Source: Patescibacteria group bacterium (GTDB taxonomy: Bacteria > Patescibacteriota > Patescibacteriia > UBA10025). From it: a stretch of 50,396 nt of DNA. The stretch is from assembly GCA_042570925.1 (NCBI GenBank), contig JBHPFX010000001.1, positions 1 through 50,396 on the forward strand. Reading direction: 5' to 3'. Under the pieces are notes generated by a model. It searched no databases and was not told the origin of the DNA. It saw only the letters and a list, made by a program, of their open reading frames with translations. Below, one piece after another: positions 1-50,396 of the stretch. A program made the translations under genes and the position numbers. Position 1 is the stretch's first letter; every line of letters starts with the position of its first letter.

Positions 1-324
1 GTTTTCAAACGGCAGGTCGATCATATCTGCATTGATAAAACTCGAAGTTATATTCGGAAACTCCGCACTGAATTTTTCTGCATGCAGTAACATTGAAGGG
101 CTATTATCAACCCCGGTATATGAAACCTTGTGTTTTTCGAATAGCTTTAGTAATCTACCATTTGCACAGCCCATATCGAGTACCGAAACGTTGTCTCTCA
201 GATATTCACCGAAATACTCTCGCTCTTCCCATAAATCCGTCCGGCTATCGGTGAATGCCTGGGCAATAGCTTCATAATCTTTTTTAATTTTTTCAAGTAT
301 TCGATCAGCAGTTATTTTATCCAT
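1..324 (-). CDS. Class I SAM-dependent methyltransferase, N-terminal part (gene runs off the window start)
   Basis: My own reverse-complement translation from ATG at 324 gives MDKITADRILEKIKKDYEAIAQAF...VLDMGCANGRLLKLF...GVDNSPSML, open to position 1. VLDxGCxxG matches SAM-binding motif I. It is absent from the ORF track because there is no stop in the window. Confidence 0.7.
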   Translation of the reverse strand, partial: MDKITADRILEKIKKDYEAIAQAFTDSRTDLWEEREYFGEYLRDNVSVLDMGCANGRLLKLFEKHKVSYTGVDNSPSMLLHAEKFSAEFPNITSSFINADMIDLPFEN

Positions 325-1876
325 GGCAAAGACGTTATCAAAACAATTAATTCGTGATCTCCATAATGCTAAGCCGCAAACGCTCAATGAACTGCATCAG
401 ATTAAACGTGACTTGGCAAAACGTTATGGGACAACGATTATTTCTCATACTACCTTGCTTGGACAGTATCGGCAATTCCTTGAAGAAGAGAAAGAAAAGG
501 AAGATAAGCACTTGGTTCGTTTATTACGACGGCGCGATATTCGTACCCTCTCGGGTGTTGCACCTATTACGGTACTCACCAAGCCATACCCGTGCCCGGG
601 TCGCTGTGTGTACTGTCCGACGGAGCGTAACATGCCAAAGAGCTATATAGCATCTGAGCCGGCCGCCCAGCGCGCACTTATGAATCAGTTTGATCCGTAT
701 AAGCAGGTTCGTAATCGTATAGACCAGCTCGAAAAGAATGGGCATGTTGCTGATAAGATTGAATTGATTGTCTTAGGCGGCACATGGTCTTTTTATAAAA
801 AAGATTATCAGGAATGGTTCATTAAAAAATGTTTTGAAGCTGCAAACGAAGTTGAATCAAAGTCACTTGGTGAAGCTCATAAGATAAATGAAACCACTCA
901 ACATCGAATTATCGGACTTACGCTTGAGACTCGTCCCGATTATGTGAACGAAGAAGAACTCTGGCGGATGCGTCTCTTAGGATGTACGCACGTCCAAATC
1001 GGCGTTCAAACTCTTGATCAGGAAGTGCTGGATCTCATTAAACGAGACGATACTGTCGAAAATATTGCCCGTGCAACGGAACTTCTTAAGCAGTTCGGAT
1101 TTAAATTTACCTACCACATTATGCCCGGACTTCCAGGGGCGACTCCAGAGAAAGATCTCGAGACATTTGATTTACTCTTCAACGACGAACGATTCCAGAC
1201 TGATATGCTTAAAATTTATCCAACAGTTGTAGTAGAGAGCTCGCTCATGTATCAATGGTGGAAAAAAGGGGAGTATAAACCATATGACGAGAAAACACTT
1301 GAGAAATTATTGGTTCAAATAAAAAAACGCATACCACCCTATGTTCGTATTAACCGTTTAATTCGTGATATTCCAGGCAATGATATCGTAGATGGAAATT
1401 TGGTAACTAATTTGCGTCAGGAACTTCAGAAGCAGGGCGCTGAATGTCAGTGCATTCGGTGTCGGGAAGCAAAAGGTAAGAAAGTAACACTTAAAGATGT
1501 TGAGCTTGTTACACGTTCATACAAATCTTCTGGCGGAACAGAGCATTTCATTAGTTTTGAAAGCAAAGATCGAAAAACTATTTATGCATTTGTGCGTTTA
1601 TTTTTTCCTAGTAATTCTAACCAGGCGTTTGTTCGTGAACTACACACGTATGGTGAGCTAATCCCAGTTGGTTCAAAGAAAAAAGCCGTCCAGCATATTG
1701 GTTTTGGTAAAAGATTGATGAAAGAGGCAGAAAAGGTTTCAAAAAAAGAGGGGTATATAAAATTAGCCGTAATTTCGGGCATCGGGGTACGGGAGTATTA
1801 TCGGAAGCTTGGGTATGAGGATGAAAATACGTACATGATGAAGGAGTTGGGGAAAATAAATACCCCCGCACCCTAA
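323..1876 (+). CDS. elp3: Elp3-like radical SAM / GNAT acetyltransferase (tRNA U34 modification family)
   Basis: 517 aa. It has a CxxxCxxC radical-SAM cluster motif (PCPGRCVYCP), an Elp3-like core (IYPTVV, RINRLIRD) and a C-terminal GNAT motif (HIGFGKRLM...YYRKLGY). Confidence 0.85.
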   Translation: MAKTLSKQLIRDLHNAKPQTLNELHQIKRDLAKRYGTTIISHTTLLGQYRQFLEEEKEKEDKHLVRLLRRRDIRTLSGVAPITVLTKPYPCPGRCVYCPTERNMPKSYIASEPAAQRALMNQFDPYKQVRNRIDQLEKNGHVADKIELIVLGGTWSFYKKDYQEWFIKKCFEAANEVESKSLGEAHKINETTQHRIIGLTLETRPDYVNEEELWRMRLLGCTHVQIGVQTLDQEVLDLIKRDDTVENIARATELLKQFGFKFTYHIMPGLPGATPEKDLETFDLLFNDERFQTDMLKIYPTVVVESSLMYQWWKKGEYKPYDEKTLEKLLVQIKKRIPPYVRINRLIRDIPGNDIVDGNLVTNLRQELQKQGAECQCIRCREAKGKKVTLKDVELVTRSYKSSGGTEHFISFESKDRKTIYAFVRLFFPSNSNQAFVRELHTYGELIPVGSKKKAVQHIGFGKRLMKEAEKVSKKEGYIKLAVISGIGVREYYRKLGYEDENTYMMKELGKINTPAP

Positions 1877-2292
1877 AGGGTGCTTGCCATATCAAACAGA
1901 TATTCGGCTATTATTCTGTCGGTATCGATCATGTCGAGATTCTTTATTCCCTCTCGGTCAAACAAACCAAGATCTTTACCTTCTTTTTGCTGTTTGCGAA
2001 GTTGTTCGACAGTATGTTTAAGAGGAGCAGTGAAGATATAGTGTTCTAGGATATGATCTTCTTCAGGAAATACAAACTTCTTTATAAATTGAACAGATTG
2101 TAAATCAAGGCCGAGTTCCTCCTGCGTCTCTCGTTTTGCAGCTTCCTCCGGAGATTCTCCCTCCTCAATATGACCACCAAAATAACCCCACAATCCGGGA
2201 AAAAGTCTTGCATCATCAGTTCGATGCTGAAGTAGGATTTTTCCTTCTTTGTCGCGTAGGATAATACCTGATACGCGGCGGTTTTTGTTCAT
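1873..2292 (-). CDS. Nudix hydrolase
   Basis: 139 aa with Nudix box GGHIEEGESPEEAAKRETQEELGL. Its stop overlaps the elp3 stop in convergent orientation. Confidence 0.85.
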   Translation of the reverse strand: MNKNRRVSGIILRDKEGKILLQHRTDDARLFPGLWGYFGGHIEEGESPEEAAKRETQEELGLDLQSVQFIKKFVFPEEDHILEHYIFTAPLKHTVEQLRKQQKEGKDLGLFDREGIKNLDMIDTDRIIAEYLFDMASTL

Positions 2293-2408
2293 ACTGGTAT
2301 TGTAACATAAGATTAAGACAATATCTGATTGACAATAACCAGATTAATGCGTAGTCTTCCTATGGAGGTAATACTGTTCTTTAACGCTCTATAAACCAAG
2401 GAGGACGT

Positions 2409-2567
2409 ATGTCCGATGAAAAGAAGTGTTATATATGCGGCACTACTGAGGAATTGAAAAGATGCGAATTTTGCAGAGAAAATTATTTTTGCCCCGAGCA
2501 TGCCTATGGTAACCATTATTGCCGTGAAAGGTGTGCCAGTAATGACTGTGATGATGACGATGATTAG
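2409..2567 (+). CDS. Small (52 aa) Cys/His zinc-finger-like protein with poly-Asp tail
   Basis: Not in the ORF track (<60 aa). SD AAGGAGGA lies 4 nt before the ATG. Translation is MSDEKKCYICGTTEELKRCEFCRENYFCPEHAYGNHYCRERCASNDCDDDDD. The Cys/His spacing is CxxC-x8-CxxC-x5-CxxH-x4-HxC. A terminator follows at 2610-2645. Confidence 0.5.
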   Translation: MSDEKKCYICGTTEELKRCEFCRENYFCPEHAYGNHYCRERCASNDCDDDDD

Positions 2568-2609
2568 ACTAACTACGTCTAAGTAATATTACCCTTGCAT
2601 TATATTGTT

Positions 2610-2645
2610 GCCGCTCTGGCACCATTTGGAGCGGCTTTTTATTTA
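2610..2645 (+). terminator. Intrinsic terminator
   Basis: Stem GCCGCTC / GAGCGGC is followed by TTTTTATTTATT. Confidence 0.6.
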
Positions 2646-2694
2646 TTATTGACTATTTTACTTATAGTGGTATTCTCATATATGCAATAAACAT

Positions 2695-3078
2695 ATGAGC
2701 CAGCCAAAGTACTACATTATTGCATCAGGTCCGGTCATTATAGAAAATGGCAAGGTTTTGCTGAATAAACACGGTGATGACAATATATGGAAATTCCCTG
2801 GCGGCAAGGTAGAGGATTTCTCAGAGTTGTCGCTGGAAGAGCATGCAAAGCGGGAAGTTAAAGAGGAAATGGGGATTCAAATAGAAATTCAAAGGCCTCT
2901 CAAGCCGATGATGATCGAAAAGGACGGAAAGTTGGTTGTGTTAATTCACTACTTAGCGACGCGAGTAGGTGAAATATCTCCTGGGCCGGATATTGAAGAA
3001 TGGAAGTGGATATCGGTGAACGAATTGCCAGATGACTGTGCGCCGAATATAAAGCCTGTTTTAGAAAGTATTAAATAA
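2695..3078 (+). CDS. Nudix hydrolase
   Basis: 127 aa with Nudix box GGKVEDFSELSLEEHAKREVKEEMGI. Confidence 0.85.
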   Translation: MSQPKYYIIASGPVIIENGKVLLNKHGDDNIWKFPGGKVEDFSELSLEEHAKREVKEEMGIQIEIQRPLKPMMIEKDGKLVVLIHYLATRVGEISPGPDIEEWKWISVNELPDDCAPNIKPVLESIK

Positions 3079-3086
3079 AGAAATAA

Positions 3087-3356
3087 ATGAATCCAGAACG
3101 AGGACAATCACCCGAAAGAAGACCATTTAATCTCACTATTGGAGGTGCGGACTCATTAGCGAATTTAAGAAAACTCATTGAGCGGCATACCATAACGCTT
3201 CCATCATCTGATGGTACAAAAACGTATTCTACGTTTGAACTTCTCCAGAGATTTGATGCCGCTGAGTCCGGGCGCGAAGGGACTGATGTGTTACCAAGTG
3301 CTGATGGTTTAAGGGACAAATTTATTGAGTTACATGCTAAAGAAGTTGGTAGTTAA
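3087..3356 (+). CDS. Hypothetical protein (89 aa)
   Basis: An ORF only, with no recognisable motif and no clear SD. It competes with the antisense ORF 3071-3319. Confidence 0.3.
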   Translation: MNPERGQSPERRPFNLTIGGADSLANLRKLIERHTITLPSSDGTKTYSTFELLQRFDAAESGREGTDVLPSADGLRDKFIELHAKEVGS

Positions 3357-3439
3357 GAAAAAGGATAATAATTAGCATGATTTAATCGTTCACAAATTTA
3401 TTAACACCGCATAAGTTTTGCGATGTCCGTTTTTTGTAT

Positions 3440-3610
3440 TCTAGCAACCACCCTGAACTCGATTCAGGGTCCCGAAGTAAAAACAACCGGACTCCGGGTC
3501 AAGCCCGGAGTGGTGGGGAGGAGAGAAAGGATGACAGTAAAACACTTTTAACCTACAATACTATCATGACACTTCACCCTTCGATTAACTCAGGGTTCAG
3601 CATGACAATC
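3440..3610. repeat. Cluster of GC-rich palindromic (REP-like) hairpins upstream of glyA
   Basis: There are perfect 8-bp hairpins ACCCTGAA-ctcga-TTCAGGGT (3450-3470) and ACTCCGGG-tcaag-CCCGGAGT (3491-3511). A related ACCCT...AGGGTTCAG lies at 3576-3600. Track ORF 3434-3628 is just the translation of these. Confidence 0.55.
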
Positions 3611-3638
3611 ATTTTGACCAAAACATAATGTTACAAAT

Positions 3639-4919
3639 ATGCTGAAACAATCAGACAACGACGTTTATACAACTATTCAAAAAGAGCTCGAACGGCAAAG
3701 GAATGTTCTGGAGATGATTCCATCAGAGAATTTCACAAGCCTTGCCGTCATCGAAGCGCTTGGATCAGTTTTGACAAACAAATACTCAGAGGGCTATCCT
3801 GGCAAACGATACTATGGTGGGAATGAGTTTATAGACGATATTGAGACTCTAGCTATTGAGAGAGCAAAAAAGTTATTTGATGTCGAGCACGCGAATGTCC
3901 AGCCATATTCCGGTTCGCCGGCTAATCAGGCGGTGTATTTCGCGCTTCTTAAACCAGGAGACACGGTGCTTGGCATGGAGCTTGCGATGGGCGGCCATTT
4001 AACACACGGGTACAAATTAAACTTCTCCGGGAAGTATTATAACGCCATCTCATACGGGGTCGACCCAAAAACGCATTTACTGGATTATGATGTCATTCGG
4101 GAGATCGCAAAAAAAGAAAAGCCCAAGATGATTATTGCCGGAGCGACCGCATATCCCCGTGAGTTTGATTTTAAAAAGTTTGCTGAAATTGCCCGAGAGA
4201 TTGATGCATATTTCTTGGCAGATATTTCTCATATTACCGGTTTGATTATTGCAGGTGTTCATCAATCTCCATTTGATTATGCTGACGTCGTGATGACCAC
4301 TACACATAAGACTCTTCGCGGTCCGCGTGGCGCAATGATTTTAGTGCCAAAAAAAGCTGATCGTCTCCATGATCTCCATCATCCAAAATCAAAGAAAGAT
4401 CTCGGGCAACTCATCGATAGTGCAATTATTCCCGGTTTACAAGGTGGACCACACAATCATCAGACTGCTGCTATTGCTGTGTGTTTAGAAGAAGCAATGA
4501 AGCCCGAATTTAAGGAATATGGCAGGCAGATACAAAAGAACGCAAAAGTATTAGCTGAATCGCTTATAGCGAATGGTTTATCCCTCATCACAGGGGGGAC
4601 TGACAATCATTTGATTTTGGCGGACGTAACACCATTTGGAATCTCCGGTAAACAAGCGGAGGAATTACTTGATAAAGTCGGAATTACGGTAAATAAAAAC
4701 CTTATCCCATTCGATACGCGCAAACCAATGGATCCGTCTGGAATTCGTCTTGGCACTCCAGCTCTGACCACAAGAGGCTTTAATGAAGTTGAAATGAAGG
4801 TAATTGGCGAAATGATTGTAAAAGTGTTACAGAATTCCGATGACAACTCAATACAAGACGGAGTACGAGTAAAAGTGAAAGAATTGACTGACACACATCC
4901 ACTGTATTCTAATATATGA
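3639..4919 (+). CDS. glyA: Serine hydroxymethyltransferase
   Basis: 426 aa with typical SHMT sequence (IPSENF, GYPGKRYYGG, TTTHKTLRGPRG with the PLP lysine). Confidence 0.97.
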   Translation: MLKQSDNDVYTTIQKELERQRNVLEMIPSENFTSLAVIEALGSVLTNKYSEGYPGKRYYGGNEFIDDIETLAIERAKKLFDVEHANVQPYSGSPANQAVYFALLKPGDTVLGMELAMGGHLTHGYKLNFSGKYYNAISYGVDPKTHLLDYDVIREIAKKEKPKMIIAGATAYPREFDFKKFAEIAREIDAYFLADISHITGLIIAGVHQSPFDYADVVMTTTHKTLRGPRGAMILVPKKADRLHDLHHPKSKKDLGQLIDSAIIPGLQGGPHNHQTAAIAVCLEEAMKPEFKEYGRQIQKNAKVLAESLIANGLSLITGGTDNHLILADVTPFGISGKQAEELLDKVGITVNKNLIPFDTRKPMDPSGIRLGTPALTTRGFNEVEMKVIGEMIVKVLQNSDDNSIQDGVRVKVKELTDTHPLYSNI

Positions 4920-5749
4920 AGCTGATTGATGGGAAAAAACTCGCAAATGAGCTGCATAAGGAAACGGCAAAAGAGATAGAAAAAATGTTTCGAGTTCCTG
5001 GGTTGGCCATTGTCCTCATCGGCGATGATCCGGCATCTCGTACGTATGTCGGACTTAAAGAAGAATACGCAGAAAAGATCGGTATGCACTTTGAGAAGTA
5101 TGTATACCCAGAAAACGTAGATCAGGAAGTCGTTCTAGAAAAAGTTGAAGAACTGAATGAGCGAGAAGAAATTCATGGGATTGTTGTACAGCTGCCGCTT
5201 CCTGATTCTCTTGATACCAATCAAATCATTTCATCTATTACTCCTGAAAAAGATGTAGACGGGTTTCATCCGGATAATGTGGAAATGGTACTTGAAGGTC
5301 GGGAGCATATCATGCCAAGTCTCATTAAAAGCATTCTGTATTTGGCAGATTCAACCGGTTTCACATTTCGAGATTCTACGGTTGTTATTCTGGCAAATAG
5401 TAAGACGTTTGCATCTCCTCTTGCTTCAGTTTTGCATAGGCGAAAGATGGATGTAGCTGTTGTGTTGCCTCCATTCGCTGACTTTGAGCAAAAAACACAA
5501 AAAGCCGATCTCATCATCATCGCAATTGGCAAGCCGAGATTTCTCAAGGGTAACGCAGTTAAAAAAGGCGCCCATATCATTGACGTAGGATTTACTCGGG
5601 GCACAAAAGGCGTGGTAGGTGATGTCGATCAGAAGTCTGTAAAAGACACGGCCGGCTGGCTTACACCTGTCCCTGGCGGTGTTGGCCCGATGACCGTGGC
5701 AACTTTATTGTCTAATACTGTAGAAGCATGTAAACTCCAAACATCATGA
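4916..5749 (+). CDS. folD: Bifunctional 5,10-methylene-THF dehydrogenase / cyclohydrolase
   Basis: 277 aa with FolD hallmarks (SRTYVGLKEE, VQLPLP, TPVPGGVGPMT). ATGA overlap with glyA. Confidence 0.95.
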   Translation: MKLIDGKKLANELHKETAKEIEKMFRVPGLAIVLIGDDPASRTYVGLKEEYAEKIGMHFEKYVYPENVDQEVVLEKVEELNEREEIHGIVVQLPLPDSLDTNQIISSITPEKDVDGFHPDNVEMVLEGREHIMPSLIKSILYLADSTGFTFRDSTVVILANSKTFASPLASVLHRRKMDVAVVLPPFADFEQKTQKADLIIIAIGKPRFLKGNAVKKGAHIIDVGFTRGTKGVVGDVDQKSVKDTAGWLTPVPGGVGPMTVATLLSNTVEACKLQTS

Positions 5750-6261
5750 TGAATTATAGATTTTGTCCATTGTGTTCTCATAAGCTCGTACGAAAAAGCT
5801 TCCACGACGAACATCAGTTTGTATGCAGTTCATGCGGATTCGTGTTTTATCAGAATGCCAAACCTGCTGTGGCGGGTTTTATCACACGTGGCAATAAGTT
5901 GTTACTTGTACGCCGGGCGGTAAAACCGAAGATAGGCTGGTGGGATGTACCAGGTGGATTTACGAAAGAAAATGAACACCCATTACAAGCTCTTAGGAGG
6001 GAGCTTCGTGAGGAGCTCGGGGTGAATGTAAAAGTGGGAAAGCTGTTTAGTATACAAATGGATGTATATCACAACGGAAATGGTCCCAAATCATGGGTGC
6101 TGAATATTTATTATATAGCGTCAATTATTCAAGGCACAATGAAGCCTGACGATGATATCTCAGAAGCGAGGTGGTTTCCTATACATAAGCTTCCTAAACA
6201 TTTAGGGTTTAAACATATTAAAAAGGCGGTACGAGATTGGAAAAAGTTGAAGAAGAAGTAA
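5746..6261 (+). CDS. Nudix hydrolase with N-terminal zinc ribbon
   Basis: 171 aa with CPLC...CSSC followed by Nudix box GGFTKENEHPLQALRRELREELGV. ATGA overlap with folD. Confidence 0.85.
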   Translation: MMNYRFCPLCSHKLVRKSFHDEHQFVCSSCGFVFYQNAKPAVAGFITRGNKLLLVRRAVKPKIGWWDVPGGFTKENEHPLQALRRELREELGVNVKVGKLFSIQMDVYHNGNGPKSWVLNIYYIASIIQGTMKPDDDISEARWFPIHKLPKHLGFKHIKKAVRDWKKLKKK

Positions 6262-6270
6262 TGGTCAAAT

Positions 6271-6304
6271 AAAAAAACGCCTCAAATCTCTTGAGGCGTT
6301 TTTT
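6271..6304. terminator. Bidirectional intrinsic terminator between convergent genes
   Basis: AAAAAAA-ACGCCTCAA-atctc-TTGAGGCGT-TTTTT. The perfect stem is flanked by an A-run and a T-run. Confidence 0.75.
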
Positions 6305-6314
6305 AGAATATTAT

Positions 6315-7397
6315 TTACAGAAGTCCTGGTCCGTTTGGGTTAAATCCATTCAATACTTCAGCACCATCAGTATATCCGTCGTCATCAGAATCGGAATCAT
6401 TAGGATCGGTGCCATAGTCAGCTTCTTGTTCGTCAGTGAGGCCGTCATTGTCAGTATCGGTGCTTGCAGCGTTGGAATTCGAATTAGAATTTATGTTTGT
6501 CAGCATTCCTGTGCCGTTGGGATTATATCCAGAAATGACCTCTGCTCCATCGAGGAATCCATCTCCGTCAGTGTCAGGATTATTAATATCAGTTCCGTAG
6601 ACTACCTCGAGAATGTCCGTGAGGCCATCACCGTCAGTGTCAGTCGTTGCACTATTGGTATTTGCATTCACGTTTATATTCGCAGTGTTGGTGTTTACCT
6701 GATTTGTATTTCCGTTGGTATTAGTCGCGTTAGTATTGAACAACGAATTAAAGAGTCCGCTATTCGTATTCCCATTGGCCGTATTCGTATTCAGATTTGT
6801 ATTTGCTGCTGCATTAACATTCTGGTTGAGATTCCGGTTGTTGAGAAGTGAATTTGTAAGAATGTTTGTTGGAGCGCTGTTTATCGTGTTTGCAGCAGTA
6901 TTAACAACATTACCATTGGTTGTTGGCTCTTCATTGGTGGTTACCTCTGCATTGTTCTTATTGATATTATTCAGTATTACAAACGCGGCAGCTACGAGAG
7001 CAGCAACGACAACAAGAATTACAATAATAATTATCAAAGTCTTTCGTTTTCCTGACGAAGGAGGAACCGCTCCAGGAACGGGCACGGGCGGAGGAGATGC
7101 AGGAGTGCCTTGTTTTCCGGGTGTTTGTCCAAGCGTTTTCATGATTTCTTCCTGTGGCGGTGGAGGTATGGGGCCTGCAGTGGGTGTTTTAGGTTTCCAA
7201 GGTCCCCAATCTTTACCTTGAGCAGGTTCTTCAGGCTGTGGCTGTTGTCGCGGTTGCGGAGGCGTTATTGGTGTGCCAGGTATGGGACCCGCAACTGGCC
7301 TAGGAGGCTGCTGGGGGACTTGCTGTGGTCGTGGTGGAATAGATGGCTGAGGAGTAGGTGGCTGTTGGGGTGTGCGAGGTTGTACATTTTCAAACAT
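6315..7397 (-). CDS. Membrane-anchored surface protein: Pro-rich N-terminus, one TM, Asn/Thr-rich linker, two TSP3-like Ca-binding repeat units
   Basis: 360 aa with TM segment LIIIIVILVVVAALVAAAFVIL. The C-terminus has duplicated units: TDTDGDGLTD...DTDGDGFLDGAEVISGYNPNGTG and TDTDNDGLTD...DSDDDGYTDGAEVLNGFNPNGPG. Confidence 0.75.
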   Translation of the reverse strand: MFENVQPRTPQQPPTPQPSIPPRPQQVPQQPPRPVAGPIPGTPITPPQPRQQPQPEEPAQGKDWGPWKPKTPTAGPIPPPPQEEIMKTLGQTPGKQGTPASPPPVPVPGAVPPSSGKRKTLIIIIVILVVVAALVAAAFVILNNINKNNAEVTTNEEPTTNGNVVNTAANTINSAPTNILTNSLLNNRNLNQNVNAAANTNLNTNTANGNTNSGLFNSLFNTNATNTNGNTNQVNTNTANINVNANTNSATTDTDGDGLTDILEVVYGTDINNPDTDGDGFLDGAEVISGYNPNGTGMLTNINSNSNSNAASTDTDNDGLTDEQEADYGTDPNDSDSDDDGYTDGAEVLNGFNPNGPGLL

Positions 7398-7464
7398 AAG
7401 AATTGTTCTTTAGTAAGTATAGTAGTAGTATACAACAAAGGCTTTTCATCTACAAGAATTAACT

Positions 7465-8517
7465 ATGTCATTCTCAATTGGTATTGTCGGGCTCCCAAAT
7501 GTTGGGAAATCAACGCTTTTTAAGGCTCTTACAAAGCGTCAAGTTGATGCATCAAATTTCCCTTTTTGCACTATTGACCCGAACGTTGGCACGGTCGCTG
7601 TTCCTGATGCTCGTCTCGACAAGCTCGCGCAAGTGTATCATTCTGAAAAAATTGTTCCAACAATTATTGAATTTGTTGACATCGCTGGACTTGTTAAAGA
7701 CGCTCATAAAGGTGAAGGGCTGGGAAACGCATTTTTATCTCATATTCGGTCTGTTGATGCGATATGCCAGGTAGTTAGAAAGTTTTCAGATACTAATGTT
7801 GTCCACGTAACAGGAAAGGTGGATCCACAGTCGGACAAGGAAACTATTACATTGGAGCTCATCTATGCTGATATTTCTCTCTTGGAAAAAAGAATCGAAG
7901 ATGAGGAGCCAAAAGCGAAAAGTGGTGATGCTAAAGCAGCTCAAATGCTCAAAGCGTATCAAAAAGCCAAGCAAGTATTAGATACGGGAGAGCTTCTTAC
8001 TGGTATTGCTTTTTCTGAGGAGGAGAGGGCTATCTTATTTCCAATGCAGTTGCTTACGATGAAGCCCATGCTATATGTGATGAATGTAGATGAAAGGGAA
8101 GCGACATCAGATATATCTGGTTATTTGCCGATTAGTGCAAAGATTGAGGCGGAGTTATCTGAAATGCAACCAGAAGAGGCAGATGAGTACTTAGAAAGTC
8201 TCGGTCTTTCAAAAACAGGTCTGGATCGTCTCATCACAGCATCATATAAGCTCCTTAATCTACTGACTTTTTTCACCGCAGGGCCAAAAGAAGTACATGC
8301 ATGGACAGTTACAAATGGTTCCACTGCTCCTGAAGCGGCAGGGCAAGTGCACTCGGACTTCGAAAGAGGATTTATCAGGGCAGAAGTGACCAGCTGGGAT
8401 GATATTGTTGCGTATGGAGGTGAAGCTGGTGCACGGGCAAAAGGAAAGATTCGAACTGAAGGAAAAGAATATATTTTACGAGATGGTGAGGTGATGTATT
8501 TCCTCGCATCTGTTTGA
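7465..8517 (+). CDS. ychF: Ribosome-binding ATPase YchF (Obg-like)
   Basis: 350 aa with P-loop GIVGLPNVGKSTLF and the typical C-terminal TGS-like end (FIRAEV...YILRDGEVMYF). Confidence 0.95.
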   Translation: MSFSIGIVGLPNVGKSTLFKALTKRQVDASNFPFCTIDPNVGTVAVPDARLDKLAQVYHSEKIVPTIIEFVDIAGLVKDAHKGEGLGNAFLSHIRSVDAICQVVRKFSDTNVVHVTGKVDPQSDKETITLELIYADISLLEKRIEDEEPKAKSGDAKAAQMLKAYQKAKQVLDTGELLTGIAFSEEERAILFPMQLLTMKPMLYVMNVDEREATSDISGYLPISAKIEAELSEMQPEEADEYLESLGLSKTGLDRLITASYKLLNLLTFFTAGPKEVHAWTVTNGSTAPEAAGQVHSDFERGFIRAEVTSWDDIVAYGGEAGARAKGKIRTEGKEYILRDGEVMYFLASV

Positions 8518-8899
8518 TTTTTTTGAAGGATTATGTATACTTACATAACATAGTCCTTAGACATTTCAACGGTCGTTGAGAGGGAGGGACCTGGTTTTGT
8601 GTAACGACAATAAGCGAGACAGTCATTATGCAAGACGTTTTCGATTAATGCTTCAAAGAGCGAAGGCAGCAATAACCTCTAAGACGCAGGCTCAAAACAG
8701 GGGAGGTGCCAATGTTCCGTTGCCGACACATCAGATCAAGAATCGTTAACCAGGAGCACGAGAACGTGACCTTTTCTGGTCTTTTCCCGGATTGGAGGTG
8801 ATCAATATCGACTGCAGGGCTTACCCCCCTGCCCTTCTGAGCCATGCATACGGAGCTCAGATTGTATAACGTAGAAAGGGGGATCATCTTCAACACAGA

Positions 8900-10120
8900 C
8901 TACCGACGCTGGTCCCGCAAAGCGGGATCAGCGTTTTTTTGTAGTATAAAAATCTCTCTTCCAACGATTTGGTCAGTGCGAAAGTAATGTAAAGACTTAT
9001 TTTCTCCCAATACCACTATCTGCAACGAAGTACCATTCAGGCATTTCTCTATATTGATATGTTGTTCTGATTCTTCTAGCTTAAAAAACGGGAGGGAGAT
9101 TACTGCTTTGCCTTGAGACTTCAAAATTCGTTCAAAAACAATAAATGTCTCATTATACAATAACTCAAGTTCAGCCATAATTCGGTGTAATTTTTCACTA
9201 CCAGGTTTTCGAAGTAACGGAGGGCCTAAATATGGCTCAGTAATTATTCCATCAACGCTTTCTTGATTAATTTCATCTGAAAGGGCTCGAATATCTTTCT
9301 GAAACAGTTTTACAGTGTTTTTTATTTCCTTTTGTTTGGCATACCAGTCAAGATTTCTTTGTGTATCCTTAATTGCCTTGTCACTTATGTCGGACCCGGT
9401 CAAATTTTGATATCCTGCCCGCAATGCCTCCTGCAAAATAGTTCCTGTTCCACAGAAGGGATCAATGATTACTGAATCCTTTTTTTGTTCAGCAAGGTTG
9501 ATCATTATTTGAGCAACTTTTGGCGGAAGAATTCCACGCTTAGTGTCTCGGGCAGGACGTCCATAATCCCGGTTACTGTATTCTTCAAAATCTTGGACGG
9601 TGAGCGTTTTTCCTATGTGTAATTTTTTTCCATCATTTAGAATAATTATTTCAGCACCTCGTTCAATGAGATGATTTTTCGTTACGACAACGCTTGAAAG
9701 AATACCCGTATCATTGATTACGAAACGAGCCGTAAATGCATTTGCATGTAACTCTTTTTTCGCTTGCATGCCAAGTCGTCTAATTTGTTTAATGAGCTGA
9801 TTATCTTTTTTTCCATAGATGCTTGCGCCAAAAGTAATTTTATCTTCACTCTGTGCAAAATATTTTCCCAAAAGATTATTAATATCAAAAATTGACGGCA
9901 ATTCACTAAACTGAATCGATTGATCTATTACAGCAATCTTCACGGTCCCCCCAAGACGAAATTGAAGTTCCGGAGCACGAAGCTCTTCAAGCGGGTCTAT
10001 CAGGAAGTAGTTGCCACCATCTTTGAATGTCCCCGAAACAACCGAATGAAGCTCGGCCAATGAGAGTTCGGGATGACTTCCTGGAATGAAGCAATAGTGG
10101 GGCATAAAGGTAGTATACAC
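8900..10120 (-). CDS. SAM-dependent RNA methyltransferase (UPF0020 / Trm11-RlmL-like fold)
   Basis: 406 aa with SAM motif I DPFCGTGTILQEA and a motif IV-like ITEPYLGPP. The track start is GTG; ATG at 10105 (MPHYCFIPG) is a likely alternative. Confidence 0.75.
   Translation of the reverse strand: MYTTFMPHYCFIPGSHPELSLAELHSVVSGTFKDGGNYFLIDPLEELRAPELQFRLGGTVKIAVIDQSIQFSELPSIFDINNLLGKYFAQSEDKITFGASIYGKKDNQLIKQIRRLGMQAKKELHANAFTARFVINDTGILSSVVVTKNHLIERGAEIIILNDGKKLHIGKTLTVQDFEEYSNRDYGRPARDTKRGILPPKVAQIMINLAEQKKDSVIIDPFCGTGTILQEALRAGYQNLTGSDISDKAIKDTQRNLDWYAKQKEIKNTVKLFQKDIRALSDEINQESVDGIITEPYLGPPLLRKPGSEKLHRIMAELELLYNETFIVFERILKSQGKAVISLPFFKLEESEQHINIEKCLNGTSLQIVVLGENKSLHYFRTDQIVGREIFILQKNADPALRDQRR
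8905..8939 (+). terminator. Strong intrinsic terminator on the plus strand
   Basis: 13-bp stem ACGCTGGTCCCGC-aaa-GCGGGATCAGCGT is followed by T7. It lies inside the last codons of the minus-strand ORF 8900-10120. Confidence 0.7.
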
Positions 10121-10244
10121 GTAAGATAGGGTTCTCTTGCAATAGACAGGATCCTATGATAGGCTAAGAATCGAAACATGAGTTAATAGACTCGGAAAGC
10201 GGTCTCTTTTTTTATCCATTCTCATCTAATATTAGCCAAAAATC

Positions 10245-10742
10245 ATGCAGCATTACGAGATGCTATTTATCCTCTCTTCAAGGCAGACACAAGAGGAATT
10301 AGAGTCAAAAATCCAAGAGATTTTTCAGATTGTTGAAAAACTGGGCGGTAATCTAACGAAAAAGGAAGTTTTCTCAAAACAGCGCTTTGCCTATCCTATA
10401 AAGAAAGAAGAGCAGGGTGTCTACATCATCAGCGAGTTTGACATTGATCCGGAAAAACTTCAACCGATTGATCAAGAATTGAGACATACGCCCGGCATTC
10501 TTAGACATCAAATAGTCAGCGTGCAGGTAAAATCACCCGAACGCATAGAAGCTGAACGAGCCTTGAAAGAAAAGGTTGCTACCAAACGAGCAACTGATGC
10601 CCAAAAGAAAAAGCAAGAAGAGATTTCTAAAGAAGTTAAGAAAGCTGAAGAGCTGCCAGAAAAGAAAGATGAGAAGATTAACGTCGATGAACTCGATAAA
10701 AAACTCGAGGAATTACTCGATGACCCATTATTAAAAGAATAA
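10245..10742 (+). CDS. rpsF: 30S ribosomal protein S6 with long Lys/Glu-rich C-terminal extension
   Basis: The N-terminus MQHYEMLFIL...RFAYPI is S6-like, and the gene sits in the classic rpsF-ssb-rpsR order. Confidence 0.9.
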   Translation: MQHYEMLFILSSRQTQEELESKIQEIFQIVEKLGGNLTKKEVFSKQRFAYPIKKEEQGVYIISEFDIDPEKLQPIDQELRHTPGILRHQIVSVQVKSPERIEAERALKEKVATKRATDAQKKKQEEISKEVKKAEELPEKKDEKINVDELDKKLEELLDDPLLKE

Positions 10743-10746
10743 TTTT

Positions 10747-11175
10747 ATGGCAATGGATCTTAACAAAGTTATGATGATCGGGAATGTCACGCGGGACCCT
10801 GAAACGCGTACTACTCCCTCTGGCATTAACGTTGCCTCTTTTGGCGTTGCAACTAATTTGACCTGGAAGGACAAAGAAGGACAACAGCAGCGACGAGCCG
10901 AGTTTCACAATATCGTTGCCTGGCGGAAACTTTCAGACATCGTTTCCCAATATGTAAAAAAAGGAAGCCGAATTTACGTAGAAGGTAAATTGCAGACTCG
11001 TTCATGGGACGATCAAAGCGGAACCAAGCGATATCGAACTGAGATAGTTGCTGATAATGTTATTCTTCTCGATAAAAAGGGTGATAATGTGGGGTCCCAA
11101 GCCGGGGGCACTCCTGAAGCTCCGCCGGATCAGGGCAAAGAGCCGGAAATTAACGTTGAAGATATTCCATTTTAA
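10747..11175 (+). CDS. ssb: Single-stranded DNA-binding protein
   Basis: 142 aa with an OB-fold start (LNKVMMIGNVTRDPE...FHNIVAW) and an acidic C-terminal tip ending DIPF. Confidence 0.95.
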   Translation: MAMDLNKVMMIGNVTRDPETRTTPSGINVASFGVATNLTWKDKEGQQQRRAEFHNIVAWRKLSDIVSQYVKKGSRIYVEGKLQTRSWDDQSGTKRYRTEIVADNVILLDKKGDNVGSQAGGTPEAPPDQGKEPEINVEDIPF

Positions 11176-11178
11176 CCT

Positions 11179-11409
11179 ATGATGAGACAACGTAAACAAC
11201 AAGAGCGATCCAAGATTTGTCATTTTTGCGTTAATGCAATTACGGACATTGATTATAAAGATGCCCGATCGATGAGGAAATTTCTTTCTTCGTACGCCAA
11301 GATTCTTCCTCGTAAAAAGACTGGCACCTGTGCGAAACACCAACGCAAGCTTGCCCGGGCGGTAAAACGTGCACGTGAGCTATCGTTAGTTCCATTTACA
11401 ACTCGGTAA
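11179..11409 (+). CDS. rpsR: 30S ribosomal protein S18
   Basis: 76 aa with CHFC...IDYKD...LSSY.KILPRKKTG...KHQRKLARAVKRAR. Confidence 0.95.
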   Translation: MMRQRKQQERSKICHFCVNAITDIDYKDARSMRKFLSSYAKILPRKKTGTCAKHQRKLARAVKRARELSLVPFTTR

Positions 11410-11417
11410 GATCGCAT

Positions 11418-11978
11418 ATGGCGACAACGAGCAATGTTAGACAGGGCTTTTACCTCGTATACAACGGTGAGCCCTATGTTGTGGTAGGGACTGACTTCAT
11501 GAAAAAGGCACAAAGTACCGGCATGTTACGCACAACTATACGCAATATGTTAAACGGGAAGGTGCTCAAAATAACGCTTCGAAGCGGGGAGACAGTTGAG
11601 GCAGCAGATATTTCGAGAGGAAAGGCTACGTATCTGTATGAGGACGAGACAAATTGTCATTTCATGGATTCCAAAAGTTTCGAACAGTTTTTTCTTTCCA
11701 TAGAATCCATTGGTGATAAAAAGGATTTCCTGAAAGAAAATCAGGAAGTCGATGTATTGCTTTATAATGATAATCCGGTTGCTATCGATTTGCCGAAAAA
11801 ACTTGTTTTAACGGTAACGGAAACTGAGCCGGCCACTCGGGGTGATACGGCTCAGGGATCTGTCATGAAGCCTGCAACACTTGAAACGGGTATGGAAATT
11901 CAGGTTCCGCTTTTTGTGAAGAAGGACGACAAAATACGCATCAACACCGATACAAGGCAGTACGTTGAGCGCGCGTAA
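11418..11978 (+). CDS. efp: Elongation factor P
   Basis: 186 aa with an EF-P three-domain-like sequence (FMD..SFEQ, KPATLETG..IQVP.F). Confidence 0.93.
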   Translation: MATTSNVRQGFYLVYNGEPYVVVGTDFMKKAQSTGMLRTTIRNMLNGKVLKITLRSGETVEAADISRGKATYLYEDETNCHFMDSKSFEQFFLSIESIGDKKDFLKENQEVDVLLYNDNPVAIDLPKKLVLTVTETEPATRGDTAQGSVMKPATLETGMEIQVPLFVKKDDKIRINTDTRQYVERA

Positions 11979-11981
11979 CAT

Positions 11982-12962
11982 TTATACCAAACCCACTTTC
12001 TCCTTAATTTCCTGAAGGTTTTTTTGCGCTATCTTGCGAGCTCTCTCACTTCCTTCTTGAAGAGTTTTAATGACTTTTTCGGGATGTTTTGCGAGTGACT
12101 CACGCTTTTTTCTGAATTCTGCGAAATAGTCTGCAATATCTGTTGCGAGTGTTTCTTTTACTTCTGAGTAGCGAATTGTTTTGTCGTGGTATGCTTTATC
12201 AAACTTTTCTCGAGTCTCGACTTTTGAAAAGAGATTCAACAGCTGAAAGAGGTTTGCGACACCGGGCCGTTTTGGTTCTGTAGCGTTATTCCCTGTATCA
12301 GTTACCGCAGATGACAGTTTCTTTTTTATTACTTCCGGCGAATCAGCTAGTGCGATGTAATGGTTTGTTCCTCTTGACTTGGACATTTTCATCATTGGAT
12401 CAACTAAGCTCATAATACGTGCACCAGGTCCAGATATCATTTCAGGCTCTGGAAATGTCTCACCATATCGGTTATTAAATGCTCGAGCTATTTCGCGCAT
12501 TAATTCTATATGCGCAGTCTGATCTTCTCCAACGGGGACAGCCTGAGCTTTGTACAACAGTACATCAGCAGCCATGAGCACCGGGTAGTCGAGCAATCCC
12601 ATATTAATATTCTTAGCAAATTGCTGGGATTTATCTTTGAACGTTGGAACCCGCTCAAGCCATGACTTGGGAGTAATGCAGTTAAAAATCCAAGTGAGAT
12701 CCGTGTGCTCCGAGACCTGGGACTGCACCATCACAATTGATTTTTTTTGATCGATACCAGCGGCAAAGTAGTCAATGGCCGTTTCTACAATATTTTGTCT
12801 AAGCACTTCCGGTTTAATTCCTTCCGTAAGTGCGTGCATGTCGTAAATGCCAAAAACGCACTGATGTGTTTTTTGGAGCTGAAGCCAGTTTTTTATCGCA
12901 CCAAGATAGTTGCCAATGTGGAGTTGGCCTGATGGCTGCATACCTGATACAAGTCGTTTCAT
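11982..12962 (-). CDS. trpS: Tryptophan--tRNA ligase
   Basis: 326 aa, class I aaRS with the HIGN variant of HIGH (GQLHIGNYLGA) and KMSKS. Confidence 0.95.
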   Translation of the reverse strand: MKRLVSGMQPSGQLHIGNYLGAIKNWLQLQKTHQCVFGIYDMHALTEGIKPEVLRQNIVETAIDYFAAGIDQKKSIVMVQSQVSEHTDLTWIFNCITPKSWLERVPTFKDKSQQFAKNINMGLLDYPVLMAADVLLYKAQAVPVGEDQTAHIELMREIARAFNNRYGETFPEPEMISGPGARIMSLVDPMMKMSKSRGTNHYIALADSPEVIKKKLSSAVTDTGNNATEPKRPGVANLFQLLNLFSKVETREKFDKAYHDKTIRYSEVKETLATDIADYFAEFRKKRESLAKHPEKVIKTLQEGSERARKIAQKNLQEIKEKVGLV

Positions 12963-13042
12963 ATAAGCATATTATCATATTTACCCATAGAAGTCAGGCC
13001 CGGCTTAGTTAAAGTCGGGCCTCTTATAGTAGACGGAATCGT

Positions 13043-13360
13043 TTATCCGCACTCTTCTCCTGATCGCGGTATTTCGACCAGAGAGACTGAAGGTGTAAAA
13101 TCTGAAGGGGGTTTACCTGTGTCAGGTGTCGGAAGCGTAAACTGAAGTCCACGATCGGCAGCTGCCCCGACCATCGATCCGATTAGCTGGCCGAGATGTT
13201 TAGGATTCAGTGGAACACGCTTTATCCCCCCACAGTTGGTACAAGTGCCTGGAACACTCAACAACGACGTTCCATCAGGGACAGTGAACCCTTCATTTGG
13301 TAATATGATGGTGGTTGTTTCCTTACCCTGATGGGTACATTTGGTTTGTTGCTCTGCCAT
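13043..13360 (-). CDS. Hypothetical protein (105 aa), GC-rich orphan
   Basis: SD GGGGAGGGA lies 3 nt upstream of the ATG. Hand-counted GC is 48-57%, against ~33% in the flanks. No recognisable domain; there are 4 Cys (C8, CTNC, C104). Confidence 0.5.
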   Translation of the reverse strand: MAEQQTKCTHQGKETTTIILPNEGFTVPDGTSLLSVPGTCTNCGGIKRVPLNPKHLGQLIGSMVGAAADRGLQFTLPTPDTGKPPSDFTPSVSLVEIPRSGEECG

Positions 13361-13407
13361 AGTCCCTCCCCGAGTGTAAAGATCCCTGTTTGTTAATTAA
13401 GTCACCA

Positions 13408-13438
13408 TATCAAAACCGGCCTGAGAGTCAAGCCGGTT
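13408..13438 (-). terminator. Weak intrinsic terminator after rnj
   Basis: Minus strand reads AACCGGC-ttgactctcag-GCCGGTT followed by TTGATA. The T-run is short. Confidence 0.35.
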
Positions 13439-13449
13439 GTTTATTGATT

Positions 13450-15165
13450 CTAAACTTCGATAACCACTGGCATCACCATTGGACGCCGCTGTGTCTTCGT
13501 AAAAAGAAACTGACCGATCTGGTCCCGAATCTTGTTTGTGATATATCGCTTATCAGCTTTTGCACGAGGCTCCTGATCTTTCAGAATATTTTTCACTTTC
13601 TTTTTTACCTGATCGACCAGCTGCTTACTATGCTTCATATACACAAATCCCCGAGATATAATGTCTGGTTCACCGACAATGTTTCCAGTTTCATCATCGA
13701 TATTCACGATAATGACAAACATTCCTTCATCAGCAAGCTGCTGCCGATCCCGGAGCACGACGTTTGATACATCTCCGATGCCTAAGCCGTCAACAAACAC
13801 ATAGTCAGATGGGACTTTCTTAGGAAGTATTCTTGGTTTTCCCTGGTTATGCTCGAGAATTGATCCGTTATCAAGTATAAAGATATTATCTTTTGGGAAC
13901 CCATGACGCACGACAAGTTTTTCAGCTTCTTTATGGAAAAAATGGTTCGCATATACTGGCAGGAAATACGTCGGCTTTACTTGTTTTACTACTTCTACAA
14001 TATCCATCGGATCACTGTGTCCGCCAGAATGGACATCTACAATGTCGCTGTGAATCACATTATCTGAAAGCCGGTAGAGATTGTCTTTAAGACGCTGAAT
14101 GCTTCGTTCATTTCCCGGAATGACTGACGATGAGAAAATGATCGTGTCAGGCTTCTTGATTTTAATAAAACGATGATTGCCATTGATGATTCTCGAGAGC
14201 ACGGCATTTGATTCACCCTGAGCACCGGTGCATATGACGACAACTCTGTTATCCGGGTATTTATTAACCTTATCAACGGTGATCAATAAATCCTGTTTTA
14301 CTTTAATATACCCAAGCTCCATCGCTACTTTCACATTCACCTTCATACTGTAGCCATCGAGAGCAACTTTTTTCCCGATCTTACTGGCGTATTCAAGAAT
14401 AAGCTTTATTCTTTCAACTTGGGAGGAGAATGTGCCGATGATCACTCGTCCCGGTGCCTCACGAATGAGTCGATTTAAATTCTGATGCATGACTCTTTCA
14501 GGAACACGCTCTTTTTTTTCTACAGATCCCAGACTTTCAAGCATAAGAAACGTTGGCTTGGGAAGTTTCGATAGGGAATGATACGATAATGGGCTTCTTA
14601 CGATTGGATCTCTTTCATATGTCCAATCACCAGGATGAATAACTGTTCCTTTTGGAGTTTCCAGTATTACACCCATTGCATCCATGATGGAGTGATCAAC
14701 GGGGAAGAAACGAATATTAAACCTTCCAAGTCGGTATGAATTCTGTACTGATTTGACGGTAATAATTTTTAAATGTTTCGCAGACCCCTTCTTATAATCT
14801 TCCGCTCTGTTTTTTATCAAAGCAAGTGTGAGCGGACGGCCGATAATCATAGGGTTGCCAAGCTTTTCGAGCAAGATAGGTGCTGCACCGATATGATCGA
14901 GATGACCGTGACTAAACACAACTCCTCGGATATTCTTTTCTTTTCCCCGAAGATAGGAAATATTCGGGATAATATAATCAACTCCCGGCATATCTTCTTC
15001 TGGAAACTGCAGGCCCATGTCGATAATCACAATATCTTTCCCATACTCAAAAATTGTCATGTTGCGACCGACTTCTTCCTGGCCTCCTAAAGGGATGATT
15101 TTTAATGCTTCACCGCCTTGGATTTGTTGTCCCTGACCGTGCTTCTTTCTATTTCTTTTTGTCAT
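13450..15165 (-). CDS. rnj: Ribonuclease J (metallo-beta-lactamase / beta-CASP)
   Basis: 571 aa with HGHLDHIG and the typical RNase J layout and length. Confidence 0.93.
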   Translation of the reverse strand: MTKRNRKKHGQGQQIQGGEALKIIPLGGQEEVGRNMTIFEYGKDIVIIDMGLQFPEEDMPGVDYIIPNISYLRGKEKNIRGVVFSHGHLDHIGAAPILLEKLGNPMIIGRPLTLALIKNRAEDYKKGSAKHLKIITVKSVQNSYRLGRFNIRFFPVDHSIMDAMGVILETPKGTVIHPGDWTYERDPIVRSPLSYHSLSKLPKPTFLMLESLGSVEKKERVPERVMHQNLNRLIREAPGRVIIGTFSSQVERIKLILEYASKIGKKVALDGYSMKVNVKVAMELGYIKVKQDLLITVDKVNKYPDNRVVVICTGAQGESNAVLSRIINGNHRFIKIKKPDTIIFSSSVIPGNERSIQRLKDNLYRLSDNVIHSDIVDVHSGGHSDPMDIVEVVKQVKPTYFLPVYANHFFHKEAEKLVVRHGFPKDNIFILDNGSILEHNQGKPRILPKKVPSDYVFVDGLGIGDVSNVVLRDRQQLADEGMFVIIVNIDDETGNIVGEPDIISRGFVYMKHSKQLVDQVKKKVKNILKDQEPRAKADKRYITNKIRDQIGQFLFTKTQRRPMVMPVVIEV

Positions 15166-15182
15166 ATTTTCAATAATTATTT

Positions 15183-15269
15183 TGGTGCCCTGGGGGAGAG
15201 TCGAACTCCCACGACCTTGCGGTCATAGCGCCCTGAACGCTACGTGTCTGCCAATTCCACCACCAGGGC
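15183..15269 (-). tRNA. tRNA-Leu (anticodon CAG), CCA encoded
   Basis: Hand-folded cloverleaf: acceptor GCCCTGG/CCAGGGC, anticodon arm TAGCG-TTCAGGG-CGCTA, long variable arm (GACC/GGTC), T-arm GGGAG-TTCGACT-CTCCC. Confidence 0.9.
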
Positions 15270-15336
15270 TTACTATTGGAGATGCGTCTGCCAATGGAGT
15301 TTATCCGGCCGCATGGCGGGACCACTCCGGCAGAGG

Positions 15337-17142
15337 TTAATTCCACTCCCGCCTTGTTTTAATATACCATTCTGTAATGCCATTGAAACGATCAGCCGGA
15401 ACGGTGATACGGCTCGTTTCTATTCCCTTCACCTTTTCATATGAAGCGTATGTATAGCTTGGATTGTACAGGAAGATAGTCGGTAAGTCTTCCATGAGGA
15501 GATTCTGAAATTCAATATATTTTGTTGATCGCTCTTCAGCATTATTGGTTTTACGTGCATCTTCAAGTAACGTGTCTACTTCCTTGTTAAAATAGCTGGG
15601 CAAATTAAGTCCATCACCAAGTGATTGCGAGGAATGCCAGAAGGGGAATGGATCAGGATCAAATCCGATGAGCTCTCCATACAAAAGAGCTTCATAGTTC
15701 TTTTGTCGCAGAATTTCCCTTTCAAAACGACTTGGCTCCACAATATTCAATTCCACTTCGATATTGAGCACCTTCCAATACTCTTGAAGCAGTTCGGCCG
15801 TTTTTACATATTCAGACTGATTTACTGTTGTTAACGTAAACCGAAGCTCCTGATCGCCTTTTTTTCGCACTGTTTCACCCTCAAGAAAAGCCCATCCGGC
15901 ATCATCGAGCAATTTCTTGGCTGCAGCTACGTCATAGTCAAACTTTTTAATATCTTTATGATACCCGAGGAATCCTTGTGGGATTGGTCCATGAGCGACT
16001 ACGCCGTCTCCACCGAGTACTTCAGTGAGCAGTTTCTCCTTATCAATTCCAAGTGCTAATGCTTCTTTTAACGCATGGTCTTTTAATAAATCATTTTTCT
16101 GATAGAAGAAGATCGCGGTGTATTGGGGGAGCTGGAAGGCATTTAATACCAAGTCATCATTACCAGCTAACTCTGATTCATAACTTCGAGGTACAAAACT
16201 TATACTATCGACGTTTCTGTTTTTAGCCGCATCGATGGCTGTCTGAAAGTCGGGGAATAGTTTAAATGTGATTTTGGAAATATACGGCTGCTTGTCGTGA
16301 TAGTGAGGATTTGCAGATACTGTGTATGACTTAATATCTCCTGCACGGTTTTTTTGCAGGGAACTGAATTGGTATGGACCGTTACCTACTGGTCGGATAT
16401 TGAATTCAGCTAAACCGAGATTTGACGGCAAGACATCACCCCAGATGTGAACTGGCAGAATGCCGAACGTCAGTGTGGAAAGAAATGGAGCAAAAGGCTC
16501 ATCAAGAGTGAAGCGGATTGTGAGATCATCCACCAGTTCAACAGTTACCCCCCGCAGACTGGAAGCAAGCGGACTCGAGACATCAGGATCTTGAATTGTT
16601 TCCACGGTAAATAGTACATCGTTTGCGGTAATTGGCTGTTCATCACTCCATAGGAGATCTGGCAGGAGCTTTAATGTATAACTCTTTTGATCCTCACTAA
16701 TTTCAAAACGTTCTGCGAGGTCTGGAACAATTTCCATCTGATCATTAAATCTCAAAAGTCCGGAATACATTAATCGAGCAAGATCATTGTCGGTGTCACT
16801 ATCTTGTGCGAGAACAGGATTAATGAATTTTGGCTGGCCGATAAGTGCTTCGACATATTCTCCGCCCGTATCAGGAAGGATTTCAATGTGGCGCTGGTAA
16901 TATCTCACTCCGACAAATACTAATGCGACCACCACTAACAAAACAAGCGCACGAATAACACTACGCTCTTTATGTTCAAGATATTTTGGCAAATAGCTTA
17001 GCTGAGAAAAAGAAGGGAGTCGCGACTTTGCTAAAGAAAAAACAATTTTTTTCTCAACATTCCCGCGTCCCTCGAGCTTGAGAGAATGTGACTTCTTTTT
17101 GAATATACGCGTGATACGACTCAGCGTAAAAAATCGTTTCAC
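15337..17142 (-). CDS. ABC-transporter substrate-binding protein, family 5 (peptide/nickel type), N-terminally membrane anchored
   Basis: 601 aa with N-terminal TM ALVLLVVVALVFVGV. Length and sequence style are DppA/OppA-like. No permease or ATPase genes lie nearby. Confidence 0.8.
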   Translation of the reverse strand: MKRFFTLSRITRIFKKKSHSLKLEGRGNVEKKIVFSLAKSRLPSFSQLSYLPKYLEHKERSVIRALVLLVVVALVFVGVRYYQRHIEILPDTGGEYVEALIGQPKFINPVLAQDSDTDNDLARLMYSGLLRFNDQMEIVPDLAERFEISEDQKSYTLKLLPDLLWSDEQPITANDVLFTVETIQDPDVSSPLASSLRGVTVELVDDLTIRFTLDEPFAPFLSTLTFGILPVHIWGDVLPSNLGLAEFNIRPVGNGPYQFSSLQKNRAGDIKSYTVSANPHYHDKQPYISKITFKLFPDFQTAIDAAKNRNVDSISFVPRSYESELAGNDDLVLNAFQLPQYTAIFFYQKNDLLKDHALKEALALGIDKEKLLTEVLGGDGVVAHGPIPQGFLGYHKDIKKFDYDVAAAKKLLDDAGWAFLEGETVRKKGDQELRFTLTTVNQSEYVKTAELLQEYWKVLNIEVELNIVEPSRFEREILRQKNYEALLYGELIGFDPDPFPFWHSSQSLGDGLNLPSYFNKEVDTLLEDARKTNNAEERSTKYIEFQNLLMEDLPTIFLYNPSYTYASYEKVKGIETSRITVPADRFNGITEWYIKTRREWN

Positions 17143-17167
17143 AATATGTGACCGGTGTTAGAGATAA

Positions 17168-17395
17168 TTATATTAAAATGTTCACCAGTGCAACACCCAT
17201 GAAGAGGATGCTCAGCACAATTGTGGCAATGAATAGAAAGCGCTCTGTTCCGCGCTTTGTGGTATATGCGTTTCCTTCTCCACCTCCGCCTCCGCCGAAA
17301 ATGGAACCTGCGCTTGAACCTCTATTCTGTAACAATACAAAGGCAATAAGAAGTGCTGCAATAACGATCTGGGAAATATTGAGGATAGTATCCAT
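17168..17395 (-). CDS. secG: Preprotein translocase subunit SecG
   Basis: 75 aa with two TMs and the typical LLQ..G.....GGGGG loop. Confidence 0.85.
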   Translation of the reverse strand: MDTILNISQIVIAALLIAFVLLQNRGSSAGSIFGGGGGGEGNAYTTKRGTERFLFIATIVLSILFMGVALVNILI

Positions 17396-17502
17396 ACTGT
17401 ACGTTATGTTTTTATGGTAAGTGAATACAAAAAAGCTGAAATAAATGTAGATCCACCCTACCAGAGAGGGGTGTGTTTGTCAACTCTGAGCAAATAATGA
17501 AG

Positions 17503-17670
17503 TCATACCCGCTTTTTTCTACCTGATGCTCTTTTTGAACGCTTCATAAGTTTTTGCAGCGTAAAAACTCCTTTTCCAGAAATCTTCATTTTTGGCTTCC
17601 TTTTGCGGTTTCTACGGGCTGCTTTGTCTTCGAGCTTTTTCTCGAGTGTAGCTGGCTCATTGTTTTTCAT
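17503..17670 (-). CDS. Small very basic protein (55 aa), translationally coupled to uvrC
   Basis: Not in the ORF track. Its ATG overlaps the uvrC TGA (ATGA). Translation is MKNNEPATLEKKLEDKAARRNRKRKPKMKISGKGVFTLQKLMKRSKRASGRKKRV. Confidence 0.4.
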   Translation of the reverse strand: MKNNEPATLEKKLEDKAARRNRKRKPKMKISGKGVFTLQKLMKRSKRASGRKKRV

Positions 17671-19421
17671 AGGAGTTCTTTTTTTAATTGTCGTGCTTTT
17701 TTAGTACCCACGATCTGTGCAAGTTTTTTCAGGGGAGCTTGAGAGATGCGCTCAATTGAGCCGAAGGTTGAGAGGAGCTTCATCCTAGTCTTTGTACCTA
17801 TGCCGGGGATTTCATCGAGCGTGGACGCGGTGAGAGATTTTTCATGTCTTTTACGATAGTATCCTATAGCAAAGCGATGCGCCTCGTCTCTGATTCTCTG
17901 AATGAGATGGTATCCGGCGCTGCCAGTTGGCAGTGCGCACGGCTGCTTGATACCTGGAAGATAAAGCTCTTCTTCGCGTTTAGCAAGTGCGATGATCGGC
18001 ACCTTCTGAATTCTTTTTCCAAGCTTTCTCTGCACCACGGAAAGTTGTCCCTTTCCGCCATCGAGAATGATCAGGTCGGGATGTTTCCATTTCGAATCGT
18101 TTTTCTGTCCAAACCGCCGGTCGAGTACTTCCGCCATCATGGCAGGATCGTTTGCTCCTTGAATTGATTTAATTTTAAACTTTCGATAATCATTCTTGCT
18201 TGGTATTCCGTCGGTAAAAACAACCATTGAGCCAACTGCATGCGTTCCTTGAATATTTGAAATGTCATAGCATTCGATCCGTTTGGGCAGTTGTGGCGCC
18301 TGAATGACTTTTTGCAGTTCTTTGAGCGCCGTCTTACCCTGTTCCTCACGCTTTTCCTCCTGTGATACAGTTCTCGATAGATACTCCCTTGCATTTGTTG
18401 TTGCCATGGTGATCAAATGCCGTTTCGCACCTCGTTTGGCTATGTGCAGATTAAGAGAAATGAGTTTCGAGAGATCAGAAAGTTTTTTCATGGTATGTGG
18501 AAGGTAAAGATGTTTGATATGTTCTGGCGAAGTAGGATAATACTGCTCGAGAAAAACTCGAACAATCATTTCATCGCTTTCATCACGCGTGCGCATGAGA
18601 GTAAAATCCTCCTTGCCGACAAGTTTTCCCTCTCTAATGAAAAGAAGAGAAATTACCGCCAAATCGTTATTCCGTGCGAGACCGAGCAAATCATACGACT
18701 CTTTTTTTGTTGACACCACTTGCTGGCGTTCAGTGATTCTCTTAACTGCTTCAAGATGATCCCGAAATGATGCGGCTGTTTCATATTGTTCAGCTTCTGA
18801 GGCGGCTACCATTCTTTTTTTAAGCAGACGGCTGATTAGGGTGAATTTTCCTTCGAGGAAATGAAGAATGTTTTGAATATTTTCGGTATATTGCTTCGCA
18901 TCAGTTGGACCAAATAACTCAGGATATCGTTTGGTCAATCTTGTTAACTGTTCTTTCGAAGGAGCCTTCTCGAAATTTCTGTGAGGAAAAAGCCTCTTCA
19001 GAATTCGCAAAATATATCGCACATATCCCGCAGATGTATACGGCCCGAAATATCTAGCATGGTCTTTACTGATTGTCCGCGTGGTAAAAACGCGGGGAAA
19101 CATTTCCTTTACGGTTATTTTTATATAGAGGAATTTTTTTCCATCTTTCAGTGCAATATTGTATGGAGGCTGGTGCCGTTTAATTAAATTTGCTTCCAAT
19201 AACAATGCCTCGTTTTCAGTGTTTGTTACTATTGTTTCTACATTGCGGATCTGCCGGACCATCATTTGCTTAGTGACAGAGAGTGATGTGTTTTTTTGAA
19301 AATATGATCGTACACGATTATGCAATATTCTCGCTTTTCCGATATATAAAATCTTTCCGGTTTTATCTTTAAAAAGATATATGCCGGGTTTTTCTGGAAA
19401 CTTTTTCGTATCGATCTTCAT
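17667..19421 (-). CDS. uvrC: Excinuclease ABC subunit C
   Basis: GIY-YIG motif (PGIYLFKD..GKILYIGKA), UVR domain, and Endo V-like plus HhH C-terminus. The track ORF extends to 19472; ATG at 19421 (MKIDTKKFPEKPGIY) is the likely start. Confidence 0.95.
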   Translation of the reverse strand: MKIDTKKFPEKPGIYLFKDKTGKILYIGKARILHNRVRSYFQKNTSLSVTKQMMVRQIRNVETIVTNTENEALLLEANLIKRHQPPYNIALKDGKKFLYIKITVKEMFPRVFTTRTISKDHARYFGPYTSAGYVRYILRILKRLFPHRNFEKAPSKEQLTRLTKRYPELFGPTDAKQYTENIQNILHFLEGKFTLISRLLKKRMVAASEAEQYETAASFRDHLEAVKRITERQQVVSTKKESYDLLGLARNNDLAVISLLFIREGKLVGKEDFTLMRTRDESDEMIVRVFLEQYYPTSPEHIKHLYLPHTMKKLSDLSKLISLNLHIAKRGAKRHLITMATTNAREYLSRTVSQEEKREEQGKTALKELQKVIQAPQLPKRIECYDISNIQGTHAVGSMVVFTDGIPSKNDYRKFKIKSIQGANDPAMMAEVLDRRFGQKNDSKWKHPDLIILDGGKGQLSVVQRKLGKRIQKVPIIALAKREEELYLPGIKQPCALPTGSAGYHLIQRIRDEAHRFAIGYYRKRHEKSLTASTLDEIPGIGTKTRMKLLSTFGSIERISQAPLKKLAQIVGTKKARQLKKELL

Positions 19422-19465
19422 AGACGAGCAAATTATAGCATGAATAGAATTAGTTGCGGCCAGTC

Positions 19466-19494
19466 TTGACAAATAGTATGTTTTCCGTTACTAT
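19466..19494 (+). promoter_or_regulatory. Sigma70-like promoter
   Basis: TTGACA-17 nt-TACTAT, about 45 nt upstream of ATG 19541. Confidence 0.5.
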
Positions 19495-19540
19495 GCCCTG
19501 TTTGATAACAACGATCTTTAACTTGAAAGGAGGAGCTGCC

Positions 19541-19954
19541 ATGCAGAAAAAGCAAAAGTGGGATCTTACCACTGGGCAGTTTCGAACAATCGTCTCACTG
19601 GCAATGCTCTATGCCGTGTATGGATTTGCCGTTCTCTACAACGTTTGCGGCAGAGTCTTTAACGGCAACAGCGTGTTTTCGTCGGATCCGTCACTTTCGT
19701 GGTTCGGATCCTGGCAAGCGCTGGGCATCGTATTGTTGGGAGGCCTGGTAGTGATTGCAGTCACTCTGGTACTTGGCTTTGTATGTGCGGGAGAAGCATA
19801 CAGTGCACTGAGACCCAAGCAGCGAAGCGTATTTCACGCGTTTCTGCGAAGGACTCTGCGCTATATCGTCGGAACCCGCCGCCGCCAAACGGATCGACTG
19901 ACAAGCATTCTCAGGGCCGCAACAACGATCTGCCCGTCGCTTGTGCGCAAATAA
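19541..19954 (+). CDS. Hypothetical membrane protein (137 aa), GC-rich orphan
   Basis: SD GAAAGGAGGAG precedes the ATG. Two predicted TMs (IVSLAMLYAVYGFAVLY and ALGIVLLGGLVVIAVTLVLGFV) are followed by an Arg-rich tail. A sample line gives ~50% GC. Confidence 0.55.
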   Translation: MQKKQKWDLTTGQFRTIVSLAMLYAVYGFAVLYNVCGRVFNGNSVFSSDPSLSWFGSWQALGIVLLGGLVVIAVTLVLGFVCAGEAYSALRPKQRSVFHAFLRRTLRYIVGTRRRQTDRLTSILRAATTICPSLVRK

Positions 19955-19980
19955 CACGCACGAGCAATCAGTTTGAGACG

Positions 19981-20020
19981 AAAGCCTTGGAGGAATCCAG
20001 GGCTTTTTGTTTGTTTTTTA
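19981..20020 (+). terminator. Intrinsic terminator
   Basis: AAAGCCTTGG-aggaat-CCAGGGCTTT is followed by TTGTTTGTTTTTT. Confidence 0.65.
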
Positions 20021-20070
20021 TCATTAATGACTATATACTAATAGAAGATTATCAATTTATCACTACACAT

Positions 20071-21204
20071 ATGGCAAATCGAGAAACAGGAGGGGATATA
20101 CCAGAGGAAGAGAAAAAGAAAAATAAATCTGCCGGAATCGAAAACGATCCGACGACAACGGGTCATGGAGAAACAGTCGGAGATATAGACACCACGCAAT
20201 CTGTAGCAAGTTCAGAATCCGGAGGTGCTGTTCCAGTGGTTGAAAAAAAGAAAGAGTCCGGAGGTGCAGCAGGTGAGCCGGATGATAAGGTGGTTGATTT
20301 TCTTGCATTGCGCAAAGAAGGGCTTGATGCCGGCGCTGAAGACCATGAGAAGGCAATACCTCCAACAGAGGCAGAAAATAGAGCGGCAGATTCGACACTT
20401 GATGCCGAAATGTCTCCTGAACGGCAAGAAAGTATGATAGGTGATATACATGAAGGAGTAAATCGGTATGCTGAAGATCAGAGGGCTCGTGCGGCCGATG
20501 CCGAAACAGAAGCTGATCCATTAAATAGAGCGAAAGAATTTTTCGGACGATATAAGAATGAATTTGACGAAGCAGTCCGAGAAGTAAATAAATTACTTGA
20601 TAATGATCAGCAGGAAGAAGCAAGTAAGTTAGCTCGTTCGTTCATTGAGCAGATGAAAGCGAAAGCCGGTAAATACTTTGGGGACAAGATTGATGGCTGG
20701 TTTCAGGAGTATGATGATCTAACTGATCAAGCTGATGGTGAGTCTAAATCAACAAAGAAAGAACGGCTGATGAAGTTAGCAATGGAGGGAGTTGATTTTA
20801 TCCCAGTTGTTGGCCCAATGAAAATGTTAGCAGAAAGCGCTGCGGGAAAGACATTATCTGGCCAAAAGCTCACGAAGTTCAAAAGAATGTTTCACGCAAT
20901 GGAGGGAGCTACCTTCCTTGCATTGGATCTTACTGGCATTGGAGCTGTGGCAAAAGGTGCCAAAGCTTCCAAGCTTATTACGCGGTCAAGTGCCTTAATG
21001 AGAAAATTGGGTGTTGCGCGAAAGGCCTACATACCAATCTTTAAGTTTGGAAAGTTTATTGCTCGTCATCCAGCATTAGCAAAAGTAGCTGACAAGGTAA
21101 TCAAGTATACGATTCTTCGGAGAAAGAAGAGAAAAACCGCATTTGTGAAATCTATTCCAGGCGTTGTGTTGAGTGACCAAGAAGCAAGGCGTATGGCAGC
21201 ATAA
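20071..21204 (+). CDS. Hypothetical protein with acidic N-terminus, helical middle and pre-toxin-TG-like segment plus basic tail
   Basis: ATG at 20071 (MANRETGG). The upstream part of track ORF 19699-21204 overlaps the previous gene and terminator. The segment VDFIPVVGPMKMLAESAAGKTLSGQKL...LDLTGIG resembles the PT-TG domain from memory. Confidence 0.55.
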   Translation: MANRETGGDIPEEEKKKNKSAGIENDPTTTGHGETVGDIDTTQSVASSESGGAVPVVEKKKESGGAAGEPDDKVVDFLALRKEGLDAGAEDHEKAIPPTEAENRAADSTLDAEMSPERQESMIGDIHEGVNRYAEDQRARAADAETEADPLNRAKEFFGRYKNEFDEAVREVNKLLDNDQQEEASKLARSFIEQMKAKAGKYFGDKIDGWFQEYDDLTDQADGESKSTKKERLMKLAMEGVDFIPVVGPMKMLAESAAGKTLSGQKLTKFKRMFHAMEGATFLALDLTGIGAVAKGAKASKLITRSSALMRKLGVARKAYIPIFKFGKFIARHPALAKVADKVIKYTILRRKKRKTAFVKSIPGVVLSDQEARRMAA

Positions 21205-21260
21205 AACAGGGCATTCTATGTCGTTACCCTCCTACTATTGGAGGGTTGTTGTTCTATCTC

Positions 21261-21289
21261 TTGACCTCCCTTGACAGAGGGTGTATACT
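21261..21289 (+). promoter_or_regulatory. Sigma70-like promoter upstream of uvrA
   Basis: TTGACC-17 nt-TATACT. Confidence 0.45.
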
Positions 21290-21334
21290 TGCTCTCGCAT
21301 TTTGGTTTCAAAAATATTTTTGTAATACACAAGC

Positions 21335-24187
21335 ATGATAGCAAAAGAGCAGGTCATCCGAGTCAAAGGAGCACGGGTGCACAATCTACAAAATGTCAGC
21401 GTGGATCTTCCTCGCAATAAGCTCGTTGTTTTGACGGGGCTCTCAGGATCAGGGAAGTCATCTTTGGCTTTTGACACTATTTACGCTGAAGGACAACGAC
21501 GGTATGTTGAATCATTATCAGCTTATGCCCGGCAATTTCTGGGCCTTATGGATAAGCCTGATGTAGATCAGATCGAAGGTCTCTCACCAGCTATTTCCAT
21601 AGATCAGAAGTCTACATCTCACAATCCCCGTTCAACCGTTGGGACAGTTACGGAAGTCTATGACTACCTGCGACTTCTTTTTGCACATGTAGGAAGACCC
21701 CATTGCCCAAATTGCGGTGATGAAATTTCACGTCAGACTATTGATCAAATTCGGAACCAAGTTCTCAAGCTCGGAGAAAATTCGCAAATCATTATTCTTG
21801 CTCCGCTTATTAAAGATAAAAAAGGAGAACACAGGGGAGTTTTTGAAAAGGTCAGAAAAGCTGGATATGTTCGTATTCGATTGGATGGCGATCTCTATAC
21901 CATTGAAGAAGCGGAAGATCTTAAAGTTGAAAAACAAAAAAAACATACAATTGAAGTCGTTGTAGATCGCTTAACGATTGACAAAAGTTTAGATACCCAG
22001 CGTCTCCGCGATTCACTCGAGTCTTCACTTGATCTTGGAGACGGTGTCATTACTATTCACCTCATTAATACAAAAAAAGACGTTCCGTTCAGTCAGCACT
22101 TTGCCTGTGCGAAATGTAGTATTAGTTTGCCCGCTATGGAGCCGAGAAATTTCTCATTCAACAGTCCTCATGGCGCCTGTACGGACTGCACCGGTCTCGG
22201 TACCCGATTAGAGGTAGATTCCAAGCTCGTAATTCCCAATCCGAAACTGACAATTGCCGAGGGTGCTATACGTCCCTGGTCACGTACGAGCTCTAATCAA
22301 GGCTGGTATTATTCTATGCTCAAGGCTGTCGCGAAAGAGTATTCTTTTTCTCTTGATGAGCCGGTTCATAATTTGACAAAGAAACAAATTGAAATTGTCC
22401 TCAATGGAACGGGGCCAAAGAAATATAATGTCGGGTATGAATCAGATCGCTTTTCGGGAGATGTAAACATGATGTACGAGGGGGTTATTCCCAATCTCAT
22501 GCGACGATACAAAGAAACAGAGTCGGATTACATTCGCACTGAAATTGAACGGTACATGCGCATATTGCCCTGCCCGACATGCGAAGGAAAACGTTTAAAA
22601 AAAGAAATGCTGGCTGTCACGGTGGCGGATAAGTCAATTTCCGCTATTACGGCATTGACGGTTGAGGATGTGAAGAAGTTTTTTACTACCCTCGCTGAAG
22701 GGAAGATTTTTAATCAAAGAGAACAGAAAATCGCGAAATCAATTTTAAAAGAAATTCGTGCCCGTCTTGAATTTTTAAGCAACGTCGGGCTGGACTATAT
22801 GACGCTTGATCGCCCTTCTTTGACACTGTCAGGGGGAGAAGCCCAGCGTATTCGTCTTGCAACCCAGATTGGTTCATCACTCGTGGGAGTTGTATATATC
22901 CTCGATGAGCCTTCCATTGGTCTTCACCAGAGGGACAATGCAAAGCTCATCCGTACGCTTAAACATCTTCGCGATCTCGGAAACACGGTACTGGTCGTAG
23001 AACATGATGAAGAAACCATTCTTTCTGCCGATCAGGTCGTAGACATCGGCCCCGGAGCAGGTGGGCATGGTGGCAAAATTGTTGCTCAAGGTACCCCGCA
23101 GCAAATAATGCGCAACACAAAGTCGATCACCGGAAGGTATTTGGCTAAAAAGGAAAATATTCAGCCTCCAAAGCAGTATCGAAAAGGTAACGGTAAAAAG
23201 CTCGTTATAGAAGGGGCAAGTGAATTTAACTTAAAAAATATCACCGTAGAAATTCCTTTAGGAGAGTTTGTATGTTTTACGGGAGTTTCCGGATCAGGCA
23301 AGTCAACACTGATGACTGAAATTCTTGCTAAAGCGCTCGCACAGAAATTTTATAAGGCAAAAGACTTTCCTGGTGCTCACAAGTCAATTTCTGGGACAGA
23401 ACATCTTGATAAAGTGATTAACATCGATCAATCACCGATTGGCAGAACCCCACGTTCAAATCCCGCAACGTACACGGGTGTATTTACTTACATGAGAGAT
23501 TTATTTACCCAGCTTCCTGAATCCAAGCTGCGAGGGTACGGGCCGGGAAGATTCAGTTTTAACGTTGTTGGTGGACGATGTGAAGCATGCCAAGGAGACG
23601 GTTTAGTGAAGATTGAAATGAACTTCTTACCCGATGTATACGTCGAATGTCAGGAGTGCAAAGGAAAGAGATATTCGGAGCAGGTTTTGGAAATCCATTA
23701 TCGGGGAAAAAATATCGCTGATGTTCTCGACATGACCGTCGAGGAAGCAATGAACTTCTTTGCAAACCAGCCCGTTATCGCAAGCAAGCTTAAAACGATA
23801 TATGAAGTTGGGCTTGGATATATCCATCTTGGCCAGTCAGCTACGACGCTATCTGGTGGTGAAGCACAGCGGGTAAAATTAGCGACAGAACTTTCACGTC
23901 GGGCAACTGGGAAAACACTTTATATTCTTGACGAGCCGACAACCGGATTACATTTCGATGACGTGAAACGCCTCCTAAACGTTTTAAGCAAGCTGGTAGA
24001 TAAGGGAAATACTATTCTCATTATTGAGCATAATCTCGATGTTATCAAATCTGCTGACTGGATCATCGACCTTGGGCCAGGAGGTGGCGATAAAGGTGGA
24101 GAGATAGTAGCAACGGGTACGCCAAAAGATATTGCGAAAATAAAGAAAAGCTACACAGGGCAGTTTTTAAGGAAGGTGTTTCGGTAA
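21335..24187 (+). CDS. uvrA: Excinuclease ABC subunit A
   Basis: 950 aa with two ABC ATPase modules ([10 protein letters not shown] and [10 protein letters not shown]; two LSGGE signatures) and zinc-finger Cys clusters. Confidence 0.98.
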
Positions 24188-24211
24188 CAAGTCGGTACGT
24201 CTGTAAGCCAT

Positions 24212-24235
24212 TGGAGCGGTCGAGGACTCGAACGC
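24212..24235 (-). other. tRNA 3'-half-like fragment (T-loop plus acceptor 3' strand only)
   Basis: Minus strand reads GCG-TTCGAGT-CCTCG-ACCGCTC-CA. The T-loop and 3' strands are present, but the 5' T-stem partner and the rest of a tRNA are absent. Confidence 0.45.
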
Positions 24236-24254
24236 TGGTTTTAGGTAGCAGGTA

Positions 24255-24283
24255 TTGACAGATGAAGTGATTTAATATATATT
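24255..24283 (+). promoter_or_regulatory. Sigma70-like promoter
   Basis: TTGACA-17 nt-TATATT, upstream of ORF 24337. Confidence 0.5.
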
Positions 24284-24336
24284 ACTTTGAAAATTGTTAA
24301 AATGGCACAATTCACAATGCAGTTCAGGTAGGGAGG

Positions 24337-24912
24337 ATGAAGATGGGGAACTCTCGAAGTAACGGTGGTCGCACACGTAGGAATAGAATGATTGGTGTGG
24401 CGATCGTCTTGGCCTTCGCACTATTATTGTGGAATTTACCACATGGTGAAGGGCCGTCGAGGTACGAAGAACTACAGAATGCTGGTATTCTCGGTGAGCA
24501 TCAACTGGCGCAAATGGAACCAGGCGGCTCAATCTCGGGCTCTTTCTTTCTTGCCAGCGGTTCGTTCGAGAGGACCAGAGACATCACGTTTTTCTGGAAC
24601 TACCAGGGCTCCGAGCTTGTATCCACGATGCTCCCGTACGATCGGCTTCGCTTCATCATCGATGATGAGTGCAACGAGCCAGTCGTGGAATTTGTCTTCA
24701 AACAAGAGTGGCTGGACCATCGGAACGACCTTGCGAACGACAACCACTTTTCAGCCGATGAGCTGATTAATGTCAATGATATCATCGGTGACGGTCACTC
24801 CTGGAGACCTCTCATCTTTGCACGTGTGAGACTCTCGTCCAAAGTGATGGAAGATGAAGTGTATCTTCCGAAGTCACTGGACGGATCAGATACTATAATC
24901 GCACCGATCTAA
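24337..24912 (+). CDS. Hypothetical secreted or membrane-anchored protein (191 aa), GC-rich orphan
   Basis: SD GGGAGG (the second ATG at 24343 has better spacing). The N-terminus has Arg-rich residues followed by a TM (IGVAIVLAFALLLW). Sample lines give 43-48% GC. No known motif. Confidence 0.6.
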   Translation: MKMGNSRSNGGRTRRNRMIGVAIVLAFALLLWNLPHGEGPSRYEELQNAGILGEHQLAQMEPGGSISGSFFLASGSFERTRDITFFWNYQGSELVSTMLPYDRLRFIIDDECNEPVVEFVFKQEWLDHRNDLANDNHFSADELINVNDIIGDGHSWRPLIFARVRLSSKVMEDEVYLPKSLDGSDTIIAPI

Positions 24913-24945
24913 CGGAAGGTGTGCGGTAATCATCTGGAATCGATT

Positions 24946-24975
24946 GGGGTCGTTCTTAGCTGGACGACCCCTTTT
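24946..24975 (+). terminator. Intrinsic terminator
   Basis: GGGGTCGT-loop-ACGACCCC followed by TTTT. Confidence 0.7.
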
Positions 24976-25028
24976 CATTTTAGTGAAATTTTACTGGTCT
25001 TTTATACAAAAAAACGTATACTACATGT

Positions 25029-25967
25029 ATGCAAGACGATTTAAGACTCGAAAAAGCTATTCTCAAAACGCTTGCGTATTTTGATATGTTTGATTATCCG
25101 CTGACTGCCCAAGAGATTTGGAAGTGGTTGTATGGCGATCAGTCATGTTCGTATTCAGATATTTTGGATGTGTTGAAAAAAGTTAGAGATAAAATTGAGT
25201 TTAAAAGCGGTTATTTTTTTCTCGAAGGACGCTCCAATCTTGTTGATATTCGTCAATCACGATATCGTGTTGCAGAAAAGAAATTTCAAAAAGCAATAAC
25301 ATTAGCTAAAGTATTGCGATACCTGCCATTCATCCGCATGGTCGCAGGGTGCAACAAACTTGGTTACAATAACAATGCAGCTGAGAGCGATATCGATCTC
25401 TTTTTTATTGTTCAAAAGAACCGGCTCTGGATTACTCGCTTTTTTATTACGGGGATTGCTCAGGTGTTAGGACTCCGCAGATATGGGACAAAGATTACTG
25501 ATCGAGTCTGTCTGAGTTTTTACGTAACGACTGATAGATTAAGTATCAGGGATTTATCAAAGAAACCAACCGATCCATATCTGGTATATTGGATCGCGCA
25601 TTTGTATCCGCTGACTGGGTATGAATGGTATCAGAAATTTATTGAAGCAAACAGGTGGATAAAAGATTTTCTTCCCAATATTGAATTTGTCATTCCCTCT
25701 CCCAGAAGAGCCGTGCATGAAAGTGAGTTTTCAAAGATTATAAAAAAAGTATTTGAAGTAATTCTTTTCGGTCCTGCTGGTTCTGCTTTGAATGCATTGG
25801 TGAGACTCTATCAAATGAAGAAGATCAAGAAGCATCATGCAAGCAAACTATGGGATGACTCAACTGATGTCTTAGTTGGAGACGAAATATTAAAATTTCA
25901 TGAGAAGGACCGCCGGGATCAGTTCCGAGAACAATTTGAAGAAAAATGCGCACACGTAACATCATAG
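25029..25967 (+). CDS. Conserved hypothetical protein, possible Pol-beta-type nucleotidyltransferase fold
   Basis: 312 aa. AGCNKLGYNNNAAESDIDLFFIV resembles the hG[GS]x9-13DhDh NTase motif (Cys in place of Gly/Ser). The N-terminus is ILKTLAYFDMFDYPLT. Confidence 0.55.
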   Translation: MQDDLRLEKAILKTLAYFDMFDYPLTAQEIWKWLYGDQSCSYSDILDVLKKVRDKIEFKSGYFFLEGRSNLVDIRQSRYRVAEKKFQKAITLAKVLRYLPFIRMVAGCNKLGYNNNAAESDIDLFFIVQKNRLWITRFFITGIAQVLGLRRYGTKITDRVCLSFYVTTDRLSIRDLSKKPTDPYLVYWIAHLYPLTGYEWYQKFIEANRWIKDFLPNIEFVIPSPRRAVHESEFSKIIKKVFEVILFGPAGSALNALVRLYQMKKIKKHHASKLWDDSTDVLVGDEILKFHEKDRRDQFREQFEEKCAHVTS

Positions 25968-27286
25968 AAATAATCAGGAAAATCATTCCTTGGCTGCTTT
26001 TGGGTATTATTGTTTTATTGCCATGGCAGGCACAGTTTATATTTCAGGAAGGTGAGATTGGAGGAGAGTCATGGCAGTATGGGACATTCAGTGTTTTTGC
26101 CATTGATATACTTATTGTAGCCGTTGTACTTTTATTGTTGTTTGCACAACGAAATAGTGGAATCAAGTTACAGAAGTATGTATGGATACTTCTCGGAGCT
26201 TTTTTTGCCACGGCTTTTTTCTCAATCTGGTTTTCTACTGACAGGGAAGTAAGTTGGTTTCGGTTAGCATTACTATTGGAAGGATATGGAGTATTGTGGC
26301 TGTTTTCATCAGTGAAGTTTTCACTGAGACAGCTCGGATACGCGTTTGGATTGAGCGGTGTCATCCAAAGTGTTTTTGCAATCTCACAATTTATCACTCA
26401 AAAAGTTTTCGCCTCTACACTACTTGGCACGGCAGAGCATTTACCGGAAGTAATTGGTAATTCCGTCATCGAAGCGGGCGGACGCTTTCTTCGCGCATAC
26501 GGCACATTTCAACATCCAAATCTTCTTGCAGGTTTCCTTGTACTTTGTTTCATTTTTGTTATTGGGTGGTACTTTATTTCAAAAAAACGAATCGACAGCA
26601 TTTTTTCTCTGAGTGCTATAAGTATTATATCAGTCGGATTGTTTTTTACTTTTAGTCGTTCAGCGTGGGGAGTGATGGGGGCCAGTATCTTTTTTCTCGT
26701 ATTTCTAGCGTTAATGACTCGCGGCCTTGTTAATAGAAGAAAAATAATTTCTGCCTTAATTGTAATAATTCTCATTTCAACAATCTTTAGCGCAATGAAT
26801 TTTTCGATTATTTCGACACGACTTGCAAGCAATGCCCGACTGGAGGTTCAGTCGGCAACTGAGCGAATTACTGGATATGAAGATTCCTGGACACTCTTAA
26901 AAGATTCTTGGCTCCATGGAGTTGGTATCGGAGCATATACTTCTTCTGTTCGTGAAGATGTTGATACGTCTCGCGAAGTATGGCAGCTACAACCAGTTCA
27001 TAATATATACCTTCTCATAGCAACGGAACTGAGTATTTTTGGATTCATATTCTTTGCGCTATTTCTTATTGAACTCATTCGAAAAGGTGTACAAAAACTT
27101 TCAATGCTCCAGAGTATATCTTTTGAGTGGGTCGTATATTTAACTGCGGGTTTAGCGGTTCTGCTTCTCGGTTTGTTTGATCATTATTTCTGGAGTCTGC
27201 ACCCCGGATCACTTCTCATGTGGCTTATATTCGGACTGGCTATAGCTGCCTTTTTTAGAAATTCACATGGTGTGGATAACTTGTAG
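25946..27286 (+). CDS. O-antigen ligase / polymerase-like (Wzy_C type) polytopic membrane protein
   Basis: 446 aa with about 10-12 TMs, FTFSRSAWG and a large loop with GVGIGAY. It overlaps the preceding gene by 22 nt. Confidence 0.78.
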   Translation: MRTRNIIEIIRKIIPWLLLGIIVLLPWQAQFIFQEGEIGGESWQYGTFSVFAIDILIVAVVLLLLFAQRNSGIKLQKYVWILLGAFFATAFFSIWFSTDREVSWFRLALLLEGYGVLWLFSSVKFSLRQLGYAFGLSGVIQSVFAISQFITQKVFASTLLGTAEHLPEVIGNSVIEAGGRFLRAYGTFQHPNLLAGFLVLCFIFVIGWYFISKKRIDSIFSLSAISIISVGLFFTFSRSAWGVMGASIFFLVFLALMTRGLVNRRKIISALIVIILISTIFSAMNFSIISTRLASNARLEVQSATERITGYEDSWTLLKDSWLHGVGIGAYTSSVREDVDTSREVWQLQPVHNIYLLIATELSIFGFIFFALFLIELIRKGVQKLSMLQSISFEWVVYLTAGLAVLLLGLFDHYFWSLHPGSLLMWLIFGLAIAAFFRNSHGVDNL

Positions 27287-27299
27287 TACAAAGGCAGCC

Positions 27300-27328
27300 T
27301 TGACGCATTATTAAAGGTGTTCTACAAT
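27300..27328 (+). promoter_or_regulatory. Sigma70-like promoter of groES-groEL
   Basis: TTGACG-17 nt-TACAAT, immediately upstream of CIRCE. Confidence 0.6.
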
Positions 27329-27343
27329 CCATATCACCCGAAA

Positions 27344-27370
27344 TTAGCACTCATATAGCTAGAGTGCTAA
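27344..27370 (+). promoter_or_regulatory. CIRCE operator (HrcA binding site)
   Basis: TTAGCACTC-atatagcta-GAGTGCTAA is a perfect match to the consensus TTAGCACTC-N9-GAGTGCTAA. It lies 38 nt upstream of the groES ATG. Confidence 0.92.
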
Positions 27371-27408
27371 ATTTCAAAACAGCGCTTAATTAACTATTTC
27401 AACACAAT

Positions 27409-27687
27409 ATGAAACTCAAACCAATCGGTGACCGCGTAGTGGTCAAGCCTTCTACAGAAGAAGAGGTAACAAAATCGGGCATTGTATTGCCAGATACAGT
27501 CGAAAAAGAAAAGAAGGAAGAAGGAGAAATAATTGCAGTCGGTAATGGAGAAAAAATTGCCAAGCTAAATGTAAAAGTTGGCGACGTTGTGATTTTCTCA
27601 AAGTACGGCGGAGATGAAGTTACGGTCGAAGAGGTCGAATATAAAGTTCTCAAAGACGAGGATATTCTTGCAGTTCTCGAAAAATAA
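27409..27687 (+). CDS. groES: Co-chaperonin GroES
   Basis: 92 aa: [14 protein letters not shown]...GIVLPD...GEIIAVG. Confidence 0.97.
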
Positions 27688-27707
27688 TTTTAATTAACTT
27701 TTTATAA

Positions 27708-29369
<1,662 letters not shown>

Positions 29370-29391
29370 GAATTGATAATAAGAAATTTAG

Positions 29392-29420
29392 AAAGCCCAG
29401 GTTAGATGACCTGGGCTTTT
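29392..29420 (+). terminator. Intrinsic terminator after groEL
   Basis: AAAGCCCAGG-ttagatga-CCTGGGCTTT followed by T. Confidence 0.75.
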
Positions 29421-29494
29421 GAATTAAGACAGTTCCGCCTTCGGCGAGGTACTTTGTCAATTTTAGAGAAAGATAGAATTTCCCTCTGGGGGCT

Positions 29495-29604
29495 CCACTT
29501 TTCTTTGCTCGTCCAAAGAAAAGTGGAGAGAAAAGAAAAGACGTCGCGACGCGAACTCGCCTTCAGCTCGTTTCACTCGTTCAGGCTCGAACAGTGCGTC
29601 GCGC
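29495..29604 (+). repeat. Structured intergenic repeat, family A, copy 1
   Basis: A 13-bp hairpin CCACTTTTCTTTG/CAAAGAAAAGTGG is followed by a purine-rich spacer. Then CGCGACGC-GAACTCGCC...GGCTCGAACAGT-GCGTCGCG follows. It has the same architecture as 48461-48575. Confidence 0.55.
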
Positions 29605-29691
29605 AGAAGAGATTTGATGAATAATAAACAAATCCACGCTGGAAAAACACGTACTTTGTGATAGATATAAGTTAGGGTATACTTTAAACAT

Positions 29692-30144
29692 ATGGATCAA
29701 TCTCTTGTGCCAAAACAGCCATTAGAATCACAAGGGGCTGATGACTCCCTTGCAGGAGAGTCAATGTCTTTTTACTGGAAGTTGGCTGTATTTCCAATAC
29801 TCATTTTATTGGCCGGGGAAATCGTACTCCACTATATGGATTTTCCCGCATATGTAACCCGCATATTCGAGGCAGTTATATTCCTTATCGTTGGATTACT
29901 TGCAGCAAAGCGGCATAAGGGTTATCGCGTCGCGGCGTGTGCAGCCGCATATACGGCAGTACTCGCGGGAATCCTGATAGTGCTGTTTGAATTTATTGTT
30001 GATGCACAAGTTTGGCGAGTATTTAATCTTATTGCCCGGCCAATGTGGATGGGTATGGGTGGTTTTGTAGTTGGAGCATTGGGTGGTATACTCTTTATGC
30101 GAATACTTTCTTCATCATTGAAAGGAGGTGGGACACATGGATGA
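29692..30144 (+). CDS. Hypothetical integral membrane protein (4 TM)
   Basis: 150 aa, hydrophobic. No assignable motif. Confidence 0.6.
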   Translation: MDQSLVPKQPLESQGADDSLAGESMSFYWKLAVFPILILLAGEIVLHYMDFPAYVTRIFEAVIFLIVGLLAAKRHKGYRVAACAAAYTAVLAGILIVLFEFIVDAQVWRVFNLIARPMWMGMGGFVVGALGGILFMRILSSSLKGGGTHG

Positions 30145-30451
30145 GAAAAATCAATCTGGACAAATATCGTCTGAACGAAAACTGCTTGCCGCATTCTCGT
30201 ATGTATGGATTGTAAGCGTCATTATGCTTGTAATGAAAAAGGATGATGATTTCGTGCGTTTCCATGCGAAACAGGGGTTAGTGCTTTTTATTGCTTCCTT
30301 TATCGCTTGGATCCCGTTTCTCTGGTGGCTCTGGTTTGTCATTGTCGTCGTATGGCTTATCGGATTTTTCAAGGCACTCTCCGGAGAACGATTCCGCATC
30401 CCAATCATTGCTGACATTGCAGAAAAGATTGTAGGCAAACTTAATTTGTAA
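30137..30451 (+). CDS. Small membrane protein, DUF4870-like
   Basis: SD AAAGGAGGTG lies 6 nt before ATG 30137 (the track start 30128 is GTG). It has LAAFSYVWI....KDDDFVRFHAKQGLVLFI and 2-3 TMs. Confidence 0.6.
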   Translation: MDEKNQSGQISSERKLLAAFSYVWIVSVIMLVMKKDDDFVRFHAKQGLVLFIASFIAWIPFLWWLWFVIVVVWLIGFFKALSGERFRIPIIADIAEKIVGKLNL

Positions 30452-30453
30452 AT

Positions 30454-30500
30454 AAGCCCCTTGCGATGGTGAAATCGGTATGCCCTTGCAGGGGCTTTTG
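30454..30500 (+). terminator. Probable intrinsic terminator (large loop)
   Basis: AAGCCCCTtGC...GCAGGGGCTT followed by TTGTATT. Confidence 0.45.
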
Positions 30501-30565
30501 TATTGCTTAAAATGCTTTTTTCTGCTATACTTCACTTCAAGACTCTTAAATAAAAAAAGATTTTT

Positions 30566-32974
30566 ATGCCTACGAAACAAGGAAGAAAGAAAAAACTCGT
30601 ACTCTGGTTTAATCAGCTCGGCATCAAGGATGTACCGCTTGTCGGAGGAAAGAACGCCTCTCTCGGGGAGATGTACCAAAAGCTGACAAAGAAAGGTGTA
30701 AAAATCCCAAACGGCTACGCAATTACTGCCGAGGCTTATTATTATTTGATAAAAAAAGCAGGTATCCAAAAAAATATTAAAAAGGTTCTCGCCGATCTCA
30801 ATACGCACAATATCCGAAACTTGCAGGCGCGTGGAAAAAAAGTGCGACAGCTGATACTTAATACTACGTTTCCAAAAGACCTCGAGCAGGTTATTATTTC
30901 AAATTATCGAAAATTAGAAAAACAATATGGAAAGAATGTTGATGTGGCCGTTCGATCATCCGCAACAGCAGAAGATCTACCGGATGCATCGTTTGCCGGT
31001 CAGCAGGAAACATTTTTAAATATTCGCGGGACTAAGGCACTTCTTGAAGCGTGCAAACGCTGCTTTGCATCATTATTTACTGACCGGGCAATATCATATC
31101 GGGAGGATAAACATTTCGATCACTTTTCCATTGGTCTCTCAATTGCTGTTCAAAAAATGGTGAGATCTGATAAGGCGGCATCGGGTGTGATGTTTTCGAT
31201 CGACACAGAGTCAGGGCATAAGGACATGGTTCTGATTAATTCTTCATACGGACTGGGTGAGAATATCGTGCAGGGAGCAGTAAGTCCTGATGAGTACTAC
31301 GTACATAAACCAACGCTGGCAAAAGGTTTTAAAGCCATTGTGTCTAAGTCTTTGGGTACCAAGCGAATAAAGATGATTTATGCTTCCGGAAAAAATCCTA
31401 CCAAGAATATTCCCGTACCAAAGGCGAATCGATTCAAGTATTCAATTACCGACAATGAGGTATATAAACTCGCAAAATGGGCCGTAATCATTGAAAACCA
31501 TTATTCAAAAGAGGCGAAGAAATTCAAACCAATGGATATGGAGTGGGCAAAAGATGGCGTGTCCGGACAACTTTTTATCGTACAAGCGCGACCTGAGACA
31601 GTTGTTTCACAACGAAATAAAAATGAATTAGAGCATTATTCGCTGTTGAAAAAAGGAAAAGTGCTCGTATCAGGTTCTCCGGTTGGCACAAAGATTGGTG
31701 TTGGTCGTGCTAATGTCATCATGGATGTGAAGCATATTTTGAAATTTAAAAAAGGTGACATTCTGGTAACGCATATGACTGATCCTGATTGGGAGCCGAT
31801 TATGAAAATTGCGTCAGCAATTGTAACTAATGAAGGTGGCAGAACATCCCATGCTGCGATTGTCAGTCGCGAGCTTGGCATTCCCGCGATAGTTGGAGCC
31901 GAGGGTGCGACGAAAGCAATTCCACATAACTCAACGGTCACTGTGAGTTGTGCCGAGGGTGACGTCGGTCGCGTATATGCCGGCAAACTGCCATTTCGTG
32001 TTCGTCGAACCAGTCTCAAGAACTTAAAGCAACCGAAGACACAGATAAAGATGATCTTTGGGACGCCTGAGCTTGCATTTCAAACATCACAGATACCAAA
32101 TAAGGGTGTCGGACTTGCCCGGGAGGAATTTATTATCAATTCATATATCAAAATTCATCCTATGGCATTAGTGAAATACCCGAATCTGAAAGACAAGAAA
32201 GCCAAAAGAGAAATTGAAAAACTCACTGTTGGTTATAAGAATAAGAAACAATATTATGTCGATAAGCTTGCATACGGTATCGCAACCATTGCATCGGCAT
32301 TTTATCCAAAAGAAGTAATCGTACGATTAGCTGATTTTCGTACGAACGAATATGCCGAATTAATTGGGGGAAAGGAATTTGAGCCCGAAGAGCGTAATCC
32401 GATGATTGGTTGGCGAGGTGCATCGAGATATTATGATCCCGAGTACCGTCCGGCATTTGATTTAGAGTGTAAAGCGCTTCATCGAGTACGCGAAAAGATG
32501 GGCCTAACAAATGTGAAAGTAATGGTGCCATTTTGCCGGACTATCGAAGAAGGCAAAAAAGTGATTAAGGCGATGGCTGAGAATGGCTTGAAACAGCGTG
32601 TCAACGGACTTGAGATCTATGTAATGTGTGAAATTCCCTCAAATGTGGTATTAGCAGATCAGTTTTCTAAAATATTTGACGGATTTTCAATCGGATCAAA
32701 TGATTTAACGCAACTCACCTTAGGATTAGATCGTGATTCCGGCCTCATAGCTCACATTGGTAACGAAAATAATGACGCAATCAAACGGATGGTTGCTGAT
32801 GTAATAAAGACAGCCAAGAAGCATAAAAGAAAAATTGGTATTTGCGGTCAAGCGCCTTCTGATTTTCCAGAATTCGCAAAATTTCTTGTAAAACAGGGAA
32901 TTGATTCAATCTCGCTGAATCCCGACACGATTATTAAAACGACGGTTGCATTAGCAAAAGTTGAGAAAAAGTAA
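30566..32974 (+). CDS. ppsA: Phosphoenolpyruvate synthase (pyruvate, water dikinase)
   Basis: 802 aa with GGKNASLGEM, phospho-His segment GGRTSHAAIVSRELGIPAIVG and a PEP-utilising C-terminal TIM domain. Confidence 0.95.
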   Translation: MPTKQGRKKKLVLWFNQLGIKDVPLVGGKNASLGEMYQKLTKKGVKIPNGYAITAEAYYYLIKKAGIQKNIKKVLADLNTHNIRNLQARGKKVRQLILNTTFPKDLEQVIISNYRKLEKQYGKNVDVAVRSSATAEDLPDASFAGQQETFLNIRGTKALLEACKRCFASLFTDRAISYREDKHFDHFSIGLSIAVQKMVRSDKAASGVMFSIDTESGHKDMVLINSSYGLGENIVQGAVSPDEYYVHKPTLAKGFKAIVSKSLGTKRIKMIYASGKNPTKNIPVPKANRFKYSITDNEVYKLAKWAVIIENHYSKEAKKFKPMDMEWAKDGVSGQLFIVQARPETVVSQRNKNELEHYSLLKKGKVLVSGSPVGTKIGVGRANVIMDVKHILKFKKGDILVTHMTDPDWEPIMKIASAIVTNEGGRTSHAAIVSRELGIPAIVGAEGATKAIPHNSTVTVSCAEGDVGRVYAGKLPFRVRRTSLKNLKQPKTQIKMIFGTPELAFQTSQIPNKGVGLAREEFIINSYIKIHPMALVKYPNLKDKKAKREIEKLTVGYKNKKQYYVDKLAYGIATIASAFYPKEVIVRLADFRTNEYAELIGGKEFEPEERNPMIGWRGASRYYDPEYRPAFDLECKALHRVREKMGLTNVKVMVPFCRTIEEGKKVIKAMAENGLKQRVNGLEIYVMCEIPSNVVLADQFSKIFDGFSIGSNDLTQLTLGLDRDSGLIAHIGNENNDAIKRMVADVIKTAKKHKRKIGICGQAPSDFPEFAKFLVKQGIDSISLNPDTIIKTTVALAKVEKK

Positions 32975-33040
32975 TAGGCGCATTATTTAGTTCCACAATT
33001 GCATCATGTAAGATGTAATTTGTGGTATACTGACCTCGTT

Positions 33041-34762
33041 ATGCTAACGAAATACCCAACTACCATTGCTTCAATTATTGTTGGTTGTGTTGTGTTAATT
33101 ACTGGGGTAATAGTTGTTTTTACCGTACAAGCTGAGAGTCCTCCAGTAACTCCTGATGCCGTACTCATAACACCTACAGCAGGAAGCACAGTAAGTGGAA
33201 CCCTTTCTTTTGAAGCGAATTTGGGTGAAATATCACCGCCACCTGATACGGTGGTCTCATTTACCATATACAGATTAACCGGCGGTGGGGCACCTGAATA
33301 CAGCCGGTATTGTTTTTTATCTCCTCTTGCAACAAATATCGTAGGAACTCGTTGGCGAGCCGACAACGTTGACACGATGAAAGTATCTGGAAATTGCTCA
33401 GATTCATTGGTGGGCTGGGGAACTGTTTATACACCCGAAAATGGAACATACCGCTTTGGTGTTTGGATAGATGGAGAGGAGTATGTTACCGAAGACAGTA
33501 TTACCATTGATAATGGAGTGGCGCAGGTTGATCCGGAAGGACCGGGTGTTAATATAAATATAAACCGGAATACTAATACCAATCAAAATACTAACACCGG
33601 TAATACTAATTTTGAAACTAACCAAAATTTTAATACAAACGAAGGCAGTGAAGTTAACGCCAATGAAGATTCTTCATCACCGGATCCTGTTCTTAATATC
33701 AATGAGGGGGGAGATAGTCCTCCAGGTGATGATGACGAAGGAGCACAGCAGCCCAGTATTTCTTTTGTAAGTCCCAATGATGGAGCTAAAGTTCAGGGCA
33801 CAGTGAATATCGTTGCATCAGTGGCAAATGTGACGCAGTCTGAAATTCAGGAAGTCGTATTCTCAGTAGAAAGCCGCACTGTCTGGTATACCATGGGACA
33901 AGCAACCCAAGGTTCTTCTGGCGACAATTGGACACATCAATGGAATACCACATCACTACCTGATGGAACAGTGTTTGGGGTGATGCGATTGTATCTTTCT
34001 AATGGTACTATTTACGGTACAGAGGTACGCGCATTTACGATTGCTAATACATCTGATGGATCAGCAGATGACACTCAAACGAATACAAATTCCGGAGAAT
34101 CGAATACTAATTCTATAGTCTCAAATACAAATGAAGGAGATGATTCATCTGGTGCAAACACTAATTATGACTCGAGTCCTGCACCACCGACGGGACGTCC
34201 CCCAAAAGATTCTGATAACGATGGAATAGCGGATGTAGAGGAAAAGAAAAGAGGAACGGATCCAAATCGTCCCGGTGCCATCGTACCACCAAGAAGAACG
34301 TATACGTCGCGGCCATCAGCTCACCCTCTTACATCTGGAGTAGAGGATGATACGCTACGTGTAACAAAAGTAACTGGTCCCGGAATTATTTCATCCGGAG
34401 AAGAAACGGAAAATTCATATAAGTTCTATGGAACAGGCATACCAGCGGAATTTCTTTCCTTGTTTATCTATAGTGAAAATCCCATTGTTATTCCAGTCCA
34501 AACGAATGCACTTGGGTTATGGCAATCTGATGCGAATTTTCTGCTTGAAATCGGTGATCATAGCGCCTATGTTGCTTTACTTAATAATAATGGAGATGTA
34601 GAACAGAAGAGCGCTCCGTTTGCATTTACCATCGATCCTGATGCTCTTAAGAAATCGCAGGGAGGATCATTTCCCTGGGTCTGGGTGATTGTTGCAGTCG
34701 TTGTTATAGGAGGAGGAGTTGTAGGGTTTCAAATGATGGGCAAAGGCGAGGAAAAGAAATAA
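33041..34762 (+). CDS. Surface protein: N-terminal TM/signal, Ig-like regions, Asn/Thr-rich linkers, one TSP3-like repeat, C-terminal TM anchor
   Basis: ATG at 33041 (the track start 32999 is TTG). It has NTNTNQNTNTGNTN linkers, DSDNDGIADVEEKKRGTDPNRPG and a C-terminal FPWVWVIVAVVVIGGGVVGF. Confidence 0.75.
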   Translation: MLTKYPTTIASIIVGCVVLITGVIVVFTVQAESPPVTPDAVLITPTAGSTVSGTLSFEANLGEISPPPDTVVSFTIYRLTGGGAPEYSRYCFLSPLATNIVGTRWRADNVDTMKVSGNCSDSLVGWGTVYTPENGTYRFGVWIDGEEYVTEDSITIDNGVAQVDPEGPGVNININRNTNTNQNTNTGNTNFETNQNFNTNEGSEVNANEDSSSPDPVLNINEGGDSPPGDDDEGAQQPSISFVSPNDGAKVQGTVNIVASVANVTQSEIQEVVFSVESRTVWYTMGQATQGSSGDNWTHQWNTTSLPDGTVFGVMRLYLSNGTIYGTEVRAFTIANTSDGSADDTQTNTNSGESNTNSIVSNTNEGDDSSGANTNYDSSPAPPTGRPPKDSDNDGIADVEEKKRGTDPNRPGAIVPPRRTYTSRPSAHPLTSGVEDDTLRVTKVTGPGIISSGEETENSYKFYGTGIPAEFLSLFIYSENPIVIPVQTNALGLWQSDANFLLEIGDHSAYVALLNNNGDVEQKSAPFAFTIDPDALKKSQGGSFPWVWVIVAVVVIGGGVVGFQMMGKGEEKK

Positions 34763-34804
34763 ATAAATTTTAAACAGGTATCCTCCAGTAAAAACGGGGG
34801 TTTC

Positions 34805-34833
34805 TTGACGTACCTATTGAATATTGATAAAAT
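34805..34833 (+). promoter_or_regulatory. Sigma70-like promoter upstream of the helicase gene
   Basis: TTGACG-17 nt-TAAAAT. SD GGGGAG lies before ATG 34878. Confidence 0.5.
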
Positions 34834-34877
34834 CGTTCAATTAGCTCTTTTACATTCACAGAAGGGGAGATTAGGTA

Positions 34878-37235
34878 ATGACACACACAGCATGTCAGTT
34901 TCGGAATGTTGTGGTTGTGGCTGATGGTCCAAATATATTCACAGAACAGCTGACGGAAGCGGGAATCGTATTCCGGATCGTGGAGAGTGTTAACCCTGAT
35001 ACAGTTAAAACACCTCCGGATCTTGTCCTGACGGTCAACAAAGGCCGCAGGACCGCTGAAGACATCAAGTCTCAGTATCCCGATGCTCAGGTAATTGTCG
35101 TCCAGGGTGGCAGGAAGCAATATGCCCCTCGTATTACCGTGGTTCACGGTAAGGGCAAGGACAATTACGATGTTCTGTGGTATCAGACCTGGGATCAATT
35201 TATCGAAATCATCAGCAAACCACAACCAAGACGGCCGAAGGCATTCGTTCCTTCGGGAGAACCAGATCAATACTCACTCATTGCGAACATTGATCCATGC
35301 CCACCTCTTTCACCAGAAGTGGAAGCTACGTACGACCTGATGCTTCGAATTTCAGAGCATTATCTCACGTGGTATCTTCAGTGGCTTTCTGAGATTGGGG
35401 GCATGATCTTCAAATGTTCGTTCAATTTCCCGAAACGCAGGAAGCGGATTGCCCGAGTAACACTCCCAAATAACGGTCAGTTCACCCATTGGGGACTGCC
35501 AGTGTTTTCAGAAGAGGCAGAGGCCATTTTCCTGGACGACAGAGATAATAAGCACAATGCTGTTGTCGAGTCAGTCCGGGATGAGGAAATCACTTTTGTT
35601 TTTACTGAATCACTTCCCAGACAAACAGCGAATAACCTTGTTTCGGTGAAGCTAAAAGTAGCCAATGTCCTTCAGGAAATGCAGCGAGAAGTATGCTGGC
35701 AAGCGATGAGTCATCCAGAGGAGTGTTCGCGTCCTCTGAAGGTTATGGCGGGACAGTGTCCGAATGATGGAGTGAAAAAGTTGACAACACTTCATCTGAC
35801 ACTGGAGCAGGCGCGAAATCTAAGACAAGACGAATCACAAACGCATGCGCTTGCTGTGAGCGTGGACAATCGGTCAATCAATCTCATTCATGGCCCAGCG
35901 GGTACCGGTAAAACCTGTGATACAGCCTGGATTGTAAAGCAGTTTGCAGCTCACGGAAAAGTCACACTACTAGTCTCGCATTCAAACCAGGGGCTCGATA
36001 CACTTCTAGATTTTGTGGCACGAAGCATCGAACGCGAGGATGTAATTTTCCGCCTTGGGAATAATGCAAAGAACGTAACTTCCCAAGGATCGCGATTCCA
36101 TCGTTCGGAAAGATTCTCGCGAGCAGAAGTTTCGCTTCATGACGACGAACAACGAGAAGACAAGCATCTCTCAAAAGATGAAGTACACAGGATTAACGAG
36201 CTTCTCGGAGATGGTCAGTCCGTGATCCTCGCATGCACGATGGCCTCGTTTCTTGTTGATCGGACACTCGTGAAGCTGCTTACCAAGATGGGAGTAGAAA
36301 TCGATGTGACAATCATCGATGAAGCTTCTCGTGGGTATCTCTTTGAAGTCCTTCCAGTCGTCAATGCGACAAAAGAACGGGTTGTCTTCATTGGAGATCC
36401 GGATCAGCTTGGTAATCTCGAACTGTCTCCTGATGTACGTAGATATCTCAGAGCACGGGACTTTACCGACGAACAGATTGCGCTCTTCGGCAACGGGTGG
36501 TTTAACACTGTCGTCAAGCAGGAGCTCTTTCCTGTGGATCTGCTCATGATCAATCGACGTTCGCTGCCTGTGGTGTGCCGTCTTGTGAGCAATTTGTTCT
36601 ATGACGACAGGGTCATTCCGGGACGATTCGATGCGAAAGATCCGGGTCAGTTCACGTTCATAGACACGAAAGATGCCCAACACAACGAAGATAAGCAGAT
36701 CGGGACATCGTTTTGCAACAGGAAAGAAGCGAACATCGTTGTAAGGCTAATTGTTTGGCTCCTCTCCCGAGGTGTGCGGTGGGAAGACATCGCGATTATC
36801 ACACCATACCGCGCCCAGATTATTCTTATCCGCAACAAGCTGCGTGGAGAGATTCTATTCAACAAACGGCTTGCGAAACTGCGGAAGAGATTATTGGGCG
36901 ACAGGCAAGTCGAGGGTGAGGCTGCCATTGCACGTGCGATTCAGGATCAGGTCGAGCAAATCTGCCTGAAGATCGTCAACACCGTTGACGCATTTCAGGG
37001 CAGTCAGCGCAAGATAATCGTGTGCAGCATGGTGACTTCAAACACGGACGGTCGCATCGGCTTTAACCGAAATGTCAATCGTTTGCGTGTCGCATTCTCA
37101 AGGGCGGCGGACCATCTGTATCTCATTGCCAACTCCCGTACGTTCCTGGAATCTGATTTCCCAGAAGTACATCCCATCTTCGAGCAGTCGATTGCATATG
37201 CTCGCGAACTGGGGACGTATCAGGAGGTTACATAA
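34878..37235 (+). CDS. Upf1-like (SF1B, AAA_11/AAA_12-type) helicase with ~330-aa unassigned N-terminal region
   Basis: 785 aa with Walker A LIHGPAGTGKT, Walker B IIDEASR, FIGDPDQL, VDAFQGSQRKIIVCSMVTSN and RLRVAFSRAADHLYLI. Residues 1-110 look like a flavodoxin/REC-like alpha-beta module (VVVVAD...PDLVL). A sample line gives ~53% GC. Confidence 0.85.
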   Translation: MTHTACQFRNVVVVADGPNIFTEQLTEAGIVFRIVESVNPDTVKTPPDLVLTVNKGRRTAEDIKSQYPDAQVIVVQGGRKQYAPRITVVHGKGKDNYDVLWYQTWDQFIEIISKPQPRRPKAFVPSGEPDQYSLIANIDPCPPLSPEVEATYDLMLRISEHYLTWYLQWLSEIGGMIFKCSFNFPKRRKRIARVTLPNNGQFTHWGLPVFSEEAEAIFLDDRDNKHNAVVESVRDEEITFVFTESLPRQTANNLVSVKLKVANVLQEMQREVCWQAMSHPEECSRPLKVMAGQCPNDGVKKLTTLHLTLEQARNLRQDESQTHALAVSVDNRSINLIHGPAGTGKTCDTAWIVKQFAAHGKVTLLVSHSNQGLDTLLDFVARSIEREDVIFRLGNNAKNVTSQGSRFHRSERFSRAEVSLHDDEQREDKHLSKDEVHRINELLGDGQSVILACTMASFLVDRTLVKLLTKMGVEIDVTIIDEASRGYLFEVLPVVNATKERVVFIGDPDQLGNLELSPDVRRYLRARDFTDEQIALFGNGWFNTVVKQELFPVDLLMINRRSLPVVCRLVSNLFYDDRVIPGRFDAKDPGQFTFIDTKDAQHNEDKQIGTSFCNRKEANIVVRLIVWLLSRGVRWEDIAIITPYRAQIILIRNKLRGEILFNKRLAKLRKRLLGDRQVEGEAAIARAIQDQVEQICLKIVNTVDAFQGSQRKIIVCSMVTSNTDGRIGFNRNVNRLRVAFSRAADHLYLIANSRTFLESDFPEVHPIFEQSIAYARELGTYQEVT

Positions 37236-37261
37236 GGAGGGAAAGCATAGAAATAAAATAA

Positions 37262-37299
37262 AGGGCGGGGACCTTACGGTCGCCGCCCCTTTTTCTTTG
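37262..37299 (+). terminator. Intrinsic terminator after the helicase gene
   Basis: GC-rich imperfect hairpin AGGGCGGGGACC-ttac-GGTCGCCGCCCCT followed by TTTTCTTT. Confidence 0.7.
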
Positions 37300-37446
37300 G
37301 TCCGGCATAAGCCGGTCCGGTAGAGCCCAACCCTCTTCCCACTTGGAATCGTGGATAATTGAAGATCTACCCAGATCCTGACTCATTCATTATCGAGTCA
37401 AGCCAGGAGTCATAGGGCATGAGAAGTCCCATGACCTGAACTCTCC

Positions 37447-37692
37447 TTAAAAGGGCCCCACCCCAGGCCTGGTGGCTTTCTTATTGTCGTACCGTAGCCA
37501 TTTTCGACGCCGAAGGCTTGGACAATAAGGAAAACACTCAACGCTCTTCATATATCGAATCACTTGGTCGAGCGATCCGAAGAAGAACGTCAACTGCCTG
37601 CCCGCGGCGCGCAATGATGCCACGCACCTAAGCAGGTTTGGCCTGGGGAAGGAGATGGACATTACTCCACCGGAGGATGAATGAAAGAACAT
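37447..37692 (-). CDS. Possible small basic protein (81 aa), convergent with the helicase
   Basis: A strong SD GGAGGGAGGA lies 5 nt before the ATG, inside the GC-rich block. The sequence is unremarkable and the region is rich in hairpins, so it could instead be non-coding. Confidence 0.3.
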   Translation of the reverse strand: MFFHSSSGGVMSISFPRPNLLRCVASLRAAGRQLTFFFGSLDQVIRYMKSVECFPYCPSLRRRKWLRYDNKKATRPGVGPF

Positions 37693-37810
37693 AAGCGTCC
37701 TCCCTCCTGGACGAAAGTATCTTTGCGCAGATTTGAATATAAGTCAAGTAAAACGCTTTTCTTTTTATGAATAGAATGCTATGTTATACTGCTCATGGAC
37801 GTGCTCCAAG

Positions 37811-37900
37811 GGAGAGGTCGCATAGTGGTCTAGTGCGTCTGCTTGGAGAGCAGATAGGCCTTAACGGGCCTCGGGAGTTCGAATCTCCCCCTCTCCGCCA
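37811..37900 (+). tRNA. tRNA-Ser (anticodon GGA), CCA encoded
   Basis: Hand-folded: acceptor GGAGAGG/CCTCTCC, anticodon arm TCTGC-TTGGAGA-GCAGA, long variable arm, T-arm GGGAG-TTCGAAT-CTCCC. Confidence 0.92.
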
Positions 37901-37942
37901 TGAATAATATGGGTGTTATTAAGGATTTGAAGTTGCGAGCAT

Positions 37943-38500
37943 ATGGACACAAAATATTTACACATTTGGGAGCTCGCAAAGCCATATTTAGCGCAAGGAA
38001 AAAGAAAAGATTTTGTATTACATACACAAGGAGTGATACAGGGAATGGAGATTTTGCTTAGAGAGGAGGGGGGCGACGAAACAATACTTCTTCCTGCGGC
38101 AATTTTGCATGATACCGGTTGGTCAAAAGTCCCAGTAAAGTTGCAAAGGAGTGATGACAAAGAGGATAAACATAAAGCGCTCAAACTGCATATACAATAC
38201 GCCTTACCAATTATTACAGAAGTTCTGGAGAAAGCAGAGTATATAGACAACAAGATTAAGCAAGTTGTTGATATTGTTAAAGATCATCAGTTCGTAGATC
38301 CAAAAGAATTATCAAAGCGGTTACTTATTGATGCTGATGCAATGTCCGATGTCTTTCGAGAGCAGTTTTATGGTGATGTAAAAGCATACAATACAACTCC
38401 GCAAAAGCTCTATGAATTTCGAAAGAAAAACACGTTTTATACAAAAACTGCTGAGAAAGTTTTTAATGAAGAATTAGAAAAGAGGAGACAAGAAATATAA
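37943..38500 (+). CDS. HD-domain phosphohydrolase
   Basis: 185 aa with H...HD signature (VLHTQGV ... AAILHDTGW) and a later D in the helical bundle. Confidence 0.8.
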   Translation: MDTKYLHIWELAKPYLAQGKRKDFVLHTQGVIQGMEILLREEGGDETILLPAAILHDTGWSKVPVKLQRSDDKEDKHKALKLHIQYALPIITEVLEKAEYIDNKIKQVVDIVKDHQFVDPKELSKRLLIDADAMSDVFREQFYGDVKAYNTTPQKLYEFRKKNTFYTKTAEKVFNEELEKRRQEI

Positions 38501-38521
38501 TTATTAATCATATCAAACTCC

Positions 38522-39124
38522 ATGGCATCTTCAAATACTGAATTGATACACAAGTACTTGTCCCACAATAACATTATTAATATTGAAAAAAGCAAGCAGT
38601 TAGCAATGGTAGCTAATTTAGTTGCTCGAATTCCATTTGGGGAAGCCCGGACGATTAAAGAAGTATTAACAACCAAGAAAGTTGGAACCTGTTCAGGCAA
38701 ACATGAAGTTTTAAAAGCATGTCTTGATGAATTAGAGATTTCAAACAGCAATGTTTTTTGTACATTTCGGTGGAATGACCAAAAAATTCAATTCCCGAAG
38801 CATTTACACAATATGTTGATGGGAGTAACTTGGGACCACGGACATAATTTCTTAAAAGTTTTAAATTCGGAAGGAAAGTATATTGAAGTGGACGTCACAA
38901 TTAATCCAGGACTTGAGAAATACGGTTTTCAAGCATTTCCTGAAAATTGGGATGGTCTACAATCTACACCTCTTGCATTCGATAAAATAATTAAGAAATG
39001 GGAAGGTGGAGATATTGCCTTCGAAAAAAAGAAGCTCATGAATTCACTCAGCCCTGAGCTTCAGGAGCATAGAAAAATATTTCTTTCTGAGTTATTTAAG
39101 TGGATAAAAAAAATAAATAAATAA
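38522..39124 (+). CDS. Transglutaminase-like (papain-fold Cys-His-Asp) protein
   Basis: 200 aa. GTCSGKHEVLKACLDELEI (Cys), WDHGHNFLKV (His) and YIEVDVT (Asp) sit in the spacing typical of the transglutaminase-like core. Confidence 0.55.
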   Translation: MASSNTELIHKYLSHNNIINIEKSKQLAMVANLVARIPFGEARTIKEVLTTKKVGTCSGKHEVLKACLDELEISNSNVFCTFRWNDQKIQFPKHLHNMLMGVTWDHGHNFLKVLNSEGKYIEVDVTINPGLEKYGFQAFPENWDGLQSTPLAFDKIIKKWEGGDIAFEKKKLMNSLSPELQEHRKIFLSELFKWIKKINK

Positions 39125-39125
39125 G

Positions 39126-40919
39126 ATGCCACAAGGTGATATTGAAGAAATAAAAGCCAAGATCGACATTGTCGAGCTCGTTCAGGAATATGTCCAGTTG
39201 AAAAATGTCGGGGCAAATTGGAAAGCGAACTGCCCGTTTCACACGGAAAAGACGCCGTCATTTATGGTATCGAAGGAAAAACAGATCTGGCACTGCTTCG
39301 GATGCAGTGAGGGAGGGGACGTCTTCACCTTTGTACAAAAGATTGAAGGAATGGAATTTCCAGAAGCTCTCCGACACCTTGCAAAGAAAGCAGGTGTTTC
39401 TTTGCCGACGTTCAATCCCGAACTCCAGAATCAAAAAACACGATTATTGGAGATAGTAAAAACATCTGCTGAGTTTTTTCAAAAAAAACTTCAAGATCCG
39501 ACAATCGGTAAACAGGCATCAGATTATCTTAGCTCGCGAGGATTGTCCGAAGAGACTATTCAAGATTTCGGTCTCGGACTTGCATTGAATGAGTGGGATT
39601 CGTTGAGCACATTTTTAGTTCAGAAGGGCATTAAACAACATGACATTTTTCTCTCCGGTATGACGATCAAGCGAGATCGCGGTGATGGATTTTACGATCG
39701 TTTTCGAAATCGCATCATGTTTCCACTTCGAGATGTTCACGGAACAGTTGTAGGATTTGGCGGCCGGGCACTTGCTGAAGACGATAAAACAGCAAAGTAT
39801 ATTAATTCCCCACAGTCTTTGATATATGATAAGAGCAATTATCTTTATGGCCTCGATCAAGCACGGCAGGAAATCAGAGAAAAGAAGGTAGCTGTCGTGG
39901 TGGAAGGGTATATGGACGTTATTGCTTCATTTCAAGCTGGAGTAAAAAACGTTGTTGCTTCCTCGGGAACTGCTCTTACTGACAGACAGGTACGACTTCT
40001 CAAGAGGTTTACCGATACGATTGCATTGGCATTTGATGCTGACTTGGCCGGTGAAGACGCTTCTCGCAGAGGAATAGATGTAGCACTTCGGGGCGACCTT
40101 GAAGTAAAGGTCATTACTTTGCCTTATGGAAAAGATCCGGATGAGTGTATTAAAAAAGATCCCAAAGCGTGGGAAGACGCGATTGGGAAAGCACAGGGAA
40201 TAATGGACTACACATTTGATCGTGCCCTCAAGGGAAAAGATCTTTCAAAAGTGCAAGATAAAAAAGAGCTGGTAAAAACTGTCCTCCAGGCCCTTACTCA
40301 GATACCAGATCCAATCGAGCAAACTCATTACATACAGAAATTATCTTCCCTTGTGCGAGTGGAAGAAGGAATACTTCGGGATAAGTTGACCAATTTCCAA
40401 AAAAAGCGCAGCACTTCACGGGATCCCAGCTCAAAAGAAGTTAAGCAACCTATTCAGCAAGACAGGTATGTATCACTTGCAGAACGTATCATCGGTTCAA
40501 TACTAATAAAACCCCACCTCATAGAGGAGGTTGTGGAACAACTTGATCCTGAGACCATTATCGACGAGCGTCTATACGAACTTTACAAAAAGATCAAAAC
40601 TTCGTATACTTCAAAGCACGATTTTGATACCAGTGCATTTGAAAAACAGGTCAAAGAAGACAACCAAAAAATAGGGAAGCTCATCCCGATACTACAGCTA
40701 AAAGCGGAACATGAGCTTACTCAGCTTGGTAAGGATGATTTCCATAAAGACCTGATTGCCAGTATACATTCACTCAAACAGGGATTCTATTCGTCGGAAT
40801 TGCAGCGTATTGCCGGTCAAATGGCGGAAGCGGAGATAAAAGGAGATGAGCAGGAAGTCCTCCATTTGAGCGAACAACACCGGGAATTATCTGACAAATT
40901 AACAAGCCTTTCACTCTAG
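39126..40919 (+). CDS. dnaG: DNA primase
   Basis: 597 aa with zinc finger [11 protein letters not shown]...CFGC and a TOPRIM domain (VVEGYMDV...DAD.AG). Confidence 0.95.
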
Positions 40920-40971
40920 CGATCCGTATTTTTTAATAATTTCTTTTGATTCTACATTTTTAAGACCATAC

Positions 40972-42159
40972 ATGAAAAAGCGTAAGCGCGCAGAAAAGAA
41001 AACTCGTTCCTATAAGAAAAAGGTAATCAAAAAAACGAAGAAGAAAAAAATCGAGCCCCCGCTCATATCGGAGGAGGTTGTTAGTAAGCTAATTCAGAAA
41101 GGGCGCTCGCGTGGTTTTATTACTGAAACAGAAATGCTCTATGCACTTCCTGAAGTTGAGGAGCAGCTGGATCAGTATGAAGAGCTTTTGGATCAATTTG
41201 AGCGCATGGGTATTCAGGTGCTTGAAACTACACCATCTCTTATAGAACCAAAACCCCCAGAAGAAGAAGTAAAAGCTAAGACAAAAAAGGGCAAAAAGAA
41301 AGCTGCGAAGCCTCATCTTGATCTTTCTGATATCTCTAATGATTCAATACAAATGTATTTGAGAGAAATTGGGAAGGTGCCTTTGTTAAGTGCCGAAGAG
41401 GAAGTCCAGCTTGCTAAGCGGAAAGATAAAGGGGAGATTGAAGCAAAGAAAAAGCTAGTAGAAGCAAACCTTCGTTTGGTGGTGAGTATTGCGAAAAAGT
41501 TCACTGGCCGCTCACTTTCACTTCTTGACCTCATTCAAGAGGGAAATATCGGTTTGTTTCGCGCCGTAGAAAAGTTTGATTACCGAAAAGGATATAAATT
41601 CTCAACGTATGCGACCTGGTGGATTCGCCAAGCGATTACGAGATCTCTCGCAGACCAATCACGAACAATTCGTATCCCGGTCCACATGGTTGAGACAATT
41701 AATAAATTTCAGCAAGTGGAGCGCCAATTAATCCAGGATCTCGGTAGGGAACCGCTTCCAGAAGAGATTGCAGCCGAAATGGGGCAGGAAGTTGACAAAA
41801 TACATCATATCATTAAAATATCTCAAGATACGGTGTCTCTCGAGACATCTGTCGGAGACAGTGATGATGAGGATTCGGTCCTTGGCGACTTTATTGAAGA
41901 TGTAAAAACGATCACTCCAGATCGTGTTGCGGCAATGCAGCTTTTAAAAGATCACGTTGTTGCCATTATAAAAGAATTGTCCCCACGGGAGCAAAAAATT
42001 CTTGAAATGCGATTTGGTTTAAAAGATGGAGTCGCCCATACATTAGAGGAAGTTGGGCAGGAATTCGGAGTTACCCGCGAACGTATTCGTCAAATCGAAG
42101 CAAAAGCTCTGGAGAAAATCGAAGAACATCAGGGTATGAGACGTCTAAAAGATTACTAA
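40972..42159 (+). CDS. rpoD: RNA polymerase sigma factor RpoD (sigma70)
   Basis: 395 aa with region 2 ([37 protein letters not shown]) and region 4 ([20 protein letters not shown]). Confidence 0.97.
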
Positions 42160-42176
42160 ATGTAAGACCGTATAGC

Positions 42177-42251
42177 TCTGGAGTAGCTCAATGGTAGAGC
42201 AACCGGCTGTTAACCGGTAGGTTGCCGGTTCGAGTCCGGCCTCCAGAGCCA
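42177..42251 (+). tRNA. tRNA-Asn (anticodon GTT), copy 1, CCA encoded
   Basis: Acceptor TCTGGAG/CTCCAGA, anticodon arm ACCGG-CTGTTAA-CCGGT, T-arm GCCGG-TTCGAGT-CCGGC, discriminator G. Confidence 0.92.
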
Positions 42252-42297
42252 TGCGGTTTTATTTTTCTTTGAAGTCATGCAATAAACAGTAATTCAT

Positions 42298-43071
42298 ATG
42301 GAAAAGGTTGCCATAACAAGCTCGGATAATAGTAAAATTAAATTGCTTAAAAAACTCAGGCTGAAGAAATATCGCAATCAGCTGGATGAGTTTGTCATTG
42401 AAAATGCAAAAATCATAAAGGACGCATTAATAGCAGGCATCCAACCAGAATCACTCTACATGACAAATACATTTGTTGAAGAAAATGACCGCTGGATTTC
42501 TGCAGAACTAAAGTCGCTATCTGCTCAGGAGTATTTTGGCATTAATGAGACAATAAATAAATCCTTTTCAGAATTGGTTACCCCGCCGGGTATAGCCGCG
42601 ATATATAAAAAAATTCATCTACCGATTACTTATGACTCCCATATCATTTATCTTAATGGCATCAATGACCCGGGAAATGTAGGCGCTATCCTGCGATCTG
42701 CTTTGGCGTTTGGTCTAAAGAATATCGTGGTAGATGAATCGTGTGCAGATATTTATAATGCCAAGACGTTACAGGCAGCTAAAGACTCAATTTTTAAATT
42801 ACGAATAGCAGGGGATAAGGATCAAGAGATCTTGAAGAACATAAAGACAAAAATGAAAATCTTTTCCACGCGGATGCAGCAGGCTGAAAAGATAGAAATA
42901 CTTAAACAAGAAAAAAAGATCTGTTTAGTGCTTGGCAGTGAATCACACGGAGTGAGTAAAGAGATACAATCCTTATCTGATGGTTTTGTAAAAATTGATA
43001 TGAGTAAGGAGGTCGAGTCACTGAATGTAGCGAGTGCGGCCGCCATACTTTTTTATCAGTTAGTGAAATGA
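42298..43071 (+). CDS. TrmH/SpoU-family RNA 2'-O-methyltransferase
   Basis: 257 aa with SpoU motifs (DPGNVGAILRSA, LVLGSESHGVS, LNVASAAAILFY). Confidence 0.88.
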   Translation: MEKVAITSSDNSKIKLLKKLRLKKYRNQLDEFVIENAKIIKDALIAGIQPESLYMTNTFVEENDRWISAELKSLSAQEYFGINETINKSFSELVTPPGIAAIYKKIHLPITYDSHIIYLNGINDPGNVGAILRSALAFGLKNIVVDESCADIYNAKTLQAAKDSIFKLRIAGDKDQEILKNIKTKMKIFSTRMQQAEKIEILKQEKKICLVLGSESHGVSKEIQSLSDGFVKIDMSKEVESLNVASAAAILFYQLVK

Positions 43072-43144
43072 TAATAGCCTTTCAATTATTATTATTTCGT
43101 AATATACTGAAAGTAGGATAACTAAGCATTAATAAGAATCACGT

Positions 43145-43636
43145 ATGAAAAAGTTATTTATATTACCGATTCTCGTTTTAGGAGTTGTATTGGTATTGAG
43201 CGGTTGTACGAAAACCGTTGAAAACAAGGTCGAGGATTCAATCGAGGATTCAACTGGCGGTCAGGCGGATGTCGATCTCGATGATGGAAGTATTAGAGTT
43301 GAAACAGATGATGGAACATTCGAGGCGGGCGACGATGTGAGCTTACCATCGGGGTTCCCGTCAGATGTTCATGTATATGATGGAACGATTACCGCAGCAT
43401 CTACGACAGGGGATGACTTTTTTGTAGTGTCTGTCCAGACATCCGATTCTCCATCAACAGTCAAGAATAAGTATGAAACTGAATTAGCAGATGATGGATG
43501 GGAGGTTACCTCTACACTCACTCTACCAACGGGCATTACTCTCGGCGCAGAAAAAGGCAATCGATATGTTACCGTTTCTGCAGGTGAAGAAGATGGAGAT
43601 ACGTTTGTTACGATTGGAGTTTCTTCAACTGAATAA
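43145..43636 (+). CDS. Acidic lipoprotein, function unknown
   Basis: Signal peptide with lipobox LSGC. The mature part is Asp/Glu/Thr rich. Confidence 0.7.
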   Translation: MKKLFILPILVLGVVLVLSGCTKTVENKVEDSIEDSTGGQADVDLDDGSIRVETDDGTFEAGDDVSLPSGFPSDVHVYDGTITAASTTGDDFFVVSVQTSDSPSTVKNKYETELADDGWEVTSTLTLPTGITLGAEKGNRYVTVSAGEEDGDTFVTIGVSSTE

Positions 43637-43648
43637 CACGTAATAATG

Positions 43649-43697
43649 AACCGCCCCTATGTCCAGCTCTTCGAGCCAGACCGGGGCGGTTTTTTTG
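43649..43697 (+). terminator. Intrinsic terminator
   Basis: AACCGCCCC...GGGGCGGTT followed by TTTTTT. Confidence 0.7.
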
Positions 43698-43707
43698 TTA
43701 TAGATAA

Positions 43708-43735
43708 TTGACTTCTGTATATATGCTTCTATACT
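43708..43735 (+). promoter_or_regulatory. Sigma70-like promoter
   Basis: TTGACT-16 nt-TATACT. Confidence 0.5.
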
Positions 43736-43820
43736 TACTCAGGGAGAGCAAAAACAATCAACGATCTTTTCACAAAGGAGGTGCGTCTTTGAAACGCACA
43801 CTGATGTAACAACGGAACGG

Positions 43821-44117
43821 GTGATTTTTCCCCGACACAAGCATGACTGCAAGTTATGCATTTTTCTCGGCTCAATCTCGGCAGACAGGGGTGGTATTGC
43901 AGATGTATACATCTGCAAACGCAGCATACTCGGTGGTCTCGTCATTCGCTACAGCAGCGAACCAAGCGACTACACAACTATGCCCCCGCAACGGGAGCTA
44001 CGAGCTGCAGAAAGACTGGTAGCAATCACGATCACACCTGAGAGCAATCAACGCATTGCTCCAGAACCAAGGAGGTTAACCTTCGATGCTACATCAGGCG
44101 GCGGCACTGACGGCTAG
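43821..44117 (+). CDS. Hypothetical protein (98 aa), GC-rich orphan
   Basis: GTG start with a weak SD. The N-terminus is HKHDCKLCIFLGS...DVYICKRS...VIRYSSEPSDY. A sample line gives ~53% GC. It is bounded by a promoter and a terminator. Confidence 0.45.
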   Translation: MIFPRHKHDCKLCIFLGSISADRGGIADVYICKRSILGGLVIRYSSEPSDYTTMPPQRELRAAERLVAITITPESNQRIAPEPRRLTFDATSGGGTDG

Positions 44118-44141
44118 TAGCCGATGTGCTCACCAGACAGA

Positions 44142-44192
44142 TGAGCGGCCCACGATTTCATTCAATAAACATCTTGATGGCCGCTCTTTTTT
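44142..44192 (+). terminator. Probable intrinsic terminator (28-nt loop)
   Basis: GAGCGGCC...GGCCGCTC followed by T7. Confidence 0.45.
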
Positions 44193-44194
44193 TA

Positions 44195-45340
44195 TTAAAT
44201 ATTCTCACAAATAATATCTGCGGCAAGCCGTGCACCGTAAATATTTGTTGCTGCTGCACCGATTCCCAGTTTTGCTAACGCACCGGAAACAAATACCCCT
44301 GGCAGCAGTTCAAGGGAGTCCTTGATAACAGGATATCCATCAATGAGTTGGACTTTTTCTCTCAGGTTAGGAGAAAGTAGTTTATACTGATCAAAATCTG
44401 CCTTGTATCCGGTTGCGCAAATTACTTGATCAAAATCACCAATCTTTGGACGTAGCTTTCGGTGAGCCCTTATTTTACTTCCTGATTCTGAAAATTTACT
44501 TACCGCAGTTCTCTCAAGAATCCGTATCTTTCCGTTTTTTACCAGTCGCAGGATATGGTCATAACATTCTCGCGTGATTGTTCCCGGCATCAAACCATGT
44601 GTAAGCATATCAAGTCTTTTATTGAGATTAGCCTGCCTGAACTGTTTATAGATAGATCCCCCAAACCATTTTTCATCAAAGTCGAATGGCTCAATCGAAA
44701 CATCTCGGCGAATCGCTATTGTAACTTTTATCCCTTTTTCTGCGAGACGTACAGCAAGGGTACCTGCAGTGAGACCGCCACCAATGATCAGGACATCGAG
44801 ATTATTGTCCTGCCATTCCTTTTTTCGAATGTCGATATTGTCAGCATGATAGATTTCAGGTATATCGATTCCTTTGATACTTGGCATACGAGGTTGCCCC
44901 AATCCAATTGCGAGAATAAGCCGATTCACACTGATTGGTGGATGATTGTTGGTGAGAGATAGCGTGTATCCTTCTAATTCATTCTGGGTAATTGACTCGA
45001 CTCGAGCTGGAATTCGATTTTGCTCAAGGTGAAATTTTTCGATGATATCTCTTGCGTGCGCAGTAAACGCCTCTAAGGGCAATAGATCGTTTTTATCGGC
45101 TGCATTTGTTTCTGAAAGTGCATGAAGATCATTTTCATCTCCAAATAATGTATGACTCCATGGTGAACGCATACTTCTCATGCCTATTGAGAGCGTACGT
45201 CGATTCCAATCATACAAAAAAGGATTCGGATCTATTATCGTTAGTTTCCGATCGGGATACTTGGAGCGGATTGCTGCGCCAACGGCTGTTGCGTGAATTC
45301 CGGCTCCAATAATAATGATATTGTGGTTTGAATACTTCAT
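44195..45340 (-). CDS. Class B flavoprotein monooxygenase-like FAD/NAD(P)-binding oxidoreductase
   Basis: Two dinucleotide-binding motifs (IIIIGAGIHA and VLIIGGGLTAG) plus an ATGY motif (VICATGYKADF). The track ORF extends to a TTG at 45367; ATG 45340 is the likely start. Confidence 0.72.
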   Translation of the reverse strand: MKYSNHNIIIIGAGIHATAVGAAIRSKYPDRKLTIIDPNPFLYDWNRRTLSIGMRSMRSPWSHTLFGDENDLHALSETNAADKNDLLPLEAFTAHARDIIEKFHLEQNRIPARVESITQNELEGYTLSLTNNHPPISVNRLILAIGLGQPRMPSIKGIDIPEIYHADNIDIRKKEWQDNNLDVLIIGGGLTAGTLAVRLAEKGIKVTIAIRRDVSIEPFDFDEKWFGGSIYKQFRQANLNKRLDMLTHGLMPGTITRECYDHILRLVKNGKIRILERTAVSKFSESGSKIRAHRKLRPKIGDFDQVICATGYKADFDQYKLLSPNLREKVQLIDGYPVIKDSLELLPGVFVSGALAKLGIGAAATNIYGARLAADIICENI

Positions 45341-45391
45341 TGGGAGATTGCAAACATCATACCCCAAAAGGCTATGGTTGTCATTGTCGGT

Positions 45392-45820
45392 TTATTGACG
45401 CTGGTAGAGACCTACAAGTTCTGCAGACTCAATTGTATGTTCTTGAACTTTTTCAACAAAATTTTCTTTTGTAATTCCATTAAGCTTTTCCATATCAAGT
45501 GCGTAGATTTTGAAAATGTATCTATGAGTCCCTAAAGGCGGGCATGGACCGCCATATCCTGTTTTCCCAAAATCATTCGAAATCTCCTCACCAATCGTTT
45601 CGCTTTGAGGTATCTCATTTACAGATGCTGGTATATTTACAATAAGCCAGTGATCCCAATTGCCTTCCGGGGCGTCAGGATCTTTACAGGAAAGTGCAAA
45701 GCTTTTTGTATTTTCAGGAGGTTCGTGCCATGTCAGATGAGGTGATACGTCCTGGTCATCACAGGTAAATCTCGCAGGAATTTGGTCATTATGAGAAAAA
45801 TCAAGACTCTTCAACTGCAT
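45392..45820 (-). CDS. PEBP-family protein (YbhB/YbcL type)
   Basis: 142 aa with DPDAP...WDHW and GYGGPCPP.GTHRYIFKIYALD. Confidence 0.9.
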   Translation of the reverse strand: MQLKSLDFSHNDQIPARFTCDDQDVSPHLTWHEPPENTKSFALSCKDPDAPEGNWDHWLIVNIPASVNEIPQSETIGEEISNDFGKTGYGGPCPPLGTHRYIFKIYALDMEKLNGITKENFVEKVQEHTIESAELVGLYQRQ

Positions 45821-45822
45821 AG

Positions 45823-47514
45823 CTAGAGTGTCGTGAGGATTTTCTGATCATGCTTTCGCCAGTTTTCCATCGTTGTCATGTCGATTCTTCCATGCTGAAT
45901 TAACGAAGCGAGATGTTTCCCGCCAAGGAAATGAGGAAGGACAACATAATCAGCCCCAGCTTCATACAGCTTCTTTGCCTCCCAGCCCGTATAGGCGGTC
46001 ACAATGATTTGCGGCGCTCTCCCATTCAACTTTTTAATTTCCTGTACTTTTTCTACAAGTAAATGATTATCATCAAGATTGGGGATGGTGGAAATTATGA
46101 TATATGCCTGGTCAAAATGTACATGCTCTTGGATATCTTTCTCGGTGATATCTCCAAACACAACCTTATAATTTTCTTTTTGAAGTTGTTTGACGACAAC
46201 AGGGTCGAATTCCACTATTACGAGCTTTTGCTTTTCAATTGTTTTTAATAAATGCATTCCCAGTCGTCTTGCGCCAGCCAGAATGATTGGACCCTTTGCT
46301 ACGGGTGTAAGAGGAATTTCCTCCTTAGCATTCTTCTTTTCAAAAATGCTGAGGAATCCGCTTATTTTATAAAATATTTTACTGTTATGCTGAATAAAGT
46401 ACGTTGAGATTATTATTGTGATAATCCCAACAAATGTTACGAGTGAAACCTGGCTATTTGTCACGTGGCCAAGTGTGAGACCCATTGCCATTAAAATAAG
46501 ACTGAATTCGGAGATTTGCGCGACAGTGACGCTTGAATAAAAACTGGTTTTTTTCCTGAAACCGAGAAGCCCCATAATGGTCAACACAATGAGAGGGTTG
46601 CCTATGAGTACAAAAAGTGAGAGGATAATTGCCGGCCACAGTATTGCCTGCACATCTCCAATCACAAGCGATGATCCCAAAACAACAAAGAAGATTACGA
46701 TAAAAAAATCGCGAAGGGGTCTCAGCTGGGATTCAATCTGAAATTGCTCGAGGGATCTTGCCAGGGCGATACCGGCCATAAAGCCACCGATTTCCACTGA
46801 GAGCCCGACAAAATCGCTGGCGACCAACAGACTTATTCCAAATGCCCATGCAATGCTCGTGATAAAAATGAGTTCGGGGCTTCTGGCAAGCTTGTCAAAC
46901 ATCCACGGAAAAACTTTTTTGGAAAGCCAGACAGTGAGCGCAAGGAGTACGATTCCCTTAAAGAATGTAATGATAAAAGAGATAAGATCTGCAGAAGCGC
47001 TTCCTGGCTCGAAGCCGGCCAAGAACATCAGTAAAAAGATAGCGACAATATCCTGGATAATTAAAAAACCGACAACAATTCTTCCATATAAACTTTGCAG
47101 ATCTCGCTTCTGAGAGAGCAACTTCACCACTATAATTGTACTTGAAAACGTGAGTGCGGCCGCGATATAAAAAGCGGGCAGTGCGTCGAAGCCCAGCAGA
47201 CGGACAATAAGATAGCCAATTCCAGAGGTAAATAAAATTTGTCCCAGGCCTGTGACAACCGCAGCTTTACTGACCGCCTTTAAGTTATCAAAACGCATCT
47301 CAAGCCCGACGAGGAACAAGAGAAGTGTGATACCAAATGTAGACATCACATCAAGTATGTCGCGGCTATCCATGTTCACCAAGCCAACGCCGGCAACAAG
47401 CATGCCGGTAAAAATATAGGCGACAATTGTCGGTTGGCGAAGCGCCCGGGCGATAATTCCAAGAATCGCGGCGACAACGATGACGATTGTAATGTCAGCA
47501 AAACCTCCTGGCAT
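45823..47514 (-). CDS. CPA2 cation:proton antiporter (Kef-type) with C-terminal RCK/TrkA-N domain
   Basis: 563 aa with about 11-12 TMs. The soluble domain has IILAGARRLG and a Rossmann-like layout. Confidence 0.88.
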   Translation of the reverse strand: MPGGFADITIVIVVAAILGIIARALRQPTIVAYIFTGMLVAGVGLVNMDSRDILDVMSTFGITLLLFLVGLEMRFDNLKAVSKAAVVTGLGQILFTSGIGYLIVRLLGFDALPAFYIAAALTFSSTIIVVKLLSQKRDLQSLYGRIVVGFLIIQDIVAIFLLMFLAGFEPGSASADLISFIITFFKGIVLLALTVWLSKKVFPWMFDKLARSPELIFITSIAWAFGISLLVASDFVGLSVEIGGFMAGIALARSLEQFQIESQLRPLRDFFIVIFFVVLGSSLVIGDVQAILWPAIILSLFVLIGNPLIVLTIMGLLGFRKKTSFYSSVTVAQISEFSLILMAMGLTLGHVTNSQVSLVTFVGIITIIISTYFIQHNSKIFYKISGFLSIFEKKNAKEEIPLTPVAKGPIILAGARRLGMHLLKTIEKQKLVIVEFDPVVVKQLQKENYKVVFGDITEKDIQEHVHFDQAYIIISTIPNLDDNHLLVEKVQEIKKLNGRAPQIIVTAYTGWEAKKLYEAGADYVVLPHFLGGKHLASLIQHGRIDMTTMENWRKHDQKILTTL

Positions 47515-47598
47515 GAGAGTAGTATAGCAAAAAGAAGGCTTATGGCTAATAGCTCGTGGCGCTATGTGCTATAGGCTATCTGCCGTTTGCAGATATTT

Positions 47599-48408
47599 TC
47601 ATGTCAATGTAATCCTGCTCTTATCTAATTTCACCATCCCATCCTTTTCAAGCGTTTTTACCGCTTTAAACACGTCTTGCTTTGTTCGTTTCAGTGAACG
47701 GGTAATCTGTTTGATAGTGATAAATGGCTTTGTAGTAAGCTGTCGGACAATCTCGCCGCGGATTTGCCTTACAGATCCCTCAAATTTTGACTGTTTGGTT
47801 AATGCAGGTAAGCGTTTAATCTTGTTTGGGAGCACAAGTCGGCTATAATCCATTAACGCATTATGCCAATCTCTTGATCGCTTTTCAGGAAGTAGTTGCC
47901 ACGCAAGTTTTTCTACATTCTTCATTGATGTAGAAGCCGGCAGGCCAAGTTCGTATAAAATAACTCGTCTGATGTTAGTATCTATCGTTACCAACGGCTT
48001 GTTATATGCAAAGATAAGAATAGCATTCGCGGTATAGGGACCGATGCCGGGAAGAGTTTGGAGTGTTTTAGGATTGGCAGCAAGTTTGCCATTAAAATTA
48101 TTTACTACCGTCTTAGCGAGTTTACCAAGATTTAGCGCGCGTCGATTATAACCCAAGCCGGACCACATTCTTAGAAGTTGTTTATTAGAGGTTTTTGAAA
48201 GTTTTTGCCAATTTGACCACTTCTTTATCCATGCTTTGTATTTTGGTACGACACGATCAACCTGCGTCTGTTGAAGCATGATTTCAGCCACAGTGATTTT
48301 ATATGGATCTGTAGTTTTTCTAAAAGGAAGATTCCGGCCGTGGAGTCTATAAAATCGAAGAATTTTTCGTCTGAGAGATTGAATTTGCTGATGTGAAATT
48401 CTTTTCAT
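47599..48408 (-). CDS. HhH-GPD base-excision glycosylase (MutY/Nth-like), cysteine-free, with C-terminal winged-helix-like domain
   Basis: 269 aa with ITVAEIMLQQTQV, HhH LPGIGPYTANAI and catalytic-Asp region VTIDTNIRRV. There is no Cys anywhere. The C-terminal ~60 aa (IKQITRSLKRTKQDVFKAVKTLEKDGMV) is wHTH-like. Confidence 0.82.
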   Translation of the reverse strand: MKRISHQQIQSLRRKILRFYRLHGRNLPFRKTTDPYKITVAEIMLQQTQVDRVVPKYKAWIKKWSNWQKLSKTSNKQLLRMWSGLGYNRRALNLGKLAKTVVNNFNGKLAANPKTLQTLPGIGPYTANAILIFAYNKPLVTIDTNIRRVILYELGLPASTSMKNVEKLAWQLLPEKRSRDWHNALMDYSRLVLPNKIKRLPALTKQSKFEGSVRQIRGEIVRQLTTKPFITIKQITRSLKRTKQDVFKAVKTLEKDGMVKLDKSRITLT

Positions 48409-48460
48409 GATGGAATAATACGTCGAGGAAATTTCTTAAGCAGGTTTCGCTTGGAAGCGA

Positions 48461-48575
48461 GTTACTTTTTTCCTTGATGAAAAAAGTAACCAAAAAAATC
48501 AAGTCGCGCCGAACTCGGCTATGATATTATTAAGCTTAGCATATTTTTTACTTGAGCCTCGAACAGTGGCGCGAC
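48461..48575 (+). repeat. Structured intergenic repeat, family A, copy 2
   Basis: A 12-bp hairpin GTTACTTTTTTC/GAAAAAAGTAAC is followed by an A-rich spacer. Then GTCGCGCC-GAACTCGGC...GCCTCGAACAGT-GGCGCGAC follows. Confidence 0.55.
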
Positions 48576-48600
48576 AACCCTTTATAATCATACTTTAGGA

Positions 48601-49089
48601 TTATACTATCAATACGCTAAGTAAGTATAAAAAAATTCCAAGTGGCAAAAAGATAAAATACTCCCGTGGTGCGATGCCCCACCAGTTCTTCTTGTGCCAC
48701 CAGATTTTATCTTTTTTAAAATTCTTTATCCCAAAGTGCGGGTTTAATACAAACCAGAGGAAGTCTTCGAGAATCCAGAAGAGGATGTAGAAAGCGATTA
48801 TGGTGAGTTCAGTTGATAGGTTGAATGGCTCGAAAATGTATGCGGTGTGTGTGAATACTAAAACAAACACAGCAATCCAAACATGATATCCAGTTGCAGG
48901 TTTTCCTCCGAAGACCAATCTACTTAGCCAATGCTTTTCAGATAGTTTCCATGTGGGCATCTTTTCTGCCCATCCGTGCTTGCCTTCGACTTCGACTTCG
49001 ATCTTTGCGAATGCAAACGAGGTTGCAATAAGGAAGGCGAAAAATAAAAGGTGATTCATAGTATTGGTAGTATAGCAAACATTTGACAT
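48601..49089 (-). CDS. Hypothetical integral membrane protein
   Basis: 162 aa with 4 predicted TMs, Trp-rich. An internal Met at 49059 is a possible alternative start. Confidence 0.6.
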   Translation of the reverse strand: MSNVCYTTNTMNHLLFFAFLIATSFAFAKIEVEVEGKHGWAEKMPTWKLSEKHWLSRLVFGGKPATGYHVWIAVFVLVFTHTAYIFEPFNLSTELTIIAFYILFWILEDFLWFVLNPHFGIKNFKKDKIWWHKKNWWGIAPREYFIFLPLGIFLYLLSVLIV

Positions 49090-49243
49090 TGGATGAGAGA
49101 TGAAGTATCCTGATAAAGCGTATGAAGCGTCTCAATAATAATTCAGTGAATTTTTCAAGCTCGCCGTCGGCGTGACGCTTCGCATAGTTTAAAAAAGTAC
49201 GTCCCGTCAACTGGCGGGATGTTTTTTTATTCCCCTGTAGTTT

Positions 49244-49290
49244 CCCTCGACTTCGCTCCTTCGACAGGCTCAGGAGCTTCGCTCGGGACT
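49244..49290. repeat. GC-rich short-repeat element (family B type) upstream of tRNA-Asn copy 2
   Basis: CCCTCGACTTCGCTCCTTCGACAGGCTCAGGAGCTTCGCTCGGGAC, with internal direct repeats of CTTCGCTC and TCGAC. Confidence 0.4.
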
Positions 49291-49309
49291 AGTAATTGGT
49301 ACTTAGTGC

Positions 49310-49381
49310 TCTGGGGTAGTTGAGTGGTACAACGCCGCGCTGTTAACGCGGATATCGCAGGTTCGAATCCTGCCCCCAGAG
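49310..49381 (+). tRNA. tRNA-Asn (anticodon GTT), copy 2, no encoded CCA
   Basis: Acceptor TCTGGGG/CCCCAGA, D-arm GTTG/CAAC, anticodon arm CCGCG-CTGTTAA-CGCGG, T-arm GCAGG-TTCGAAT-CCTGC, discriminator G. Confidence 0.88.
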
Positions 49382-49407
49382 CTTTGAGTATTAATATCTA
49401 AGTAGCA

Positions 49408-49527
49408 CTGCCTGCCCCGATGGGAGCGAAAGCGATCCAGAGGGGTTAATGCGGTAATATAGGCGTCGTCCTGAGCGTAGTCGAAGGATTCGAGGCCTGC
49501 TGGGGGAGCCAACCATCCGCCTCCGGC
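49408..49527. repeat. GC-rich repeat element (family B type) downstream of tRNA-Asn copy 2
   Basis: It contains GTCGTCCTGAGCGTAGTCGAAGGATTCGAGG. Track ORF 49303-49590 (-) reads ...SFDYAQDDA... through it. Confidence 0.4.
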
Positions 49528-49572
49528 TATTGACAGTGGATAAATGGATTCCACGATGATAGACTTACTTAT

Positions 49573-50396
49573 ATGATAGGTCAACCACATAAGTCGCCAT
49601 CCATCTCTCCCAAGGTTCTTTGGCCGGTGCTGGTTGTTATCGTTTTAGGAATACTGGTTGGGGGATTCTTTTGGCTTAATAGCTACATCTACAACGAGAA
49701 GCAGGGAGACGGTGGAAGAGAGAGTGTCAACAACACAAGTACTACAGAAGTCGACCTAAGTTCCTATATGTCTTCTAATGTTGATATGGAAAACTGGTCA
49801 ACGTACCAGAACACATTATATGGCTTTTCCTTTGAATACCCAGCCGACTGGCAATGGAATCCGGATTTAGCCGCACCAACCATTCAAACAAAATCAATTG
49901 TAATACTTGAAAGCCATCCATTTGACAAAATGCTTGAGCTTTCAGTGACCTCTCCGTATGATTGCTTAGGTATACAAGAGTGCGCTGAGTACGACAGTCG
50001 GGTAAGTGCTGCACATAGCGACACCACGACTGATTTAAAACAAATAGAAGTAGCCGATAAGGAAGCAATGTGGGAGGTAATCGAGAACACTGCTCATCCA
50101 GATACAAAGAGAGCGAAAGTATATTTAATAAATGGAGCTTACATGTACAAATTTACCTTTCGATATGAAGCTGAGCAAGATCAACTACCCATTTTTGCGG
50201 CAATACTATCAAGCATGCGTTTTGACGAGGCATTAAAGAACAACCAATTTAATGTTGATACAAGTGGCTGGCTGACTTACAGAAATGATGAGTATGGCTA
50301 TACACTAAATTACCCAGATAGCTGGTCCTATGAAGTGATATTCAACAACGATGATTCACTCAATAGACCTACCCCTCTTCGATTAGTCAGATTCTA
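49573..50396 (+). CDS. Membrane-anchored hypothetical protein, partial (runs off the window end)
   Basis: My own translation from ATG 49573 gives MIGQPHKSPSISPKVLWPVLVVIVLGILVGGFFWL..., open to 50396. It has repeated modules W.TYQN.LYGFSFEYPADW and WLTYRNDEYGYTLNYPDSW. Confidence 0.7.
   Translation, partial: MIGQPHKSPSISPKVLWPVLVVIVLGILVGGFFWLNSYIYNEKQGDGGRESVNNTSTTEVDLSSYMSSNVDMENWSTYQNTLYGFSFEYPADWQWNPDLAAPTIQTKSIVILESHPFDKMLELSVTSPYDCLGIQECAEYDSRVSAAHSDTTTDLKQIEVADKEAMWEVIENTAHPDTKRAKVYLINGAYMYKFTFRYEAEQDQLPIFAAILSSMRFDEALKNNQFNVDTSGWLTYRNDEYGYTLNYPDSWSYEVIFNNDDSLNRPTPLRLVRF

Follow-up and report, generated by a model that had tools for sequence, protein, structure and literature searches.

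The helicase locus

The stretch of DNA analysed here, termed the window, comprises 50,396 nucleotides of contig JBHPFX010000001.1 of a Patescibacteria group bacterium; loci compared with it are labelled L001, L004, L007, and so on. The block under study is a single gene for an Upf1-like SF1B helicase with a previously undescribed N-terminal domain. Its neighbours in the window are housekeeping genes and do not form a classical defence island. The features of the locus are collected in Table 1.

Table 1. Coordinates of the helicase gene, its predicted domains, and adjoining features in the window.
Feature	Position	Strand	Description or evidence
Sigma-70-type promoter-like site	34805..34833	+	TTGACG-17-TAAAAT, upstream TG; 10/12 positions matching
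Helicase gene	34878..37235	+	Intact ORF, 785 aa, Upf1-like SF1B helicase
N-terminal α/β domain (aa 1–~135)	34878..35282	+	Rossmann/flavodoxin-like topology; AlphaFold pLDDT 90.9
Stalk helices and 1B β-barrel (aa ~136–300)	35283..35777	+	AlphaFold secondary structure; Foldseek
RecA-like domain 1A (aa ~301–520)	35778..36437	+	Walker A GPAGTGKT, motif Ia SHSNQGLD, motif II DEAS
RecA-like domain 2A (aa ~521–785)	36438..37235	+	Motifs IV NRRS, V TVDAFQGSQRK, VI RLRVAFSRA
Bidirectional intrinsic terminator	37263..37297	both	GC hairpin between A-run and T-run
Convergent small unit	37298..37747	-	Own promoter, Shine-Dalgarno, 81-aa ORF, structured 3' part
tRNA-Ser(GGA)	37811..37900	+	Ancestral backbone landmark, not an integration scar

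The first-pass annotation had given the helicase its own consensus promoter and terminator. The terminator is borne out as a hairpin at 37263–37288 (-22.6 kcal/mol) followed by a T-run; read on the minus strand it folds at -24.8 kcal/mol, it is common to the helicase and the convergent small unit, and counterpart hairpins are present in all relatives. The promoter-like site stands 44 nt ahead of the helicase ATG, with a GGGGAG Shine-Dalgarno at about 34863–34868, and matches the consensus at 10/12 positions, but the scan accepted sites from 9/12 matches upward and about four of these are expected by chance in the 3.4 kb searched, so the promoter call rests mainly on position.

The convergent small unit has a promoter of its own (TTGACT-17-AAAGAT, 37747–37719), a Shine-Dalgarno GGAGGGAGG at ~37707, and an ATG at 37692 that opens the 81-aa ORF (37447–37692). 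Its minus strand folds more stably than expected in 6/6 loci (z of -3.9 to -5.5). RNAalifold on 10 copies yields hardly any consensus structure, owing to a poor alignment, and Rfam searches of the whole window, of positions 34600–38100, and of the relatives return tRNAs only, with no RNA family in the GC-rich tail. As a protein gene, the 81-aa ORF shows no excess of third-position substitutions over its whole length in two close pairs. By eye, a conserved block of the small ORF in the L007/L013 alignment differs mostly at synonymous sites.

Could the helicase and the convergent unit be a two-gene system, with the unit supplying a small membrane protein or RNA partner? The unit lies directly downstream of the helicase, convergent with it and sharing its terminator, in all seven carrier loci, and small convergent ORFs also lie 3' of the helicase in L009, L011, and L016. 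However, the similarity between the small ORFs of the distant lineage and this unit is marginal, the unit is duplicated in L001, and it is tied to tRNA-Ser and not to the helicase. It is kept in 10 copies, including those of L045 and L048, which have no helicase at this position and where it retains its own terminator. Because the unit persists without the helicase, a two-gene system is rejected as highly improbable; the unit is independent and lies outside the helicase cassette.

Architecture of the helicase

Every SF1B/Upf1-type motif quoted in the first-pass annotation is present in the 785-residue protein. GPAGTGKT occupies residues 339–346, IIDEASR 479–485, GDPDQLGN 506–513, VDAFQGSQRK 703–712, and RLRVAFSRA 735–743, so that Walker A, Walker B (DEAS), and motifs Ia, III, IV, V, and VI are all in place, and the SF1 motif residues are invariant in an alignment of 24 homologues. 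In HMM searches, Pfam AAA_11 (1.2e-15, residues 318–434) and AAA_12 (1.8e-32, residues 542–753) match above their cut-offs; matches to PADLOC profiles are only partial and cover the core alone.

The AlphaFold model has a pLDDT of 89.5 and a pTM of 0.88. Foldseek pairs it with UPF1, IGHMBP2, SETX/Sen1, ZNFX1, and Dna2 at E-values of 1e-26 to 1e-30, with a TM-score of 0.76 against the UPF1 core 2gk7 (normalised to the UPF1 core) over 677 alignment columns. Alignments with the UPF1, IGHMBP2, and SETX cores span 677–709 columns and take in the stalk and 1B part, where the predicted secondary structure places a 1B β-barrel on two stalk helices (residues 146–290), as is typical of Upf1-like helicases. 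Domain 1A carries a 1C-like insertion at residues ~396–445 that is partly disordered.

The protein shares two RecA domains, the full motifs, the stalk, and the 1B β-barrel with eukaryotic Upf1-like helicases (UPF1, IGHMBP2, SETX/Sen1, ZNFX1, and the helicase part of Dna2). It differs from them in that identity is only 16–19%, in that an orphan α/β N-domain takes the place of the CH zinc-knuckle, R3H, nuclease, or any further known accessory domain, and in being bacterial. Residues 224–397 align with positions 75–236 of the TIGR00376 (IGHMBP2 family) profile, yet the score of 141.2 bits against a cut-off of 348.9 places the protein outside that family. About 24 full-length homologues were found, with 28–49% identity and 98–100% length coverage, and the family is restricted to a few Patescibacteria lineages. 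A scan of GTDB genomes with the helicase alignment yielded two family members among 30 loci, the search patterns being too generic. No paper on an Upf1-like helicase of Patescibacteria came up in a literature search.

An orphan N-terminal domain

The N-terminal region of ~330 residues had been called unassigned. Structure prediction and fold searches divide it: residues ~146–300 form the stalk and 1B barrel common to Upf1-like helicases, a known module, and only the first ~135 residues are new and have no significant match. Foldseek against the PDB and BFVD returns nothing for this domain at E<=0.001, its best matches being generic Rossmann, BRCT, and flavodoxin-like folds, all at E>=0.02. The alignment profile of the domain has no match among PDB sequences, a Pfam scan of the members of its alignment gives nothing significant, and PHROG and BFVD hold no match. 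A SLOG/LSDAT_prok match (E 0.059) appeared in 1 of 24 members and was taken as noise.

Within the domain, N54 and G77-G78 are invariant and F21, L25, F82, D98, W105, and F108 nearly so. The receiver-like (REC) assignment offered earlier does not hold. In a REC/CheY-like receiver the phospho-acceptor is an Asp, but the position at the end of β3 is here an invariant Asn54; D16 is not conserved, there is no match to Response_reg in Pfam, and Foldseek reaches REC structures only at E 0.06–0.11.

A profile search of 1.84 billion protein representatives recovered 50 clusters, in which the match nearly always lies at the very N-terminus of proteins of 750–1000 aa, and the domain is seen solely at the N-terminus of this Upf1-like helicase family. 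The longer proteins of the family have no additional domain. The N-domain is a new fold-level orphan, restricted to one helicase family.

A fixed slot with variable occupancy

The gene lies in a conserved backbone, groESL-DUF4870-ppsA-[slot]-small convergent unit-tRNA-Ser-[second slot]-dnaG-rpoD. Seven loci (the window, L001, L004, L007, L012, L013, and L014) have the order ppsA-(variable gene)-helicase-small convergent unit-tRNA-Ser-…-dnaG-rpoD in common, including tRNA-Ser(GGA). In another lineage the helicase sits in a polA-ddl slot (five loci), always beside polA and holA. The constancy of both positions, the first of them near dnaG-rpoD, would suit a lineage-specific, vertically inherited, and fast-evolving housekeeping helicase of replication, repair, transcription termination, or RNA decay, in which a high GC content is a property of the gene. 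We regard this reading as unlikely, given the observations here and in the next section that go against it.

One of these is that the gene is inverted in one polA-ddl locus, L125. Another is that the slot can lack it: tblastn (E<=1e-3) finds no copy at the backbone of L045, L048, and L093 over the 11–22 kb available per locus, although the helicase could lie elsewhere in those genomes. Two of these three loci are sisters of carriers, the ppsA of L045 being 85% identical to that of L012 and the ppsA of L048 85% identical to that of L001. The comparison suggested in the first-pass annotation, of the interval between the surface-protein gene and tRNA-Ser, does show presence and absence: L045 keeps ppsA, the gene for a 574-aa surface protein, and tRNA-Ser, but the latter two are only 887 bp apart and enclose no helicase. 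The helicase thus occupies the slot in seven of the ten backbone loci seen, a fraction that is biased because the seven carriers were recovered through the helicase itself.

The first-pass annotation correctly placed the start of tRNA-Ser at 37811, but its picture of a foreign block inserted beside this tRNA is not upheld. Orthologues occupy the same slot in the seven loci and the adjacency to tRNA-Ser is ancestral, the same tRNA being found in L001, L004, L007, L013, L014, L045, L048, and L093; an independent conserved unit lies between helicase and tRNA, and neither an integrase nor a flanking repeat is present. A tRNA-targeted genomic island was likewise rejected, as there are no repeats of the tRNA 3' end and helicase-less relatives have both tRNA-Ser and the unit. 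It is very doubtful that a mobile element or prophage integrated at tRNA-Ser left the gene behind or carries it as cargo, with the helicase serving the replication of that element. Its atypical composition, the tRNA next door, and a weak match to phrog_25411 (function unknown, helicase core only) speak for such an origin. Against it, no integrase ORF, repeats, or other element genes were found, the unit that parts tRNA from helicase stays when the helicase is absent, and the helicase lies upstream of the tRNA 5' end, not at the 3' end. No relative was confirmed in IMG/VR viral contigs among the 600 candidate stretches to which that scan was limited, and the lack of PHROG and BFVD matches to the N-domain points the same way.

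Discordance with the flanks and selection

The divergence of the helicase does not follow that of its surroundings. Between L007 and L014, ppsA is 90.4% and flanking DNA 79% identical, but the helicases are only 43.1% identical; flank similarity reaches the last base before the helicase and resumes at the tRNA. At the same flank divergence, the helicases of L007 and L013 share 76%. Rates this inconsistent are difficult to reconcile with vertical descent of a housekeeping gene. In the clade of the window, where ppsA identity is ~80% in all pairs, the L004 and L012 helicases are 78% identical, and the window helicase is 48–50% identical to either; no close relative of it is in the databases. Synonymous differences between L004 and L012 are proportionally fewer in the helicase (pS, their proportion, 0.55) than in ppsA (0.78), which also argues against the housekeeping reading.

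The helicase is under purifying selection, with dN/dS of 0.10–0.14 within an allele class in every domain and 0.11–0.14 in the N-domain. Selection of this strength would also suit a housekeeping gene. Presence and absence at the slot together with discordance between helicase and flank identity bear out the proposal of an accessory module: the helicase is an accessory (non-core) gene, laterally exchanged among relatives, with helicase-less genomes seen over 11–22 kb. Taken with the low dN/dS, these observations therefore indicate a functional accessory cassette that is exchanged among relatives.

Base composition

The helicase has a GC content of 49.0%, the block 34805–37715 49.1%, and the remaining window 42.2%, and no other segment of 2.36 kb in the window is as GC-rich as the gene (z about 3.5). 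A hand count of 53% for 35041–35100 in the first-pass annotation is correct and the rise at the helicase is real, but the flanks are not at 32–33% as had been stated: ppsA has 41.5% and the SpoU/trmH-like gene 37.6%, and the contrast is ~7 points, not ~18. GC is high up to ~37715 as described, though the tail at 37296–37715 lies outside the helicase cassette. The comparison with the flanks extends to codon usage, with a GC3 of 0.506 in the helicase against 0.382±0.054 in 34 other ORFs (z 2.3); one short ORF of the window exceeds the helicase in GC3.

Across loci, the GC content of the helicase rises with that of the host, being 39.7% where the host has 33% and 53% where hosts have 50%, as would be expected if composition were a property of a housekeeping gene. 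The GC3 excess is confined to low-GC hosts (z 2.3 in the window, z 5.5 in L001) and does not occur in 50%-GC hosts. The elevated GC of the window allele fits a GC-richer donor within the same clade. The GC excess could also have a cause other than transfer.

Relation to known defence systems

The first-pass annotation had likened the gene to Mokosh-like and Nhi-like architectures. This likeness does not extend beyond the helicase, since searches of the protein and its neighbours brought up no nuclease, PLD, or kinase domain. Mokosh is defined by a helicase plus PLD (10.1101/2022.05.11.491447). The window helicase resembles Mokosh (MkoA/MkoB in type I, MkoC in type II) in its COG1112/Upf1-type core, in having MkoA as best PADLOC match, and in that both are accessory genes. 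It differs in having no PLD, fused or adjacent, and no kinase domain, and its N-terminal 317 residues do not align to MkoA. A PLD was sought and not found in the helicase, in 10 longer or other family members, and in 10 neighbouring proteins; the Ser/Thr kinase of type I MkoA has no match in the helicase, and the MkoA profile aligns from position 617 onward. With Nhi the helicase shares a single polypeptide in which an N-terminal accessory domain precedes an SF1 helicase, but its N-domain shows no nuclease fold or motif, and the Nhi HMM matches with E 8.5e-4 and 16 bits over 35–40 residues around Walker A only, which does not make it an Nhi protein.

That the gene is a divergent member of Mokosh type I/II or Nhi is accordingly the least probable of the readings weighed here. 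Its basis is the PADLOC matches to MkoA (PDLC03920, 1.3e-54, residues 318–774 against profile positions 617–1096 of 1112), to MkoC (5.8e-19), and to Nhi, which are limited to the shared Upf1-like core or, for Nhi, to the Walker A region. This reading already fails because the defining features, a PLD nuclease, a Ser/Thr kinase, or a nuclease N-domain, are absent.

Proposed role

On balance, the locus is probably a single-gene accessory cassette that encodes a putative active motor and is swapped at a variable slot of a conserved housekeeping backbone. The motor would be an ATP-driven Upf1-like SF1B helicase or translocase built of two RecA domains, the stalk, and the 1B barrel, with the ~135-residue α/β domain of this family placed ahead of the helicase core. 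Among related Patescibacteria the slot appears to gain a helicase, lose it, or receive a deeply divergent allele in its stead, most likely by homologous recombination via the conserved flanks. The window would then carry an allele that does not match those of the relatives of its host and that may derive from the GC-richer donor.

What the cassette does can be proposed only tentatively. Upf1-like helicases translocate 5'→3' on single-stranded nucleic acid, and the same action is expected of the window helicase. Its likeliest role, held with less than even confidence, may be in nucleic-acid-level conflict with phage or other mobile DNA or RNA. The motor would move 5'→3' on single-stranded nucleic acid of the invader or on replication or transcription intermediates, and the N-domain would sense, regulate, or provide a docking site, no nuclease being fused to the motor. 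Nearly as likely is an accessory function outside immunity, in repair, recombination, or RNA turnover. Defence is a plausible role, and the gene is a candidate defence gene. The best PADLOC match, to the MkoA helicase core, and a defence-type SIR2-like gene just after tRNA-Ser in L004 are counted as weak support. No PADLOC system matches the helicase over its whole length, none of the 10 neighbouring proteins matches PADLOC, and neither an effector domain in the helicase nor a conserved partner gene was found. Slot retention, at seven of ten loci by the biased count given above, is more stable than that of many defence genes and is counted against defence.

A more specific and slightly less probable version is a helicase-only conflict system particular to Patescibacteria. 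The α/β domain might sense or dock an invader or host factor, and the nuclease-free Upf1-type motor might strip or unwind phage intermediates, for example those of replication or transcription, with ancient allele classes shuffled among related genomes at fixed hotspots in an arms race.

Patescibacteria (CPR) have tiny genomes. To our knowledge, few recognised defence systems are on record for this group, and we know of almost nothing on how its members deal with phages or with foreign nucleic acid. The helicase is retained in genomes that shed most accessory DNA. A gene that is under selection, swapped, equipped with an orphan domain, and kept in such genomes is therefore a concrete, testable candidate. 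Its helicase class is well known from eukaryotic RNA surveillance and from antiviral proteins (UPF1, ZNFX1, MOV10, and Mokosh), to which the N-domain joins a new fold-level orphan. If the gene were merely a helper of repair or RNA turnover, it would still be a documented case of alleles exchanged like cassettes at a slot between core genes of reduced genomes.

Variable hotspots between core genes that lack an integrase have been described for defence genes in enterobacterial pan-genomes. The slot described here is like them in its fixed position between core genes, in presence and absence, in having unrelated or divergent occupants among close relatives, and in the SIR2-like gene in the adjoining slot of L004. 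It is unlike them in being small, with 0–2 genes, and in that divergent alleles of one gene family usually fill it.

Gene order and exchange of the helicase

The helicase of the window is an exchangeable accessory gene. About 24 full-length homologues were found at 28–49% identity, with named carriers among Kerfeldbacteria, Parcubacteria, and Patescibacteria. The databases hold no close relative of the window, the nearest helicase being 49% identical. The gene order recurs in six more loci (L001, L004, L007, L012, L013, and L014; L001 lies in a complete Kerfeldbacteria genome of 1.31 Mb), with helicases 42–50% identical, and reads groES-groEL … DUF4870–ppsA–X–helicase–tRNA-Ser(GGA)–variable genes–dnaG–rpoD, where position X is empty or holds either a Big_7 surface protein or an ABC transporter. 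Because this order is the same across the relatives, the tRNA-Ser(GGA), which the first-pass annotation had correctly placed beside the helicase, is an ancestral landmark. A tRNA-targeted island was rejected, as the locus has neither integrase nor repeats.

That annotation held that orthologues of host-like composition at the same position in most related genomes would speak against an accessory module. Synteny alone would favor a core gene, but it is outweighed by discordance with the flanks and by loci that lack the helicase, and a strictly housekeeping role is unlikely. Between L007 and L014, ppsA is 90.4% identical, and DNA identity is 79% from DUF4870 across ppsA to the ABC gene; the similarity persists up to the base that precedes the helicase, is lost there, and returns at tRNA-Ser, with the helicases only 43.1% identical. 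At equal flank divergence, the helicases of L007 and L013 are 76% identical. Within the window’s clade, ppsA is about 80% identical in all pairs, and the helicase is 78% identical between L004 and L012 and 48–50% between the window and either. The proportion of synonymous differences (pS) between L004 and L012 is lower for the helicase (0.55) than for ppsA (0.78). In these comparisons, helicase identity does not track flank identity.

A scan anchored on ppsA, not on the helicase, bore out the proposed presence–absence comparison before tRNA-Ser: three loci (L045, L048, and L093; 11–22 kb per contig examined) have the same backbone and no helicase. The ppsA tree places L045 as sister of L012 and L048 as sister of L001, each at 85% ppsA identity. 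Identity discordance and helicase-less sisters of carriers together indicate that members of the clade have acquired, lost, and replaced the gene. Since dN/dS within an allele class is 0.10–0.14 in all four domains, including the N-domain (aa 1–~135), the helicase is still functional.

The GC rise reported at the helicase is real, although smaller than claimed, as ppsA was given as 32–33% and computes to 41.5%. GC is 49.0% in the helicase, 49.1% in the block (34805–37715), and 42.2% in the remainder of the window; among 2.36-kb stretches of the window the gene ranks highest (z about 3.5), and its GC3 is 0.506 versus 0.382±0.054 for 34 other ORFs. The GC3 excess is large in the two low-GC hosts (window z 2.3, L001 z 5.5) and absent in 50%-GC hosts and in the lineage with the helicase between polA and ddl, a pattern that fits exchange among relatives of unlike GC.

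A 191-aa ORF elsewhere in the window is another compositional outlier, with the top GC3 (0.573) and 49.8% GC, and has no match in Pfam or PADLOC. In a more distant subfamily (28–34% identity), five loci have the helicase between polA and ddl. Comparison of one of these, L125, with L011 and L127 shows the gene inverted relative to its flanks, consistent with cassette-like behavior in that lineage too.

Positions of features in the window and in related loci
Locus	Feature	Position	Strand	Remarks
Window	tRNA-Leu(CAG)	15183–15269	−
Window	191-aa ORF	24337–24912	+
Window	Predicted surface protein	32999–34762	+	Big_7 domain, TSP3 repeat, hydrophobic N- and C-terminal segments
Window	Promoter-like site	34805–34833		TTGACG-17-TAAAAT, TG upstream; sequence scan
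Window	Helicase ORF	34878–37235	+	Intact, 785 aa
Window	Terminator-like strong hairpin and T-run	37263–37297		Reads on both strands
Window	Small convergent unit	37298–37747	−	Just upstream of tRNA-Ser
Window	tRNA-Ser(GGA)	37811–37900
Window	HD-domain protein	37943–38500	+	36% GC; between tRNA-Ser and dnaG
Window	200-aa ORF, no family match	38522–39124	+	34% GC; between tRNA-Ser and dnaG
L001	Small unit, two copies	12389–12761, 13162–13534
L004	Small unit	12374–12738
L007	Small unit	12322–12711
L012	Small unit	8357–8729
L013	Small unit	4065–4450
L014	Small unit	8333–8761
L045	Small unit	14281–14582
L048	Small unit	~3768–4056
L004	Standalone SIR2-like protein	13688–14890	+	Directly after tRNA-Ser
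L001	GIY-YIG ORF	13863–14114
L045	GIY-YIG ORF	~14700–14990
L093	GIY-YIG ORF	~2600–3050
L125	Helicase	4990–7659		Between polA and ddl
L016	Helicase homologue, two ORFs	8983–9756, 9870–11687		257 and 605 aa
L045	Helicase absent			ppsA, 574-aa surface protein, 887 bp, tRNA-Ser
L048	Helicase absent			ppsA, 760 bp, tRNA-Ser, dnaG, rpoD
L093	Helicase absent			ppsA, 1.5 kb, tRNA-Ser

Architecture of the helicase

The helicase belongs to the Upf1-like SF1B superfamily. Pfam AAA_11 and AAA_12 both score above cut-off, the SF1 motifs quoted earlier are all in place (aa 339–346, 479–485, 506–513, 703–712, and 735–743), and the gene has the promoter-like and terminator-like sites ascribed to it. All structural statements come from predicted models. 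The AlphaFold model, built on 24 homologues (pLDDT 89.5, pTM 0.88), matches the cores of UPF1, IGHMBP2, SETX/Sen1, ZNFX1, and Dna2 in a Foldseek search of the PDB (E 1e-26 to 1e-30), with a TM-score of 0.76 to the UPF1 core 2gk7 (normalized to the 596-residue core; 677 alignment columns). Given this match, two long predicted helices (aa 146–174 and 264–290) and a β-barrel (aa 190–259) are the stalk and 1B domain, which are defining parts of Upf1-like enzymes. The N-terminal region of ~330 aa once considered unassigned thus shrinks in the model to aa 1–~135, the only part outside the core. An IGHMBP2 equivalog was rejected on a score under cut-off.

Modeled alone, this N-domain is predicted to be a compact α/β domain (pLDDT 90.9), and its best Foldseek matches (E 0.026 in the PDB, 0.019 in BFVD) are all generic Rossmann, BRCT, or flavodoxin-like folds. 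Scanning the 24 alignment members against Pfam, and the profile against PDB sequences, found nothing. The suggested receiver (REC) identity was discarded, as an invariant Asn (N54) ends β3 and the first acidic position varies. Against 1.84 billion representative proteins, the profile retrieved 50 clusters, nearly all with the domain at the extreme N-terminus of a 750–1000-aa protein, and the longest family members have no further Pfam domain. The N-domain and Upf1-like core thus form a constant pairing, exclusive to this family. Sequence and model establish the protein as a Upf1-type motor that looks active and bears an orphan N-domain.

Possible function

Mokosh systems combine a helicase with a PLD nuclease and may also include a kinase (10.1101/2022.05.11.491447). 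The helicase has neither PLD nuclease nor kinase, and Nhi was also dismissed, there being no nuclease and a match confined to Walker A; the Nhi- or Mokosh-like architecture raised earlier is thus not borne out. The nearest description is a Patescibacteria-restricted, Upf1-like family with a novel N-terminal domain.

A role in conflict or defense can be put forward tentatively. The gene is patchy and hotspot-like, its best PADLOC match is the MkoA helicase core, and Upf1-like helicases are more widely linked to antiviral functions. A defense-type SIR2-like gene directly follows tRNA-Ser in L004 (Pfam SIR2_2 above cut-off; several PADLOC SIR2 models, to E 9e-12; AbiH faintly), which hints that this neighborhood can house defense genes. 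However, the helicase has no effector domain or conserved partner, 10 neighbors give no defense match, the rest of the neighborhood is housekeeping, and retention is fairly stable (7 of 10 backbone loci, a fraction biased by carriers having been found via the helicase). Accessory repair, recombination, or RNA turnover is somewhat less probable than conflict or defense.

The convergent small unit and other neighbors

The GC-rich tail (37296–37747), formerly counted with the helicase as far as ~37715, is a separate minus-strand unit retained in the helicase-less L045 and L048, and so belongs with tRNA-Ser rather than with the helicase cassette. The eight copies of the window’s clade and those of L045 and L048 share a sigma-70-like promoter (TTGAC[AT]-N16-17-TAAnAT type), a GGAGG Shine-Dalgarno followed by a start codon, an ORF of 59–94 aa with a hydrophobic N-terminus and the motif P-x-LL…GRQ-x-A, about 100 nt of extra 3′ hairpins, and a terminator. 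Predicted minus-strand folding energy is far under that of dinucleotide shuffles in 6/6 loci (z −3.9 to −5.5). In alignments read by eye, the core is about 88–92% identical in close pairs, where helicase DNA is 75–78%; its nucleotide conservation exceeds that of neighboring genes. The ORF as a whole has no third-position excess of substitutions and no clear codon-position signature, and the unit matches no Rfam family. The unit may encode a small protein, act as a structured RNA, or do both. In L001 it is duplicated in tandem, the 5′ two-thirds nearly identical and the 3′ ends diverged.

The Big_7 surface protein is a second fast-evolving, variably present occupant of the helicase slot: its identity across the window, L004, and L045 is 43–49%, versus about 81% for their ppsA, and it is missing in L012. 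Between tRNA-Ser and dnaG, the HD-domain gene and the 200-aa ORF lie under the window’s average GC. The latter is conserved, as L013 carries a counterpart (48% identity) immediately upstream of dnaG; content here is otherwise unlike in every relative. The metagenomic contigs of L012 and L014 stop at tRNA-Ser or shortly before it (486 and 641 bp past the helicase), and assembly breaks at this point would fit strain-level variability beyond the tRNA. A small GIY-YIG (YhbQ-like) ORF just upstream of tRNA-Ser in L001, L045, and L093 is absent from the window.

The window’s tRNA-Leu(CAG) was called by ARAGORN and is not listed by the Rfam tRNA model at its gathering threshold. In L016 (Candidatus Falkowbacteria), the split helicase homologue could reflect a frameshift, a pseudogene, or a sequencing error. 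L013/L015 (CAZVMV010000006.1) is deposited as ‘uncultured Gammaproteobacteria bacterium’, a label that is probably wrong, since the record agrees with the Patescibacteria loci in both gene content and synteny.
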